From IMG/VR virus record IMGVR_UViG_3300027887_000011, positions 7,557 to 71,556 of that record: a stretch of DNA of 64,000 nucleotides; one strand, given 5' to 3'. The first letter of the stretch is position 1; every line of letters starts with the position of its first letter. Source of the stretch: a virus. Its lineage: Duplodnaviria > Caudoviricetes. Positions 1-64,000 of this stretch are shown piece by piece. The notes beneath the pieces were generated by a model that was given only the letters and a program-made list of their open reading frames with translations, was not told where the DNA came from and made no database searches. Both the position numbers and the translations under genes were made by a program.

Positions 1-389
1 TCTTTAAGTCGTCCATTTCTCTCAACCTCCCAAGTACCATCCCGAAATAACTTCAATTCAAAATCAAAGTTAGGAAAATTCAGAACAGTAACTCCAGGAT
101 TACGTTTCTCCACCTGACATGGAAAACCTCCCGAAACAGTGAAGCTCGGAAGTATCGTTTGGAGTGCTTCATAAATACTTTCGGCTACACCACTACTACG
201 TGTATTCCATTTTTCTACGGCTTGTAGATCAGCCTGAAAAAGATGTAGAGTCATTCCTGCTGGACTTACTCTCGGTCCCTGGGCTCCACAACTACATCGC
301 ACAAAGCGTGCCTGGGTGTCTTTGCTTATATCCAGCTCGATAGTACTCCCTCCGCAGAAGGGGCAATTCTTCGCCTCTACCCTACTCAT
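1..389 (-). CDS. Lar (restriction alleviation)-like Zn-ribbon protein, partial (runs off the window edge)
   Basis: Manual translation from ATG 389 gives MSRVEAKNCPFCGG...FVRCSCGAQGP...AVEKWNTR, the CPFCG / C..CGA.GP / A...WN.R pattern of Lar-family proteins. No stop before base 1; absent from the ORF track. Confidence 0.6.
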   Translation of the reverse strand, partial: MSRVEAKNCPFCGGSTIELDISKDTQARFVRCSCGAQGPRVSPAGMTLHLFQADLQAVEKWNTRSSGVAESIYEALQTILPSFTVSGGFPCQVEKRNPGVTVLNFPNFDFELKLFRDGTWEVERNGRLK

Positions 390-588
390 TGAACATTCCG
401 TCCAGATCTAGTGGCTCGAAGTCTCTTGAGTGAACCCATTCCCATCTATCATCACGATAAATAAGAAATAAGGTATTGACCCAAGGAGATCCTGTTACAT
501 CTTTCATATTCAGATCTTCCTCAGTTCGAACTTGATAGACCCCATGATTCTTTTTCGTCTTCTTATCCGTAACAATAAAGAGTGACAT
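382..588 (-). CDS. hypothetical protein
   Basis: 68-aa ORF overlapping both neighbours; no motif recognised. Confidence 0.55.
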   Translation of the reverse strand: MSLFIVTDKKTKKNHGVYQVRTEEDLNMKDVTGSPWVNTLFLIYRDDRWEWVHSRDFEPLDLDGMFNE

Positions 589-746
589 TATTCTCCATAA
601 CCTTCCTGAAGGAATACTTTAAACCATTGGTTCTTGGTGATAACAAAATAAAGAAGTAATATACTTCCCAAGGGAATGAAGGCAAATACCCAATCTACAA
701 TAACGAACAGAATTAGGCATGCCATTGTGTATTGTCGTTGATTCAT
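588..746 (-). CDS. small membrane protein (52 aa)
   Basis: Manual translation MNQRQYTMACLILFVIVDWVFAFIPLGSILLLYFVITKNQWFKVFLQEGYGE; AGGAG upstream; hydrophobic hairpin. Confidence 0.55.
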   Translation of the reverse strand: MNQRQYTMACLILFVIVDWVFAFIPLGSILLLYFVITKNQWFKVFLQEGYGE

Positions 747-799
747 AAAAAACTCCTATAATTAAAGGTTTCAATGCTTTAAATCTTATACCTGAAAAC

Positions 800-828
800 T
801 TGATTTTGTCAATTATTTTTAGTATACT
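800..828 (+). promoter_or_regulatory. sigma70-like promoter
   Basis: TTGATT-N17-TATACT; overlaps a divergent TTGACA-containing candidate on the - strand. Confidence 0.5.
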
Positions 829-844
829 ATACCTACCAAACTAC

Positions 845-873
845 TTGAATAAGTCCACCAATTTTCCTATCAT
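845..873 (+). promoter_or_regulatory. sigma70-like promoter, possibly leaderless transcript
   Basis: TTGAAT-N17-TATCAT, 6 nt before ATG 880; no SD. Confidence 0.5.
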
Positions 874-879
874 ATAGTC

Positions 880-1329
880 ATGACAGTCGTAAATCATGCA
901 CTTACCGGCGCCGCACTAATGTTAGCCCTTGCAAAACTGTTTTTTGGCTCACTGTCACCAGTGACCTTTTGGGTTCTCTTAGTATACGGCTTAATCGCGG
1001 GATCTCTTCCCGATACTCTAGATTGGTTCCTGTGGTTCATTAGCGGAAAGAAGCTACAGCGCTGGGCCATCACTTATGGATGGTTTCATAAAACAAAGAT
1101 GGGACATTTAGTATCGGCCCTTCTTATTGCACCGTTACCCCATGTACTTGGGGACCATTTTATTCATCCTCCCGTTTTAGCAAATAAAGGGACAGATCCA
1201 TACGGGGATGAAATACTCATTGAGAAGCCTATTAAATTAAGTCGACATGACATCCTTTGGCTTCTTGGTGAATTAATGATGTTTCTATTCTTTATTATAC
1301 TGGTGGGGATATATCTATGGCCTTCTTAA
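880..1329 (+). CDS. YdjM-like membrane metal-dependent hydrolase
   Basis: NHALTG, LPDTLD, WFH and PHVLGD His/Asp motifs with several TM segments. Confidence 0.55.
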   Translation: MTVVNHALTGAALMLALAKLFFGSLSPVTFWVLLVYGLIAGSLPDTLDWFLWFISGKKLQRWAITYGWFHKTKMGHLVSALLIAPLPHVLGDHFIHPPVLANKGTDPYGDEILIEKPIKLSRHDILWLLGELMMFLFFIILVGIYLWPS

Positions 1330-1898
1330 TCAATCCAGGCGATATCATTATCGTCGATAACTATAATGGAAATTTCCTATCAAAAGCGATTCGCTTTTTT
1401 ACGAATAGTTGGACACATACCGCTGTTGGGTTTGTCAATATTCCAAGGAATCCTTTAGCGGAACAAATGCTTTTTGAAGCGAATATCATGGTAGGATTAA
1501 CAGCTTGGGATAAGACCTTCGATGACTATGGAATGGATGTTCGGGTTTATCGATGGAAGAAAAAAGTAGCTTCCGAAAAAGCTGTTTGGGAAATTTTTGA
1601 TGCATACAATGGGAATACATATGGGTTTGCTCAACTACTGTGGTTTGTTTGGAGATGGGTAATCGAGAAACTCCACCTTCCCAAGCGCTGGGCAGTTTAT
1701 AACTTCTTCCCAGGAAATGAAATTTGTACAGAAGTGGTTTACGTATTTTTCAAAAAATTAAACGACACCGTCGTTAACGGAGCCCTTCAAAGGCTTGGAC
1801 GTAATCAAAACTCAGTTCACCCAGGAGACATCATTGCGATTTGCGAAGATCTTTGCAAAGTTGATGCCCTGGAAATGGTTTATAACAGACAACGATAA
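1317..1898 (+). CDS. permuted papain-like amidase (YaeF/YiiX type)
   Basis: PGDIIIV, SKAIRFFTNSWTHTAV (His), YGF, ICTEVV (Cys), HPGDI. Confidence 0.75.
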   Translation: MAFLINPGDIIIVDNYNGNFLSKAIRFFTNSWTHTAVGFVNIPRNPLAEQMLFEANIMVGLTAWDKTFDDYGMDVRVYRWKKKVASEKAVWEIFDAYNGNTYGFAQLLWFVWRWVIEKLHLPKRWAVYNFFPGNEICTEVVYVFFKKLNDTVVNGALQRLGRNQNSVHPGDIIAICEDLCKVDALEMVYNRQR

Positions 1899-1907
1899 GA
1901 TACATAT

Positions 1908-2111
1908 ATGAACCTATGGTGCCCAGATTGTGGAAGTACCTCTTTCTTCTACAACACAGTTGAAAAAGAAGAGGATAAGCAAGAAGGTATGACCATTGTA
2001 ACAGACCACATGAAATGTAAGAAGTGTAACAAAGAGTTTAACATCAAGTGGTACGAATACATTCGGAACAGCTGGTTAGAGAATCAGCCAAAAAGTTTTA
2101 AACGAAAATAA
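1908..2111 (+). CDS. small Zn-ribbon protein
   Basis: CPDC...CKKC. Confidence 0.6.
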   Translation: MNLWCPDCGSTSFFYNTVEKEEDKQEGMTIVTDHMKCKKCNKEFNIKWYEYIRNSWLENQPKSFKRK

Positions 2112-2120
2112 ATGGAGGAA

Positions 2121-2154
2121 GGGTAGGAGGGGCGACTCTCCTACCCATATTTTT
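2121..2154 (+). terminator. intrinsic terminator
   Basis: GGGTAGGAG/CTCCTACCC stem followed by ATATTTTT. Confidence 0.55.
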
Positions 2155-2156
2155 AT

Positions 2157-2690
2157 ATGGCCCAACAAGCATCAACAGGCGATCCTAATCTATTTGCAAA
2201 CTATCTCTTTAATGGATATTCTAGTACTCCAAATACGGGACCCTTTATCTACCTCTCGGGAATGAGTACAGTTTTTCCAGGAACTTATACTATACCTAAT
2301 GTTCCACAACAGCCCTGGCTTCAACCTAATATAGTTATCAATACTCCCCAGGTTTCTTTTACTCCATATGTATCCGGATCTATAAATCTGGGATCTATGC
2401 ACAAGGACGCCTTTATAACATTTGTTAGGGCACACCTAACGGGAAAGTGCCTAGTCTTTGTAGAGCCGGGTGATGATAAATATAGAATAGTAAATAAAAT
2501 AGAAGCCCTAAAATTTGCGTGGTTTCATTTCTGTAATATGTTCGTAGCCCCAAATTTTAAGAGTTATAAGGAGTTACAATACTCCGATGAAGAATGGACA
2601 ATCTTCTTCAAACCAGCAGAGACGTCAGAAGAGTTACTTGAAGCATTTGAGTTTACTTTTGATCAGATCTGTGAAGCACTTTCAATTTAA
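2157..2690 (+). CDS. hypothetical protein
   Basis: 177-aa ORF fitting the + strand gene run. Confidence 0.6.
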   Translation: MAQQASTGDPNLFANYLFNGYSSTPNTGPFIYLSGMSTVFPGTYTIPNVPQQPWLQPNIVINTPQVSFTPYVSGSINLGSMHKDAFITFVRAHLTGKCLVFVEPGDDKYRIVNKIEALKFAWFHFCNMFVAPNFKSYKELQYSDEEWTIFFKPAETSEELLEAFEFTFDQICEALSI

Positions 2691-2697
2691 GGAATAT

Positions 2698-3243
2698 ATG
2701 CAATTAAATGCAGCAAGATTGACATTACGTGGTCTGTCAAGAAGTAAGGCCCAGCGATTTTGTGATGAAATCGAACGTATGAGGGGACATACAAATTTAA
2801 ACCCCGAATGGATTTATAATAGAATAAAGCGACTCCTTCTTCCAGGGAATTATATAGCATGTGAGACATGTGGAATGGCAACAACCTTTGAAGGTATTAC
2901 CATTGACCACAAAGTTCCCAGAGCAGCGCATAAGCACTATGAAGGAAATATTCATGGAGTTGAGAACCTGGAACTCATTTGTCCTACTTGCAATTCATTG
3001 AAAGGACAAAAGACACTCCCCGATTTTCTTGAATTTTTAAGACACAGGAATGAGCAAATTATACAGCTTCGCAAATCCGCTGGACGGAAAGACGTTGTCG
3101 CACCTCTATTCCCAACCATCGGCCTGGGAGAACAAATTTTTGGTCCAGATACCTCAAGTGATAGAATTAAAGCACATAAGGCAACAGCTAAGGGAAAACA
3201 TAAAAGACCTAAACGCGGTAGGCCACGGAACCATCACCCATAA
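2698..3243 (+). CDS. HNH endonuclease
   Basis: CETC...TIDHKVP...NLELICPTCNSLKG; start moved to ATG 2698 (AAGGA upstream); basic C-terminal tail. Confidence 0.8.
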   Translation: MQLNAARLTLRGLSRSKAQRFCDEIERMRGHTNLNPEWIYNRIKRLLLPGNYIACETCGMATTFEGITIDHKVPRAAHKHYEGNIHGVENLELICPTCNSLKGQKTLPDFLEFLRHRNEQIIQLRKSAGRKDVVAPLFPTIGLGEQIFGPDTSSDRIKAHKATAKGKHKRPKRGRPRNHHP

Positions 3244-3685
3244 TTTCGGAAACGAAAACGAAGGTGTTATCTTTACATTGCGTGATGCAACTAAACACGT
3301 AGATGTTCACTTAACTATTTCGTTAGAGTCTCTATCTAAATTAAAAGTGATCACTAACATGGCTATTCTGGGATTTATCGATACTCACCTTGTTGTTGTA
3401 AAAGAAAAGGAAGGACTAGCACATATACTAAGCACCGACGAGATGCTTAATTACTTACGTGTCCTAAGTCTTTCAGCCCCCAAGATTATTAGTGAGGCCT
3501 CCTTGGTATATTCTGAAATGGTGGAGATGTTTTCGGAACGTAACGAGGAGTGGTCTTTAAATACAGTCTATACTCCGTACAATAGAGAGAAGTTATCTCT
3601 CAAATTGGATATGTTGTATTTTCTTCCACTAAAGGAGTTATTGGACGAATTAGCATTTATACGAATTGAATCATACACCAACTGA
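3050..3685 (+). CDS. hypothetical protein (true start probably near 3240)
   Basis: ORF fills the gap between HNH and amidase; N-terminal part overlaps HNH. Confidence 0.5.
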   Translation: MSKLYSFANPLDGKTLSHLYSQPSAWENKFLVQIPQVIELKHIRQQLRENIKDLNAVGHGTITHNFGNENEGVIFTLRDATKHVDVHLTISLESLSKLKVITNMAILGFIDTHLVVVKEKEGLAHILSTDEMLNYLRVLSLSAPKIISEASLVYSEMVEMFSERNEEWSLNTVYTPYNREKLSLKLDMLYFLPLKELLDELAFIRIESYTN

Positions 3686-3686
3686 C

Positions 3687-4397
3687 ATGGCAACTATAAC
3701 AATAAACAGACAATTAAGACTGACAGACGATCAGTACTTTAAGGAAGAAACGACAAAAACTCAAGTAGTCCTACATCATACCGTGGGCGGTAGTGCGAAG
3801 TCAACCTTCAACTACTGGCAATCCAACCCAGACCGTATCGCGACCGCATACCTCGTGGAACGTGATGGAACTATCTATGAAGTGTTTGATCCTTTATATT
3901 GGGCACATCATCTTGGATTGAAACATCCTCGTAATGGTATCTACAATAAGGCATCCATCGGAATTGAGATAGCTTCCGAAGGTGGTCTGAGAAGCGGAGA
4001 AGAACTAAATAAAAAGCTTGGTCAGCCCAAGTTTGATCCTCTATATCTCTATGCGTTCGATATAGATACGCCTCCGTTTACCAACGCCAAAAAGATGTAT
4101 CATCTGGTTAACGATCGAACAAAGTATTTTGATATGTTAGATTTAAGCCTGGGGGCATTTCGTACATTCCGCTGGTTTGATGCCTATGATGAGCCCCAGG
4201 TAGTTTCCACAATAGCACTTGTCAAGCATCTATGCGAACAATTCTCAATTAAGACGGCTATATCTGAAAGTTTTGAGTTTGATGAGAAGTGGATGGAGTT
4301 CCAGGGCATTATTACGCATGTCAACGTCCGAAAGGATAAATCTGATCTAAGTCCGGGTTGGAACTGGGATAGGTTGAAAAACGCCTTAGCCTCTTGA
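3687..4397 (+). CDS. N-acetylmuramoyl-L-alanine amidase (Amidase_2), probable endolysin
   Basis: VVLHHT, AYLVERDGTIY, WAHHLG, SIGIEI, ITHVNVRKDKSDLSPG zinc-amidase motifs. Confidence 0.85.
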   Translation: MATITINRQLRLTDDQYFKEETTKTQVVLHHTVGGSAKSTFNYWQSNPDRIATAYLVERDGTIYEVFDPLYWAHHLGLKHPRNGIYNKASIGIEIASEGGLRSGEELNKKLGQPKFDPLYLYAFDIDTPPFTNAKKMYHLVNDRTKYFDMLDLSLGAFRTFRWFDAYDEPQVVSTIALVKHLCEQFSIKTAISESFEFDEKWMEFQGIITHVNVRKDKSDLSPGWNWDRLKNALAS

Positions 4398-4422
4398 TTT
4401 TACTACAGAAAAATAGTATATT
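4394..4422 (+). promoter_or_regulatory. sigma70-like promoter
   Basis: TTGATT-N17-TATATT; only 3 nt before ATG 4426, so doubtful. Confidence 0.35.
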
Positions 4423-4425
4423 ATA

Positions 4426-4896
4426 ATGAATTGGTCTAGTGTCATATGGAATATGTATCGCCAGGAGGGGAAAACCGTCCAGGAGATCATTAATTATTTC
4501 GACCAGCCACTAGTAAACAGAGAATACATTTTAACGGTATTGGAGAATATTAAGTATCTAAAGAAACCGCCAAAGATACGAACATGGAATAAACGGTTAT
4601 TCCAACACCGTCCTCCATTACCAGGAACCAAGGCGCGAATAACGTGGGATAAAGTACAGGAGATCGGCGGCAAAGAAGCTTTTTTAGAACTTGAGAAAAC
4701 AAAGAGCCTTTCACAGATAGCTAGAGATTGGAATTTTTCTGTGAGCCAGATACTCAACTATAAAAGAGATTTCATCATTGGTCGGTCAGAAGAGGCACGC
4801 TTCCGTCCTAAAGTACGATACGAGATTATGAAAAGATATCGCGCCGGCTTGAAACGAAGGCCGGTGAAGCCGAAAGATCTAAAGAATCTATGGTAA
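4426..4896 (+). CDS. basic protein with putative HTH motifs
   Basis: KTVQEIINYF and KSLSQIARDWNFSVSQI HTH-like segments. Confidence 0.5.
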   Translation: MNWSSVIWNMYRQEGKTVQEIINYFDQPLVNREYILTVLENIKYLKKPPKIRTWNKRLFQHRPPLPGTKARITWDKVQEIGGKEAFLELEKTKSLSQIARDWNFSVSQILNYKRDFIIGRSEEARFRPKVRYEIMKRYRAGLKRRPVKPKDLKNLW

Positions 4897-5846
4897 GAAT
4901 ACCTGAACGTAAATATATGCAAACATTAATCGCAGGGAAAATATCCTCTGCGTTGTTTGTTGATGATCTTCAGACACGGAAGATTCCTATTCCTAAGGAA
5001 AAGGATATTTTGGAATTACGAGATGAACTTGTTTCATCGAATCCAGAATACTTTACTACTCCTAATATGGAAGCTGATCCAGATTGGTTGAAGTCCTGGG
5101 GACTTAGTCCTCTCTTCTATTTCCGTTTTCAAAAACCCACCGACTTATCTCTAAAGGGTTGTGAAGGCGCGTATCGTATGATGGAAGATCCGCGGATGAT
5201 GAAATACATGAACCTCCTTGCCTTTGCAGGAGCCAACCAAGAAGACATCGAAATTATTCTCAACTCAAAATATAACATATCCTATGAGACCGAAGACTTT
5301 ACCATGTTCCTTCGCTATTTCGCCAACTACGAAGGATGGACATTCAATGATAAAGAATTATATTCCGACGCCCTTACCGACCCAGACCAGCGAAAATTAT
5401 ATAAACTCGCCATCAAGGGAGATCGTGCCCAACTTGTCTGGGAACTGGGATTGGGATCTGATCCAACACTCTCGATGGACGACCTCCTTCGAGATATGTT
5501 TACAGACTCATACTTCTATTTCAAGAAAAATGTAAAACTCAGACCAGACGATGCACAGAAGTTTGCCGGACTTGCAGTAAAGATATCTGATCGTCTGGAA
5601 TCTATGCAGGATAAGAAACAGAGCTCTCAGGATCTTATTGGAGAACTCAAAGTAAAACTTCAAAATAAGAATACGCTCGATGATCCTAAACAAACCATAA
5701 TTAACATAGGAGATCTTCATGTGGAGCTTCCGGCTCCAACTACAGAATCAATTTCCGATCTGACGGCGTTAATGAATGAAGACGTAAAAAACTTAAATCA
5801 AATGGAAAAACACGATGACGGACAAAGCCCAGAAAATATTGAGTAA
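4890..5846 (+). CDS. hypothetical protein (helical; terminase small subunit not excluded)
   Basis: 318-aa ORF upstream of the cargo/terminase cluster; no diagnostic motif. Confidence 0.55.
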   Translation: MVRIPERKYMQTLIAGKISSALFVDDLQTRKIPIPKEKDILELRDELVSSNPEYFTTPNMEADPDWLKSWGLSPLFYFRFQKPTDLSLKGCEGAYRMMEDPRMMKYMNLLAFAGANQEDIEIILNSKYNISYETEDFTMFLRYFANYEGWTFNDKELYSDALTDPDQRKLYKLAIKGDRAQLVWELGLGSDPTLSMDDLLRDMFTDSYFYFKKNVKLRPDDAQKFAGLAVKISDRLESMQDKKQSSQDLIGELKVKLQNKNTLDDPKQTIINIGDLHVELPAPTTESISDLTALMNEDVKNLNQMEKHDDGQSPENIE

Positions 5847-6870
5847 GATAGCAGGAGCGGAAGATGTAGCCGCCAAAACTATTTTAAAGCTTACAGGAAA
5901 TTCTCCTCACTATGGAGTTATGATTCCCCGAGGACGTGTACTGAGAGCCATCGGTAGCGGACTTAAAACAAGAGTTCCTACTGGTCCTCAATATGCCCCA
6001 GCCGAAACAATTGCAGATGTTTTGAAAAAGACAACTAAAACTGCCGGCTTAGTAGATGAAACTGTTGATGTTCTCAATTCTCAACAGGCGGGATATCGTG
6101 GGGTTTATGATCCTAGAAAACGAATTAAGGTTGCTGGGGTCGTGGATCGTTCCATTGCAGAAATCAATGAACTTCAGTGGGGTTATCGTAGCATGAGAAA
6201 TCCTTATGCTGAAGCCAACAGCTCTTCACGTAATACAAACTACATGGCTGACTACTTTGCTAAGCAATCGTCTCTTATTAAGATTGCTATTATTCGCAAG
6301 GAGAAAGATGGTTATCATATCTATGGTCATTCGGGAAAACATCTGGGTGGCCCATATTCCGAAGCACACGCAAAGAAACGTCTTCAGCAAATTGAATACT
6401 TTAAAAAGCAAGCTCTGTTTCTCGACAAGTTTCCAAAGATCCGTAAGGGATTAGCTACGGCTATGACAGCCGGAGCTTTAGCGACTCCAGCCAAGGCTGG
6501 TATTGGTGACCTGGCAAAAGCTCTGGAGAAAGAGGCTCCAAAATTAGAGGCAACATCCTTATCTCGTGTCCATTACCATAAACCCGAAACAGCCGAAGCA
6601 CAAAGATATGTGACCAATGCTGGGCTCAAAGGACCGCACTGGGTAACTTCAGATACGACACGAACCATGCTTCCTACAGGAGCCGAGAGACGTCATATTG
6701 AAACTTTCTATTTTCCTCAAGAGAGTGGAGAGACAATGCGAGAAGTTACAAAGGAAGTTGTAAATAAGAAGTATCCCGATCTTATGGATCGCGAGTCTTG
6801 GCTTACGAAGTTTGATTATGATGAGGCAAAGAAGTATCTTGAGATGAAGAAAACCCTAGCAACAAAATGA
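5815..6870 (+). CDS. putative head-cargo polyprotein
   Basis: Starts MTDKAQKILSKIA; several K-x-A sites; contains the small phage module IIRKEKDGY..GKHLGGPY..AKKRLQQIEYFK. Confidence 0.55.
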   Translation: MTDKAQKILSKIAGAEDVAAKTILKLTGNSPHYGVMIPRGRVLRAIGSGLKTRVPTGPQYAPAETIADVLKKTTKTAGLVDETVDVLNSQQAGYRGVYDPRKRIKVAGVVDRSIAEINELQWGYRSMRNPYAEANSSSRNTNYMADYFAKQSSLIKIAIIRKEKDGYHIYGHSGKHLGGPYSEAHAKKRLQQIEYFKKQALFLDKFPKIRKGLATAMTAGALATPAKAGIGDLAKALEKEAPKLEATSLSRVHYHKPETAEAQRYVTNAGLKGPHWVTSDTTRTMLPTGAERRHIETFYFPQESGETMREVTKEVVNKKYPDLMDRESWLTKFDYDEAKKYLEMKKTLATK

Positions 6871-7325
6871 ACGAACAACCAGAAGCAATAGCGGGAAGAT
6901 TAGATCAGGAGATGGATGATCGTAAACTTACTTTTAGTGAACAAGCACGATTATCTGGGAAGGAACCTATGACGGATAAAGCCAAATTTATTCTGGAAAA
7001 GAAGATAGTAAAAGGGAAGCCAATTATTATGGCTAAGGATGATCGTGTAGGTCCGGTTATTCAGGATCAAGTTCTCTTATCAGGTTCAGGTACTTCAGAT
7101 CTTCTTGGAGGAAAAGTAGCTTCCTTTAAATTTCCTCGAGCACCCCTAATGTCAGATCTTGTGGCAACCAAAGATTTTGAAATGAAGTCTAAAGCAATAC
7201 GTAAAATGGAGTACTCGATGCTTGGAACTCTTACACGCAAAGACGGATATAACCAAGTATCAAAAGGTATTCTAACTGGAAATATATTAAAGAAACCAGG
7301 ACTACCACAAACACCAGGACTCTAA
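6867..7325 (+). CDS. putative head-cargo protein
   Basis: Internal MTDKAKFILEKK motif (ATG 6969) and GKVAS site. Confidence 0.5.
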   Translation: MNEQPEAIAGRLDQEMDDRKLTFSEQARLSGKEPMTDKAKFILEKKIVKGKPIIMAKDDRVGPVIQDQVLLSGSGTSDLLGGKVASFKFPRAPLMSDLVATKDFEMKSKAIRKMEYSMLGTLTRKDGYNQVSKGILTGNILKKPGLPQTPGL

Positions 7326-7326
7326 T

Positions 7327-7779
7327 ATGCCAACACACAGACGAAAACCAAAGACTGAGAAGGAAGCTTGGGGCATGGTTTTTTCCGGCTGGCGCTTTCT
7401 TCTTACAACCAGAATCGAGACCATAACAGATATCGTGAAAAAAGGAATATACTGGCCACTAACTTTCTATATGCTATTTGGGGGATCCATCTTTGCCTAC
7501 AATTATTTCACCGTAGATAAATTTGAGATAAAAGAATTTGGCAATAATACAACCGAATTCTCATTGATGCCTCAAGCATATGCAGCACCACAGGATGGTA
7601 CAAGGGTTCAAATTGGAAAGCAATCGGTACGAATCGAGACCTATCCCTATGATTCCTATATAACAAAGGGATTCGAATATATTGTTATTGTGCCTAAGGG
7701 ATCTGATAAGGGTATAGGTATTTCAATACCACCTGACCAACGAAAAGAATTGATGTCTAGATTTTTAGAGAAACGATAA
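7327..7779 (+). CDS. single-pass membrane protein
   Basis: TM segment IYWPLTFYMLFGGSIFAY. Confidence 0.55.
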   Translation: MPTHRRKPKTEKEAWGMVFSGWRFLLTTRIETITDIVKKGIYWPLTFYMLFGGSIFAYNYFTVDKFEIKEFGNNTTEFSLMPQAYAAPQDGTRVQIGKQSVRIETYPYDSYITKGFEYIVIVPKGSDKGIGISIPPDQRKELMSRFLEKR

Positions 7780-8531
7780 TGTCCTTATTTGATACGCCAA
7801 AACCATATCTTAACCCAGCAGTCTGGAATCCTGACAAAACAGTAAAACCGGAAGTGAAGGAGTACATCTTTAATCTTCTTCAGCAGGTATTTCCTTTGGG
7901 TAAACTTTATTCTGCTACACTTATAGGGTCAAGTGTAGGTTATCAATATTCTGATACTTCGGATATTGACATTAATATCGTAGCACGTAAGGGAGAAACT
8001 TTTGATCAGTGGCATCCTGTCTTTAAGGTATTCAATAAGAAGACAAATTATCTTCCTGGAACAAAACATCCGATTAATTTCTTCTTTCAAGAGTTTACTC
8101 AAGACAATGATTGGAGCAACTCTTTAGGTGCATACAATCTATTTACCGGACAATGGGAAAAAGCTCCAATTCCTTTTGCTGAACTCGGTGATCCAGAAAC
8201 CAAATACGAACGTGAAATTGCTTATGGACGAATGGTTCTTCAAATGATTGAGACGCAGGTAGCCCGAGCAAAGGAAGCAAATGCTCGTGGAGATAAGGCT
8301 ACGGGGCGAAGAATTTATACTGAACTCGCGATACTCTTCAAACAAATCGAGGATAATAGAAAGACGGCATATAAGTACGGAACAGGAACTCCCGCACTTC
8401 AAGAGTACAATATAATATATAAGTTAATAGAGGGTAGTATCTATCATGACCTCTTTAGAAAATTAGTAGATTTTTATGACGAAGAGATTTCTCCTATAAA
8501 ACCTGGAACACAAGATGACCCCCAAAGCTAA
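7779..8531 (+). CDS. Pol-beta superfamily nucleotidyltransferase
   Basis: LIGSSVGYQYSDTSDIDINI (GS...DxD) followed by a helical C-terminal region. Confidence 0.75.
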   Translation: MSLFDTPKPYLNPAVWNPDKTVKPEVKEYIFNLLQQVFPLGKLYSATLIGSSVGYQYSDTSDIDINIVARKGETFDQWHPVFKVFNKKTNYLPGTKHPINFFFQEFTQDNDWSNSLGAYNLFTGQWEKAPIPFAELGDPETKYEREIAYGRMVLQMIETQVARAKEANARGDKATGRRIYTELAILFKQIEDNRKTAYKYGTGTPALQEYNIIYKLIEGSIYHDLFRKLVDFYDEEISPIKPGTQDDPQS

Positions 8532-9942
8532 AGACATACTGGAAAAGTTAGCGGCATTACCCAAAGGATTTAAACGTCCAATGATCTTTGAGGTAGAGAA
8601 TTTTGGTACATTAAAGGGACTTGGTGGATTTCATGTTCCTCATAAAGATTGGGCACCACACATAGAAGCTTTTAAGAAAGAATTAAAGCTACCAGCGGAT
8701 AAACTTGAAAAAGCCAAAATTGAAGGTCGAGGATTAATAGTTACTAAAAAACATTCTACAGGAGATGTAGATCGCTTTGTTCTTCGTCATGAACTGTCGC
8801 ACGGTATTCGTTCCGCAAAAGGAAAGGCTAGTTCGAAATACTACAAGTTTCTTCCTTTTAATATAATCGAAGAAAGTGCTGCAAGCATGCGAGCACTTCG
8901 ACACATGATTCCCCCATCTGTCGTAAGAGCACCCATAGCTGTAGTGGCTGGTACCGCTCAAGCAATAACTCAAAGACCTTATCAAGCAGCTGCTTTTGGT
9001 TTAGGTGCTTTAGCCTTGGCGAATCAATATGACAAACATCACGAGAAGACTTCAGCAATTTCACCATTAGTAAAAGTACTTGTCCCCGTAGGAGCTGCCG
9101 CATTAGCTGGCTGGTACACACAGAATCCGGAAGCTAAGGCAGGACTTCGATATGGAAAATATGTAGCGAAACATAAATTCAATGTTGTAAAACCTATGAG
9201 GACTATGGGTCTTGGTTGGGGACAAACTCTTGGGCACGATTTGTCCAAATTAAAACCTTCTGAATTTGCTCCTTATAGAGATTGGTTCGAAGGTCCGGCG
9301 GGAATAAAAGGAACAAGAGATCCAGAAACATATAAGACGTGGAGAGCGGCTGTTCAGAAGCATTATCATTCGCCTGGAAATTTACACCATTATAGAGCTT
9401 TAGGGTTGGATCAAACAACAGTCCCTCTCAAGTATAAAATGGAAGCTGTGGCCGATTGGTATTCCGTATCACGGTCTCGCGGTTTAACTAATGAATCCTT
9501 CCCCGAATGGTATGGAAGATTAAAAGAGAAGTTACCCATTGCTCCCGAAACTAAGAAGGAAATTAATACACATCTTGGTTTAAACAAGGAGGCTTTGGCA
9601 CATGAGTTGACCATGGCAATACAAGCCATTCAAAATCATCCCAAAGTAATATCTACCATACAGAGGATAAAAAATGTTCCACAACTACAGAAAGCGGTGG
9701 CGAAAGCCAAAGAATTTGATGAGGTTGGAAAAACCTTCCATCCCTATCTTAGAAGAGCGGCCATTGGTGCTCAAGTCGCGGGTAACGCGGCGTACCTGGC
9801 ACCATTCCCTCATAATGTTATTCCCTATGGTACGATCGCGGGCGGGGCTTATTTGGGTACTGCGGGTTATTCAAAGACATACATGACAAACCCGAAGTTT
9901 AAAGCGCTCGCAGATACTATAATAGCAGGATTACCAAAATAA
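8515..9942 (+). CDS. multidomain putative cargo protein: HExxH module plus DUF5662/HD-like module
   Basis: MTPKAKDILEKLA leader; LRHELSH...IEE; GHDLSK..SEF..Y...KHY..NLHH...EAVADW; hydrophobic Gly/Ala segments. Confidence 0.6.
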   Translation: MTPKAKDILEKLAALPKGFKRPMIFEVENFGTLKGLGGFHVPHKDWAPHIEAFKKELKLPADKLEKAKIEGRGLIVTKKHSTGDVDRFVLRHELSHGIRSAKGKASSKYYKFLPFNIIEESAASMRALRHMIPPSVVRAPIAVVAGTAQAITQRPYQAAAFGLGALALANQYDKHHEKTSAISPLVKVLVPVGAAALAGWYTQNPEAKAGLRYGKYVAKHKFNVVKPMRTMGLGWGQTLGHDLSKLKPSEFAPYRDWFEGPAGIKGTRDPETYKTWRAAVQKHYHSPGNLHHYRALGLDQTTVPLKYKMEAVADWYSVSRSRGLTNESFPEWYGRLKEKLPIAPETKKEINTHLGLNKEALAHELTMAIQAIQNHPKVISTIQRIKNVPQLQKAVAKAKEFDEVGKTFHPYLRRAAIGAQVAGNAAYLAPFPHNVIPYGTIAGGAYLGTAGYSKTYMTNPKFKALADTIIAGLPK

Positions 9943-10091
9943 TGGCTAGAAAAGCACAAGATTCATACGCTCCAAAACCACATAGAAAGAAAACACGTCA
10001 AGGATGTGGTCTTGGTACAAAGTTTGGTACCAAGCGCGGAACCATGAAAAAATATCGTGGTCAAGGCGGACGTAAAAGCACAAAACATTAA
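9942..10091 (+). CDS. small highly basic protein (49 aa, KKTRQG...KKYRGQG type)
   Basis: Manual translation MARKAQDSYAPKPHRKKTRQGCGLGTKFGTKRGTMKKYRGQGGRKSTKH; TAATG overlap with the upstream gene; below the ORF-track cutoff. Confidence 0.7.
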   Translation: MARKAQDSYAPKPHRKKTRQGCGLGTKFGTKRGTMKKYRGQGGRKSTKH

Positions 10092-10092
10092 C

Positions 10093-11679
10093 ATGGCAAC
10101 AACACTTTCATTTCAAATGTCGGACTTTATCGAAGGGTTCTTTTATTTGAATAGTCAACCTTTTTCTTTGGATGACTATCCACATATGAGAATCATTTAT
10201 AATATTGATCCTCCTGAGATCGTATTATGCACGTCACGTCAGGTTGCTAAATCTACAACACTTGCTAATCTTGCGCTGGGTAAGATGGTCATTATGCCAC
10301 AGACGCGCCCGGAGTTCTCAGGCGGTTTCCGAACTTTATATATCGCACCCACAGTTGAACAGGTCAAGGTTTTTTCTCATGATAGAATTACTCCCGTCAT
10401 TGATCAGACGCCTCTCATCAAAAGACATTTCCTCAATTCGAGTCAGATTCAAAACGTTTTTCATAAACGGTTTATTAATGGCTCATCAATGTATTTTCGT
10501 TATGCAGCAGCCTCAGCCGATAAGGCTCGTGGTCTATCAGTTGATATGCTCTTCGCTGACGAAATACAAGACATTCCGGATGACAACATCACCGTCATTC
10601 AGCAGGCAATGGCTCGTTCGCTCTATAAACGTACGCTTTACGCAGGTACGCCAAAAAGAACTATTGGCACGTTGGCAAAGCGATGGGACATTTCTACACG
10701 CAACGAGTGGTTCGTCTTTTGCGACCATTGTCAAAAATGGAATTATCTTGATGAAGGAAACATTCAACCGTGGGGATTAGGTTGTCGTTTCTGTCATAAG
10801 TCTATCGATGCTCGTAATGGACAATGGGTACGAACAAATCCGAAGTCGCATATATCGGAAAAGAATGGGCAATATATTTTCGAAGGTTTCAGAGTATCAG
10901 TTCTAATGTTTGCTCATTCTCCGTGGGTAGATTGGCAGAAGGATGTTTATATTCCTTTCCATACGAAACCCCGGGGTATTTTCTTAAACGAATATCTTGG
11001 TCTTTCATATGATGCTGGAGTCCAACCTATTACAGAAGCTGATATACGTGCATGCTGTACGGGCGGACCTATGAGAACCGAACCGGATGGATATACACAG
11101 TCATATCCAAAGTTTTTTGGTATTGACTGGGGCCCGATTAACTCGGAAAATTCAAAGACTGTTTTAAGCGTCTTACAACGTAGAGGAACCACAACAGAAA
11201 TCCTCTACATGAAAAAATATGAAGGAAAAGAATCAGATTATGCATTTATCCACCGTGACGTTCCCCGTGAGTTTGCTCGTTGGGGCGCAATCCTCATTGG
11301 TGCCGATGCTGGCTTTGGAGAAGCTGTCAATAGTGAAATCCGAAGAAGAATCGCAAACCCTACGCGGCTTATTGCGCTTCTTCACCAAGGTAATCAGAAA
11401 CAAATGATGTCTTGGAATCTAAAGATCAATGCCTATACTTTAAGTCGAAATCGGGCTATGACCTGGCTATTCCAGAAGATAAAAAACAGACAAATCATCT
11501 TCCCTCAATGGGAAGACTTTGAACCCTTTGCCCGTGATATTCTCAATATAATGGTCGATTATGATGAGGAAAAGGGTAAGTATAAATACATCAATACTAA
11601 TGCGGATGACGCATTTCATTCGATTCTGTACGGAGATTTAATCGGGGAATTGTATACGCGTACAACTGCCCCAGAATAA
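10093..11679 (+). CDS. terL: terminase large subunit
   Basis: TSRQVAKST Walker A-like, LFADEIQD Walker B, AGTPK coupling motif, CDHC/CRFC Zn finger, RNase H-like GIDWG and ADDAFHS. Start moved to ATG 10093, after the small basic ORF. Confidence 0.9.
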   Translation: MATTLSFQMSDFIEGFFYLNSQPFSLDDYPHMRIIYNIDPPEIVLCTSRQVAKSTTLANLALGKMVIMPQTRPEFSGGFRTLYIAPTVEQVKVFSHDRITPVIDQTPLIKRHFLNSSQIQNVFHKRFINGSSMYFRYAAASADKARGLSVDMLFADEIQDIPDDNITVIQQAMARSLYKRTLYAGTPKRTIGTLAKRWDISTRNEWFVFCDHCQKWNYLDEGNIQPWGLGCRFCHKSIDARNGQWVRTNPKSHISEKNGQYIFEGFRVSVLMFAHSPWVDWQKDVYIPFHTKPRGIFLNEYLGLSYDAGVQPITEADIRACCTGGPMRTEPDGYTQSYPKFFGIDWGPINSENSKTVLSVLQRRGTTTEILYMKKYEGKESDYAFIHRDVPREFARWGAILIGADAGFGEAVNSEIRRRIANPTRLIALLHQGNQKQMMSWNLKINAYTLSRNRAMTWLFQKIKNRQIIFPQWEDFEPFARDILNIMVDYDEEKGKYKYINTNADDAFHSILYGDLIGELYTRTTAPE

Positions 11680-11687
11680 GAATAGTA

Positions 11688-11716
11688 TTGACTATATATG
11701 GATTTTTAACTATAAT
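11688..11716 (+). promoter_or_regulatory. sigma70-like promoter
   Basis: TTGACT-N17-TATAAT; GGAG upstream of ATG 11738. Confidence 0.75.
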
Positions 11717-11737
11717 AAATTAAAACGGAGTATAACC

Positions 11738-12691
11738 ATGTTCACAACCGCGGAAATCGATAGTTATGTAAATGAAGCAGCCCATGGATATCTCAAAGAG
11801 GCAAAGCCCCTCAATGAGACTATTACAAAAATCGCATCAGAACACGGACTGAATCGCGATCAAATTGCACGAGTTGTTGAGGGCGCCAACACCGAAGTTT
11901 ATGTACAGCTTATGAATCAAACCAATGATAAATATATTCAATTTGAGAATGCCTCAATTGAAAAAATTGGTGAGGCTGTTTTCGGAACTGAAAAGAAAGC
12001 TGAATATTCAGTAGAAGATTATGAAGAGGAACCAACCTCTGAAATCTCCGATCCAAACTTTGAGAAGTTAGCCTCCGTGGAAGAAACAACTCCAAGTGAA
12101 ACAGAGATGGTAAAGGAAGCATACAAGCTGGCTGCGCTTGATGATCGTTTAACCGACTCTATGTATGAAGTGGATGTTCGTTTCCAGAAAAATTCTTCTA
12201 TTCTTCATGATTTAATCAAACAGGCATATTTGGGCGGAACGTCTTTTGGAGACATCGAAAAGGCTATTACTACAATTTATGATTCTCCTGTTGTTGAAAA
12301 AATTCTAACCGAATCTCGAGAAAAACTAGCACATGAACTTTATCCAAAAGCGTTAGATACTGTGGTAAAGACTGCAGGCACTGTAAATCCAAATAACGAG
12401 ATTATTAAGCAGGCTGGCTTATTAGTGAAAGATACACAAGAATTTTTAACGCTAAGAGAAAAGAAAGCCGAAGCTATTGAAAGCATGTCGAAACTAGAAG
12501 GTTCTGCAGCAATCATTGTCCGTGAACATTTGAAAGAAGCTGCACCTTTAAGCACAACAAAGAAAGTTCTACTTGGTGTGGGTTTAGGAGTTGCAGGAAC
12601 CGCCGGAGTACATTCGCAGATGCAAAAAGTTAAAGCACGTGATGCTGCAATGCCTATGTCTCAGGTATCCAATCGTTATACTATGAAATAA
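11738..12691 (+). CDS. putative head (core/cargo) protein
   Basis: First gene of the head operon; about ten K-x-A sites; C-terminal VLLGVGLGVAGTAGV segment. Confidence 0.55.
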   Translation: MFTTAEIDSYVNEAAHGYLKEAKPLNETITKIASEHGLNRDQIARVVEGANTEVYVQLMNQTNDKYIQFENASIEKIGEAVFGTEKKAEYSVEDYEEEPTSEISDPNFEKLASVEETTPSETEMVKEAYKLAALDDRLTDSMYEVDVRFQKNSSILHDLIKQAYLGGTSFGDIEKAITTIYDSPVVEKILTESREKLAHELYPKALDTVVKTAGTVNPNNEIIKQAGLLVKDTQEFLTLREKKAEAIESMSKLEGSAAIIVREHLKEAAPLSTTKKVLLGVGLGVAGTAGVHSQMQKVKARDAAMPMSQVSNRYTMK

Positions 12692-12700
12692 GGAAATGAT

Positions 12701-13342
12701 ATGATCAAAGTCGCAGACTTTATTGAACAGCACAAACAAGGAAAGGTTTCCGGAGCTACTCTTATAAAGATGGCAGCGTTTCGAGCAGAATTAGAGAAGA
12801 CTGCAATAGGAACAAATTTTCTGGATAGTCTAAAAGGAATCGCTCGAACACCCGTAGGACAGAATATAAAGAATATGGCTATCATCGGAGGATCGATGGG
12901 TATCGGGTCACTCATATTCGAAGCAGTTCGGGCTGCGGAAAAATCCTGGACAAGTTATAAACTCGAAGCTACAAAGCAACCTCGATTTGATGCTATGCTT
13001 GATTTACACCCAGAATTAAAAGAGAAAGAAGATCTAGCTGCACGTTATTTTGACGCGCTCTGGCATTTCTCTCCAACACTAGCACAAGAACCAATGTCTG
13101 CAGGAGCCTATATCAAACAAGCACTTCAAATGCATCATGTGGCTCAAGGACCTCTTCCTGAGATGGTAGGACGTATCACCGAAGTACAAAAGAACATTAG
13201 AGCAGCTTCACCACAAGCTGAATACTCTACGCCTATGGGTGCTGCATTCTTATCCTTACGTCCACAAGCTGGTGGGGCATATAAAGGCGTTAGTGGTCGT
13301 GAATCAAAAGGCGATCCCAATCAAATGAGTTTAGGATTATAA
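12701..13342 (+). CDS. putative head protein
   Basis: AFRAELEKTA motif followed by hydrophobic MAIIGGSMGIGSLIF. Confidence 0.55.
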   Translation: MIKVADFIEQHKQGKVSGATLIKMAAFRAELEKTAIGTNFLDSLKGIARTPVGQNIKNMAIIGGSMGIGSLIFEAVRAAEKSWTSYKLEATKQPRFDAMLDLHPELKEKEDLAARYFDALWHFSPTLAQEPMSAGAYIKQALQMHHVAQGPLPEMVGRITEVQKNIRAASPQAEYSTPMGAAFLSLRPQAGGAYKGVSGRESKGDPNQMSLGL

Positions 13343-13343
13343 C

Positions 13344-15086
13344 ATGATAAAATTTACAACATTCTCTCCAAAGGATAATAACGGACAACCGCTTATTACA
13401 TTTCTTAATGGAGATATTCTTGAGAAAACGGCTGGTTACAAGAAAGATGTCGAAGATTTTATTGGACACCTAGAAAAGAAAGCCGATCATACCTATATTC
13501 TTGTTAATGCTATGACGTCGGGTGATTACTACGGTCCAAACCTTAACGGGGATTATTTCCCAGATGATCAACTTGTAAGATTTCATAAGACGTTCGAAAA
13601 GCATGCTTATGCATATCGCCATCATCGAAATAAGAATCCCCAAGAGAGTGCTGGTAAAGTAATATATGCTTCACATAATCCAGACATGCATCGTGTTGAA
13701 TTAGTGGTAGAATTAGATAATTCCAAAGCAGAAGATATCATTGAACGTATGAAGACAGGCGAGTTTCCAGCTGTATCTATGGGTACCCGCACACCATCTG
13801 ATAAATGTTCAATTTGTGGTAATCGTGCAAAGAATACAGGCGAATACTGCGATCATCTGCGCTACGAAATGAGAAGAATATTGCCTGACGGCCGTAGAGT
13901 AATGGCTGTCAACGATGATCGTTTAACTTTCTTTGATATTTCATTTGTAAGAATACCTGCCGACAGGACTGCAGGAGTTATTGCAAAAGTTGCATCGGTT
14001 CAAGATCCTCCAGCAGTACCTTCAGCTCTAATTGGAGAAGAATGGTTGAAACGAAGCGGTCTAAAAGAATCAGCGCTTACAAAGGAAGTCCCTGGAACAG
14101 TGGAGGGATTTTCGGCTGATCCTAATAATCTTATTCTTGATTCTCAGAAAAAGATTCCAACCCCTATCTTAGACAAGATTGCAGAAGAACACTCTTTAAC
14201 AGATATACTATCGACCTTCCTTGGTTTACGAATTATGCCTCGCCAGGAAGAGTTTCAAAGATTAGTCCTTATTAACATGGATCGTCGTCCATTTGCAGAT
14301 CAGATTTTAGAAAAAGGCGCGATCATTATGGATATGGATGAGCAGCCACAGATCCCAATTGATGTAACCATTGATGGATTTAATCATGAAATTGCTGCTC
14401 GGTTAATGGATTATATTCCTGAATTATCATTGACTAAACCTCTTATTATAAAACGTGTTCTTGTAAAACGCGCAGATCTAGAGGTGGCAAAAGAAGGTAT
14501 TATCGGAAAGATGATTCAAAAGCTTCCGGAACATACTGTGGGTGAACCAAAGGGTCCCCGTCCTTCTTTATATTCTCCAGAGAAAAGTCCTATGCTTCCA
14601 TTAGCAGGATTAGGTGGATTGTATCTGGGATATGCCAAGCTGATGAATGCAACAAAAGCAGATCTATCGCAACTATCAAAATTTGATCAATTACTAATGA
14701 AAAACCAATGGCTAATTCCTCTCTTCGTGGGAGCAGCAGCGCTTGGTACAACTACGATTCAAAAGAAAATGTTTTCAGAAAAGAGTGCGGAGGTAAAAGT
14801 TCCATGGTCTGCACGCCTTCTCGTTGGAATCCCCGCGTCATATATTTATGCCGGTTCCGTTGAGAATAAATTGCGTCAAGGACGACCAATAACAAAGCTC
14901 GAAGATATTGCTCGGAAACACCCCTTTATGACAGGTTTAACGGGCGTTGGAGCTGGAAGTTGGGTATTGTCAAAAGCTAAACAAGACTTAAAAAAATTGG
15001 GCTCTCTAGACCGAGTGGTCTATGGACTGGGCCCGGAAAAGTTCGAAGAACTATATAACGATGTCATAGGCGTAACAAACCCTTGA
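13344..15086 (+). CDS. prohead maturation protease with long C-terminal extension
   Basis: GPNLNGDYFP, HHRNK (His), AVSMGT (Ser), CSICG..YCDHL, FFDISFV..PAD pattern of large-phage prohead proteases; position upstream of scaffold and MCP. Confidence 0.75.
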   Translation: MIKFTTFSPKDNNGQPLITFLNGDILEKTAGYKKDVEDFIGHLEKKADHTYILVNAMTSGDYYGPNLNGDYFPDDQLVRFHKTFEKHAYAYRHHRNKNPQESAGKVIYASHNPDMHRVELVVELDNSKAEDIIERMKTGEFPAVSMGTRTPSDKCSICGNRAKNTGEYCDHLRYEMRRILPDGRRVMAVNDDRLTFFDISFVRIPADRTAGVIAKVASVQDPPAVPSALIGEEWLKRSGLKESALTKEVPGTVEGFSADPNNLILDSQKKIPTPILDKIAEEHSLTDILSTFLGLRIMPRQEEFQRLVLINMDRRPFADQILEKGAIIMDMDEQPQIPIDVTIDGFNHEIAARLMDYIPELSLTKPLIIKRVLVKRADLEVAKEGIIGKMIQKLPEHTVGEPKGPRPSLYSPEKSPMLPLAGLGGLYLGYAKLMNATKADLSQLSKFDQLLMKNQWLIPLFVGAAALGTTTIQKKMFSEKSAEVKVPWSARLLVGIPASYIYAGSVENKLRQGRPITKLEDIARKHPFMTGLTGVGAGSWVLSKAKQDLKKLGSLDRVVYGLGPEKFEELYNDVIGVTNP

Positions 15087-15111
15087 CATTAAGGTAATTT
15101 TTATGTATAAT
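15083..15111 (+). promoter_or_regulatory. consensus sigma70 promoter with extended -10
   Basis: TTGACA-N17(ends TG)-TATAAT; AAGGAG upstream of ATG 15149. Confidence 0.8.
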
Positions 15112-15148
15112 GTTAATACCCAACCTAATTAAAGGAGATCATTTTAAC

Positions 15149-15652
15149 ATGGGAAATACACTTCAAGAAATTATTGCAGAACTAGAGAAAGTTGCAGCAC
15201 CAGCTGAAACTCCTGCTTCCGCAGAACCTGTAGCAGCTCCGGTCGAAACCCCAAGCGACGAAAATACCGAGCTTCGCAAGTTAGCAGAAGAATATGATGC
15301 GGCAGGTCGTATTATGGCCCGCGCTTTCGCAGATGAACTGGAGAAGATTGCTGTTGGTGTGACAGGCGTTACTCCAAATACTGCAGCAGAAGGCGACAAT
15401 CCAGCAGTCCAAGTATCGAATTCAGATGTAAATCTTGGTGAAGTTGCAAAGGTTGTTGGCGTTATTAAAGAACAAACGTTAGGTGCAGAAGCAAAGATGA
15501 CAGCCGCAGGACAGGTCCAGGCCGATCCTAAGGTTACAGCACCAACAGCTCCGACGGAAAATCCGCCAGTAGCAGCAGATGTAAAGCAAGCTTCGTCAAA
15601 CGAAGAGGTTGTTACTCGTCTTTGGAACCACTACTTCGGCGAAAATAAATAA
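15149..15652 (+). CDS. scaffold-like head protein
   Basis: Acidic and Ala/Pro-rich; ELEKVA, AFADELEKIA, VKQAS; start moved to SD-preceded ATG 15149. Confidence 0.55.
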   Translation: MGNTLQEIIAELEKVAAPAETPASAEPVAAPVETPSDENTELRKLAEEYDAAGRIMARAFADELEKIAVGVTGVTPNTAAEGDNPAVQVSNSDVNLGEVAKVVGVIKEQTLGAEAKMTAAGQVQADPKVTAPTAPTENPPVAADVKQASSNEEVVTRLWNHYFGENK

Positions 15653-15668
15653 GGGGAGGATACCACCA

Positions 15669-16130
15669 ATGGCACGCCTACTCGAAGTTTATGATGAAAT
15701 GCTGAAGGAAGCGGAACTTTCAAAGATGGCTGAAGAAGTTCAGTTCATGTTTGCGAAGTATGCTGAAACAGCCGAGTCACTTCTAAAAGAAGAATACGGC
15801 ACAGAATTCGACGTTAATGACGTGGAAAGTCTTGCACGCGGTTTAATGGAACGAGACAGTGAGATTCTTGAGGAAACTCAGAAGGTCGCTGAATATGAAG
15901 AAATCGGACGTCAGATTGCTAGAGAGTTCGCAGAAGAAGTAAAGAAAGAAGCAGCACTCGGCAAGATAATTCCTAAAGATCAAAAGTTTCTTCGCAATGT
16001 AGCAGCTGGTGTAACGAAGGCAGTGAGAAAGACCACAGGGCTTATTAGAGAATATCCTAAAGCCGCAGTAGGTGCTGGTATCGGTGCTGGAGTTGCAGCA
16101 GGTCACATGCTCTCAGGAGGAGATAACTAA
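15669..16130 (+). CDS. scaffold-like head protein
   Basis: Acidic helical; LKEA, SKMA, FAEEVKKEA; C-terminal AVGAGIGAGVAAG; start moved to ATG 15669 (GGGAGG upstream). Confidence 0.55.
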   Translation: MARLLEVYDEMLKEAELSKMAEEVQFMFAKYAETAESLLKEEYGTEFDVNDVESLARGLMERDSEILEETQKVAEYEEIGRQIAREFAEEVKKEAALGKIIPKDQKFLRNVAAGVTKAVRKTTGLIREYPKAAVGAGIGAGVAAGHMLSGGDN

Positions 16131-16384
16131 TGTCAGATACGGCTAAAGCAGTAATCGAGGAATATGTTAAGACGGCGGAAGCTGTTTTGGCTAAGGAGTT
16201 TGGCAGTAATGTTACTCCTGAAATGCTCGAGAAGTTTGCTATGATTCTTATCGAGAGTGATCGACAGAATGCTCTTGAGAAAGAGGCCGAGTCTGTTATT
16301 TATCGATCCTTCGCAGATGAACTCAAAAACCAAGGCATAGACCCTCTACCGGTTCTTAAGGGTTTAGCTGAAGTTGCTGAGTAA
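16130..16384 (+). CDS. small acidic head protein
   Basis: VKTAE, EKEAE, SFADELK motifs shared with neighbours. Confidence 0.55.
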   Translation: MSDTAKAVIEEYVKTAEAVLAKEFGSNVTPEMLEKFAMILIESDRQNALEKEAESVIYRSFADELKNQGIDPLPVLKGLAEVAE

Positions 16385-16410
16385 CACTAGGTCTCTGTGA
16401 AAGGTGAATC

Positions 16411-16611
16411 ATGAAACTTGATGATATTTTAAATGCGCCTCTGAAGCCGGAATCCGAACCGGAACCGGTTGAAAAGAAAGAGGCGATAGACGAAGAAGTG
16501 GAGAAGCTAGCGGAGTATCTCGAAGCTTTTGCTGAAGAGGATACTCTGCTAGATGATCTTGCAAGAGCTGCAATAGTTGCAGATATGCTGGAGAAGCGTT
16601 ATGGACACTAA
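16411..16611 (+). CDS. small acidic head protein
   Basis: 66 aa; VEKLAE; AAGGTGA upstream. Confidence 0.55.
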   Translation: MKLDDILNAPLKPESEPEPVEKKEAIDEEVEKLAEYLEAFAEEDTLLDDLARAAIVADMLEKRYGH

Positions 16612-16933
16612 AAAAGAGATGTTGAAACAAGCTGCTGCAGTTCTTAGAACTCAACAAGTCGAACTTCGTGAGATGAGAGAAAAACTTGCTCGTGAGGAAT
16701 TGGCGGAAAGAGTTGTCCAGAGGCTTGTAGAGAATGACGTTCTTCTAGCAGAAGATGTTTTAAAAAAACTCAGTGAACTGAGGGACAGGCCTCTAGAAGA
16801 TTTAGAGGTTATGGAGAAAGCAGCAGAACTCTATCATGGAAATTTCTTTTCTGGGTTTGGAAAGTTAAGCGATATCCCTGATGGAAGAGGTTATGATTCT
16901 TTAACCTCATATTTACTAAGTGAAGGAGAATAA
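16601..16933 (+). CDS. scaffold-like coiled-coil protein
   Basis: MLKQAAAVL, EKLARE, EKAAEL; start moved to ATG 16601. Confidence 0.55.
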   Translation: MDTKKEMLKQAAAVLRTQQVELREMREKLAREELAERVVQRLVENDVLLAEDVLKKLSELRDRPLEDLEVMEKAAELYHGNFFSGFGKLSDIPDGRGYDSLTSYLLSEGE

Positions 16934-16939
16934 ACTTAA

Positions 16940-17374
16940 ATGTTTACAGTATTAACTGATCTGAGCCTCATTACGCGCAGAGATCTCGCAATCGATCCAA
17001 GTTCAGGTATTCTAGTTTCTGGTCTCCAGGGGCTATGGGTAACATGGAACGGGACCGGTGCAGCGTATCCTGCAGCCGCAACGAAGTTCGCATGGCCAGT
17101 TTTCAATGAGTCAAAACGTGACCAAACGACAGGTCAATGGGCACCCGATGTCCTGAAGACCACGAAGGTTACAGTACTCGCTGGCAAATATTGGGCACGT
17201 ACGACAGTGTTCACCGGATCACCGACTGTGGGACAATATCTCGAAGTCAACGCTGCAGGCCAGTTGGCCGCAGGTTCCGCATCTTCAACGAACGTCGCGC
17301 TGTGCATGGTAGCTCCAAGAAGCATCGATTATCTTGGAACTACAGTTAGTGCAATGGATATCTACGTTATCTAA
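16940..17374 (+). CDS. putative head decoration/cement protein
   Basis: 144-aa beta-rich protein immediately upstream of the MCP. Confidence 0.55.
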   Translation: MFTVLTDLSLITRRDLAIDPSSGILVSGLQGLWVTWNGTGAAYPAAATKFAWPVFNESKRDQTTGQWAPDVLKTTKVTVLAGKYWARTTVFTGSPTVGQYLEVNAAGQLAAGSASSTNVALCMVAPRSIDYLGTTVSAMDIYVI

Positions 17375-17384
17375 GGAGCTCACA

Positions 17385-18296
17385 ATGGAAAATCTAAATC
17401 CAAGAACAGTCAACGAGCTCTTTGTCCAGAAACTGGATACCGAGCACGAAAAAGTAGCAGCTGAAACAGCAGCTTTTATACGTACGAAGCTTCGTGAAGT
17501 TTCGTTCGCACGTAAAATTGTCAACCCGCAATATGTAACAAAGGCAGACCTACAGCGGTCAGTCAATCACGACCAGCTCGTGAAGATTATCGACATCGAA
17601 CCAGATTCGTCAGCAATGATGATCAACCTTCGCGGTAATCCAGATGTTCGTTACGTTGAGGGCAAGCGCTCAGAAATGCAGTTCTTCAATATTTCGTCAG
17701 AAGAGTTCCAGAAGACGGAAGAAGAATTACTAGCATACGAAATGCCGATTACTGAAGTCATTGAACGCAACTCGATCAAAGACATTCAGAAAATCGAAGA
17801 CACAGCCTGGATGACAGGTGTTAACGCAGCTATCGCAGTGTCCGGTAAATCAACCACATACGCGCCGACAACGGCAGGTACGATTGAAATCGGTGCATTC
17901 GTGAAGCTGTTCAACACCCTCGAGGGCTCAAGCACAGGCGTCAACCCACTGAAGACAGACCTAGTTCTTATGAACCTGGCCGACTTCAATAAGTTCCTTG
18001 CTCTACCTGCAACCACAATCGGTTCGGGCGTAGCCGGCGAACAGTACATCAATGGGTATAAGTACGACACCCTGCTTGGAAAGAAACTCGTTGTAACGAA
18101 TAAGGGCGACCTGGTTCCTGAAAAGACGATTTATGCCTTTACATCACAGGAATTCCTTGGTAAATTCTTCATTCTTAACGACACGAAGTTCTGGGTCGAG
18201 AAGAAGCGGAATCTTATTAAGTGGTCGGCTTACGAGACTATCTCACAGGGTATTCTCAATAACCTTTCCTGCGCGAAGATCACACTCACGCAATAA
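17385..18296 (+). CDS. major capsid protein (HK97-type)
   Basis: Last gene of the head operon, with TAAGGAG SD and a downstream terminator; ~303 aa; IQKIED helix and C-terminal TLLGKKLVVT/AYETI strands consistent with the HK97 fold; codons enriched in C-ending forms. Confidence 0.75.
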   Translation: MENLNPRTVNELFVQKLDTEHEKVAAETAAFIRTKLREVSFARKIVNPQYVTKADLQRSVNHDQLVKIIDIEPDSSAMMINLRGNPDVRYVEGKRSEMQFFNISSEEFQKTEEELLAYEMPITEVIERNSIKDIQKIEDTAWMTGVNAAIAVSGKSTTYAPTTAGTIEIGAFVKLFNTLEGSSTGVNPLKTDLVLMNLADFNKFLALPATTIGSGVAGEQYINGYKYDTLLGKKLVVTNKGDLVPEKTIYAFTSQEFLGKFFILNDTKFWVEKKRNLIKWSAYETISQGILNNLSCAKITLTQ

Positions 18297-18320
18297 TCGA
18301 TAAGACTCACCTCTTTATCG

Positions 18321-18356
18321 AATAGAAGGCGGTCAGAAATGGCCGCCTTTTCTATT
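18321..18356 (+). terminator. intrinsic terminator after MCP
   Basis: AATAGAAGGCGGTC-AGAAAT-GGCCGCCTTTTCTATT hairpin. Confidence 0.75.
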
Positions 18357-18364
18357 ACTGGGGC

Positions 18365-18393
18365 TTGACTATAATGCCATATTTTATTATAAT
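18365..18393 (+). promoter_or_regulatory. sigma70-like promoter
   Basis: TTGACT-N17-TATAAT. Confidence 0.75.
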
Positions 18394-18428
18394 AAAGTAC
18401 TTATAGGACTATATCCAAAACTAACGAT

Positions 18429-18935
18429 ATGCCAAGAGAATGCGGGGAATGCTATGTTTGCTGTGAGATAACTGAGGTTGTCGGAGCGGCATTTAAAAAA
18501 CCAGCAAAAGTACAATGCCCCTTTTTAAAAGATTGCCCCACATATAAATGTGGTATTTATGAAACGCGTCCAGAGTGCTGTTCCACCTTTCAGTGTGCAT
18601 GGCTAAAGGATTATGGGGATGAAGATGCTCGCCCTGATAAATGTCATGTGATGTTATCGGTTAATACTATGAATGGGGGAAACTGGATCTTTGCTATGGA
18701 AACGGAAAAAGATGCGGTGATCACTACAGGAAAAGAAATTATAATGGAACTTATTGAGAGCCTTCTTCTTCCTGCAATTGTTGTGAAACACGGATTTAAT
18801 CCAGAAAACAATAAAGGCGATTATGTAATAGTTCATCAGTTACTTCTCTTTAAGTCTAAACAACTAATCGGAAAATTTCTTGGATATCTTGATGACGAGG
18901 AAACATTTGGAATGTATGAATTGAAGGTTAATTAA
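18429..18935 (+). CDS. YkgJ/CxxCxxCC-type Zn/Fe-chelating protein
   Basis: CGECYVCC, CPFL, CGIYETRPECCSTFQCAWL. Confidence 0.7.
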   Translation: MPRECGECYVCCEITEVVGAAFKKPAKVQCPFLKDCPTYKCGIYETRPECCSTFQCAWLKDYGDEDARPDKCHVMLSVNTMNGGNWIFAMETEKDAVITTGKEIIMELIESLLLPAIVVKHGFNPENNKGDYVIVHQLLLFKSKQLIGKFLGYLDDEETFGMYELKVN

Positions 18936-20536
18936 TGGCAATTGCAAACGTACTTTTTACAGGAATCAGAGTAAACGACGCAGAGACGGCGACGAACTGG
19001 ACAGCCGCGGGTGTAACATCAGCCGCTATTGAGCCTGACTTTAAATATCAGGGAACAAACTGTATTTCCGGACAGGTAAAAACTTCTCAGGCAGGATTCT
19101 ATTATAGAAATGCCGCAGCATCGTATAATTTTTCTTCTCCTCAAAATGTATGGATTGCGAAAGTTACAATTACAAATAAAGACTCATTAGATGGTACAGG
19201 ACTTATTTTAGAAATGGGTACCGGAGCTCGAACCAACTATTGGCAATATTATGTATGGTCCGGAGTAACTGCAGCGCCTTATACACAACCCTACCCCATC
19301 AAAGGCGGATTCACAATTGTTCCAATCGATCCGAATATAGCAAATTATCGGAATGTGGTTCAGGGCACCGGCGCTACATTAACAACTATAGATATGTTTG
19401 GCGTACAGGCAGACTGTGCAGCTACTTCAAAAGCGCCAAATCTTGGGATGGATGCTATTGATTTTGTTCCAGTAGGTTCTGGACTAATACTTACTGGTGG
19501 CGATGGTGCTTCTGCCAGAGGAACTTTTTCAAATTTTATATCTTATGATGAGGGAACATTAACTAATAGATATGGTGTTGTATCTACACAAGAAGGAATT
19601 CTTTATGTCACAGGAGCGTTAACTATTGGCTCAAATACAGCAACCGGCTTCGATGATTCAAATAGAGTTCTTGTATTTCCATCAGGAAGATTTGGAATCG
19701 GCTTTGCGGGGGTTAAATTTGGATTACAAAATGCTTCTACTACCATCGCTATGACTAACTGTTTCTTTAATAGTAGAGGCTCTGGAATGAGCTCAACACT
19801 TGATACACGTCCAGATTATACTGTTAGTGGATTGAATGGCCTTGCAAATATTACTGGATGTACTTTTGATACCTTCCGGAGAATTTTGGCAAATACCCAA
19901 ACTACCTTTACTTCGTGTTCTTTCCTAAATGGTTTACAAATAGTCCAAGATAATGCAACATTTACGAGTTGTAATTTCTCACGAAGTACTGCTGGGGCAG
20001 ACGTGGCTTATGTGATATCAAACAATCCACAAAGAATATCCTATGCAAACTTCGTTTATAATTCGGGACACGCGATACAGATAACTGCTCCAGGATCTTA
20101 TGTATTTACAGGAAATAAATTCACGGGATACACAGGTTCTGGTACAGTTGGGGCTGCAATATATAATACTAGTGGTGGAGAAGTTACACTTACCATTGCT
20201 GGCGGAGGGGATACTCCGACATATAAAAATGTTCCTCCCTCATCGATCATAATCAATAACGACAAGTCCCTGACCCTCACTGGTATGAAGGATAATACTG
20301 AGGTAAGGATATATGCAGCCGGTACGCAAACAGAATTGGCTGGGATTGAGAATGCTATCGATGGAACAACAGATAATCGAAGTTTCACTTTTGCCTTACC
20401 TGCCAGCACTTCAACAGATATGCGCATATTTAATATCTATTATTTACCGGTCGTATATCTCAGTTATACGCATCCTACAACAGATTCGACCTTACAAATA
20501 CAACAAGTTTTTGATAGAGTATATAGTCCAGGATAA
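18935..20536 (+). CDS. virion fibre/spike-like protein with a probable beta-helix region
   Basis: Thr/Gly/Asn-rich; repeating TFTSCSF/TFTSCNF/FTGNKFTG strands. Confidence 0.55.
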   Translation: MAIANVLFTGIRVNDAETATNWTAAGVTSAAIEPDFKYQGTNCISGQVKTSQAGFYYRNAAASYNFSSPQNVWIAKVTITNKDSLDGTGLILEMGTGARTNYWQYYVWSGVTAAPYTQPYPIKGGFTIVPIDPNIANYRNVVQGTGATLTTIDMFGVQADCAATSKAPNLGMDAIDFVPVGSGLILTGGDGASARGTFSNFISYDEGTLTNRYGVVSTQEGILYVTGALTIGSNTATGFDDSNRVLVFPSGRFGIGFAGVKFGLQNASTTIAMTNCFFNSRGSGMSSTLDTRPDYTVSGLNGLANITGCTFDTFRRILANTQTTFTSCSFLNGLQIVQDNATFTSCNFSRSTAGADVAYVISNNPQRISYANFVYNSGHAIQITAPGSYVFTGNKFTGYTGSGTVGAAIYNTSGGEVTLTIAGGGDTPTYKNVPPSSIIINNDKSLTLTGMKDNTEVRIYAAGTQTELAGIENAIDGTTDNRSFTFALPASTSTDMRIFNIYYLPVVYLSYTHPTTDSTLQIQQVFDRVYSPG

Positions 20537-20540
20537 AATT

Positions 20541-20744
20541 ATGGAACAATTTTTTACAATAGTAGATTCAACAGATGGAAAATTTAAAGGCCATCAAGTA
20601 TCCCCTGACCAGATTTCGTTGGGTAATAAGTTAATACTTGATGAGGACGATGGCACACATTTTGAATTGCTTATAGATCAAATAAAAATGACTTTTGATG
20701 CCACGATTGTTGGTAATGCTAATTACTTAATAACTATAAGATAA
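20541..20744 (+). CDS. small hypothetical protein
   Basis: MEQFFTIVDSTDG...; start moved to ATG 20541. Confidence 0.5.
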   Translation: MEQFFTIVDSTDGKFKGHQVSPDQISLGNKLILDEDDGTHFELLIDQIKMTFDATIVGNANYLITIR

Positions 20745-20758
20745 AAATGGAGATCTAA

Positions 20759-22150
20759 ATGGCACTAATAACCGATCCTGATTTACTAAATCAAGGTACA
20801 GAAGTAGTCATCAACTGGAGCGGTCTAGCTATACAGCTGAGAGTGGCGGGTAACTTATCGAAAGATGGAGTTACATTGAAATGTTTGTATTCATTTCTTA
20901 AAGAAGAGTGGAAAGCAGATACAATTCTAATTAAATTCCCCTTCGCAATGACGCCTATCACAGACGAACAGTTCGAATTGGTTAACGGTTGGAATTTCGT
21001 TGCTGGAGATTCGATCGATAATACCAGAAAATTAATACGGACTGGAGGCTGGGCCCTTAAAGACACTGGTGGCGTTTCTCAAGAAGAATATGCAGGTATT
21101 ATTACACTGGGTTCCGTTGGAGCCGGTGATAATATCTATTATCAATTAATTAATGTTAGTGGGGCTGCTACAGACTTTGTATATTCTGGTGTTATTAACG
21201 AGGCGGTAAAAGTTTATGGTGACGTGACTCACGGTAATTTTGATTCACGTTCATATGTAAAACTATTCTCTCGTGAATACGCAAAAACATACGCCCAATC
21301 AACATTGACCGATATCGGTGTTACCACAGTTACTTATCAAGAATATAGATTCCCTGTGGCTAATGCTACCGATCCTAAAATTACACATACCGACTTCACC
21401 GTATCCGGAACATCTCCTTATACGGGCATGTCGATTACATGGTACGATGCTGCGCAATTACGCAATATCGGAGCCAGTCCCTATAACTTCCATGTTATCA
21501 TCAATGGTAATAATGGAACAGCTGAACAAATTTACGAGTTCGTTCAGTATAAACTAAGATTATTTGAAGATATCGACTCTGGTTCTCCAAGAATTAAAGT
21601 TGGTAGAACAACTGACCTTCTGCTCAGATTCGTTGGTGATACTCTTTACACATTGTATCAAACACAACTTCCAGCAGGTGGCGTGTTTATTGATAACTAT
21701 CAAAATACCGATGTTAACAGATTAGTGTTTGCGGATGATACTGGAACAAACAGAACCTTCCCGTATGTAGCCGCACTAAGAATCGACTTCGGAGATAACC
21801 TTATCAACGATCTTAATGCAATTTATCGTGTATTCTTTACAAACGATGATCCACCTGGTGATAATCTCGGAAGAGATTTTGGAACTGTTAGCGGTATGAT
21901 TGTTAACGATGCTGCTTCGCTTCCAATGGCATATCTTGTCTCTGGACAATCATTTGTAACACATACCTATGATTATGATTTCAATGATCAGAGAGGTACG
22001 GGTTCTAAACAAACCGACGTACCAATTACGGTCGTGGCTATCGGTCTAAACACAGCTCAATATGTTAAAACAACGGGTACGATTCAAAGATCTACAACTA
22101 ACGCAGTATCTCTAGTTGCAGCTCTAGAGCGTAACTATCAGAACCCATAA
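20759..22150 (+). CDS. putative virion structural protein
   Basis: GGAG SD; beta-rich; N-terminal LYSFLKEEW resembles LYSDWKEWW of 22704. Confidence 0.55.
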   Translation: MALITDPDLLNQGTEVVINWSGLAIQLRVAGNLSKDGVTLKCLYSFLKEEWKADTILIKFPFAMTPITDEQFELVNGWNFVAGDSIDNTRKLIRTGGWALKDTGGVSQEEYAGIITLGSVGAGDNIYYQLINVSGAATDFVYSGVINEAVKVYGDVTHGNFDSRSYVKLFSREYAKTYAQSTLTDIGVTTVTYQEYRFPVANATDPKITHTDFTVSGTSPYTGMSITWYDAAQLRNIGASPYNFHVIINGNNGTAEQIYEFVQYKLRLFEDIDSGSPRIKVGRTTDLLLRFVGDTLYTLYQTQLPAGGVFIDNYQNTDVNRLVFADDTGTNRTFPYVAALRIDFGDNLINDLNAIYRVFFTNDDPPGDNLGRDFGTVSGMIVNDAASLPMAYLVSGQSFVTHTYDYDFNDQRGTGSKQTDVPITVVAIGLNTAQYVKTTGTIQRSTTNAVSLVAALERNYQNP

Positions 22151-22166
22151 CCAAAACTAGGAAATT

Positions 22167-22697
22167 ATGATTATTCACCATTTAACTCCAGAACAGATGG
22201 CGGATCTTACGTCGGTACCTCGGCGTACGATCCGCTATCGTTTGTTTCGAATTCGAGAAGGATTCCTGGAAGACGATCCAAAATTAAAAGAAATTATCGA
22301 AAAGCAATTCTCCCCTGATATGAAATGGAGTGGCTTTACGATTGACTGGGATGTGCACCCATTTGATGCACTAAAAGTTATCACCGAAGATGAATGGAAA
22401 GCGCATAAATTTAGACATAAACACCACCGGGGCGTAAGAGAATTTCTATATGATATCCGTGCCTGGGAAGAAAAAGGTCGATTGGAAGAGCGCCCATTTC
22501 ATGACTTAGCGGATACTATTCTTATAACACTTCAAGCACAATTTGGACTGGAGTATGGCTGGGGAAATTTCTCTATAGCCTGGGATGTTTCATTTGATAA
22601 TCCGCTGAAAATTGTTTCAATCCATGAATTCAAAGAATGGATGCACGAAACAGGATGGGCTCAAGAGCTGCCATCATGTTTCACTAAACAGAGATAA
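22167..22697 (+). CDS. hypothetical protein with an internal duplicated Trp motif
   Basis: KWSGFTIDWDV..DALKVIT.DEW and GWGNFSIAWDV..NPLKIVS.HEF. Confidence 0.55.
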   Translation: MIIHHLTPEQMADLTSVPRRTIRYRLFRIREGFLEDDPKLKEIIEKQFSPDMKWSGFTIDWDVHPFDALKVITEDEWKAHKFRHKHHRGVREFLYDIRAWEEKGRLEERPFHDLADTILITLQAQFGLEYGWGNFSIAWDVSFDNPLKIVSIHEFKEWMHETGWAQELPSCFTKQR

Positions 22698-22703
22698 TAC
22701 AGT

Positions 22704-24005
22704 ATGGCGAAAGTTACATTTGACGGTCCTAACAAACTTATCATCGTCAACAGTGGTGTAACGGAGCTCAGTGTTCAGATCGATTTATATTCGGATTGGA
22801 AAGAGTGGTGGGGACTTGGAGATAATTCCAAATACTTTGCTGCATTCCGTACTATCGGTGGAGACCCGTTATCGCCATCTGTAAGCGTAGGCGATTATTA
22901 CTTCCTTCAGAATCAAGTTACTGATGGTGGCTGGCGTATTCGTCCTTATGAGGGCGATCACGTTTTAACTATCACTGGAAATTTAGTTCCCGAAGATGCA
23001 ACCAAGGCGCTGTTTACCTCAACGTTGGGCGATTGGAATGTTTTAATTACTTTACAGACATCCTCTCTAACTCAAACTGCAGGAGGAACAACCCCGTCTG
23101 AAATTGGTGCGGCTGTCTGGGATCCATTAGCTACTCTCTATAATACCCCAGGTACAATGGGTGCAAAACTCAATTCTGCAGCTAGTGCTGGAGATCCATG
23201 GGGCACGGCTCTTCCTGGAACATATCCAGCTGGAAGTGCAGGTCAGATAGTAGCAAAGATTGGAACTGATAATGTTCTATCCTCAACACAGCAAGCACAG
23301 ATTACAAAGATTGGAACGAATAATGTTCTATCTACACATCAAAACAGTCAACTTGATCTTATTGGAACTAGCGGCTTAATACCACAAGATTTAATAGATC
23401 AAATCAATCTTATTGGTACAGATAATGTCCTTTCTATATTATTACAATCCCAGATCAATAAGATTGGAACTGATGCAGTTTTATCATCGCATCAAAACAG
23501 TCAATTAGATCTTATTGGTACTAGTGGTCTTATTCCAGACGGTCTTGAAAATAAGATTAACTTGATAGGTACCGATGGTGTATTGTCCGCAACCGATCAT
23601 AGTCAAATTGCTAAAATTGGTACCAACGATGTTCTTTCTGCTCACCAAAATTCACAACTAGATTTAATAGGTACTAGCGGTCTAATACCTGATGGGTTGG
23701 AGAATAAGATTAATCTCATTGGAACTGATGCGGTTCTATCCTCAACACAACAAACGAAAATAAGTTCGATTGGAACTGACAACGTTTTATCCGCAACACA
23801 GCAGACAAAAATAAATCAGATAGGAACCGACAGTGTTCTATCACCGGCGCAACAACTGATGATTTTGGAGATTTATAAGATATTTGGTTTAGATCCAACA
23901 AAGCCACTCGTTGTTACACCTAGTTCCAGAACCGCAGGGGCCGAAATTCAACAGGTTATTTCTGGAGATCCAAACACATCCGTTACGGTTACGAGGTTAC
24001 CATGA
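22704..24005 (+). CDS. fibre-like virion protein with 17-aa tandem repeats
   Basis: Globular N-terminus followed by 12 IGT-initiated repeats. Confidence 0.65.
   Translation: MAKVTFDGPNKLIIVNSGVTELSVQIDLYSDWKEWWGLGDNSKYFAAFRTIGGDPLSPSVSVGDYYFLQNQVTDGGWRIRPYEGDHVLTITGNLVPEDATKALFTSTLGDWNVLITLQTSSLTQTAGGTTPSEIGAAVWDPLATLYNTPGTMGAKLNSAASAGDPWGTALPGTYPAGSAGQIVAKIGTDNVLSSTQQAQITKIGTNNVLSTHQNSQLDLIGTSGLIPQDLIDQINLIGTDNVLSILLQSQINKIGTDAVLSSHQNSQLDLIGTSGLIPDGLENKINLIGTDGVLSATDHSQIAKIGTNDVLSAHQNSQLDLIGTSGLIPDGLENKINLIGTDAVLSSTQQTKISSIGTDNVLSATQQTKINQIGTDSVLSPAQQLMILEIYKIFGLDPTKPLVVTPSSRTAGAEIQQVISGDPNTSVTVTRLP
23259..23870 (+). repeat. 12 x 51-bp coding tandem repeat with a 153-bp higher-order period
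   Basis: IGTDNVLS.../IGTSGLIP... units; CAAAAC/TTCACAA blocks (QNSQLDL) recur at 23340, 23493 and 23646. Confidence 0.85.
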
Positions 24006-24397
24006 GCTATACTCTAAATCCTCTGGCTATAGCTGTTGAAGGTATAATGCTAAAACATCCACTGACCATAGCTTCAGATGGATTCATTGCGTTTACAAGT
24101 GGGTATATTACGATCCCGGGACGTCAACCTGGGGAATATCTACTTATCGAAATTCCGTCTGTACCCGTTGAAACCCTTGAAATACGGGTACCGATACGAG
24201 TTATTGAGATTACTCCAGAACTAGTACGAACCTCTGCAGTAATGCCCCAATTTGCAGAAATTACAATACCATCTATTCCCAAAAAAGGTCTTGGAGCTGC
24301 TACGGTAAAGAAAAGTTCTTCTGCCGCACCCTCCGTCCGAAAAGATGTAAATATAAATAATCAAGATTCAAAAGTTGATTATTTGCCAGAAAATTAG
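24002..24397 (+). CDS. hypothetical virion-associated protein
   Basis: ATGA overlap with the fibre gene. Confidence 0.5.
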   Translation: MSYTLNPLAIAVEGIMLKHPLTIASDGFIAFTSGYITIPGRQPGEYLLIEIPSVPVETLEIRVPIRVIEITPELVRTSAVMPQFAEITIPSIPKKGLGAATVKKSSSAAPSVRKDVNINNQDSKVDYLPEN

Positions 24398-24403
24398 TAT
24401 AAT
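24375..24403 (+). promoter_or_regulatory. sigma70-like promoter, possibly leaderless transcript
   Basis: TTGATT-N17-TATAAT, 5 nt before ATG 24409. Confidence 0.6.
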
Positions 24404-24408
24404 AGACC

Positions 24409-24780
24409 ATGCCAACTTATCGATATATTGATGATTTTACTCCAGGAGATACCTACCGCGTTCTACGACAAATAGATGCGGTTGCCAGCGGGATTGTTAC
24501 TGAAGCTTGGTTTACAGTAAAAACCAACGTTACAGATAATGATTCAATGGCTAAGGTAAATCTTCATATAACTACAACACCGGCTGCCTCAGGATATGTC
24601 GTTAACAATCTGGATGGAACAACAGACCTATCATTTATAGTACAACCAACTGATTCTTATTTGATGAGTCCGCTGCTTACATTCTATTACGACATTGTAG
24701 TGAAAACCAGCTCTGCTGAAATATATACAGTAGAAGAGGGCCGGCTATTCACTACCCGTTATATACGTCAAGTACCATAA
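24409..24780 (+). CDS. BppU-like Ig/beta-sandwich structural protein
   Basis: PGDT, AWFTVK, IVQPTDS, YYDIVVK...TVEEG pattern. Confidence 0.5.
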   Translation: MPTYRYIDDFTPGDTYRVLRQIDAVASGIVTEAWFTVKTNVTDNDSMAKVNLHITTTPAASGYVVNNLDGTTDLSFIVQPTDSYLMSPLLTFYYDIVVKTSSAEIYTVEEGRLFTTRYIRQVP

Positions 24781-24789
24781 GGAGTTCAT

Positions 24790-25275
24790 ATGCCATTCTC
24801 TACATATAAAGAAGCCGTAGTTAAGTTAAGACAATTTCTTAATGATGTTCCTCAATTGAATACGTTGGATCAGGAAATGGAAAATACCGACGATGAATTA
24901 GAGGATTATATTAAGGATGCTATTAACGATATTAACTTTGGATATGAACCCAAAACAAACTTTGCGTTGGTGGATATTGTTGTGGAACCTGGAGTAGATG
25001 GTGGTCGAATTTCATGGACAACCGTGAAGCTTGGCGCCATACTTCAATTGCTAATGGCTAAGGGAATAATTTCTGCGCGTAACGCGATTACATATTCAGA
25101 TGCTGGAGGTGTTACGGTAGCCGAGATGGATAAATACGGAAGATATCTACAATACTTCAATCAGCTATCGGCGCGTTATGAAAGACAAGTTCAACAAGTA
25201 AAAACAAGATACAACATCGAGCAGGCGTATGGTGGAGTCAACTCCCCAATGGGCTTCGATTTCTATTACGGATAA
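24790..25275 (+). CDS. putative head-tail adaptor (neck) protein
   Basis: Helical; DDELEDYIKDAINDIN; position after head genes. Confidence 0.5.
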   Translation: MPFSTYKEAVVKLRQFLNDVPQLNTLDQEMENTDDELEDYIKDAINDINFGYEPKTNFALVDIVVEPGVDGGRISWTTVKLGAILQLLMAKGIISARNAITYSDAGGVTVAEMDKYGRYLQYFNQLSARYERQVQQVKTRYNIEQAYGGVNSPMGFDFYYG

Positions 25276-25278
25276 TAC

Positions 25279-26064
25279 ATGTTAGTAATAACAACATTAG
25301 AGACCAAACAACTAACCCCGGGCTATATCTCTTTGGCCTGGGTTATCGAATCTACAACGGAAACTCTCAGTAACTACCGTCTACATATTTGGAAGAGTAC
25401 AGTAAACTCTCCAAATTTAAGTGACTACGAGTTACTGGTATCGGGAATTAATCCGCAGACAACTGCGTATTATAACGATACTAATGTTATGGGGATGACC
25501 AGTAAAAATATAGATTACTTTTATAAAATTCAAATCTCTGGTCTTGTATATCCATACGGATCCACATTTACAAGTGATTATTATATTAATGTTGTACATG
25601 ATAAATACGCTCGAGAAATAGAACGCCGTCGTAATCTAGTTTTTACTAAACATAGTGGTCAGCCATTCTTCTTACTCAAGAGACGGGCGTACGGCACTTT
25701 TTGCCCAACCTGCTATGATTCCACGCTTCAAAGAACTACACAATCAAAATGCTTAACATGCTACGACACGGGCTTCACCGGCGGGTATTTTGGCCCCATC
25801 GATGTTATTGGACAGCTTATGGAACGCCCTGTACGTGAAATACATCAAATGTTCGGCGCCTGGCAAGACCAAGATTCAGCACTTTATTGTGAAGCTCTTC
25901 CTCCGATTAATCCCAAAGATATTCTTGTCGATAGGTTGTCACGTAGATGGATTGCTCTTAATGTAGGTTCCTACTCTAAAGGCACCCATTCGATCGGACA
26001 GATTGTTCAATTACGACAAATTGAAAAAGAAGATATCGCACACGAATTTCCAGTAACGTATTAA
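25279..26064 (+). CDS. putative head-closure/neck protein with Zn finger
   Basis: Fn3-like N-terminus; CPTC...CLTCYDTGFTGGY; PPINPKDILV beta-barrel end. Confidence 0.5.
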   Translation: MLVITTLETKQLTPGYISLAWVIESTTETLSNYRLHIWKSTVNSPNLSDYELLVSGINPQTTAYYNDTNVMGMTSKNIDYFYKIQISGLVYPYGSTFTSDYYINVVHDKYAREIERRRNLVFTKHSGQPFFLLKRRAYGTFCPTCYDSTLQRTTQSKCLTCYDTGFTGGYFGPIDVIGQLMERPVREIHQMFGAWQDQDSALYCEALPPINPKDILVDRLSRRWIALNVGSYSKGTHSIGQIVQLRQIEKEDIAHEFPVTY

Positions 26065-26077
26065 CCAAAACCCAAAT

Positions 26078-26821
26078 ATGAAATCTATTCCTGTTTTAGG
26101 TACACTCGTACTAAATCGAGGCGATTTATTACTACGCCTTTTCGAAAGTATCGATTATCCTGTCGATGAGTTTGTAATTATAAATAATGGCAATAAAGCT
26201 GACGTAAAGGCCGCTATCGATCAGATAACAGCCAAGTACCCAACTAAAGTCACCGTCCATACACCAGGAAAGAATACCGGGGTAGCGGGAGGATGGAATT
26301 GGATATTCACACATTTCGATAAGCCATGGTATTTTATCGCCGGCAATGATGTAATGTTTACTCCAGGGGATTTAGACAAAATGGTCTCAGCAGCCTGGAA
26401 TGAATATGAAACAATTGGCATGTTGTTTGGTAACCAAGGACATAACGCCTATATTATGACAAAAGCTTGTCTGGATAAGGTTGGCTTATTCGATGAGAAT
26501 TTCTATCCAGCGTATTTAGAAGACTGTGACTATTCCCGAAGAATGGGACTTTTAGATATGCATGCTCGGGATGTTCAGGATTGCCACATCATTCATGGAG
26601 AAGCTCCGTTATGGGGTTCGTCGACTATCCATTCGGATCCGCGGTTCAGAACGATGAATGGTATAACACACGGAAATGGATTTAAATATTATCGTAAAAA
26701 ATGGGGCGGAGAGAATGGTAAAGAGGTATATACTGTGCCATACAACGATCCAAGGCTAACACCGCGGGACTGGGTATTTGACCCAGAGTGGAGAAAACTT
26801 AATGACATATGGGGAGCATAA
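26078..26821 (+). CDS. GT2-like glycosyltransferase
   Basis: VIINNG, GVAGGWN, GNDVMF, GLFDENFYPAYLEDCDY. Confidence 0.8.
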   Translation: MKSIPVLGTLVLNRGDLLLRLFESIDYPVDEFVIINNGNKADVKAAIDQITAKYPTKVTVHTPGKNTGVAGGWNWIFTHFDKPWYFIAGNDVMFTPGDLDKMVSAAWNEYETIGMLFGNQGHNAYIMTKACLDKVGLFDENFYPAYLEDCDYSRRMGLLDMHARDVQDCHIIHGEAPLWGSSTIHSDPRFRTMNGITHGNGFKYYRKKWGGENGKEVYTVPYNDPRLTPRDWVFDPEWRKLNDIWGA

Positions 26822-26825
26822 TTAA

Positions 26826-27803
26826 ATGAAAAGAGCACTTGTAACAGGTATAGCAGGAATGGATGGTTCTCATATGGCGGACCTTCTTCTATCAAAAGGA
26901 TATAACGTCTGGGGCCTTGAACGACACAGATCAAATACCAATAGAGTTAATATCAAACACATTGAAAATCAAATACATCTAATACAAGGAGATCTTGCAG
27001 ACCAGGGCTCTTTATATTCAGCAATCGATCAGGCACAGCCTGACGAGATATACAACTTTGCTGCACAATCATTTGTAGGAGATAGTTGGAATCTAGCTGA
27101 ACAAACATCCAACATTACCGGGATGGGCGTATTAAGAATGTTAGAGGCCATTAGACTTATAAAGCCCAGCATTAAATTCCATCAAGCTTCTTCATCTGAA
27201 ATGTTTGGGAAGCACGGGGTACAGGTAGTTAACGAGAATACGGTTTTTCATCCTCGTAGTCCTTACGCAGTTTCTAAGGTTTATGGCCATTATATTACTC
27301 AAAACTTTAGAGAATCGTATGGTATGTTTGCCTGCTCTTCGATTTGTTTCAACCATGAATCTGAACGACGTGGGTATCAATTCGTCACACGTAAAATTAC
27401 AGATGCTGTTGCACGCATTCATTATAAAGTGGAAAATACAATCCATTTGGGTAATCTAGATGCGAAACGCGACTGGGGATATGCTCCAGAATATTGTGAA
27501 GGTATTTGGCGTATGATGCAGCAGGATCAGCCCGATGACTTTATCTTTGCTACAGGAGAAGCCCATTCGGTTGAAGAGTTTGTCATCGAAGCTTTTGCTA
27601 CGGTAGGCATAGAAAATTGGAGAGACTATATCACAATTAACCCGATGTATATGCGTCCCGCAGAAGTGGATTATCTGCTTGGAGACTGGTCGAAGGCTAA
27701 AGAAGTCCTTCACTGGGAACCTAAAGTTCGATACAAGGAATTAGTAAAGCGGATGATGTTCAACGATTTAACGTTAGTAAGGAATGAACTCAATGGAAAA
27801 TAA
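26826..27803 (+). CDS. gmd: GDP-mannose 4,6-dehydratase
   Basis: ALVTGIAGMDGS, YNFAAQSFV, QASSSEMFG, PRSPYAVSK, FNHESERRG..FVTRKI, GNLDAKRDWG. Confidence 0.92.
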   Translation: MKRALVTGIAGMDGSHMADLLLSKGYNVWGLERHRSNTNRVNIKHIENQIHLIQGDLADQGSLYSAIDQAQPDEIYNFAAQSFVGDSWNLAEQTSNITGMGVLRMLEAIRLIKPSIKFHQASSSEMFGKHGVQVVNENTVFHPRSPYAVSKVYGHYITQNFRESYGMFACSSICFNHESERRGYQFVTRKITDAVARIHYKVENTIHLGNLDAKRDWGYAPEYCEGIWRMMQQDQPDDFIFATGEAHSVEEFVIEAFATVGIENWRDYITINPMYMRPAEVDYLLGDWSKAKEVLHWEPKVRYKELVKRMMFNDLTLVRNELNGK

Positions 27804-29007
27804 AATATACAAGGAACGTATTACATGTCGCCTATGTGGAAATTCTCTAGAAACTGTTCTAGATCTAGGCAATATATATTTGAATGACTTCGTGGACGAA
27901 GGAAAAGAAATTGTTTCAGCACCACTAACTCTGGTAAAGTGTACATCCTGCGAACTTGTACAGTTGAAGCATACTCCAGATCTTGATCTTCTTTATCGCC
28001 AATACTGGTATCAATCCAGTCTTAACAAGAGTATGATCGCTGCCCTTCAGGATATCGTAGATAATATCGAAAAACGCGTTACCCTTTATCCGGGAGATAC
28101 TGTTATTGATATTGGCTGTAATGATGGGACTATGTTAGGACAGTATCATAATCCAAACCTAGTGCGAATCGGATTCGATCCGGCATTGAATCTTGCCGAA
28201 AAAGCAAAAAAGCATTGTGACTTTTTCTATAACACATACTTTGGAGATGTCTCTATCTATACACCCCCGGCAAAGGTTATCACCTCAATTGCCATGTTCT
28301 ATGATCTAGAGGATCCCCATACATTCATTGAGCTAGTGAAACGTTCTCTTGCTCCAGACGGTATCTGGGTTATTCAGTTTACAGATCTTCTCTCCATGTT
28401 CAAAATCAATGCATTTGATAATGTCTGCCACGAACATCTGGAATACTACTCATTTAAAGTTCTTCGTAATCTTATGTATCATCATGGACTGGAGATCTTT
28501 GATGTATCAACAAATGATGTTAACGGTGGAAGCATTCGGGCCTATATTGCTTGGAAGGGTGCTCGTACTGTAGAGACCTCCGTGTATAATCTGATTAACG
28601 AAGAAGCTAGCTATATGATTTCTTTTGAAGATCCATTCAAAGCATTTGCAGACCGAGTTCAAAAGATTAAGGACTTTGTCGTAGGCTTTATTAAAGAACA
28701 AAATGCGGCAGGAAAGACTGTAGCTGCTATGGGAGCATCAACAAAAGGAAATACTCTTCTACAGTATTTTGGCCTTACAAGTGAATATATTAAATATGCG
28801 GGAGAGGTAAACGCCGATAAATTTGGTAAGAAAACTGTAGCTACGAACATCCCAATTATTTCTGAAGCCGATGCCGTTGCTCAGAAGCCGGATTACTTTC
28901 TGCTTCTACCGTGGCATTTCAAAAAAGGTATTCTTACAAAGAATCAAGCATATAGGGATGCCGGCGGTAAGTTTATTATTCCATGTCCAGAACCTGAGGT
29001 TATTTAA
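27793..29007 (+). CDS. NDP-sugar C-methyltransferase
   Basis: CRLCG/CTSC Zn site, DIGCNDG, CHEHLEYYS, NGGSIR, GASTKGNTLL, LLPWHF. Confidence 0.88.
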   Translation: MENKIYKERITCRLCGNSLETVLDLGNIYLNDFVDEGKEIVSAPLTLVKCTSCELVQLKHTPDLDLLYRQYWYQSSLNKSMIAALQDIVDNIEKRVTLYPGDTVIDIGCNDGTMLGQYHNPNLVRIGFDPALNLAEKAKKHCDFFYNTYFGDVSIYTPPAKVITSIAMFYDLEDPHTFIELVKRSLAPDGIWVIQFTDLLSMFKINAFDNVCHEHLEYYSFKVLRNLMYHHGLEIFDVSTNDVNGGSIRAYIAWKGARTVETSVYNLINEEASYMISFEDPFKAFADRVQKIKDFVVGFIKEQNAAGKTVAAMGASTKGNTLLQYFGLTSEYIKYAGEVNADKFGKKTVATNIPIISEADAVAQKPDYFLLLPWHFKKGILTKNQAYRDAGGKFIIPCPEPEVI

Positions 29008-29630
29008 TGTATAGTGATAGCGAATTTGATTCAGCTAAATTTGTGACTCAATTTATAAGTATGGCTAGTGGTATTTATGTCGATGTTGGGGCAGGATTTC
29101 CCGAGCACGGCTATACCGCACATACGTTATTTAGAAATACACCGAATTGGCGTATCATCGCTATCGAGGCTAATCCCGAAATGTGTAAACAATATAGGGG
29201 ACGAGGCTATGAAATTTATGAATATGCAGCAACAGATTCTGATTTGGGCAGGGTATCTTTTGACATTTATACTTCTCATGAGGGATTAGGCGGCTCTTGT
29301 ATAACCAGTCAAAATGTACAACATATGGGCGAGGATAGAACTCGCTGTATAAATATTGGCTTTCTCAGAAGTATAGAAGTTACTGCTCTTACGTTGAATA
29401 CTATTTTAGCAACACACTGTCCTGAAGTTACTCATATCAATGTTCTAAATGTAGATGTAGAATATTCGGAATTACAGGTTTTACGGGGACTGGATTTCGA
29501 AAAATATAGCCCTGATATAATGATCATCGAATGTTTAGGTAATAACCCTGCATATCAGGATTATTTTGATCAGCTAGGTTACAAGGTCGTGGCCCAAGCA
29601 GGGCCAAACAAAATCTTAATAAGGAAATAA
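29007..29630 (+). CDS. FkbM-family methyltransferase
   Basis: YVDVGAG, IEANP, LNVDVEYSELQVL. Confidence 0.8.
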   Translation: MYSDSEFDSAKFVTQFISMASGIYVDVGAGFPEHGYTAHTLFRNTPNWRIIAIEANPEMCKQYRGRGYEIYEYAATDSDLGRVSFDIYTSHEGLGGSCITSQNVQHMGEDRTRCINIGFLRSIEVTALTLNTILATHCPEVTHINVLNVDVEYSELQVLRGLDFEKYSPDIMIIECLGNNPAYQDYFDQLGYKVVAQAGPNKILIRK

Positions 29631-30544
29631 TGGATACTGTATTCTTCATAAATCATATACAAAAACAATGTGGTGTATACCAATTTGGCTATCACATTGG
29701 AACAGTTATATCAAAGTCTACAAACTTCGATATTAAATATCTGGAGTGTAGCTCCGTTGCGGAATTACGTCAGCACATTTCGGCGCATTTACCCAAGACT
29801 ATTATCTATAATTTCTATCCAAGTACTCTTGGGTGGTGTGTTAGTATGCCGGCGTTACACCCCGAAATTCGGCATATATTGATTCGCCACGAACCTGAAC
29901 CCTGGGGCCTTCCTGCAGGATTTGAAGAGATATATCCGGATCCAACAGAACCAGAAATTCCGGGGAAATGGAAAACTGGAAGACTTGTAAAGCCGTATGA
30001 TAATAAGTATCCAACTCCAGAGATCCCGACATTCGGAAGCTTTGGCTTTGTCTTTGGAAAAAGCTTTGGCTGGGTGATACAGTTAGTAGAAAAAGAATAT
30101 GATCAGGCTATTGTAAATCTACATATACCTGCAGCACATTTTGGAGATTCCGATGGAGCTGGGGCACGAAAAGCAGCCGCCGAAGCGAGAAGCTATGTAA
30201 CAAAACCTGGTATACAGCTAAACATCACTCATGACTTTCTAAGCCCCGACGATCTTATCGAATTCCTTGCAAAGAATTCGCTGAATATATTCTGCTATGA
30301 TATAAATTGGGGACGAGGTATTTCAAGTACCATAGATTACGCTCTTACCGCCAGGCGGCCGATTGCTATAACAGATTCCCGTCAATTTAAACATCTGGAT
30401 GGAATAAAGAATCTGCTATGTATTCCGACGTATACAACTATAAAAGCTATTTTAGAACGCGGTATATCTCCTTTGCGTATCTATCAACAAGCGTGGGCTC
30501 CAGAAAATCTATTGAAATCGTATGAAAGGATTCTCCGTGGTTAA
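29630..30544 (+). CDS. GT-B-like putative glycosyltransferase (paralogue A)
   Basis: FGSFGF, GISSTIDYALTARRPIAIT; resembles the nucleotide-binding half of GT-B enzymes. Confidence 0.55.
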   Translation: MDTVFFINHIQKQCGVYQFGYHIGTVISKSTNFDIKYLECSSVAELRQHISAHLPKTIIYNFYPSTLGWCVSMPALHPEIRHILIRHEPEPWGLPAGFEEIYPDPTEPEIPGKWKTGRLVKPYDNKYPTPEIPTFGSFGFVFGKSFGWVIQLVEKEYDQAIVNLHIPAAHFGDSDGAGARKAAAEARSYVTKPGIQLNITHDFLSPDDLIEFLAKNSLNIFCYDINWGRGISSTIDYALTARRPIAITDSRQFKHLDGIKNLLCIPTYTTIKAILERGISPLRIYQQAWAPENLLKSYERILRG

Positions 30545-31424
30545 AGTAATGTTTGTTAATAACGTGCCCGATGCATGCGGCGTGAAACAGTTTGGCCTAC
30601 GAGTTTATGATGTCCTCTCGAAGTCCACAAAGTTCAAAACACAATTAGCTGCATGTTATAATGCGGATGATCTTATCCGGGAGGGTCGAAATACCGATGC
30701 TGACACCATACTCTATAATTTTCATTCTCTTACTATTCCTTGGGCTAATGATGAATTCCTAGCACAGCATCCTAATAAGCGTCATATAGCCATCGTTCAT
30801 GAGCCAGGAATGGTAGTATCAAAAAGAATGAATCGTGTGATTCCTCAGGATACATTGCCTCGAGTACTATCAGAATGTCCAGATACTTATGTGGATCGGG
30901 GAGTTCCGGTCATAGGTTCTTTCGGCTTTGCATCATGGCATAAAGGGTTCCATAACCTTATTCTTAAAATACAGAATGAATTTGATGAGGCTATTTTTAG
31001 ACTTCACGTCCCCGCCTCATTTTATTGTTATGACGAGAACCAGTCTCCTAGGAAGATCATAGATGAATGCCATAAGCGCATAACTAAGCCTGGGATAAGT
31101 ATTGAAGCAGATACTGATTTCTTTACTGAGACGGAGTTACTGGAATGGCTTAACAAGAATACATTAAATGCATTTCATTATGAACCTCTTCCATATGATC
31201 CAGGAATTAGTAGTGTAGTTGACTACGCGCTAAGTGCCAGACGTCCGCTAGCTATTACAAAATCTCCTATGTTTAGGCATCTTGTAGGAGCTACCCCTTC
31301 GATTTGTATGGAGGATAATTCACTGAAGACTATTATCGAGAACGGCTTAACACCCTTATATCCTTTCTATGATAGATGGTCTGTTGAAAATGCGGTCAAA
31401 TATTGGGAGGATGTTCTGTGTTAA
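30537..31424 (+). CDS. GT-B-like putative glycosyltransferase (paralogue B)
   Basis: IGSFGF, GISSVVDYALSARRPLAIT; GTG start 30537 chosen by alignment with paralogue A. Confidence 0.55.
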   Translation: MVKVMFVNNVPDACGVKQFGLRVYDVLSKSTKFKTQLAACYNADDLIREGRNTDADTILYNFHSLTIPWANDEFLAQHPNKRHIAIVHEPGMVVSKRMNRVIPQDTLPRVLSECPDTYVDRGVPVIGSFGFASWHKGFHNLILKIQNEFDEAIFRLHVPASFYCYDENQSPRKIIDECHKRITKPGISIEADTDFFTETELLEWLNKNTLNAFHYEPLPYDPGISSVVDYALSARRPLAITKSPMFRHLVGATPSICMEDNSLKTIIENGLTPLYPFYDRWSVENAVKYWEDVLC

Positions 31425-32218
31425 AAGTTGATATCGTTATGCAGGGCCCCATCTGGAGCAAGACATACACAACTGCAGAATCGTATTTAACTCTAGCGTG
31501 GGTAAATCGAGTTATTATATCCACCTGGGAAGGACAAAAATCCTGGGATACAAACTATCGTATCTCAGTAATAAAATCAAAAGATGTAACGAATCCCGGA
31601 GGAAATAATCGTAACAGACAGCTCTTTTCATCACAGATAGGGGTTAATGTTTGTACTGCCGATCTGATTATGAAGACTCGCACAGACCAACAAATTGATA
31701 TACCAAGTATGAAGAAGATGTATGATTACTTTATGAAGCATTATAAAATTGATAAGAAATTTCTCGATGGGACAGGCCCCAAGGGAGCAATTTTTACTAT
31801 TGGCTTATACTCGGGCTACGTGTTCCATCCCCAAGACCATCTCTTCCTGGGATTTCGAGAGGATATACAAAAGCTTTTTGATCTTCCATTAGACCCAGAT
31901 GTTCCACCAGATCCAAAGAATCCTACAGATTTATATGGAAGTTCTTTTACACATAATGCTACTAGACCCAATGCTTATCTAGGGATGTATTACTATGCCA
32001 GATTTGATGAGCAGATTAAATACATGGTAGAGCATTATAGGGACTTTATCGTAGATCAGGCGCCAGGGAGGGCAGAAGCATTTGCAGCAGAAGCTCCGTA
32101 TCGAGATGTGATCTTTAAAGCATTTCCTCGTATAAATTTGTGGTGGGAAAAATATAATCAACCTTATCCGTATGAAGTGGGTCATGGATATTCAGAATAT
32201 TGTGGAAAGGAATGGTAA
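31418..32218 (+). CDS. WavE-like protein
   Basis: DIVMQGPI, IISTWEG, KTRTDQ, FHPQDHLFLG; GGAGG before GTG 31418. Confidence 0.65.
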   Translation: MLKVDIVMQGPIWSKTYTTAESYLTLAWVNRVIISTWEGQKSWDTNYRISVIKSKDVTNPGGNNRNRQLFSSQIGVNVCTADLIMKTRTDQQIDIPSMKKMYDYFMKHYKIDKKFLDGTGPKGAIFTIGLYSGYVFHPQDHLFLGFREDIQKLFDLPLDPDVPPDPKNPTDLYGSSFTHNATRPNAYLGMYYYARFDEQIKYMVEHYRDFIVDQAPGRAEAFAAEAPYRDVIFKAFPRINLWWEKYNQPYPYEVGHGYSEYCGKEW

Positions 32219-32898
32219 TGAAAGTCGCATTGATTTTTAGAGGTAAGTGCACAAAGATTAGTAACGCACTAAAGAGCGCTGGCCAGACAGTTAGTGGGCT
32301 TGATTGCTTCCATAATTGGAACGGTGTTATGCTAGAAGATCTAAAGGCTCACAACATTCCATACGATGTAATTTTGATATCCTATCCATCACAGCATCTT
32401 ACAGAACTGTCTGAAAAAATGGGTGCAAAGGAAGTTATAACCGGTGGTTATTCTGATCAAGTACAGAATTTACGTTATGTCGCTAATTATATGGTAGCTC
32501 ACAAAGACGAATACGATATCTTTGTTCTATCAAGATTCGACTTTAAATATAAGCGTAGAATCACAACCTGGCCTCTATGGGGTTCTCCAAACGTTGTTCT
32601 TACAGGACGAGATATTGCCTGGCCCTCGAACCGCCTCTACCATGATTTTCTATTTGTAGTAGGAGCCCCCTCTGCCTCATTCTTTAAAACAGCAGCTGAT
32701 AATGCAACGGCTAATGGGCATGAGATTGGTAGAAATCTCTATAATATGAAAGCTCCAATGGAGATTATGTATAGAGATTATTATCATGCGACACCACACC
32801 CGCTACTATCGTGCATTGATTGTGAAGATGAGCCAGATCTAGATAACCCGCTACATGCGGATCCATGTTATCCAGATGGCTGGGACAGGGAGTATTAA
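32218..32898 (+). CDS. putative GT-A-like transferase
   Basis: KVALIFRG, YDIFVLSRFDF, DFLFV; sits in the glycan cluster. Confidence 0.45.
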   Translation: MKVALIFRGKCTKISNALKSAGQTVSGLDCFHNWNGVMLEDLKAHNIPYDVILISYPSQHLTELSEKMGAKEVITGGYSDQVQNLRYVANYMVAHKDEYDIFVLSRFDFKYKRRITTWPLWGSPNVVLTGRDIAWPSNRLYHDFLFVVGAPSASFFKTAADNATANGHEIGRNLYNMKAPMEIMYRDYYHATPHPLLSCIDCEDEPDLDNPLHADPCYPDGWDREY

Positions 32899-33623
32899 TG
32901 AACATTCTAATTCCAATGGCAGGCCGTGGAGACCGTTTTAGAAATGGTGGTTATGCTAATACTAAGCCTCTCATAGACATAGCTGGGCAACCCATGATAC
33001 AGAGGGCTGTAGAATCTGTAGGATTGCCTGGCCAGTATATCTTCATTGTTAGTAAAATAGATAACCAGATAGAAGAAGTGAAGGCTTTATTGAAGACCAT
33101 TACACATAAGCCCATCATCATCGAGATTGATTTTGTAACAGATGGTCCAGCTAGCTCTTGTTTGTTAGCAAAAGAATATATCAATAATGATACTCCCCTG
33201 GTTATAATGAACTGTGATCAAATTATGAAATGGAATAGCAGGGTTTTTTATGCTACCATTTCTGTCACTACATTAGATGGTTTAGTAGTCACCTACAACA
33301 CAAACATTGGGAAGAACAGTTATGTAAGATTAGATGAACAAGGTTTTGCTACTGAGTTCGCTGAAAAGAGGGTTATTAGTCCCTATTCTCTCAATGGCAT
33401 TCATTTCTGGAAAAAGGGTTCAGACTTTGTATATTCCGCGGAACGAATGATCGAAAAAAATCTCAGGACTAATAACGAATTCTATGTATCTACAACCTAT
33501 AATGAGTTGATCGAAGATGGAAAGAAGATCGGTATCTACGATATACCTCCATCTGAACATTGGGCAGTAGGAACGCCAGAAGATTTAGAGCGGTATATGA
33601 GGTTGAATCATGGAAGTCTATAA
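32898..33623 (+). CDS. sugar-phosphate nucleotidyltransferase
   Basis: ILIPMAGRGDRF...TKPLIDI, TDGPA, MNCDQ, AEK, NEFYVS..YN, GTPEDL. Confidence 0.85.
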   Translation: MNILIPMAGRGDRFRNGGYANTKPLIDIAGQPMIQRAVESVGLPGQYIFIVSKIDNQIEEVKALLKTITHKPIIIEIDFVTDGPASSCLLAKEYINNDTPLVIMNCDQIMKWNSRVFYATISVTTLDGLVVTYNTNIGKNSYVRLDEQGFATEFAEKRVISPYSLNGIHFWKKGSDFVYSAERMIEKNLRTNNEFYVSTTYNELIEDGKKIGIYDIPPSEHWAVGTPEDLERYMRLNHGSL

Positions 33624-33930
33624 ACTCGATGACTACAATGGTGGCTGGTTCATAGGTAACTTTGATCCCAGTGTCTTCAAGACTGATGCTTTTGAAGTAT
33701 GCTTTAAGAAACATAAAAAAGGAGAAAAGTGGAACACCCATTATCACAAGTTAGGTACGGAGATTAACTACCTTATACGGGGTACTATGACGATACAGGG
33801 TGTCACGCTTTCTGCTGGAAATGTTTTCGTACTAAAACCGATGGAAGTTTCCGATCCCATTTTCCTCGAGGATTGCGAACTGATAGTTGTTAAGACCCCG
33901 TCTATACCAGGAGATAAGTATGATCTTTAG
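33610..33930 (+). CDS. cupin-domain protein
   Basis: GWFIGNF, THYHK..TEIN, LIVVKTPS..GDKY. Confidence 0.7.
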   Translation: MEVYKLDDYNGGWFIGNFDPSVFKTDAFEVCFKKHKKGEKWNTHYHKLGTEINYLIRGTMTIQGVTLSAGNVFVLKPMEVSDPIFLEDCELIVVKTPSIPGDKYDL

Positions 33931-35095
33931 AAACGAGATAGATCCCGACAAGTATATCATTGTAAAGTATTATCTGCAGGCACGTACCAATCTAAGAGAT
34001 TCCTCCTGGGAACTGGCAATTGGTCAAAGTGTAGGGAATCCGAATACGAGAAGTCGTTGGGAAACAGACGCTCTCTTCGAGAACCATTCCTGTATTGTAA
34101 AGGGTTCCGAAACGGAATTAGAGAGAAGGGGCAGTGGAATTGTTGAAATAGGGTTTCCGGTCGTGAATATAGATTGGGATACAGATGGTATCTCCCAGTT
34201 CCTCTGTTTTATCATGGGCGGGCAGACAGACATAGACAATACACTGGCTTGTCATGTGCTGGATGTTACCTTCCCCAAGAGTATTGAGACGAAGTTCCTT
34301 AAGCCATCCTTTGGACTGAGTGGCTTCAGGAAGTTTACCGGAGTCTATGATAAGCCACTCTTTGGGGGAATCATCAAGCCAAAGACGGGTATCTCCAGCG
34401 ACACCCTCCTTAATATGGTAAAGGAAATGGTCGAGGGAGGGGTTAACTTTATCAAAGAGGACGAGATTCTATCCAACCCAGCCTTCTGTCGTATCGAAGA
34501 ACGGGTTCCGAAGATTATGAAGTACCTGGAGGGAAAATCTGTTATCTATTCGGTATGTATTAATGCGGATCATGCCTATATTCTAGACAGGGTAAAGAGG
34601 GTTCATGAGCTGGGAGGAAACAGCGTTCATGTGAATTTCTGGGCCGGCCTGGGAGTTTATAAGTCCATTCGAGAACTTAATCTGCCTATCTTTCTTCATG
34701 TTCAGAAAAGTGGCTCCAAGATACTAACACATGTCGACAATAAGTTTAGAATTAGTTGGTATGTATTTTGTAAGCTATGTGCGGTAATGGGAGTAGATTC
34801 TATTCATGCAGGTATGCTTGGTGGATACTCCGACGACAATCCGGAGGAGATGAAGAGTGTTATGGAAATGCTTTTATCCTATGATGTCACTCCAGTATTG
34901 AGCTGTGGAATGAATCCAGGCTTGGTGGGATATGTGAATGAAAGAATAGGAACGAACTATATGGCTAACGTGGGAGGAGCTCTTCACGGCCATCCTTCTG
35001 GAACCTATTCCGGGTGCCTAGCGATGCGCCAAGCAATTGATGGGAATTATGGAAAGGAATATGAGGAAGCTATAAAGAAATGGGGGAAAAGATAA
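33920..35095 (+). CDS. RuBisCO-like protein (form IV-type)
   Basis: GGIIKPKTG, FIKEDE, DSIHAG, PVLSCG, GGALHGHPSG...AMRQA. Lacks the E60, N123, H294 and K334 equivalents of true RuBisCO. AGGAG before ATG 33920. Confidence 0.9.
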   Translation: MIFRNEIDPDKYIIVKYYLQARTNLRDSSWELAIGQSVGNPNTRSRWETDALFENHSCIVKGSETELERRGSGIVEIGFPVVNIDWDTDGISQFLCFIMGGQTDIDNTLACHVLDVTFPKSIETKFLKPSFGLSGFRKFTGVYDKPLFGGIIKPKTGISSDTLLNMVKEMVEGGVNFIKEDEILSNPAFCRIEERVPKIMKYLEGKSVIYSVCINADHAYILDRVKRVHELGGNSVHVNFWAGLGVYKSIRELNLPIFLHVQKSGSKILTHVDNKFRISWYVFCKLCAVMGVDSIHAGMLGGYSDDNPEEMKSVMEMLLSYDVTPVLSCGMNPGLVGYVNERIGTNYMANVGGALHGHPSGTYSGCLAMRQAIDGNYGKEYEEAIKKWGKR

Positions 35096-35739
35096 TGGTT
35101 TTGAATATAAATAATCATGTGGTTGAGGTGACGGAGCAACCAACTGATATACGAGGATTGAAATTTCGTCCTCAGATGAGATACCATGATAATGATGCAG
35201 ATTGGTCTATCTTTACAAAACCTTGTCCGCGGGAAGTGTCACCTGCTGATCATTCTGTAGTTGAAGAAGCGATTAAAGATCATATGACACATGCTATTGT
35301 CGAGATCGGAGTTGGTGGCATTCACAGGCCACTAGAGGGATCATTCACAGAATTGTTATTGGCCAAGAAGCCGGACGAGATTCCCTATTTAGGTATAGAC
35401 TGTGAAGATAAGACATATTTACGAAATGAAGCAAAGAAGGTATTCACGGTGACAGCATTCTCTAATGAACAGCAGAAGATTAGGGAATGTATGAAATCCA
35501 TTGGTATTGAGGAAATATCGATTCTCTTTATTGATGGATTTCATTCCGTGAATGCCGTAATTAACGATTGGCAATACACAGATATGTTGGCAGATGGCGG
35601 AATCGTGATATTTCACGATACCAATTATCATCCCGGTCCCAAGGTGTTCATTCATGCCATAGACGAGCAACTATATAGGATAGAACGCTGCTGCCAAGAG
35701 GTAGATGATTATGGAGTGGCAATAGCCTATAAACTATGA
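35095..35739 (+). CDS. class I SAM methyltransferase (Methyltransf_24-like)
   Basis: IVEIGVG, LFIDGFHS, IVIFHDTN. Confidence 0.75.
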   Translation: MVLNINNHVVEVTEQPTDIRGLKFRPQMRYHDNDADWSIFTKPCPREVSPADHSVVEEAIKDHMTHAIVEIGVGGIHRPLEGSFTELLLAKKPDEIPYLGIDCEDKTYLRNEAKKVFTVTAFSNEQQKIRECMKSIGIEEISILFIDGFHSVNAVINDWQYTDMLADGGIVIFHDTNYHPGPKVFIHAIDEQLYRIERCCQEVDDYGVAIAYKL

Positions 35740-35845
35740 TAACTATTCCCAAAGATTCAAAGCAGCTTGCAGATATATTCTTTCCGCTATTTCTCCTGAG
35801 CATCTTGGTAGATTTGAGAAGAAATTATACTTTATTGGAGAAAAT

Positions 35846-36400
35846 ATGTTAGGCGAAATTAATGAGCGTGGAGAATTACATAAATTAATCAACTTTCTTG
35901 GCCTGAAGACCGGTGTTGAGGTAGGAGTTCAGAAGGCGGAGTATTCTAAATATCTTCTGGATAATACCAAACTCTTTCTTTATCTTGTTGATGTGTGGCA
36001 AGAGCAGACGGGTTATATGGATCCCGCAAATGTTTCAACAGCTAAGCAGGAAGGTTATATGCAAGAAGCTATTGAGCGTTTAAAACCGCATGAGGGTCGC
36101 TATCAAATAATTCGTAAATTCTCTGTCGATGCCGCACAGGATATTGCCGACGAATCGCTTGATTTTATATACATCGATGCAATGCATACCTGGAAAGCTG
36201 TTACCGCAGATCTTAATGCCTGGTATCCAAAGCTTAGGAAGGGCGGCCTAATGTCTGGCCATGATTTTTTCAATGACTACGGAAGTTATCATCAGATGTG
36301 TTTTGAAGTCAAGAATGCTGTCTTAGAATTCATAGAAGGAAAAGATATAACATTATATGTCACTCAGGAAGGGTTTCCATCATGGTATTGGGTAAAATGA
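35846..36400 (+). CDS. class I SAM methyltransferase (Methyltransf_24-like)
   Basis: GVEVGV, DFIYIDAMH, GGLMSGHD. Confidence 0.8.
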   Translation: MLGEINERGELHKLINFLGLKTGVEVGVQKAEYSKYLLDNTKLFLYLVDVWQEQTGYMDPANVSTAKQEGYMQEAIERLKPHEGRYQIIRKFSVDAAQDIADESLDFIYIDAMHTWKAVTADLNAWYPKLRKGGLMSGHDFFNDYGSYHQMCFEVKNAVLEFIEGKDITLYVTQEGFPSWYWVK

Positions 36401-36864
36401 TACTAATCTCCCATAGGGGCAATATTACAGGACGGGATATTGAAAAAGAAAATTCCCCCGCTTATATTCTCTCTGCTTTGGAAGCAGGCTTTGAGGTGGA
36501 GACTGATGTATTCTATATAGCAGGTGGATTGTATTTAGGCCATAACTCTCCTTGTTATCCCGTGGAGCTCGAGTTTCTAAAGCATGAACATTTATGGTGC
36601 CATGCAAAGACTCCAGAAACACTTATCTATCTAAGAGCTCGGCCCGAGATACATAGTTTTTATCACGATATGGATACGTGCACACTAACCTCAAAGGGAT
36701 TTATTTGGACGTTTAACGGAAATCTTCTCGCGAACACGATCTGTGTGTTACCGGAGAAATACTTCGAGCCAGAAGAACTAAAGATCTGTACAGGAATATG
36801 CAGCGATACTATACTAACATACAAAGGACATTATGAGAAAATCGATTCTAATTATCAACTATGA
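36397..36864 (+). CDS. truncated GDPD/PLC-like phosphodiesterase-fold protein
   Basis: LISHRGN, ENSP.YI..AL..GFEVETDV, YLGHN, LWCHAK, GICSD. Confidence 0.7.
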   Translation: MILISHRGNITGRDIEKENSPAYILSALEAGFEVETDVFYIAGGLYLGHNSPCYPVELEFLKHEHLWCHAKTPETLIYLRARPEIHSFYHDMDTCTLTSKGFIWTFNGNLLANTICVLPEKYFEPEELKICTGICSDTILTYKGHYEKIDSNYQL

Positions 36865-37531
36865 AACCGAGGGTATCAATCCTCGTCTATGTGCTAATAG
36901 CAGAGCCTCTGTTATGGCCGCGTGCGAGCGATGGGGGTGTGATTTTATAGAGATCAATCATTCTAATACCAAACTTACATTAGCCCCGGCAGCTGAAAAA
37001 ACAAAGCTCTTTAATGAGATCGAAGGTGAACATGTTCTTGTATTGGATAGCGATGTTGTTATAAACTCTACAGCTCCAAGTCCATTCGAAGTTTTTCCAG
37101 AAGACTGTATGACCGTTATTCAAAATGCCACTCCTCGTCATGGTCAATATGGTATTGTTAAACAAATTGAACGAGAGGAATGGTCTAAAGTTGAGGGGGA
37201 ATATGGCCCAGTTGAATATGTACCCGAGCATTATTTTAATACTGGTGTAATGCTTGTGAGAAAGGATCTCCATACGGAAGTCTTTAAAATGGCTAAGGAA
37301 ATTCATCAAGGATTGTCTGTAAAAAACATCGGTCTAAATTGGTGTGACCAGACGCCTATAAACTACGCTACCAAGAAGCTGGGTATCAAAATGAATTATG
37401 CAGGAGATGAATGGAACTATGTCCTTCCTTCTGATCTTGGTCCTGACTGGTTACAAATGAAAGCCCACATTTATCACCTGGCTGGAATGCCGGCACGTAA
37501 TGAATTGTTACCGAGGATTTTGTGGAAATGA
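36833..37531 (+). CDS. GT8-like glycosyltransferase
   Basis: LVLDSDVVI, YFNTGVML, DQTPINY, WNY, IYHLAG. Confidence 0.75.
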   Translation: MRKSILIINYETEGINPRLCANSRASVMAACERWGCDFIEINHSNTKLTLAPAAEKTKLFNEIEGEHVLVLDSDVVINSTAPSPFEVFPEDCMTVIQNATPRHGQYGIVKQIEREEWSKVEGEYGPVEYVPEHYFNTGVMLVRKDLHTEVFKMAKEIHQGLSVKNIGLNWCDQTPINYATKKLGIKMNYAGDEWNYVLPSDLGPDWLQMKAHIYHLAGMPARNELLPRILWK

Positions 37532-38343
37532 AAATTACAGTAGTTATTCCGACACGCAATGATAACTTTGGAGGCAACCTTATAGAGACTGCCTCTTATA
37601 CACTTAATACAATGTCTAATACTTTTGATGAGGTTATTCTAGTAGACTTTGGATCTGATGAACCAATTTATCCGGTACTGGCCCCGCTTATTACGAATAA
37701 ACGTGGGAACATTAGAATTATAACCACTCCCAAACTAGGAGAGGAACAGACCTTTTCAGATATATTAGCTAGAAATGTTGGAATACGCCGAGCAACAAAT
37801 GATATTATACTATCTTCAAATGTAGATATTATACCTGCCCTTCCGGAGGACTTTGATTTTTCACAGTTTGATGAAAATGTTTTCTACAGTTCAGGTAAGT
37901 ATATGCTAGAACACAGTCTTATTACTTCTCTTCGTTCTCAGGGTAAGTCGTGGGAAGAGATTCAAAAGTATCTCTTCCAAACTCGAGAAAGTTATCCTCG
38001 CCAGGGTTTATTCAATGACGATCCTTGGTCCAAAGTGAGTGGCTGTGGAGATTTTCAACTGGGGCACAGAAAGATTTGGTTTGACGATAGGGTGCGCGGA
38101 TTTGAAGAAACTCTTCGCTTTAAGGATTATACTGATACAAATCTACATAAAAAAATAATAGCAAACGCTGGGTACGAAGTTCGTGTGGCTATGTACTTTC
38201 ATGTGTTCCATCAATCACATATTGATATTCGTGGAACGGCAAAGGCCAATGATGGACAAAAAGCAGTACATGCTTTTTTGCAGACTTCGAATCCAGATAC
38301 GTGGGGATTCTCTGATATGATCTTTAAGGAATATGTACTATGA
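37528..38343 (+). CDS. GT-A (GT2-like) glycosyltransferase
   Basis: VVIPTRND, LVDFGS, RNVGIRRA..DIILSSNVDII, GCGDFQL. Confidence 0.7.
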   Translation: MKITVVIPTRNDNFGGNLIETASYTLNTMSNTFDEVILVDFGSDEPIYPVLAPLITNKRGNIRIITTPKLGEEQTFSDILARNVGIRRATNDIILSSNVDIIPALPEDFDFSQFDENVFYSSGKYMLEHSLITSLRSQGKSWEEIQKYLFQTRESYPRQGLFNDDPWSKVSGCGDFQLGHRKIWFDDRVRGFEETLRFKDYTDTNLHKKIIANAGYEVRVAMYFHVFHQSHIDIRGTAKANDGQKAVHAFLQTSNPDTWGFSDMIFKEYVL

Positions 38344-39002
38344 AATTACTTGTAGGAATACCTGCATATAACGAAGAGCGAACTATTACAAAGACCCTGG
38401 AACGCGTAATGAGCACCTCCTGGCCAGTTCGGGTAATTGTATGTGATGGGAATTCTTCTGATAATACAAGGTCGATAGCACTTCAAAAAAAAGCTGAGGT
38501 ATTATATACCCCTTCTTATGGAGACTCCATTCAAACGGCTTTTAGAGAGGCTTCTAATGAAGACTATGTAATTATCCTTGATTGTGAGAGTCATAATGCA
38601 TTGGAGATGTACGACGCTCTTAGTGAAATGAAAGATAAAAAAATCCATCATTATCTGGTTGCCGGATATAGAGATAGATACACAGCTACTCGTATACGAA
38701 AGCTTATTACCTTATTAGCGCGATGGTATATACACCGACTATTTACAGTTGAGACTATCGATATAACAAGCGGCTTTCGTGCCTATCCCATTTCATTTGT
38801 AAAAAATGTACGCGACAACAATGCACTTTTTGCCGCACCAAATTATGTAATCAATGTAAATCTAGCATTAGAGGCACACCGTTTAGGGTATAATACCTAT
38901 AACTTTATTATGACATATACAGGCGGACAAAGTGCTCTTACGTTAAAGAAGTTCGTCAAATCTCTTTGGTGGGGATTAAAGTTACTAAGGAAACGCGTAT
39001 GA
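38340..39002 (+). CDS. GT2 (DPM-synthase-like) glycosyltransferase
   Basis: IPAYNEERTI, DGNSSDNT, DITSGFRAY; the DxD motif is degenerate (LDCE). Confidence 0.7.
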   Translation: MKLLVGIPAYNEERTITKTLERVMSTSWPVRVIVCDGNSSDNTRSIALQKKAEVLYTPSYGDSIQTAFREASNEDYVIILDCESHNALEMYDALSEMKDKKIHHYLVAGYRDRYTATRIRKLITLLARWYIHRLFTVETIDITSGFRAYPISFVKNVRDNNALFAAPNYVINVNLALEAHRLGYNTYNFIMTYTGGQSALTLKKFVKSLWWGLKLLRKRV

Positions 39003-39892
39003 ACTTCTTCAATGTTCGACAGTTAAATAATGTAAAGTGTTCTTATGACACGGAGATTTTTGCGCCTGAATATTTTGGTACCTTCTATCCTAAAGAGTAT
39101 ATTGCAGAAGACATAAAAAAGGATTTTGTTTCTAGTCGGCCGCCCGGATATAAATTGGGTCCTGTTTCTCCCGGATCCTTTAGCCGATTGCCAGACGGGG
39201 TTATTTTATCTGACGATATCTACGATGAATCTGAAATTGAAGTCATGGTACAGTTATCGCTTTTACAAGAAATACAGGATACCGAAATTATATTTTTAGA
39301 GTTAGGGGCTGGCTATGGAGCACAATCTTTACGAATGCATGGAGCAGTAAAAAATCAAGTTGTGCCTATGAGGGTAAAAAACTGTATTTGTGTTGGCGTA
39401 GAAGGGTTTCCAGAATACTTCCAGCAACTTCAGAATACTTTTAAAATCAATGCAGTTACAGGACAAGCTATATTTGGTGGCGTAAGTTATGAGGATGGAG
39501 AAACTCCTTTTTATACTAAAGTAGGAAAAGGAAATTATGGTTGTTCTGTACATAGTTCTGGGGATATAACAATCCCATGTTTTAAATTAGATACGCTTAT
39601 TCAAAAACTTGGTTATCCCCATATTCATGTTATTGATATGGATATACAGGGACTAGAGAATCTAGTAGTATCAAACTCAGAGTTTATACTAAAAGGCAAG
39701 GTAGATTATCTTAAGATTTCGATACATGATCCAAAGTATCCTACGTTTTTCTTAGAGTTGCTAGAGGATCTATACGAGTGTATTCTGGATATTCGCCAAG
39801 AACCTTCACCCCATTTTTGTGAGGTAAAGGAATTAAATTGTAAAACATATATTGCCGACGGTCTTATGATTTTTCGTAGAAGGATAAAATAA
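38999..39892 (+). CDS. FkbM-like methyltransferase
   Basis: FLELGAGYG, GVEG, FKLDTL, IDMDIQGLE. Confidence 0.75.
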   Translation: MNFFNVRQLNNVKCSYDTEIFAPEYFGTFYPKEYIAEDIKKDFVSSRPPGYKLGPVSPGSFSRLPDGVILSDDIYDESEIEVMVQLSLLQEIQDTEIIFLELGAGYGAQSLRMHGAVKNQVVPMRVKNCICVGVEGFPEYFQQLQNTFKINAVTGQAIFGGVSYEDGETPFYTKVGKGNYGCSVHSSGDITIPCFKLDTLIQKLGYPHIHVIDMDIQGLENLVVSNSEFILKGKVDYLKISIHDPKYPTFFLELLEDLYECILDIRQEPSPHFCEVKELNCKTYIADGLMIFRRRIK

Positions 39893-40116
39893 TGGAAATC
39901 AAATCAATTGGAACGCTTATAGACGAACTTATTACAACGTCAATGAAATGTTGGTATGCGCAGGAAACAGTTATGAATGAAACAGATGTCAATAAGGTAG
40001 CCGCTGCAGCCAAACAAGCCCAGCAACTCAACGCTCGTCGCAATAAACTTATTCGGGCAATTGATGAACGACTGGGAGATGGAGCTATTACATTAACGGA
40101 AAAGACTTATGCCTAA
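39892..40116 (+). CDS. small helical protein (DUF4254-like)
   Basis: SIGTLIDEL...WYAQE...NARRNKLIRAIDE; precedes a GT9-like gene. Confidence 0.5.
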   Translation: MEIKSIGTLIDELITTSMKCWYAQETVMNETDVNKVAAAAKQAQQLNARRNKLIRAIDERLGDGAITLTEKTYA

Positions 40117-40855
40117 ATATGCATTTTCACATCCTGGAAAAATTGGGGATGCACTATATACATTACCTACTATAAAGTATATCTGCGAACGCGATGGTGC
40201 TACTGCGGATTTCTATACGTCAAATTACTGTTTGCCCTTGACGCCTTTGTTTGAATACCAATCATTTATTGAAAAGCTTATTGTCCCCGAATCGTATGTT
40301 ATAAGAGATATGGGTTGTGGTGTTCAGCCGTGGCAAATGCCAATACCAGAAGGGATATATGACCAGGTATTCCAACTAGGATTTCAAACAACGCCTAATA
40401 TTCCTCTGCATTCATGGATTGGGCAATCAGTAGGAATCGCCGATGTCCCTCCGCCCCAGTATCAATATCCAGATATTACATTCTTCGAAGAACCATACAT
40501 CGTTATTTCAGCGCGATATCCGACTACCTATAATGACTCGTTTAAAGCCTTTATAGACGCTTGTCCAATATTGACGGTACAGATAGGGTGTCCAAATGAG
40601 TTTCTCGAAAGCAAGTCTGCCAATATGACCCATTTGAATATGCTTGAGACTGTCTCGTTAATGGCCAAGTCTAAAGGGTTTTTAGGACTACCTTTTTCCC
40701 AACTTGTACTGGCTAACGGATTTCCTGATATTCCAAAAGTAGGTATGCATAATGGTGGATCCTGGGATCTAAGGCATGTTATACAAAGACCAAATAATCA
40801 CTATCCTGTCAACCCATCTACTGAGGAATTATTGAGGCTATTGAATTTATCCTAA
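40109..40855 (+). CDS. GT9 (heptosyltransferase-like) glycosyltransferase
   Basis: HPGKIGDAL, VQIG, LETVSLMAKSKGFLG. Confidence 0.6.
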   Translation: MPKYAFSHPGKIGDALYTLPTIKYICERDGATADFYTSNYCLPLTPLFEYQSFIEKLIVPESYVIRDMGCGVQPWQMPIPEGIYDQVFQLGFQTTPNIPLHSWIGQSVGIADVPPPQYQYPDITFFEEPYIVISARYPTTYNDSFKAFIDACPILTVQIGCPNEFLESKSANMTHLNMLETVSLMAKSKGFLGLPFSQLVLANGFPDIPKVGMHNGGSWDLRHVIQRPNNHYPVNPSTEELLRLLNLS

Positions 40856-40869
40856 TATTTAAGTACAAT
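40841..40869 (+). promoter_or_regulatory. sigma70-like promoter
   Basis: TTGAAT-N17-TACAAT upstream of ATG 40889. Confidence 0.5.
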
Positions 40870-40888
40870 GAACTAAAGGGTCTAAACT

Positions 40889-41233
40889 ATGGAAAAACAA
40901 TCAATTCATGTTCCCCGTCCTGACTTAATAAACGCTCCAGATCCCAATAAAATGAAGCGTCAACCCTCAGGTTCCTTCAAAGCTATTAGTGCTATAGGCG
41001 CCTCCAGGAAAGACACGGAATGGGGTGGTGCTGTAGATAAAATAGGGAGTGTTATGACAAAAAAAGCCACTGCTATTCTAGAAAAACTAGCAAAGAAGGA
41101 TATGCCCTCTTTTCTAAAACAAGATCGTGATCCCAAAGCAAAGGAAGTATACCGTGCGCTTAAAAAGGAGCATCCTGAATATAGTGCTGGTAAGAAAGCT
41201 CGTATAGCAGAGAGTGTTGCAAACAAAGCCTAA
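40889..41233 (+). CDS. putative head-cargo protein
   Basis: Internal MTKKATAILEKLA; basic C-terminal module KAKEVYRALKKEHP..KKARIA. Confidence 0.55.
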   Translation: MEKQSIHVPRPDLINAPDPNKMKRQPSGSFKAISAIGASRKDTEWGGAVDKIGSVMTKKATAILEKLAKKDMPSFLKQDRDPKAKEVYRALKKEHPEYSAGKKARIAESVANKA

Positions 41234-41235
41234 TT

Positions 41236-43311
41236 ATGCCCGAGATTCCTCAATCAGTATTAATGTTATCGGACGATGCTCTGATCTGGTCAATGAAAGC
41301 CAGTTTACCACAACGTATTGCCGACGCAATAGAGCATAAATCTGAGAAGACTGAGAAGGCTAAAAAGATTCTTCGAAAGCAAGCTGAATACGCCCCTGGT
41401 ATTCCCTCGAAGTTTACTAAAGACCTTCCACGTCTTTCTGAGCCCCAACCAATGCGTCTTGCCATTCAGTCTCATAAGGCTAAAAAGGCTGGTCAACATT
41501 ATGATATTCGTATCGTTGATGATAAAACCGGTAAGGCTTATTCCTGGGCCGCTCGTAATCTTCCTGTAAATCCGGGAGATAAAACATTAGCCGTTTTACA
41601 ACCTACTCATACCGCGGAGTATTCAACGTGGGAAGGGAAGATAGAATCTGGTTACGGAGCAGGTGATGTAAGTTTATTTAGTCAAGACAAGATTGAGGTT
41701 ATCAAAGCAGAACCTACAAAAATTACCTTCAATGTTTATAAAACAAACGGTGATACTGAACGCTATGCAATGATCAATACTGGAGGAGACCAATGGTTAT
41801 TCCATAACGTTACTCCAACAAGAACAACGCGCCCAGAACTCCCTATGGAGAAACCTCATTATAAAAACATCCCTCCTCAGGTGTTAGATCCAAATAAAGT
41901 AAATGAGATTTGGGCACCAAAGATTGATGGTGCATTAAATGTATTTCTCCTTAAACCAGACAAGCCTATTGAAACCTATTCATATAGACCATCCGCTCGA
42001 GGTACTAACAAGCTTATTGATCATACTTTTAGGCTCGGGCTACATAAAACATTTGTCCCTACAGCGTTCAAAGGGAAAACAGTTGTTTTGGGCGAAGTGT
42101 TTGCTAGAGACAGGGAGACTGGAAAAGTGTTGCCCTCGACCGATACATCGGCTCGTCTTCTCTCAAATGTATGGAGATCTAGGGAGCTACAGCAAAAAGC
42201 TCCGTTAGATAATGTTGTTTTCAATGTTCTTCGTTATAATGGTCGTGATGTTTCAAAGAAACCCTATGAAGAGAAACTAAAGATTCTAAAAGAAATTACT
42301 ACAGCAGTACCTCAGCTAAAGATGCCTCCATTACATACTACGGCAGACAGTAAAGCTGAGCTTATGAAAGAGGTAAAGTCCGGGACACACCCGCTTACCG
42401 AAGAAGGGGTAGTAGTGTACAAACTTAATGAAGATACACCAATCAAATCAAAACTACAACAAGACTATGACGTCTACATCAGAGGCGCCTTCCCAGGTGA
42501 GGGAAAATACAGAGGAAGAGCCGCCGGGGGCTTTACTTATTCATTTAAGCCATCCGGTCCCATTACTGGCCGCGTTGGTTCTGGCTTATCAGATACCATG
42601 CGAAAAGAATTGTGGGAACAACCAGAAAAATATAAAGGATCCGTTGCCAGGATCTTTGCCCAACAACAGCTCCCAAGTGGAGCGTTGAGGATGCCTGTCT
42701 TTAAAGATATTCGAAGTGAAAAGTTTGCTTCTCTAATGGGGGGAAAAGCGGATAAGAAAAAACCCTCAGATTTTAATCCTAAGAGTATTGCTCAGGGTAT
42801 GAAAGTTGAGCGAGAGCACACAACAAACAAAGCAACTCAAAAAGAAATAGCAATGGATCATCTTACAGAAGATCCAAAGTATTATGATAAACTAAAGAAG
42901 ATGGAAAAAAAGGCTTATCCAGAAGCGGTAAATCCTGTAACGACTTATCCGATCTCCTCAACCGAACTACATGAAATAGGGAAGACTCAAGGTGAGGATG
43001 CTTTTCCCGATCCTAATGTCCAAGTACGCCAGGAGAATCCGAATACTATCCGTCCTGGAACGGTTCGTGTAAGAGAGACAAGAAGATTTTTACGTAAGAA
43101 AGCGGATGCCTCGGCGGCATCACCACAAACAACCGGTGGAAGCGAGTTATATATGTCCGAGACTCCGAGAACACAAAACTTCTACCAGGATACCTCTGCG
43201 TATCGTATAACCGAACATACACCAGATACCCCGTCCTCATCGACGGTAGCAACTACGGCAACACAAAATATAAAAGGACGAAAGGTAAAAATTAATGTCA
43301 GAACTCGCTAG
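41236..43311 (+). CDS. LigD-type 3'-phosphoesterase + ATP-dependent DNA ligase + DUF5661-like fusion
   Basis: PE: QSH..HYDIR..SWA..LAV..TH..Y..WEG..GYGAGDV. Ligase: PKIDG, LGEVF, EGVVVYK, GRVGSG, LRMPVF..R. C-terminal GMKVEREHT..EIAMDHL.EDPKYYDKL. Confidence 0.85.
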   Translation: MPEIPQSVLMLSDDALIWSMKASLPQRIADAIEHKSEKTEKAKKILRKQAEYAPGIPSKFTKDLPRLSEPQPMRLAIQSHKAKKAGQHYDIRIVDDKTGKAYSWAARNLPVNPGDKTLAVLQPTHTAEYSTWEGKIESGYGAGDVSLFSQDKIEVIKAEPTKITFNVYKTNGDTERYAMINTGGDQWLFHNVTPTRTTRPELPMEKPHYKNIPPQVLDPNKVNEIWAPKIDGALNVFLLKPDKPIETYSYRPSARGTNKLIDHTFRLGLHKTFVPTAFKGKTVVLGEVFARDRETGKVLPSTDTSARLLSNVWRSRELQQKAPLDNVVFNVLRYNGRDVSKKPYEEKLKILKEITTAVPQLKMPPLHTTADSKAELMKEVKSGTHPLTEEGVVVYKLNEDTPIKSKLQQDYDVYIRGAFPGEGKYRGRAAGGFTYSFKPSGPITGRVGSGLSDTMRKELWEQPEKYKGSVARIFAQQQLPSGALRMPVFKDIRSEKFASLMGGKADKKKPSDFNPKSIAQGMKVEREHTTNKATQKEIAMDHLTEDPKYYDKLKKMEKKAYPEAVNPVTTYPISSTELHEIGKTQGEDAFPDPNVQVRQENPNTIRPGTVRVRETRRFLRKKADASAASPQTTGGSELYMSETPRTQNFYQDTSAYRITEHTPDTPSSSTVATTATQNIKGRKVKINVRTR

Positions 43312-44623
43312 AATACCAATGCCGACTTCTGGTGTTAATATAGGACCCCAGAAACTTGTCATCAAGGAGCTTCATAACGGAGAAAGTTATTATATTGAGA
43401 CTTTTGCTCAAGCTCCCTCCGACGCTCGTTTAGGAACTCAGGATGGTTTTTCACGTACACGTATTGCTGACCCAACAGTTCTCTTTGATTCGACAATGGA
43501 ATACACTCCCCACGACCATTTATGGGATACTTACGCTTCTGGGATGGTCTCTAGCGGATTGAGCGAATATAATTATTTACAAATGAATGTTTCTGGTATT
43601 GGACGTATGACAAGACAAACCTGGCAATATCAAAGATACCAACCAGGAAAATCTCAACTTATCTTGATGACTGGGGTGTTGGGATCGAAGGCTGATGGTG
43701 TCTCAAAACGTATCGGATATTTTGATAATGCTAATGGTTTATTCTTTGAACTTGATGGAACAGCTCTGTATGTAGTTAAACGTGGCTCTGGGATAGATAC
43801 TAGAGTAGCACAAAATGATTGGAATGTAAAAAAAGCAAACGGGGATCATGGGGAGTTTATTTTAGACCCAGCTCTCGCACAGATTTATTTTATAGATTTT
43901 GAATGGTTAGGCGTGGGCCAGGTTCGTTTTGGTATTTATCACGAAGGAAAACCCTGTGTTCTTCATATCATGGAGCATGCTAATGTTGTTGACCGTCCCT
44001 ACATGGCAACGGCAAACCTTCCGGCTCGATATGAAATTATATCTACCAGCTCACAAGGTGTTTCCTGGATGCGACAAATATGTACATCAATAATTTCAGA
44101 AGGAGGCGCGCAACGAGCAGGTGGTGGACAGTGTTCTGTATATACCCCAACTACGGGAGTCTCATGTACCCAAGATACCTGGAACAATGTTTTAGCGGTT
44201 AGACCACGTCCTACTATGATAGGTCCGGGGGGTATACCGATAATCAATCGTTCTCTAAGTATTCCGGAATCAGCATCTATAGCCGTGGCGAGCGGCCCAA
44301 CTATAAGCTATGTTCGTATTTTATATGCAGAATGTTTAACGAATCACGGTACATGGACCATGCCTTCAGTGTATCAGCTATTACAGGGATCTACTGATGT
44401 CACTGTATTTTTTGCATTACAACCAGTATATTCCGTTGTGATTCAATCCACTGGGGGATCGGGTTCTAAGCAAGATGCGGGTATTAGTGGAAGTCAATCA
44501 CTTTTACTTCCTTTTTCATATAGTTATGATGGAACTCGGGTTCGTGTTTACATTATTCAGGTTTATCCCGTCGGCGGCGGGTGCACAGCCCATGCCACAG
44601 TCAGTCAATATGGCGTATTCTAA
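43295..44623 (+). CDS. conserved phage structural protein (lectin/ConA-like)
   Basis: RTRIADPTVLFDS, RYQPGKSQL, RIGYFD..NGLFF, IDFEWLGVGQVRFG, YMATANLPARYEI, QICTSIISEGG. Confidence 0.6.
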   Translation: MSELARIPMPTSGVNIGPQKLVIKELHNGESYYIETFAQAPSDARLGTQDGFSRTRIADPTVLFDSTMEYTPHDHLWDTYASGMVSSGLSEYNYLQMNVSGIGRMTRQTWQYQRYQPGKSQLILMTGVLGSKADGVSKRIGYFDNANGLFFELDGTALYVVKRGSGIDTRVAQNDWNVKKANGDHGEFILDPALAQIYFIDFEWLGVGQVRFGIYHEGKPCVLHIMEHANVVDRPYMATANLPARYEIISTSSQGVSWMRQICTSIISEGGAQRAGGGQCSVYTPTTGVSCTQDTWNNVLAVRPRPTMIGPGGIPIINRSLSIPESASIAVASGPTISYVRILYAECLTNHGTWTMPSVYQLLQGSTDVTVFFALQPVYSVVIQSTGGSGSKQDAGISGSQSLLLPFSYSYDGTRVRVYIIQVYPVGGGCTAHATVSQYGVF

Positions 44624-44626
44624 GCC

Positions 44627-44655
44627 TTGACATTCATATAAAATATACGTATAAT
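44627..44655 (+). promoter_or_regulatory. consensus sigma70 promoter, possibly leaderless transcript
   Basis: TTGACA-N17-TATAAT, 5 nt before ATG 44661. Confidence 0.75.
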
Positions 44656-44660
44656 ATAAC

Positions 44661-44858
44661 ATGATTATTCCAATTACATTAGAGCGAAAAGTCCATGAAA
44701 ATAAGGATGATTGGATGATTTTTGAATTGGAAAATAGTGCTAAAGTACAGGCTGCACAGAAACAAGAAAGAGCTCCCACGTTAACGGAGCTTTTATACAA
44801 TCAGACCGAAGATGAAATGTTGACGATTGCCGAACTTTTGGATCAGGGAAATGACTAA
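44661..44858 (+). CDS. small hypothetical protein
   Basis: 65 aa; TAATG overlap with the next gene. Confidence 0.55.
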   Translation: MIIPITLERKVHENKDDWMIFELENSAKVQAAQKQERAPTLTELLYNQTEDEMLTIAELLDQGND

Positions 44859-45727
44859 TGAGTTTAAATTTACCGATAGCAATAAAGAAAGTGTTTCTTT
44901 CGTTTGTACAGCAGTATTATGCAACGGAAGATTCCCGTCTAGTTTGGAATGTCGATAAACGGTTAACCAAGATTTTTATCGGGGACAAGTTTATTGCTGC
45001 TCCCGAAGTTGTTGAAAAGATGCCATCTATAATTCTCTCACGTGGAACGATGACATGGGCTCAAACCTCTATAGATCAGATGCAAAATACAGATTTGTAT
45101 TCGGCTACAGAAGGAATGGATCCGAATAAAAAGAGAACGGATCTTGTTCGAGCCAGTATCACTTTTCAATGTATTTCACAAAATGGTATTGAAGCTGAAA
45201 GTATTGCGAACAATCTATTTCTAAATTTTGTAGGGTATAAAGACCAGCTACGAAGAAACGGTATTCATCAAATCATGGGCGTATCAATGGGAGAAGAAAC
45301 TCTCATTAGAAGCGATGCAGCACCTAGATTAGTTTCAGTTCCGGTGAATATTGTATTTACAACCCAAGTTAGTCTGGCTACTACTCTTGATCTCTATACC
45401 ATCAAGGTTCTTATCGATGGGGATTTTACACCGTACGCAGAAGAAGGTCCGTATGGTCGGGTTTACAGAGAATGGTTTTCATATGAAATCTCTGGAAGCC
45501 ACATGATGTTTAGTTATCCACCACCTTCCGGTTCAGCAATTAAAGTTGATTATACGGGAAAATATACTCTTACTCAATATACTGATGTTACACCTGCAGG
45601 AATTGTAAATGGTATAAATACCCATTTTATACTACCGGAAGATGTGTACACAACATATGTAATAGTTTCGGGATTTATTATAGATCCTCTTACGATAGAT
45701 TCTTATACGGAGTATACGTATTCATGA
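44858..45727 (+). CDS. putative tail terminator/completion protein
   Basis: KMPSIILSRG...ITFQCISQNGIEAESIAN pattern; position before the sheath. Confidence 0.55.
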   Translation: MSLNLPIAIKKVFLSFVQQYYATEDSRLVWNVDKRLTKIFIGDKFIAAPEVVEKMPSIILSRGTMTWAQTSIDQMQNTDLYSATEGMDPNKKRTDLVRASITFQCISQNGIEAESIANNLFLNFVGYKDQLRRNGIHQIMGVSMGEETLIRSDAAPRLVSVPVNIVFTTQVSLATTLDLYTIKVLIDGDFTPYAEEGPYGRVYREWFSYEISGSHMMFSYPPPSGSAIKVDYTGKYTLTQYTDVTPAGIVNGINTHFILPEDVYTTYVIVSGFIIDPLTIDSYTEYTYS

Positions 45728-46674
45728 TACCAAAATCTTTTATAGATGAACTTACAAAAACAGCCGCTCTTCCAGGATTCCTTTCAGCTCTCGGAGGATT
45801 CTTTGCAAAGAATGTACCCGCCATGGCAACAAGTTTAAGAGGCTCTGCAATGGCAGCAGGAATGGCAGATGTAGCGAAGATGCGTGTGGCTGGCGGTGTA
45901 GTAGGAGCGGCCGGAGGAGCTTTTGCCGGCTCACGAACCGGAGATGAATCTACTAAAGGACGAAATACATTACTTGGAGCTATAGCCGGCGGTGTGGGTG
46001 GGGCTATGGGTGGAAAGGCTTTGGCAGCAAAGGTTCCAACTCTTGGATCCCAAACAGTAAAAGATCTTTCAGGTCTTGGACAGTATATGCAAAAAGGCAA
46101 AGCAACCGGCAAGGGAGTTGTTGAGTATATGGCCCGTAACTGGACTCCAAAATATACAAAAGATGTGCTTCCTCCTGCTGGACATCAAATTGGAATGTTT
46201 GGTACAAGTACGCCCGCGGTACGAACCATGGGTGGTATTGGAAAAGAAACTCCAGCAATAGCAATGCAGACACATAAGCCCGGACTTATTACGGGTGCCT
46301 TTGGGCAAGCTGCGAAACAAATATCAACAGCTAAAACAAAGGGCATCGGAGCAATGCTCTCACAAGATATTCAAGAAGCAAAAGTGTTTAATAAAACAAT
46401 TGAAGGTCAATCCTATCAATTTCGACGGTCTGGTTTAGGACGAGTCGTCAATCCTGCGATGACATCAGGAGTTGGCTTCGGCGCGCTCGAAGCAGCAACA
46501 GCAACAGACGAACAAGGACGGCCAGCAAGTATGAGTAAACGTTTACTAAAAGGCGGTACAACCGCACTAGCATGGGGCGCAGCACCGAAAATAATGACAG
46601 GCAAGATGCTGGCTTATGATGTCCCCAAAACCTTAATTGGTATGAAGAAGCAAAAAGAATTACCAAGACAATAA
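45724..46674 (+). CDS. putative virion protein with glycine-zipper segments
   Basis: MIPKSFIDELTKTA leader; GGVVGAAGGAFAG and LLGAIAGGVGGAMGG. Confidence 0.55.
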   Translation: MIPKSFIDELTKTAALPGFLSALGGFFAKNVPAMATSLRGSAMAAGMADVAKMRVAGGVVGAAGGAFAGSRTGDESTKGRNTLLGAIAGGVGGAMGGKALAAKVPTLGSQTVKDLSGLGQYMQKGKATGKGVVEYMARNWTPKYTKDVLPPAGHQIGMFGTSTPAVRTMGGIGKETPAIAMQTHKPGLITGAFGQAAKQISTAKTKGIGAMLSQDIQEAKVFNKTIEGQSYQFRRSGLGRVVNPAMTSGVGFGALEAATATDEQGRPASMSKRLLKGGTTALAWGAAPKIMTGKMLAYDVPKTLIGMKKQKELPRQ

Positions 46675-46689
46675 TAGGAGTACTCCAAA

Positions 46690-48324
46690 ATGGCATATGT
46701 AAAACCAGGCGTAGAGATTACCCAAGTACAACGAAGCTTTTCACCAAGCCTCATCGCTCCGGACCTAGGCGCAGCGTTGATAGCACCGGCTTATACAGTT
46801 GTACCTCATGAGGGTGATGGTAGTTACGCATATTATCAAACATTTAGCGCATCCGCACCTACAACGGTGAATATTTCAGGATTGACGTCTAATCATTATC
46901 TCGATAAGGATTCAATATATGTTGATCTAGTTAAACTAACTGGATCAACAACCGGTAGACTCCATCTGGATAATAATCAACTTTCTTCGCTTTCCGATGG
47001 TGGAACATCTTTTGTTGTACCATCAGGTGTAGCGTCTACAGCATGGACAGGTGCCCAGATTCGTGTTGGTTACCGCGCCCTGCGTAAAGATCTAGGAGGT
47101 TTCTATACATTTGAAGCCCTAGATAACATCGATAGTATATTTGGTGGTGGTCAAACGGTATATGACAATCCACTTCCATTTGCATTATCACTCGCTTTAA
47201 CAAATACAGTTTCTCAAGTATTTGGATATTGCATAAAAGTTGACGAGTATGCAAGCTTAGTAGGTTCCGGAACAGCCGCCTCAGAACATCAACTAGCACG
47301 AGGCGTTCTAGAAAATAACGAAGTTTATGCACTCGGGCCTTATACAAACGATACATCAATTATAGCGGCATATACATCACACTGCAATAGCATGTCATTG
47401 CCAACTGAAAAACATGAGCGTATTGTGGTAGCTTCTCCTGAAATTACGTTCTATGATGCACAAGACGGTATCGTGGCCAGCTCTACATTGGCTGATAAAG
47501 CAGCGACCGCACGTAAGTTACGTGATGCAGCAGTTGCAGTTATGAATAAGAGAACATTCTATGTTCGTCCAGACGTTACTTATTTCAAAGTTAACCAGGT
47601 ACAAGTGCAAAAACTGAATCCAACCTTCTTAGATGCAACATACAATCTAGGGGAAACGATTTATGCAAAACTGGCAGTGTCAACGAACATCACTTTAACC
47701 GATGGTACTACAAAGTACTATAGTGCAAATACAGACATTACACCAACTGTATATACATATCTTAAAGATGCACAGAATGCTTATAAATTTGATGCTCTAA
47801 TTCCAGCACCAGGTTATTATCTGGCCGCATCAATCGTAGGACAAATCTCAGGACAACAGCCGGAGCAGGGACATACCAATCTTCCGATCGCAGGTCCGTT
47901 TGCTCTGAAATTCTCCACAGATTACTTTAGTGAATCAAATCTGAATACGATTGCTGAGGGTGGAAATTACATCATGACAAATGTTGGCGGATCGATCGCA
48001 TCTCGTCATCAACTCTCAACGAATATGAATTCCGTTGAAGAGCGTGAATTAAGTATTACAAAGACTGTGGACTTCGTGGCTAAGTTTATCCGCTCGTCCC
48101 TAGTCGGGTTCATTGGCCGTTCACTTATCACTCCAGGATTCTTATCAGTAGTTGGGGCGATTGTTAATGGTCTAGGATCGACCTTGATGAAGGAAGGACA
48201 CCTAAACGGGTTCAAACTGAACGGGGTTAAGCAGGATGAAGTGCAGAAGGATGTTGTTAGAGTATCCCTCGAAATTCAGCCGAAATATCCTGTGAACTAT
48301 ATTAAAGTTGACCTGATATTCTAA
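46690..48324 (+). CDS. tail sheath protein
   Basis: YVKPGVEI N-terminus; RELSITKTVDFV..FIGR..VRVSLEIQPKYPVNYIKV C-terminal sheath signature. Confidence 0.88.
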   Translation: MAYVKPGVEITQVQRSFSPSLIAPDLGAALIAPAYTVVPHEGDGSYAYYQTFSASAPTTVNISGLTSNHYLDKDSIYVDLVKLTGSTTGRLHLDNNQLSSLSDGGTSFVVPSGVASTAWTGAQIRVGYRALRKDLGGFYTFEALDNIDSIFGGGQTVYDNPLPFALSLALTNTVSQVFGYCIKVDEYASLVGSGTAASEHQLARGVLENNEVYALGPYTNDTSIIAAYTSHCNSMSLPTEKHERIVVASPEITFYDAQDGIVASSTLADKAATARKLRDAAVAVMNKRTFYVRPDVTYFKVNQVQVQKLNPTFLDATYNLGETIYAKLAVSTNITLTDGTTKYYSANTDITPTVYTYLKDAQNAYKFDALIPAPGYYLAASIVGQISGQQPEQGHTNLPIAGPFALKFSTDYFSESNLNTIAEGGNYIMTNVGGSIASRHQLSTNMNSVEERELSITKTVDFVAKFIRSSLVGFIGRSLITPGFLSVVGAIVNGLGSTLMKEGHLNGFKLNGVKQDEVQKDVVRVSLEIQPKYPVNYIKVDLIF

Positions 48325-48337
48325 GGAGAAATGAAAC

Positions 48338-48988
48338 ATGGCAATAGTTTGGGATTTTAGAAATTCGCATGTAGACGAAACAGCTATGAATCAGGATGGT
48401 TCTTCAACAGGTCCAAGAGGGAATTATATTTCATCTGAATCTATACTTCTTGCAGCAGGACCTGCTACCTATTCACAAGCTTCAGATTTAGATTTGGCTC
48501 CTATCGGTGTTTGCGATACGATCCAAATTCTACAAAATAAGGGCGTTATTCAACTCTATGAAATCGGATCACGTCTTCCATATATTATTCCGGGACGTCC
48601 TGTAATTCAATTACAGGTTTCTCGCGTTCTGTTCAACGGAGATTCCCTACTTGGTGCTCTTACAAAGAAGAGTGGGGCCGAAGCTACAGATTTCGAGACA
48701 AACGTTGCTGGAAAACCTGGCGTAGATTTCGATGTCAATGGTGTTGCTGGCGCAGAAACACAAGGTAAGTTCTATCTTAACCTTGCATCTCACTTCTTTA
48801 ACCAGCCGACCGGTCTAGCAGTATTCTTTAAGGACTCGGAATCGCAGTGGGTGGCAGCGTATTATGCAGAAAACTGCATTATACAAAACCATTCGATGGC
48901 TATACAAGGACAAAACATGGTTGTTATGGAGAATGCGCAGATTCGTTGCACAGGATTCATACCTATGGAAAGCCCTACACCGGGTTAA
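48338..48988 (+). CDS. tail tube protein
   Basis: Follows the sheath; QLYEIGS..YIIPG..QLQVSRVLF; NCIIQNHSM. Confidence 0.75.
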   Translation: MAIVWDFRNSHVDETAMNQDGSSTGPRGNYISSESILLAAGPATYSQASDLDLAPIGVCDTIQILQNKGVIQLYEIGSRLPYIIPGRPVIQLQVSRVLFNGDSLLGALTKKSGAEATDFETNVAGKPGVDFDVNGVAGAETQGKFYLNLASHFFNQPTGLAVFFKDSESQWVAAYYAENCIIQNHSMAIQGQNMVVMENAQIRCTGFIPMESPTPG

Positions 48989-49004
48989 TATGTCTTATTA
49001 GGGT

Positions 49005-49044
49005 AAAAAAAGAAGGCCCGGGTTTATCACTCGGGCCTTTTTTT
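49005..49044. terminator. bidirectional intrinsic terminator
   Basis: A7-GAAGGCCCGGG-TTTATCA-CTCGGGCC-T7 between the convergent arms. Confidence 0.85.
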
Positions 49045-49480
49045 ATTTCGTAAAGTGCTTCTCTAATTCAGCAAAGGAGCCGAAAATACCCCCATGTGAC
49101 TTTTCTGCTATATACTTTAACCAGGGATGGTTAGGCCAATCGGGCGTAATGATGTATACAGGCTTACCCTTCAAATAGGTATCCCACAACTCCATTTGTG
49201 TGCCAATTGTGTGCACAGTCTTTTCAACCCAACCTACCGTACCATCACAGTTGTCGATGGCGTGGATGTCGTCTTCAACGATTCGGTGGTAGTCTAGTTG
49301 ATCAGACCATGCGTTTCTGGTTGCTTTATCGAGGGATTTTATATCCTCGGTTTCATGAGATTCGCCCTTTGGATCATAGAACGGATTCAGCAGTTCTATA
49401 CCAGTATTTTTTTCAAACTGGAGTTCTTGTGTGCGTATTTCATGTCTAGCTTTTAACGGATGTGCTAAGTAAAATCTCAT
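49043..49480 (-). CDS. nucleoside 2-deoxyribosyltransferase/nucleotide hydrolase-like protein
   Basis: YLAHPL, LLNPF, DIHAIDNCD, GTQMEL..GKPVY. Confidence 0.7.
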   Translation of the reverse strand: MRFYLAHPLKARHEIRTQELQFEKNTGIELLNPFYDPKGESHETEDIKSLDKATRNAWSDQLDYHRIVEDDIHAIDNCDGTVGWVEKTVHTIGTQMELWDTYLKGKPVYIITPDWPNHPWLKYIAEKSHGGIFGSFAELEKHFTK

Positions 49481-50097
49481 AGGTTCATTATCTCCATTAG
49501 GTAGTCCCCAGCCTCATCGACCGTAGTGTCCGAGGTATCAACCCAATAATCATATTCTCCCCGTGCCAGGATCTCTTCGATACCCGTTTCCGAGGCGTGT
49601 TGTAATATACTGGGATCTATATCTCCATAGAGGGTCGTAAGCCTCTTCCATTGGACTTCCAGGCTTACTAGAACCGCAACACTAATCCAATCCTTTGATC
49701 TGAAGTAATCAAATTCATTTGGAAATCGAATGTCGTCTATACAAACATTTTGATGTTGAGATGCTCTATAGTCTCCTAAACGAATCCATATGTCATCTGA
49801 TATTCTCTGACGAGCTCCCTCCGTCCCTATAAACTGTAAACGTTTTCTAGGTTTTGGGGTTTCTCGGGGAATCCGTTCTGCTTCTTCCAATATCTTACAA
49901 AACATGGCCTTCTGCATTGGATCCAGAATGGCCATGTGTTTGTTCGTTATTTCTATAGGAGACAGTTTCCCTAACTCTATTTCAATTTCTTTTATAGGAT
50001 CGGCTAATGCTATTCTTGTAAAACCTCGATGAACGACCAGGTGATTAGCTAAAGATGTTTTGCCTGACGTCATCTTTCCAGTAAACATTATTTTCAT
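49477..50097 (-). CDS. deoxynucleoside monophosphate kinase
   Basis: GKMTSGKT P-loop, LADPIK, RKRLQFIGTE..R, DDIRFPNE, HASE. Confidence 0.85.
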   Translation of the reverse strand: MKIMFTGKMTSGKTSLANHLVVHRGFTRIALADPIKEIEIELGKLSPIEITNKHMAILDPMQKAMFCKILEEAERIPRETPKPRKRLQFIGTEGARQRISDDIWIRLGDYRASQHQNVCIDDIRFPNEFDYFRSKDWISVAVLVSLEVQWKRLTTLYGDIDPSILQHASETGIEEILARGEYDYWVDTSDTTVDEAGDYLMEIMNL

Positions 50098-50103
50098 GTA
50101 ATC

Positions 50104-51930
50104 TTATTTGCTCCAGCACGTATCAATCTTACCCTCAACTTCAACGGGTACATTGAACATAAATTCTTTTGCCGCACCAATCATATCATCGACAACGATC
50201 TTATAGATCTCATCGGCAATATCTTTATGGGTACGTACAATTATTTCATCATGAACTGTTCCAACAATCTGGGCATCTTTACCCATAAGATGCTCTCGGA
50301 TTCTGGTGAGTGCGCGTTTAGTGATAGTGGCGTTTCCGGCTTGCATAGGAAAATTCATACACATATTTCTAACTCGGGCTTGTTCTTTTGGATTGTCCAA
50401 ATCAAAGCCATCAAGCCAGCGCAAGCGTCCATCATAAGGACAACGGACACACTTATCATTCATACACTTAGCTACATGAGCATCAAAAAATTTCTTGATA
50501 CTCGGGAAATTTCTCCAGAAAGCCGAGACCAATTCACGTGCTTTATCGAAAGGAAGGTTGGCTTCCCTTGCGAGTTTTTTCGGTCCCATACCATAGCCGA
50601 TTCCAAAATTAAGGGATTTGGCTGGCTGTCGTAGATGATAGTTCTCGCCTGGATCAGTGGGGCCGTTAGTACCAGGCTTTCTAATAGGAACTCCATAAAG
50701 AATTGAACCATTAATAGCATGAAGATCTCCCTTATCGATGAATACCTGTATCCATTTTGGTTCCTTTGAAAGATCCGCAAGAATACGAAGTTCCATTCCA
50801 GAATAATCGACTGTGATAAGTCTATAGTCTGGATCTCCCGAAGTAAAGGCTTCTCGATAGACTTTCTCTCTAGGTATGTTTTGTAGATTCGGATTAGCGC
50901 TCGAGAACCTACCCGTATCAGTATATAACTGACTAAAGTCAGAATGGATACGACCTGTAACGGGATTAATATATTCTAGGAAAGCTGATCCATAGGTAGT
51001 AATACGCTTCTCTTTTTCACGATAAGCTAGAAGAGCTTTAATAGCGGGATGATCAATTTCTTTTAATGCGGCTTCTGCAGTTGAGGATAATCCTTCTGCG
51101 GGTTTTCCTACAACAGATTTGATAGCCGGAAGTAATTGTTTGGGACTATTGTAATTTATATTACAATTTCCAAACATATCTTTTCCATAGATAGGAGAAA
51201 AAAACTCGTTGAGTTTTTCCATAGCTGTAAGTTTTGCAGCCTTAGCGTTCTCTTCAGCTTTCAGCCATTTAACCTTATCTATAAACATACCCGCTAATTC
51301 CATATCTCCGATAGCCGGTATTGTAGCCATTTCAATAACCGATACTTTTTCTAAGCCGTGTTTACGTATAAAACGCATCTGCTCTTCTCTTAGCTTGTGT
51401 AGATACGCTACGTCCATGGCTGAATAGTATAACTGAGGCTCTGTAAAAGAATCGCCGTATACCATTTTGAGAAAGCTCTTACGTATATCTTTATCCATCT
51501 TCACGCCAAGGTATTTATCGGCTATATCATCTAATGCAAATCCTTGTAACTTCCTTCCCTTCAATAGCAACATCTCCGCAATCATAGTATCAAAGACTGG
51601 CTCAAGTGCTATTCCAAAAGACCTACGGAAGAACTTATAATCAAATTTTGCATTGTGTACTATCTTAATTATCTGAGGATTGGCTAGTACATTTAGGAGG
51701 GGTTCGAGGTTGCTCTCAAGCTTTGCTACATCGAACACAAATTGGGTGTCGGTATTGCCGGCGCTTATCAGAAGAACTTTATCGGTTATGGGCTCACTTC
51801 CAGTTGTTTCAGTGTCCACACCTATAGACAATAAGGTAGATAAAAATCTAACAGCTTTATCGTAGTCTTCTCCGAGTTTATCAATAAATTTCCACGTTGA
51901 CATTAGTTTGTGTTGTTTTACGTCGCTCAT
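50104..51930 (-). CDS. polA: family A DNA polymerase (3'-5' exonuclease + polymerase; no 5' nuclease)
   Basis: Exo DTETT/HNAKFD/YSAMD; motif A DYSGMELR, motif B RQPAKSLNFGIGYG, motif C VHDEI. Confidence 0.93.
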   Translation of the reverse strand: MSDVKQHKLMSTWKFIDKLGEDYDKAVRFLSTLLSIGVDTETTGSEPITDKVLLISAGNTDTQFVFDVAKLESNLEPLLNVLANPQIIKIVHNAKFDYKFFRRSFGIALEPVFDTMIAEMLLLKGRKLQGFALDDIADKYLGVKMDKDIRKSFLKMVYGDSFTEPQLYYSAMDVAYLHKLREEQMRFIRKHGLEKVSVIEMATIPAIGDMELAGMFIDKVKWLKAEENAKAAKLTAMEKLNEFFSPIYGKDMFGNCNINYNSPKQLLPAIKSVVGKPAEGLSSTAEAALKEIDHPAIKALLAYREKEKRITTYGSAFLEYINPVTGRIHSDFSQLYTDTGRFSSANPNLQNIPREKVYREAFTSGDPDYRLITVDYSGMELRILADLSKEPKWIQVFIDKGDLHAINGSILYGVPIRKPGTNGPTDPGENYHLRQPAKSLNFGIGYGMGPKKLAREANLPFDKARELVSAFWRNFPSIKKFFDAHVAKCMNDKCVRCPYDGRLRWLDGFDLDNPKEQARVRNMCMNFPMQAGNATITKRALTRIREHLMGKDAQIVGTVHDEIIVRTHKDIADEIYKIVVDDMIGAAKEFMFNVPVEVEGKIDTCWSK

Positions 51931-51942
51931 TACACGACGAGA

Positions 51943-52710
51943 TTAATCCTTAAGATTATCTAAACGCTTTCTACGGTTAAGCCTTCTTAAGGTTTTGAGA
52001 GCACGCATCTTTATTTGACGCACACGTTCTCTCGTAAGGTTGAGCCGTTCTCCTACTTCTTCTAGTGTATAGGAGCGCTCGTAATCAATTCCGTATAACA
52101 TCTTTAAAATTATAACTTCCCGTTCTTCTAATTGCTCCAATACTATCTCCAATTCCTGTTTAAAGGCTTGATGCATAAGAGCACTATCGGGAGCGGGTAT
52201 ATCTGAGTTTATAAGAGTATCGAGCAATATTGTCGTACTATCATTACTTTGATGAACAGGTGTATGATAGCTAACACTATATTGGTTGTATACTTCATCT
52301 GATTCAAGATTCATTTCATGTAGAATCTCTTGTTCTGAAGGCTCGCGCTGTAGAGTTTGAGATAATTCAGATTTTGTTTTCTTGACCTGCTCAAGAATGT
52401 TAACACGATTAGCTGGTAATCGTATATGTCTGTTATGTTCCGCTAAGCTTTGAAGAATCGATTGTTTTATCCACCAACTGGCATAGGTTAAAAATTTAGT
52501 ACCAAGTTTTGGATCAAATTTTTCAATAGCCTTTAACAAACCTATATAGCCTTCTTGCATCAAATCTGCTAGGTCCATACCTTGATTTTGATACTGTCTG
52601 GCAATACCCGCTACGAACCGTGTATTCATCTTCACTAAAGCAGATTTGGCGGCCTCGTTTCCACTTTGGGCGAGTACCGCCAACTCTGTCTGATCTAGTA
52701 CTTGGTCCAT
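51943..52710 (-). CDS. RpoD/RpoS-like sigma-70 factor (regions 2-4)
   Basis: NTRFVAGIARQYQNQG..DLMQEG, FLTYASWWIKQSI, IRLP, TLEEVG..LTRERVRQI; start moved to ATG 52710 to avoid a 190-nt overlap. Confidence 0.9.
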   Translation of the reverse strand: MDQVLDQTELAVLAQSGNEAAKSALVKMNTRFVAGIARQYQNQGMDLADLMQEGYIGLLKAIEKFDPKLGTKFLTYASWWIKQSILQSLAEHNRHIRLPANRVNILEQVKKTKSELSQTLQREPSEQEILHEMNLESDEVYNQYSVSYHTPVHQSNDSTTILLDTLINSDIPAPDSALMHQAFKQELEIVLEQLEEREVIILKMLYGIDYERSYTLEEVGERLNLTRERVRQIKMRALKTLRRLNRRKRLDNLKD

Positions 52711-52717
52711 ATGATGA

Positions 52718-53455
52718 TTAGTGTACCTCCGCGGCGTTTTGAAGGACATCGATAACATAGCTGATGTTCTTAGGTTCTTGTTTCTTTGCATATTGTGATT
52801 TGGTGTTTTCGGGACCTTGTTGATATGCGGAGATTCCATACTTAATATTTCCTCCAAACATATCCGTATAATCCCTAAGAACTTTGGCCGAAGCCAACCC
52901 ATTTTCAATCGGATCCAGCAGACGCAATTCTGTCATACTCGGATCATAATGGGTTTTAGCAGTCCTTAAGTGAATTTGCCCAAGACCAAATGCTCGATAT
53001 GATCCCGGTATAATTCTACCGTTCGCATCTGTGCGACCATCTCCTTTCGCCTGTGGATTTACTGCGCTTTCACGCATCCACAAACCATAGAGAATGTTCC
53101 ACTTGATGTTATAACGAGCACCTGCTTCTTTAGCTAATTCTTTAAAGAACTCCTGTTGAAGACTAGCACGTACAGAATCCATTGATAGCATATTTGCTTC
53201 AAGTAATTTTCCATACGCTAACAAAGATGGTAAATCGTGCTTTGCTTCATATTGGCTTTTAGCTTCCTCTATAGTAAGCGGTACGGTATTTTGTACCACC
53301 GTTGAATCGTTTCTAAGAGAAAGGCTAATCGTCTCAGAACTATCTGTTATAGCATAGATAGTCACTAAAGCGATGGCCAACAGGACTGCTATGAGTCCAT
53401 ATGATTTCCGTCCTATGATATGACTATCCCTCCTTTTTAAGGTATTGTTGTACAT
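52718..53455 (-). CDS. lytic transglycosylase (SLT) with N-terminal membrane anchor
   Basis: LIAVLLAIALVTIYA TM; MRES (catalytic Glu), AFGLGQI, AYQQG. Confidence 0.8.
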   Translation of the reverse strand: MYNNTLKRRDSHIIGRKSYGLIAVLLAIALVTIYAITDSSETISLSLRNDSTVVQNTVPLTIEEAKSQYEAKHDLPSLLAYGKLLEANMLSMDSVRASLQQEFFKELAKEAGARYNIKWNILYGLWMRESAVNPQAKGDGRTDANGRIIPGSYRAFGLGQIHLRTAKTHYDPSMTELRLLDPIENGLASAKVLRDYTDMFGGNIKYGISAYQQGPENTKSQYAKKQEPKNISYVIDVLQNAAEVH

Positions 53456-53720
53456 AAGGCTTCCTTTTCTTATACCATATAGTAAATCCTACGCCGAGCC
53501 CTCCCCCGATTGCGTAAGATATTCCGTTCATCCAGAAGTACATAGCTTCTGCAGGAATAAGGTAATGCCAAATGGTTGCGGCTAGTATGGTGTTAATTGC
53601 GGCTAGCGCTCCACTTAGGATCGGCCTTCTTTCAATAATAGAGATAGCATGCCAAGTGATTAAAAGGTCTTGCACAAGACCTATAAAGAAATACAATACT
53701 ATAGTTTCTGCAAGACCCAT
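53424..53720 (-). CDS. small multi-pass membrane protein
   Basis: Three hydrophobic segments; YAIGGGLG. Confidence 0.6.
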   Translation of the reverse strand: MGLAETIVLYFFIGLVQDLLITWHAISIIERRPILSGALAAINTILAATIWHYLIPAEAMYFWMNGISYAIGGGLGVGFTIWYKKRKPYVQQYLKKEG

Positions 53721-53723
53721 AAC

Positions 53724-54026
53724 CTACTCTCCCCTCGGACAATTATGAAACGCTACTCCAAGCCCCGTAAACGCAGCAGATTTGACTCTATAAACAGTTG
53801 GTTCCATCTTTAACTTATCTGCAGCTTCCAGTAAGAAAAAGAGGTTCGGCACATTTGTATCCACCGGTATATCTAGTTTATCATTCCCGGTAACTACCCC
53901 AGGAACAAACATCTTATTCATCCAGATATAATGAGCACTTCCAGGCTCAGCCGTTGTTTCATATGCATAACCACCTGTCATTAGAGAACGTTTCAAATCT
54001 TCGAATTTTAAGTCTATGATTATCAT
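53724..54026 (-). CDS. hypothetical protein
   Basis: 100-aa ORF in the coupled gene run. Confidence 0.55.
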   Translation of the reverse strand: MIIIDLKFEDLKRSLMTGGYAYETTAEPGSAHYIWMNKMFVPGVVTGNDKLDIPVDTNVPNLFFLLEAADKLKMEPTVYRVKSAAFTGLGVAFHNCPRGE

Positions 54027-55270
54027 TCTTCAGCTACACATTCCTCGGGCTTTTTATCTTCCCGTATTCTTTGTATAATACCAAATTCCAGCTTCCCGGT
54101 GTCATCGTGAACGGACTGGTACTCTACTTCAACGACAAAGGGGATCTTCCGCTTCTGGGTGGTTATTTCTTTGGTCAGTTGTTTAAGCTGGTCATGATCT
54201 AATGTACCAGGGCCGACATATCCCCTATCGATCACATGAGGACCGGTTGGTAAACCGGGCGTATTTGGACCGTATTCTATTATATGAAATTTTGAGAAGA
54301 AAGTCGAGTGCTTTCCACTTTTTCCTTTAAGTGCCTCATCCACAACAAAATCGCCGGTTTGAGTGAACTTGAATTTGTAGGATCCTTGTCGATGGGCCTT
54401 ACCATCCATAGAATAAGAGATCTGGGATTTTTCTGGGTGGCGAAGGACAAATCCTTCCCAACCTGCTTTTCTCGCAGCCTCTACCATCGAACTGGTGGGG
54501 CCAAACCATTGAAGGAAATCTACTACACCATTCAACTTCATCGACTTCAGAATTGACCATCTATCTGTATACTTTTTATCCCCAACGAATTGATTTTTGA
54601 AGAAGAGGATGTCGAAGGGCTTACACGAAAATGTGCCCTCTTTGGAGAGTTCGGTATAACGCTTGGAAGCCTCGTCGGGATCCTCATTCCTAATAACCTG
54701 AGCAACGAAACGAGGGATTTCTCTGTCAAGTTTCGTATGATGAAAAACAATCTCGGTGAGAATAAAATCGCCCGCATTAATAAAGGCCAGCTGTTCTTTG
54801 ATGAATGGTAATCCCGAGCATGTTTCAGTAAGGTCTTCCATTCGTCGGGAGTACACTTTTTCCTTCCGGCTACCCTTAACAAGGAACACACAATGACCAT
54901 TATGCTTTCGCTGGGCGATTGTGGAAGTGCTCTCAAGGATGGAGGCTGGGCATTCGGAGATGGGCTTAACTGGACAAAATTCTGAAGGAATGTCGTCAAG
55001 GTCGATTTTTGATATGACCGTTTTCCCGGTGGGTACATCTTCGGAATAGCCCTCCTTTTTCTTTAGTGTAATCTTGGACTCCATCTCTGCTTTTGCTTGT
55101 TCAGCGGCAGTCTTTTCGTTGGCTTTTCCCTCATTCATTGGCTTACAAACTTTTATGGTCTTCTGGATCTTTCCACCCAGAGTACCCCATTCAGTTACCA
55201 GCTTGGAGCCGTCTGTATGAATGTCAAGGAACTTGGTTTTTCCGGTTCGTGACTTTTGATATAGTTTCAT
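54023..55270 (-). CDS. ATP-dependent DNA ligase with WGR-like N-terminus
   Basis: EWGTLGG..KKKEGY; QRKHNG (motif I), LTEIV, PFDIL, WEGFVLR, YKFK, VGPGT, RIREDK. Confidence 0.85.
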   Translation of the reverse strand: MKLYQKSRTGKTKFLDIHTDGSKLVTEWGTLGGKIQKTIKVCKPMNEGKANEKTAAEQAKAEMESKITLKKKEGYSEDVPTGKTVISKIDLDDIPSEFCPVKPISECPASILESTSTIAQRKHNGHCVFLVKGSRKEKVYSRRMEDLTETCSGLPFIKEQLAFINAGDFILTEIVFHHTKLDREIPRFVAQVIRNEDPDEASKRYTELSKEGTFSCKPFDILFFKNQFVGDKKYTDRWSILKSMKLNGVVDFLQWFGPTSSMVEAARKAGWEGFVLRHPEKSQISYSMDGKAHRQGSYKFKFTQTGDFVVDEALKGKSGKHSTFFSKFHIIEYGPNTPGLPTGPHVIDRGYVGPGTLDHDQLKQLTKEITTQKRKIPFVVEVEYQSVHDDTGKLEFGIIQRIREDKKPEECVAEE

Positions 55271-55281
55271 AGTGTACCCAT

Positions 55282-55320
55282 AAAAAAATAAAAAAGTGGG
55301 AAGCCCGACTACTCCCCACT
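55282..55320 (-). terminator. intrinsic terminator ending the Ubl cassette
   Basis: - strand AGTGGGGAGTAGTCGGGCTTCCCACTTTTTTATTTTTT directly after the ThiF stop. Confidence 0.7.
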
Positions 55321-55921
55321 AGAACATATTGTTAAACACGGGAGGATTCTCCTCTTCGCGTACGAAGTTCAGGAAATACTGAGCGGTGATAATCGCCGCT
55401 ATCTGATTCCCCAGCTGGATGATTCCCGCCGTAAGTTCGTATTCTCTCTGGCATGAAGTACCCTTTGAGTTCTTGTCGGGAAGGGTTTTCAACATGGCCT
55501 CGAGTGTATTCTTTTTGTTTTTTGTATAGATGACAACGCCTTGCCCTTCGGCACGAACGTCGATCCAGTACTTTTCGTCGTGCTTATCTACATGGCGAAA
55601 CATCATTTCCCTGAAGTCTCTGTTATCTACACAACAAATAATAACGTCAAAGCCCTCCAGGTCTTTAACATCCTTGACATATCGAGTTTTAGCCTGAAAG
55701 TCATAGCGGTCAGCCATGACTTTGGATTTCTTCTCCAGAATGTCTTTCGTCTCGTAGTCTTGATAAAGCGTATTCTTTTTCTCAACATCATCGCCATCGA
55801 AGACCGTGAAGGATATTCCATCGGGTATTTGACTCTTTTGTATTAGTCTGTGAATATGACGTAGGAACCAGGAACCGTTGCCCCCGGCTCCTACGACTAT
55901 AACTCTTAGATTATTTCTCAA
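55319..55921 (-). CDS. ThiF/E1-like adenylyltransferase
   Basis: VVGAGGNGS, FDGDDVEKKNTLYQ, KKSK, CCVDN..R, candidate catalytic Cys in GTSCQ. Confidence 0.9.
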   Translation of the reverse strand: MRNNLRVIVVGAGGNGSWFLRHIHRLIQKSQIPDGISFTVFDGDDVEKKNTLYQDYETKDILEKKSKVMADRYDFQAKTRYVKDVKDLEGFDVIICCVDNRDFREMMFRHVDKHDEKYWIDVRAEGQGVVIYTKNKKNTLEAMLKTLPDKNSKGTSCQREYELTAGIIQLGNQIAAIITAQYFLNFVREEENPPVFNNMF

Positions 55922-56346
55922 AGCATTAACTCCAATTTCCTGAATTCGTTTCCGTTCCAGTAGAAGCCTAAAAGCTGTTCGTGAAGCACGCTGTAGATAA
56001 GATATGCTCCATGATACAGACCGCTAGCCGCTCCATTCCAATCCGCGATTGAGGGATATGGTCTGTCATAATAATGAGAGTGGATAATACCAATATAATC
56101 CTTGGGCCCCTTCTCACTAAACAGACGCGTATCCTCTACCGAGTTAAGGAAGTCTACAGGATCCATAATGAATCCCGCAGCTTTATCGGGAGCAATATTC
56201 TTAATCATTCTAAGTTCATCTACTGTACCGCTTAAATTTTCGGAAGTGCCTACCAATACCGCACACACTTCATCTCCACCACTCCCATTAGCCTCTTTCC
56301 GAAATTTAAGTTGTAGCTCTTCAGGAAAGCCTAATAAGTGTATCAT
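55918..56346 (-). CDS. JAB/MPN+ (JAMM) metalloprotease
   Basis: DEVCAVLVG (Glu) plus HSHYYDRPYPSIAD, an exact HxH-x7-S-x2-D; start moved to ATG 56346. Confidence 0.9.
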   Translation of the reverse strand: MIHLLGFPEELQLKFRKEANGSGGDEVCAVLVGTSENLSGTVDELRMIKNIAPDKAAGFIMDPVDFLNSVEDTRLFSEKGPKDYIGIIHSHYYDRPYPSIADWNGAASGLYHGAYLIYSVLHEQLLGFYWNGNEFRKLELML

Positions 56347-56569
56347 CAGAACCACCAATAATCACATTTGTAATCGTGATGATTGAGGCATTCTGCAGAT
56401 CTTCTGGGGTGGTGTGTTCAATATTGGCAAGAACCTTATCAAGGTAAAACCATCCGCCTTTTTGTTGGATGTATGTCTTGATATAATCTAAAGCTTCGGC
56501 AGCCGGCTTCTCGTGTGTGGAGAAACCGGTTGCGTCAAGAATCTTAAATTTCACTAAAGCATCACTCAT
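56321..56569 (-). CDS. ubiquitin-like (ThiS/MoaD-type beta-grasp) protein with GG plus 9-aa extension
   Basis: 82 aa; apparent beta-beta-alpha-beta-beta pattern; ends TNVIIGG-SDDTLIRLS; immediately upstream of JAB and E1. Confidence 0.7.
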   Translation of the reverse strand: MSDALVKFKILDATGFSTHEKPAAEALDYIKTYIQQKGGWFYLDKVLANIEHTTPEDLQNASIITITNVIIGGSDDTLIRLS

Positions 56570-58527
56570 AATGTACTAATCTCCTTGGCAAGCCTGGAGT
56601 CATTAGAAAGAGCGAAGAATCGATTGACGAGACGAGCTGTGTTGGTATGCTCGTTTTGTCCTTTATCAACCATGCAGATATAACGTCCGCTTGGGTATTC
56701 ATAAACAAGGAGTTTATCTTCTTCAACCACGTAGTTTCTAAGACCGCCCTTAATCAAATAACCACTCAATAGCTTACCGTTTTGAGCTTTGAAATCTTCA
56801 ACACGTTCGATACCAAACATATGCATTGTACTCTTGAGAAGTTCCTCTTCTCTCTGACGCTGGTCCATGAGTGCCTGGCGACCTGTAGTCATCAGTTGTT
56901 TGATATCGTCTCCACCCATTCCCGCTACCTTTTCATCAAGAAGAATATCAATAACTCGAGACATTCCTTTTGCGTTCAGTATGGTGAGCAGCTTGTTGGT
57001 GTCGCCTACTTTGAAAGTCTTCCCATTGAAGGCAATGTAGTTCTTATTCTTCTGTCTTTCCAGACTGATTTTGAACTCCATTCTTTGATTGAAGATTTCA
57101 TCGTGGACATTGACGTTAATCCCACCTGCAAGATATTTATGGTACTTCAATGAACAGGAGGATACGGTATCACAGAATTCTTCGAAAGTAGCTGTATCTG
57201 GGAAACAGATAGCTCTTCCGATGACCTGTTGTACCTCATCCTTGTTCACTCGGAAATCATTGACTCGATATACATGCGTAACGATACCGTCTTTTGCTTT
57301 CCGTGCAATATGTTCCAGCTTTACCTCTACATCCCCTATATGTGCAATCAGTGGGGTTGGAGATTTTGTAGCTGCTTTATATATCTCGCCCATCCAAACG
57401 TCCAGAATTCTGTCGAAGTTTAAATGGTCTTCAGAATATTGGCCGGCAAACTTAGACAGAATATCCTTCGTTTCAATAGCATTACAGGAAAGGACCTGGC
57501 CCTCGTATTCAAACTCATTTTTTCTGAAGGTCACATCATTGTAAGCAAACTGTCCTCCAGTGGTGAGCTCTTCGATCTTATCCTTGATCTTCTTTTCAAG
57601 AGCTTTTACCGCTGCTTGCTCATTGGCGATATCCTGTTGTTTTCTCATCCAACGTTTTACGAGAGTATCCAACGTTGTATTATCGACGGTGAGTACGCCC
57701 TGACCCCTACGATAGTTATCAATGACATCCTTATCCTTTGGAAGGATTGGATTTGCATCAATATAGAATACACGGGGTATATCCGTATCACTATCTATAT
57801 GAGAAAAATAGCGGTCTTCATCGGTCCAGTTATAGGCAGGATCGCCCACCTTCACTATATAATAATGAAGGTTCATATCGTATCCCTGGCTATAATAACT
57901 TGACCGGGCTCTCTTTGTAGCAAAGAATGCTACGCGGGTATCATCAGGAAGTTGCAGAACGGCAACGATATGGCCTACATATGCCGGCATATCATCGTAA
58001 TCCTTTTTCTTTATATTCAGAATAGGAGGTTTCTTTCCTGCACATGCGTATAGCATGTTTATTGTCCCATCATTCAAAGGATGATAATAATCGGGTTTGA
58101 AATGTGGAAGTTCTTGCTCAATAATTTGTTTCTTTATTTCATCAATATTGTTAAAAACAAGATTGACACTTTCCCTGCCTTCATATGTTTGAGGAATAAA
58201 ATCTGCCGCTACCTCTAGAAATTTTAAATCGGTAACCTGTGGTAAAAACTTTAGAAAGATCTTGTCCATCTTAATCGCAGGATATCCAATTTGATCCAAA
58301 ATTCGTTCGTGGGAATCTAGATTCAGATAAGGCTGCGATTCATTCTGACTAAAGTTCAGTAATAAATCGTACCCTGAAGTTGCAGCTCGATAAATATATT
58401 CCATTGTAGCCTGCTGTTTATAGGCTGTGAACACGGTTTGAAGGTGTGTCACATCTATATCTGTTAATCCCAGGCCATAAATATCACTGTAAATAAGAAG
58501 GCGTTCTAGTTTAAGAGCTCTGTACAT
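56566..58527 (-). CDS. 653-aa hypothetical protein coupled to the Ubl gene
   Basis: Overlapping stop/start with the Ubl; central coiled coil; C-terminal YEYPSGRYICMVDK. Confidence 0.7.
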   Translation of the reverse strand: MYRALKLERLLIYSDIYGLGLTDIDVTHLQTVFTAYKQQATMEYIYRAATSGYDLLLNFSQNESQPYLNLDSHERILDQIGYPAIKMDKIFLKFLPQVTDLKFLEVAADFIPQTYEGRESVNLVFNNIDEIKKQIIEQELPHFKPDYYHPLNDGTINMLYACAGKKPPILNIKKKDYDDMPAYVGHIVAVLQLPDDTRVAFFATKRARSSYYSQGYDMNLHYYIVKVGDPAYNWTDEDRYFSHIDSDTDIPRVFYIDANPILPKDKDVIDNYRRGQGVLTVDNTTLDTLVKRWMRKQQDIANEQAAVKALEKKIKDKIEELTTGGQFAYNDVTFRKNEFEYEGQVLSCNAIETKDILSKFAGQYSEDHLNFDRILDVWMGEIYKAATKSPTPLIAHIGDVEVKLEHIARKAKDGIVTHVYRVNDFRVNKDEVQQVIGRAICFPDTATFEEFCDTVSSCSLKYHKYLAGGINVNVHDEIFNQRMEFKISLERQKNKNYIAFNGKTFKVGDTNKLLTILNAKGMSRVIDILLDEKVAGMGGDDIKQLMTTGRQALMDQRQREEELLKSTMHMFGIERVEDFKAQNGKLLSGYLIKGGLRNYVVEEDKLLVYEYPSGRYICMVDKGQNEHTNTARLVNRFFALSNDSRLAKEISTL

Positions 58528-58807
58528 TCTTAAGTTTCTTGGTTAATTTTAATCTTACGATGTTCATCAGATCGGCAGAAGTTTCCCTTCTCATTCTCTG
58601 GCGATGACCATCAATCTTAATAGTATTCGTTTGGAAATCTATAATAACTAAGTTGTCAAGGAATTGTGTGGTACCCTTCTTGAGCAAAATTCCGTTTTTC
58701 GTAACGACTCCTGCAGCAAACCAGGGTTGTCTTTTATATAAGGTGGCCTCAATAAGAGCAACACCTCTTTTCGTTTGACTAATTTTCATTTCTATTCTCC
58801 GGGCCAT
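58511..58807 (-). CDS. small basic hypothetical protein, first gene of the Ubl cassette
   Basis: 98 aa (start may be the second Met); overlaps the 653-aa gene. Confidence 0.55.
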   Translation of the reverse strand: MARRIEMKISQTKRGVALIEATLYKRQPWFAAGVVTKNGILLKKGTTQFLDNLVIIDFQTNTIKIDGHRQRMRRETSADLMNIVRLKLTKKLKNVQSS

Positions 58808-58840
58808 AAAAAAAGAAAGCCCGGGAGTATCCCGAGCTTC
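58808..58840 (-). terminator. intrinsic terminator after tmRNA
   Basis: - strand GAAGCTCGGGATACTCCCGGGCTTTCTTTTTT. Confidence 0.75.
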
Positions 58841-58843
58841 CTT

Positions 58844-59233
58844 TGGTGGACCTGGGGGTATCGAAACCCCGTCCGATCGTCGACCTAGTTTGTCGAATTA
58901 GCATGCTTTGATTCCAGATACGAGCTCTTCATCATAAGAACTTCTAGGCTAATCATGTATGTTCTTACAACTATCCAGTCTTTCCTGGATGTCCTAGTCC
59001 CAACTTACACAGACAGTATGACTATGTTCGTGTCTATGTTCAGACCGTGTCCTGCTTAAGCCGTAGCGAAAGCGGGTACAACGTTCTTCTGCCCAAGGGC
59101 TTTGCCGAAGGTGAAGATGTCTGCGAATGTGCTGTTGTTCTTCGCACTTATGTTTTTGACAGTATTTAAGTGGTCCATCGCCACTGCATGCCGACTCCCC
59201 TCATCATACAACCGTCGAATCCAAGTCAGGCCC
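58844..59233 (-). ncRNA. ssrA: tmRNA (390 nt)
   Basis: 5' GGGCCUG pairs with 3' CAGGUCC-A-CCA with G3.U; GGAUUCGAC after the acceptor stem; GGACGGGGUUUCGA T-arm (slightly non-canonical); AUAAGU before resume codon GCG; tag ORF 59145-59056. Confidence 0.92.
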
Positions 59234-59262
59234 AATTTATGATAACAAATTCTAGGGGCTTT

Positions 59263-59285
59263 TTCAAGCCCCCGCATCTCCACCA
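59263..59285 (+). other. 23-bp copy of a tmRNA-type 3' end (att-like core)
   Basis: TTCAAGC (T-loop consensus)-CCCCG-CATCTCC-A-CCA, with no upstream T-stem or gene body. Confidence 0.5.
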
Positions 59286-59287
59286 GC

Positions 59288-59659
59288 TTACGGTGTGTTC
59301 TCGTCGTAAGCGACGATTGCCATAAATCCATTTGGCTTTGGTTGTAACGTTACTTCTTTTCCTATCACTTCTGCAACGCTATTTACGTTCAGATATTGAA
59401 GGAATTTTGCCAGAAGGCTAGTAGCAAGAAGATTTTCTCCTGTGGAATCGTAATTAAGCCAGAGGCCTTTGACAGCAAGAGTTCCGGTGTGATCCTTTAC
59501 CCAAACTTCATTAACCTTGTATTCTGCCCCATCATCAGATTGGGTGTATACATAAAAGCGCTTATTCGGATTACCATCTATAGAAGCCTTGGCATCTATG
59601 TTTATGATTTTGACTTTCTTCTTATTACTACCGATCTTTAAATTAAATAGCTCGTTCAT
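59288..59659 (-). CDS. hypothetical protein
   Basis: 123-aa ORF, ATGA-coupled to the WGR gene. Confidence 0.6.
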   Translation of the reverse strand: MNELFNLKIGSNKKKVKIINIDAKASIDGNPNKRFYVYTQSDDGAEYKVNEVWVKDHTGTLAVKGLWLNYDSTGENLLATSLLAKFLQYLNVNSVAEVIGKEVTLQPKPNGFMAIVAYDENTP

Positions 59660-59910
59660 TCACTTTGTTTTGGTTCGATCTTAACATACCCAATGCTGAG
59701 TCTGTCCTGGATCTTTTTGTTAACGACATCTAAAGCATCCGGATATGATCCCGCGAAGACGCCCGTTGCTGGCTGAAGAATAGCGTCATCCCCATTTGGA
59801 CCTTTTACTCCATAGGTAACGATAACGGCAAAATTATCTCCGGCCAATGGCATGAGATTGATGTCATACCATTTCGTCGCGGCGTCTGAGCGTTTACATT
59901 CGAATCTCAT
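59656..59910 (-). CDS. WGR-domain-like protein
   Basis: KWYDINL..VIVTYGVKG..F...A..KKIQDRLSIGY. Confidence 0.65.
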   Translation of the reverse strand: MRFECKRSDAATKWYDINLMPLAGDNFAVIVTYGVKGPNGDDAILQPATGVFAGSYPDALDVVNKKIQDRLSIGYVKIEPKQSE

Positions 59911-59920
59911 GGTTGTGTGC

Positions 59921-62044
59921 CTAATTACTTAATATTGGAAGTTCGCATTGACCTCCGGCGCATACTAATTCTTGTTGAAGAGCTGTATGATCTTCCTCTT
60001 CAATAAGTTGTGTATAGTTCACCGGATTAAAATCCTTTACTATCTTATTCCATAATTCTTCGTCTTGTGGAGTTGTGATAGCTTCTAGCGGAGCTTGTTT
60101 GAAGTCCTTATCACCAGTTTTGGGTAAAAAGGAGACGGCCGAAAAGAAAGATCTATTGTCGAATAAATGTTTAACAACGTCTTTCCATTCGCTCTCATCT
60201 ACAATAACTGTACAGGATACATTATGAGAGACATCTTTTTTATTAACGTCACTTGTTCCGCTTAAGACCCAATGTGTTTGTGTACTCTTAATTATCTCAA
60301 GATGTTTAAAGGCCCCAAGGTCATCTTTTACCATAGCTGTTTCCGGTACTTCTACGGGAAATGTTATGACATCATCTGTCCCATTGGCGCTCCAAACACT
60401 TTCCTCACACATATGGGGATTTACTTTTTTGAAATGTTTATAAACTGGATCCATTTTATTCACCTGAACACGGCGAAAATAACGGCGTGCATGATGAGGG
60501 TGAATACCAGAAGCAGACCCTAAGACGAGACTAGACGTTCCTTCTGGTTTTATACAAGTAGTTCTAGCAGCTGGGTTTGTTCCAAGAATCTTGGCCCATC
60601 GCTTATTCGTTTCAATAACAGCCTGTGCCGCTTTTACTTGAAATTCAGGGTTTAATAGAACCTCAGGATTATCCATCATACCTGTTATAGATACTCCAAG
60701 CAGGGCCTCTTCTTCCGTTAACCATTTAGATGAATTTGATAGATATGGAAAATGTGTATACGCTGCCTGAAGAGTTCCTATAATGGCCGCCGCTTTAGCA
60801 GCTCGATAGTAATCGTCTTCGGTTTTAACCTGTGCCCCGTTAATAGAAGTAAGATTGCAGAACTGAACTCCTGTAACACCATCGTCCGTGACGGGGATAA
60901 AGCCAATTTCAAAACACGGATTATATAGAGTATCAGGATCATTAGCAAACACGAACCCGGGCTCACCAAACTGTTTCGTTCGCTCGAAGATCTTTTCGAA
61001 TTCTTCAAAAGTAACATGATCACGAAGGAGCAGTACGCTATTGTTACTCCTGGCACGATGCGGGTATACTGCAAACCAACTAATTTTCTTTTCATCTTTG
61101 ATTTTATTGTATTCCCACTCTTCGATCTCAACTTTGATATAATCTTTTTTGGGATATGCGGGATCATCTACCATTACAAATCCCTCATATTTTCCAGTAT
61201 CCTTGTCCTGTTCAAATTGTTTCTTTTTCTTTACGGAGAACATGGTCTTGGAATTAATCATATCGTGATCATCGGGATCAAATATAATCGATGTAGCAGA
61301 TCTGCGAATACCCCCAGATAGAACAGCATCTGCACAATGCATCATAATATCATAGGCATTGATGGGATGTAATTCGTGTTGATTTCCTTCTTCAATGATA
61401 TTATCAAGAAGAGCTTTTATCTTACTGTGAGCATTTTTTAATCCACGATATCCAGGAGCTTTTCCTCCTCCGGTCTTGAGAGGGGCACCCTTCTTTCTAA
61501 TCTTTGAATAATCGAATACAATTTTGCGTCCGGTATATGGCGTGTTTCTAAAATAACAGCTAAGGAGAGCTTCGACGGAATCTGCCCATCCTTCGATAGT
61601 ATCTTCAACGGCATACGCAAGAACAATTCCCGTTTTATCATTTGCGTCAACCAGGTTCGGAAGACGTCTAAGATATTTCTTTGATACACCAATGCCCACT
61701 CCATTACCACATAATAACATATAAAAAATTTCAGAGAACGCCCGAAGGGAGTCTACATGTTTTACAGCACAGTTATATACTCTTGCCTCATGAGCCTCAA
61801 TAGCCTTGCCCCCAAATTGAAGCGATCTCATTGATGGTACTATTTTGCGCTCCCTGACAAAATCAAATGCTTCTGCTAATTCTTTCTTCTCTGTATCTTT
61901 GAGCCGTGCAAATTTCTTCATATGCATGGACTCAAGCCGGGAAACAGCTTCTTCCCAAGTCTCCCGGCGTTTATGTCCCTCGTCAAATCGAGCGTATTTA
62001 CTCGTAAAAATAAAACGAGATAGCTCTTCCTTGAAATCGATCAA
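59921..62044 (-). CDS. nrdJ: class II (B12-dependent) ribonucleotide reductase, monomeric RTPR type
   Basis: PSMRSL, YNCA, GGIRRSA, RARSNNS, GEPGF, NPCFEI, CNLTSIN, TTCIKPEGT, C-terminal CAGGQC. Confidence 0.92.
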   Translation of the reverse strand: MIDFKEELSRFIFTSKYARFDEGHKRRETWEEAVSRLESMHMKKFARLKDTEKKELAEAFDFVRERKIVPSMRSLQFGGKAIEAHEARVYNCAVKHVDSLRAFSEIFYMLLCGNGVGIGVSKKYLRRLPNLVDANDKTGIVLAYAVEDTIEGWADSVEALLSCYFRNTPYTGRKIVFDYSKIRKKGAPLKTGGGKAPGYRGLKNAHSKIKALLDNIIEEGNQHELHPINAYDIMMHCADAVLSGGIRRSATSIIFDPDDHDMINSKTMFSVKKKKQFEQDKDTGKYEGFVMVDDPAYPKKDYIKVEIEEWEYNKIKDEKKISWFAVYPHRARSNNSVLLLRDHVTFEEFEKIFERTKQFGEPGFVFANDPDTLYNPCFEIGFIPVTDDGVTGVQFCNLTSINGAQVKTEDDYYRAAKAAAIIGTLQAAYTHFPYLSNSSKWLTEEEALLGVSITGMMDNPEVLLNPEFQVKAAQAVIETNKRWAKILGTNPAARTTCIKPEGTSSLVLGSASGIHPHHARRYFRRVQVNKMDPVYKHFKKVNPHMCEESVWSANGTDDVITFPVEVPETAMVKDDLGAFKHLEIIKSTQTHWVLSGTSDVNKKDVSHNVSCTVIVDESEWKDVVKHLFDNRSFFSAVSFLPKTGDKDFKQAPLEAITTPQDEELWNKIVKDFNPVNYTQLIEEEDHTALQQELVCAGGQCELPILSN

Positions 62045-62535
62045 GTTCCAGTACTCCCAAATCCTTGTTCTCCACGATCACTGGTGGGTAACTCTTCAAC
62101 TACTTCAAGCGTTACTTCAGGAATCTTCCCAAAAAGTATTTGGGCTATTTTGTCTCCCTTGAGAAGATCTTGTGGGTACTCACTATGATTAACAAGTACG
62201 ACCTTGATCTCCCCACGGTATCCGGGATCTATAATACCAGCATCAACCATAAAAGGTGTGCGAACTGCATTTCCACTTCGGTTGCGAATATTTCCGTACC
62301 AACCTTTTGGAATGGCTAGAGCAATACCGGTTTTAACGGCCATCTTTCCTAGTCCAGGGACCCTTACTGTTTCATTTGAATAGAGGTCCCATCCAGCGTC
62401 TGGTATATCCCGTTGTTCCTTTGTTGGAAGCTGTGCTTCCGGCGAAAGTTTTTTAACTAATATTGTCAGCGAATTGAGAAGGGTTTGTTCCTGTTCCTTC
62501 GATAGTTTTGCTGAGGTCTTCGATTGCTTTGCCAT
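62041..62535 (-). CDS. dut: trimeric dUTPase
   Basis: DAGWDL, RNRSG, GIIDPGYRGEI, IAQ, RGEQGFGSTG. Confidence 0.95.
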   Translation of the reverse strand: MAKQSKTSAKLSKEQEQTLLNSLTILVKKLSPEAQLPTKEQRDIPDAGWDLYSNETVRVPGLGKMAVKTGIALAIPKGWYGNIRNRSGNAVRTPFMVDAGIIDPGYRGEIKVVLVNHSEYPQDLLKGDKIAQILFGKIPEVTLEVVEELPTSDRGEQGFGSTGT

Positions 62536-62758
62536 TGATAGTATCTATGTCTATGATACCGCGTATATCTTGTCTGCGTATGTGTACCTCTCCAGCCACA
62601 CCAACCCATGGTTTATGTGATTGTTGATAAGCAGCATCCCAAGGTATCAATTTTATAAAGTCGTCTCCAGCTTCAGATAATTGTAATATCCCACCACTAT
62701 TATTCAGTTGGGAGTTTGGGATTACCAGCTGTACGTGTTTGTTTAATAGGTTTTGCAT
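62453..62758 (-). CDS. possible hypothetical protein
   Basis: Fills the 165-bp gap but overlaps both neighbours by 59-83 nt. Confidence 0.35.
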   Translation of the reverse strand: MQNLLNKHVQLVIPNSQLNNSGGILQLSEAGDDFIKLIPWDAAYQQSHKPWVGVAGEVHIRRQDIRGIIDIDTINGKAIEDLSKTIEGTGTNPSQFADNIS

Positions 62759-63227
62759 TAAAATAGTCTAAATAGTCATCGATTGGTGCAAGCCACTCTT
62801 CTTTAAATTCAGAATAAGGAATACTCTTACGACCCGTAGAATCATCCCAATATTTGGTGACTAATTCTATAGGAGTAACATATGCTTTATCCGGATGAAT
62901 TTTTTTGAAGTGTATAAAGAAGAATCCTTCCCCTCCAAGTTCAATCCATAGTTTTAAATACTCCAGCTGATGCTGGTGGATATTTTTCAAGGGGAAGGAA
63001 GTAGTGCTTTCACACTCTTTAGCGTCGAAAGCAATTGCCTTTCCAATCTTTTTTCTACCTTTATCATACGAAAAAACTCCGTAAAAGTCAATGGTACTGA
63101 GCGTAGCTACCATACCTTGTTGAGTCATTCGTATGGGAACTTCAAGCTTTTGTATTAAAGCTTTACGTTCCTTACGATACCGCAGATTCGTCTTCCGAAC
63201 CCGCGTCTCTAGTTGATTCGTCGACAT
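62700..63227 (-). CDS. recU: RecU-type Holliday junction resolvase
   Basis: STIDFYGV, IAFDAKE, FPLKNIHQHQLEYL, GGEGFFFIHF. Confidence 0.85.
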   Translation of the reverse strand: MSTNQLETRVRKTNLRYRKERKALIQKLEVPIRMTQQGMVATLSTIDFYGVFSYDKGRKKIGKAIAFDAKECESTTSFPLKNIHQHQLEYLKLWIELGGEGFFFIHFKKIHPDKAYVTPIELVTKYWDDSTGRKSIPYSEFKEEWLAPIDDYLDYFNAKPIKQTRTAGNPKLPTE

Positions 63228-63250
63228 CTATTGTATGAGGAAGATCAAGA

Positions 63251-63484
63251 CTAAGAAGCGCTTGTCGTATTGCTTCCTGTATTGTCTCCTTCTTTCTGTT
63301 CATCGGATTTTCTAAAATCTTTATTACTATGTCCATCTTGTACAGTCTCCGGAATTGGATATAACTCTTCTAGACGTGCATATATTTCAGCCAATCCTGT
63401 AGCAGCCGACCCTGCTATAGTTTGTCGTAGTTCGTCCAGTGCATCGATTTTTTCCTGTACTTCCTGATCAGGAATAATTTTCAT
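63251..63484 (-). CDS. hypothetical protein
   Basis: 77 aa, ATGA-coupled. Confidence 0.55.
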   Translation of the reverse strand: MKIIPDQEVQEKIDALDELRQTIAGSAATGLAEIYARLEELYPIPETVQDGHSNKDFRKSDEQKEGDNTGSNTTSAS

Positions 63485-63675
63485 TTTGCTATATTGGCTT
63501 CAGAACGTCGTTGGAAATCTTCGACGTTTCTAAGTTCTTGTAAATGTCCTATCTTCTTTAGATGATAGGTTAACTTCACGTGCTTTTTACCATTACAATA
63601 AGGGCACTTCGAGTTAATGGCCTTTATTTTTCCTCGGGCTGAACACGCCGGGCAATCAATCTTTATCTGATTCAT
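63481..63675 (-). CDS. DnaJ-type Zn-finger small protein
   Basis: CPACSARG...CPYCNGKK. Confidence 0.6.
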   Translation of the reverse strand: MNQIKIDCPACSARGKIKAINSKCPYCNGKKHVKLTYHLKKIGHLQELRNVEDFQRRSEANIAK

Positions 63676-63965
63676 ATGGTACCATGTATAATTTTAGAAC
63701 CGGCACGGATTAATTTTGTCATTCGAGCAATACTATAACGCTTTAGCGCAACACGCGTCTCTTCGTTTTCGATCTTTTCTATCTTATTTTCCTCTAACAG
63801 TTTCATCAAACGTCTCGGATTATACTTGGACAGAGATGGACATTGCTTGATGGACCTGTGTACAAAACTATTCTTATCGCTGTGCGTGGTGAAGGTTTTC
63901 ATCCATTGAATGGCCTGAAAAAAATCATGTCCATTAATTTCCATGGCAAGGCTCATGGCATACAC
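63672..63965 (-). CDS. hypothetical protein (start uncertain, near the window edge)
   Basis: 97-aa ORF coupled to the downstream gene. Confidence 0.5.
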   Translation of the reverse strand: MYAMSLAMEINGHDFFQAIQWMKTFTTHSDKNSFVHRSIKQCPSLSKYNPRRLMKLLEENKIEKIENEETRVALKRYSIARMTKLIRAGSKIIHGTI

Positions 63966-64000
63966 TGCTTCTTGTTTATAATCTATTGTAGTATCGTCGG

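What the first reader, a model, noticed from the sequence alone, without database searches (positions are those of the whole stretch)
32898..36864. RuBisCO-like protein embedded in a phage nucleotide-sugar cassette
Seen: overlapping genes for a sugar nucleotidyltransferase, a cupin and an RLP, then two methyltransferases and a GDPD-fold protein. The RLP keeps K175/K177 (IKPK), the carbamylation/Mg motif as KEDE, H327, S379 and the GG..HP phosphate loop, but has Q at E60, no N123, Q-K for H294-R295 and no K334. Established: form IV RLPs catalyse enolisation, isomerisation and decarboxylation chemistry on sugar-phosphate or sugar-acid substrates (methionine salvage, tetronate and apionate catabolism). 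Inference: here the RLP works biosynthetically, making an unusual (possibly branched) sugar phosphate that the neighbouring transferase activates for the glycosyltransferases. I know of no characterised RLP pathway of this kind.
Basis: partly seen in the sequence, partly recalled or inferred. Interest (0 to 1): 0.8.

Follow-up and report, generated by a model that had tools for sequence, protein, structure and literature searches.

The report
Phage RuBisCO-like enzyme in sugar-activation module
A large phage carries an intact RuBisCO relative that cannot fix CO2 and is almost always wired, and sometimes fused, to a nucleotide-attaching enzyme inside surface-sugar gene clusters, so it most likely helps build an unusual activated sugar unit, a role never shown for this enzyme family.

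Summary
Window 32898-36864 (+) encodes six overlapping or abutting genes: a nucleotidyltransferase (NTase), a small metal cupin, a RuBisCO-like protein (RLP), two Methyltransf_24 methyltransferases and a 150-aa miniature GDPD-fold protein. They lie in a ~15-kb glycan island of a tailed phage.

The RLP belongs to a large, well-supported clade (SH-aLRT 99-100, long stem). It lies outside sampled form III, MtnW-like and OiaX-like sequences. This is the 'Form IV-like' phage/Beckwithbacteria group of Jaffe et al. 2019, whose function is still unknown.

Among 66 in-clade locus groups with 6 kb or more on both sides:
- 64 carry the same 4EVW-like NTase subfamily
- 54 carry the mini-GDPD
- 39 carry the cupin

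NTase-RLP, RLP-NTase, NTase-cupin and HAD-NTase arrangements occur as fusions or direct adjacency. The module is found in phages, giant-virus MAGs, SAR11, DPANN archaea and Legionellaceae, where a LicD gene lies beside it.

A biosynthetic, nucleotide-activation-coupled role is well supported. The substrate, the order of steps and any 'branched sugar' remain inference. This scan has already found the same module on other DNA, so the module is not new to the scan, and the clade itself is published.

The parts
32898..33623 (+). Nucleotidyltransferase of the 4EVW-like subfamily. The longest ORF starts at 32865; the probable start is the ATG at 32898.
   Evidence: Pfam NTP_transferase and NTP_transf_3 score above their cut-offs. 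The family profile hits PDB 4EVW at 7e-33 and RmlA/ManC/HddC/GlmU at 1e-10 to 1e-6. PxAGxGxRF, DQ and EK motifs are conserved. Start checked.
33610..33930 (+). Small single-domain metal cupin (106 aa)
   Evidence: H44, H46 and E51 are invariant as HxH(x)4E. The profile hits quercetinase and small Cupin_2 structures at 3e-7 to 1e-4. Cupin_7 or Cupin_2 is matched by 22 and 14 of 25 members.
33920..35095 (+). RuBisCO-like protein of the 'Form IV-like', NTase-linked clade (391 aa)
   Evidence: PF00016 E=1e-35. All NCBIfam equivalogs score far below their cut-offs. AlphaFold2 pLDDT 87, Z 42. Residue table. Clade support.
35080..35739 (+). Methyltransf_24 methyltransferase directly after the RLP
   Evidence: Pfam hit. 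Homologues lie within 8 kb of the RLP in 22 of 105 locus groups, with a median gap of 18 nt. Some methyltransferase lies within 100 nt in 25 of 105 groups.
35846..36400 (+). Second Methyltransf_24 methyltransferase
   Evidence: Pfam E=2.5e-13
36382..36864 (+). Miniature GDPD-fold protein. The probable start is the ATG at 36397 (MILISHRGN).
   Evidence: Present in 54 of 66 full-flank in-clade locus groups.
26078..40116 (+). Surrounding glycan island. It holds GT2, an NDP-hexose 4,6-dehydratase (26826-27803), a sugar C-methyltransferase (27784-29007), FkbM methyltransferases, two probable GT-B transferases (29630-31424), a WavE-like gene (31403-32218), orf232 (32200-32898) and two GT2 genes (37522-39002).
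   Evidence: Pfam. ESM Atlas leads for 29630-31424. hhalign gives 80% probability between orf232 and the recurrent 250-aa neighbour family.

Best explanation
The NTase, cupin, RLP and mini-GDPD (plus adjacent O-methyltransferases) form one conserved biosynthetic module. It makes a nucleotide-activated, unusual sugar or sugar-phosphate unit for a surface or virion glycan.

Shown here: the RLP keeps the superfamily's enolisation machinery (the carbamylatable K201, Mg ligands D203 and E204, K175/K177, H327) and the P1 phosphate cradle (G381, G403, G404). It has lost every residue specific to CO2 addition and to RuBP recognition.

Inferred: it enolises a phosphorylated keto-sugar, acting as an isomerase, epimerase or tautomerase rather than a carboxylase. 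I judge the following order the more likely, at about 50 against 35. A ketose mono- or bisphosphate from central or nucleotide metabolism is rearranged by the RLP. In many lineages it is then trimmed by the cupin and a phosphoesterase (mini-GDPD or a HAD domain). The NTase then couples it to NMP. The resulting NDP-X is handed to transferases, which in Legionellaceae probably include a LicD-type phospho-unit transferase, and the unit is O-methylated. The reverse order is the main variant: NTase first, with the RLP acting on an NDP-keto-sugar.
For: Linkage:
- 64 of 66 in-clade locus groups with at least 6 kb on both sides carry the same NTase subfamily, 54 the mini-GDPD and 39 the cupin.
- Among all 105 groups, the NTase lies within 500 nt in 73.

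Fusions and direct adjacency:
- NTase-RLP (P0156) and RLP-NTase (P0162).
- A 353-aa NTase-cupin ORF in a giant-virus MAG.
- HAD-NTase proteins, and HAD domains directly before the RLP-linked NTase.

Specificity: RuBisCO homologues outside the clade (L050-L055) lack the NTase.

Breadth: phages and GVMAGs, and a complete Pelagibacter genome, DPANN archaea, Patescibacteria, Verrucomicrobia and Legionella.

Context is always glycan genes:
- LPS-core and heptose genes in Pelagibacter.
- LicD conserved beside RLP-NTase in four Legionellaceae.
- Glycosyltransferases and methyltransferases in the window.

Active site: the residue pattern is invariant across the clade.

Order of steps:
- Two-gene RLP+NTase modules in DPANN and Legionella have no oxidoreductase that could create a keto group on an NDP-aldose.
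- The cupin is statistically independent of the 4,6-dehydratase (18 of 39 against 12 of 27, p=1.0) but goes with the mini-GDPD (37 of 39 against 17 of 27, p=0.002, uncorrected for phylogeny).
Against: - No substrate, product or activity is known for any member of the clade.
- The NTase most resembles anomeric sugar-1-phosphate nucleotidyltransferases (EK motif; RmlA, ManC and HddC hits). Such substrates are not typical RLP products, which favours the NTase-first order.
- A 4,6-dehydratase and a sugar C-methyltransferase in the window could supply an NDP-4-keto substrate.
- The LicD link rests on one bacterial family of close relatives.
- Two in-clade loci with full flanks (L006, L065) have no NTase.
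- Co-occurrence statistics were not corrected for shared ancestry.
Confidence: 0.68

Rival explanations
1. NTase-first variant. The NTase makes an NDP-hexose and a 4,6-dehydratase oxidises it. The RLP, with the cupin, then acts on the NDP-4-keto-6-deoxy-sugar as a new kind of keto-isomerase or epimerase, ahead of C- and O-methylation.
For: - The NTase resembles sugar-1-phosphate NTases.
- The window has a 4,6-dehydratase and a TylC3-type C-methyltransferase and no other NTase.
- A dehydratase lies within 8 kb in 30 of 66 locus groups.
- Small cupins often isomerise NDP-4-keto sugars (established knowledge).
Against: - The dehydratase is absent from more than half of the loci and from minimal RLP+NTase modules.
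- Cupin presence is independent of the dehydratase (p=1.0).
- No RuBisCO-family enzyme is known to bind a nucleotide-linked substrate.
Confidence: 0.24
2. Salvage or catabolic auxiliary gene. The RLP, a phosphoesterase (HAD or mini-GDPD) and the cupin would copy the MtnW-MtnX-MtnD logic of methionine salvage, or another sugar-acid catabolic route. The NTase would be incidental.
For: - All characterised RLPs are catabolic or salvage enzymes (Jaffe et al. introduction; NCBIfam names).
- The fold trio RLP + phosphoesterase + metal cupin parallels MtnW/MtnX/MtnD (the parallel itself comes from my own knowledge).
Against: - No MtnA, MtnB or MtnK partners, kinases or transporters recur.
- NTase fusions exist in both orders.
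- The neighbourhoods are always glycan-building genes.
- MtnW and OiaX NCBIfam models score far below their cut-offs.
- The cupin shows no specific similarity to acireductone dioxygenase.
Confidence: 0.05
3. A working, divergent form III-type carboxylase used by the phage to recycle nucleotides into 3-phosphoglycerate.
For: The best NCBIfam and PDB scores are to form III. Fusions of e2b2 with form III exist elsewhere.
Against: - K334, H294, R295, E60, T65, W66 and N123 are all replaced throughout the clade.
- rubisco_III scores 161 bits against a cut-off of 497.
- The clade sits outside form III on a long, fully supported branch.
- No AMP phosphorylase or R15P isomerase gene lies nearby.
Confidence: 0.02

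Closest known systems
'Form IV-like' RuBisCO-related proteins of phages and Beckwithbacteria (Jaffe, Castelle, Dupont & Banfield 2019, Mol Biol Evol; PMC6389311)
   Same: Phage-encoded, highly divergent from other RLPs, with partial retention of key residues. My tree puts the window protein in one subclade with a Beckwithbacteria MAG sequence (L013) and a second Patescibacteria MAG sequence (L010).
   Different: That paper left the function 'unclear'. In the passages I read it does not mention the NTase, cupin or GDPD module, the fusions, or the spread to SAR11, DPANN archaea, Legionella and giant viruses. I did not align against their sequences.
MtnW/YkrW 2,3-diketo-5-methylthiopentyl-1-phosphate enolase (methionine salvage RLP)
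   Same: Same fold (Z 41), the same K201/D203/E204 enolisation core, and a single-phosphate P1 site. Its operon partners are a HAD phosphatase and a cupin.
   Different: NCBIfam MtnW models score 110-136 bits against cut-offs of 409-514. It falls in a separate clade. It has no methionine-salvage neighbours and is coupled to an NTase in glycan clusters.
Form III RuBisCO of the archaeal AMP/nucleoside pathway
   Same: Best sequence and structure scores.
   Different: Eight active-site residues that form III keeps are replaced, the protein lies outside the form III clade, and the gene context differs.
OiaX and related RLPs of D-apiose catabolism (Carter et al. 2018, cited)
   Different: The OiaX model scores 124 bits against a cut-off of 700. 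An OiaX-like representative (P0271) lies outside the clade. OiaX is catabolic, not NTase-linked.
NDP-heptose pathway (GmhB HAD phosphatase then HddC/HldE NTase) and LicC/LicD phospho-unit decoration
   Same: They offer logic for HAD-NTase fusions and for a LicD gene beside RLP-NTase. HddC and LicC structures are weak hits of the NTase profile.
   Different: Neither pathway contains a RuBisCO-family enzyme. The resemblance is by analogy only.

Membership tests
RuBisCO large-subunit superfamily | N-terminal alpha/beta domain plus C-terminal TIM barrel, matching PF00016 | tested here: met
   PF00016 E=1e-35. The AlphaFold2 model aligns over 374 residues to 2CWX at Z 41.9, rmsd 2.4.
Bona fide RuBisCO (forms I-III) | Full set of catalytic and RuBP-binding residues: E60, T65, W66, N123, K175, K177, K201, D203, E204, H294, R295, H298, H327, K334, S379, G381, G403, G404 | tested here: not met
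   E60Q, T65N, W66P, N123G, H294Q, R295K, H298S and K334Y, constant across the clade.
Bona fide RuBisCO (forms I-III) | Scores above the curated NCBIfam cut-offs for rubisco_III, PRK04208 or PRK13475 | tested here: not met
   161 against 497, 143 against 438 and 98 against 489 bits.
Bona fide RuBisCO (forms I-III) | Carboxylates ribulose-1,5-bisphosphate | not testable with these tools
   Needs an enzyme assay.
Form IV RLP (functional sense: homologue lacking carboxylase residues) | Keeps the fold and Mg/carbamate core but lacks several of the 19 active-site residues | tested here: met
Characterised RLP subfamilies (MtnW/YkrW, OiaX) | Scores above the equivalog cut-off, or sits inside that clade | tested here: not met
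   MtnW models score 110 and 136 bits against 514 and 409; OiaX scores 124 against 700. MtnW-like P0210 and OiaX-like P0271 fall outside the 39-row clade, which has SH-aLRT 100.
'Form IV-like' phage/Beckwithbacteria clade (Jaffe 2019) | Phage-borne, groups with Beckwithbacteria sequences, and lies apart from the other RLP clades | tested here: met
   Phage window. It shares a 10-row subclade with Beckwithbacteria MAG L013. The clade is separated from all other sampled RuBisCO homologues.
Sugar-phosphate nucleotidyltransferase (NTP_transferase, PF00483) | Pfam score above cut-off, N-terminal GxGxR NTP loop, DQ/DN metal motif, EK sugar-phosphate motif | tested here: met
   27.4 against 21.2 bits. 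PMAGxGxRF, D118-Q119 and E167-K168 are invariant or nearly so. 4EVW at 7e-33. Substrate and nucleotide specificity were not tested.
Glycerophosphodiester phosphodiesterase (GDPD) family | HRG, EN, ExD and HD catalytic and metal motifs on a full (beta/alpha)8 barrel of about 240 aa | tested here: inconclusive
   All four motifs are invariant. The profile hits GDPDs at E=3e-4 over only the first ~55 residues. Foldseek places GDPDs on top at probability 0.99-1.0 but with TM only about 0.5, and the protein is only 150 aa. There is no Pfam hit.
Cupin superfamily (metal-binding monocupin) | Double-stranded beta-helix with a G(x)5HxH(x)3-4E motif | tested here: met
   No specific subfamily (RmlC, FdtA, ARD, PMI) stood out.

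The most novel reading that the evidence does not exclude
This clade is the first biosynthetic branch of the RuBisCO superfamily. It would be an enolising isomerase that, together with a dedicated NTase (and often a cupin and a minimal phosphodiesterase), turns a common ketose phosphate into a nucleotide-activated keto- or rearranged sugar(-phosphate). That unit would decorate the surfaces of SAR11, DPANN archaea and Legionella and the glycans made by marine phages and giant viruses, which would make it a widespread, chemically undescribed glycan building block.
Probability: 0.5. Interest if true: 0.8.

Novelty: new variant of a known kind. Interest (0 to 1): 0.62.

Why it matters
RuBisCO-like proteins are a textbook case of functional divergence, yet every characterised member works in salvage or catabolism. 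Here a very large clade has about 1,900 hits at E below 1e-10 in one search and 271 viral contigs. It is present in some of the ocean's most abundant bacteria and their viruses, and it is tied to nucleotide activation in glycan clusters.

Working out its reaction would:
- add a new reaction class to the superfamily;
- probably reveal an unknown sugar building block;
- explain what large phages gain by carrying it, whether through virion or host-surface glycan remodelling.

The module is small (two to four genes), and the bacterial carriers found include cultured Legionella and Azospirillum species and a Pelagibacter with a complete genome, so the question is directly testable.

Tried and rejected
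- Complex prediction on RLP + NTase gave no verdict (score 0.00). It is not used as evidence either way.
- tblastn of the RLP against 50,697 GenBank phage records found nothing, so no isolate phage could serve as a reference.
- Literature searches for IV-GOS, for phage or nucleotidyltransferase links, and for 4EVW gave no functional study. I could not confirm my suspicion that this is Tabita's 'IV-GOS' group.
- One of the encoding-contig look-ups found no record and two gave only short contigs.
- The recurrent 250-aa neighbour family (c5) has no Pfam or PDB match and no similarity to LicD or WavE. It shows only 80% hhalign probability to window orf232.
- The cupin could not be assigned to RmlC, FdtA, ARD or PMI types.
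- The idea that the cupin serves a 4,6-dehydratase product was tested and not supported.
- A carboxylase reading is rejected on residues and phylogeny.


Full report
**What is in the window.**
The window is part of an IMG/VR virus record (71.5 kb, linear, CheckV completeness 33%). It carries a large terminase, tail sheath, family-A DNA polymerase and ribonucleotide reductase. From about 26.0 to 40.1 kb, every gene is on the + strand and most overlap or abut. Pfam and the ESM Atlas identify these genes:
- a GT2 glycosyltransferase;
- an NDP-hexose 4,6-dehydratase;
- a TylC3-type sugar C-methyltransferase;
- FkbM methyltransferases;
- two probable GT-B transferases;
- a WavE-like protein;
- further GT2s.

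The finding's stretch sits inside this island. The NTase starts at the ATG at 32898, which shares a base with the preceding stop (TAATG) and follows AGGGAG. The other genes are:
- cupin, 33610-33930;
- RLP, 33920-35095;
- two Methyltransf_24 genes, 35080-35739 and 35846-36400;
- a 150-160-aa protein, 36382/36397-36864.

**The RLP.**
PF00016 matches at 1e-35. All curated NCBIfam equivalogs score far below their cut-offs:

| Model | Score (bits) | Cut-off (bits) |
|---|---|---|
| rubisco_III | 161 | 497 |
| MtnW (two models) | 110 and 136 | 514 and 409 |
| OiaX | 124 | 700 |

The AlphaFold2 model (pLDDT 87) superposes over its full length on form III RuBisCO (Z 41.9) and on MtnW (Z 41.1). It is essentially equidistant from the two.

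I aligned the protein with two sequences that reach or nearly reach the form III cut-offs (P0191, P0214) and with 38 clade members.
- Kept: K175/K177, K201/D203/E204, H327, S379, G381 and G403/G404.
- Replaced: E60Q, T65N, W66P, N123G, H294Q, R295K, H298S and K334Y.

The retained set is the enolisation core plus the P1 phosphate cradle. The lost set is what RuBisCO needs for CO2 addition and for gripping RuBP.

**Phylogeny.**
I built a 133-row maximum-likelihood tree (IQ-TREE, LG+G4, SH-aLRT) from 50%-identity representatives plus locus sequences. The window protein falls in a 38-39-row clade with 99-100 support on a long stem. All RuBisCO homologues sampled outside the clade were classified by NCBIfam on ten representatives. 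They include form III at or near cut-off, MtnW-like and OiaX-like proteins.

Forms I and II were too distant to enter the best 150. The tree therefore shows separation from the nearest relatives, not a full superfamily placement.

The window sequence shares a subclade with a Beckwithbacteria MAG sequence (L013). This matches the 'Form IV-like' phage/Beckwithbacteria group that Jaffe et al. 2019 described and left without a function. The enzyme's existence in phages is thus published.

**How widespread it is.**
The word-indexed search gave 1,959 proteins at E of 1e-10 or better, many from marine sources. IMG/VR holds at least 271 contigs, including giant-virus MAGs. One-genome-per-species contigs include:
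- a complete Pelagibacter chromosome and many SAR11 single-cell genomes;
- Woese-, Pace-, Nano- and Micrarchaeota;
- Patescibacteria, Verrucomicrobia, Elusimicrobia, Turneriella and Azospirillum;
- four Legionellaceae.

**The module.**
I called ORFs in 135 loci, clustered them by all-against-all BLASTP and dereplicated the loci at 90% RLP identity into 105 groups.

| Gene family | Groups (of 105) with it within 8 kb |
|---|---|
| NTase subfamily | 90 (73 within 500 nt) |
| Mini-GDPD | 71 |
| Cupin | 53 (47 within 100 nt) |
| Any of four methyltransferase families | 42 (25 within 100 nt) |

The groups without an NTase break down as follows:
- out-of-clade RuBisCO homologues (L050-L056);
- truncated contigs;
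- one high-GC locus where tblastn does find the NTase (L040);
- two genuine exceptions (L006, L065).

I then restricted the count to in-clade groups with at least 6 kb on both sides, which left 66 groups.

| Gene family | Groups (of 66) |
|---|---|
| NTase | 64 |
| Mini-GDPD | 54 |
| Cupin | 39 |
| 4,6-dehydratase | 30 |
| Methyltransferase | 32 |

Fusions and direct adjacency occur as:
- NTase-RLP (P0156, 631 aa) and RLP-NTase (P0162, 667 aa);
- a 353-aa NTase-cupin ORF in giant-virus MAGs;
- HAD-NTase proteins, with the HAD part directly preceding the RLP-linked NTase in several loci.

Gene order varies between lineages while the membership stays the same. This is strong genomic evidence for one pathway.

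**The partners.**
- NTase. The family profile hits 4EVW, an uncharacterised Vibrio cholerae 'NDP-sugar pyrophosphorylase', at 7e-33. It then hits ManC, RmlA, HddC, GlmU and, weakly, LicC and IspD. The NTP loop, the DQ motif and an EK motif are conserved.
- Cupin. It has an invariant HxH(x)4E metal motif and matches only generic small cupins.
- The 150-aa protein. It carries all four GDPD motifs (HRG, EN, ExD, GHD) and folds confidently (pLDDT 94). Structurally it finds only GDPDs at the top, at TM about 0.5.

**Context in cells.**
In the complete Pelagibacter genome, the mini-GDPD, NTase and RLP lie among heptose/LPS-core genes (GmhA, HldE parts, GT9). A HAD-NTase gene and a CMP-sugar-type transferase gene lie nearby.

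In Legionella drozanskii, a LicD-family gene sits divergently next to RLP-NTase. This triad is kept in L. nautarum, L. maceachernii and a Tatlockia MAG. LicD enzymes transfer a phospho-unit from an NDP-alcohol (established knowledge). That hints that, at least there, the product is transferred as X-phosphate rather than as a glycosyl residue.

**Order of steps.**

Points that favour RLP first:
- Every known member of the superfamily acts on small open-chain keto-sugar phosphates held by the conserved P1 site.
- Minimal RLP+NTase modules have no enzyme to put a keto group on an NDP-aldose.
- HAD and GDPD phosphoesterases and LicD fit sugar-phosphate handling.
- The cupin is independent of the 4,6-dehydratase (p=1.0) but goes with the mini-GDPD (p=0.002, uncorrected for ancestry).

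Points that favour NTase first:
- The NTase looks like an anomeric sugar-1-phosphate enzyme.
- The window carries a dehydratase and a C-methyltransferase but no second NTase.

I put these at roughly 50 to 35. Neither order is shown.

**Verdict.**
It goes beyond the evidence on substrate, order and branching.

The clade is already in the literature, and earlier agents of this scan reached the same module reading on other genomes. This window adds:
- a clean, fully intact example;
- quantified linkage;
- fusions in both orders;
- the HAD and LicD links;
- the test of cupin independence from the dehydratase.

Noticed in passing
window 58844-59233 (-): ARAGORN calls a tmRNA gene with a 29-residue tag peptide ending in ATA, inside the phage replication-gene region.
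   Followed up: no
window 41236-43311 (+): A single 691-aa ORF combines a LigD_N 3'-phosphoesterase domain, an ATP-dependent DNA ligase core with its OB domain, and DUF5661, directly after the glycan island.
   Followed up: no
proteins P0268, P0200, P0212: Unusual RuBisCO fusions lie outside the clade. P0268 is a TIR_2 domain fused to a RuBisCO large chain (583 aa). P0200 and P0212 are IF-2B-family (ribose-1,5-bisphosphate isomerase type) domains fused to form III-like RuBisCO.
   Followed up: partly
proteins P0420-P0428; L137:2758-4128; L098:6318-7673: HAD(HAD_2)-NTase fusions of about 457 aa, 44-47% identical to the window NTase, are common in marine data. In several RLP loci the HAD part directly precedes the RLP-linked NTase.
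   Followed up: partly
proteins P0309-P0413: About 500-aa proteins with two tandem NTase domains of the same subfamily are very common, for example in Azospirillum, Agrobacterium vitis and Allorhizobium. They are often annotated as 'glycosyltransferase family 2'.
   Followed up: no
L032:6788-9969 (SAR11 single-cell genome): The RLP is flanked by two NTase paralogues in the order mini-GDPD, NTase, RLP, NTase. The upstream paralogue has a degenerate NTP loop (PVAGPN..F instead of PMAGxGxRF).
   Followed up: partly
window 32200-32898 (+) and a 250-aa family in 32 of 105 locus groups: A recurrent neighbour family has an LSGQxR...YDxVIRxRxD pattern and no Pfam or PDB match. The gene just upstream of the window NTase is a weak relative (hhalign probability 80%).
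   Followed up: partly
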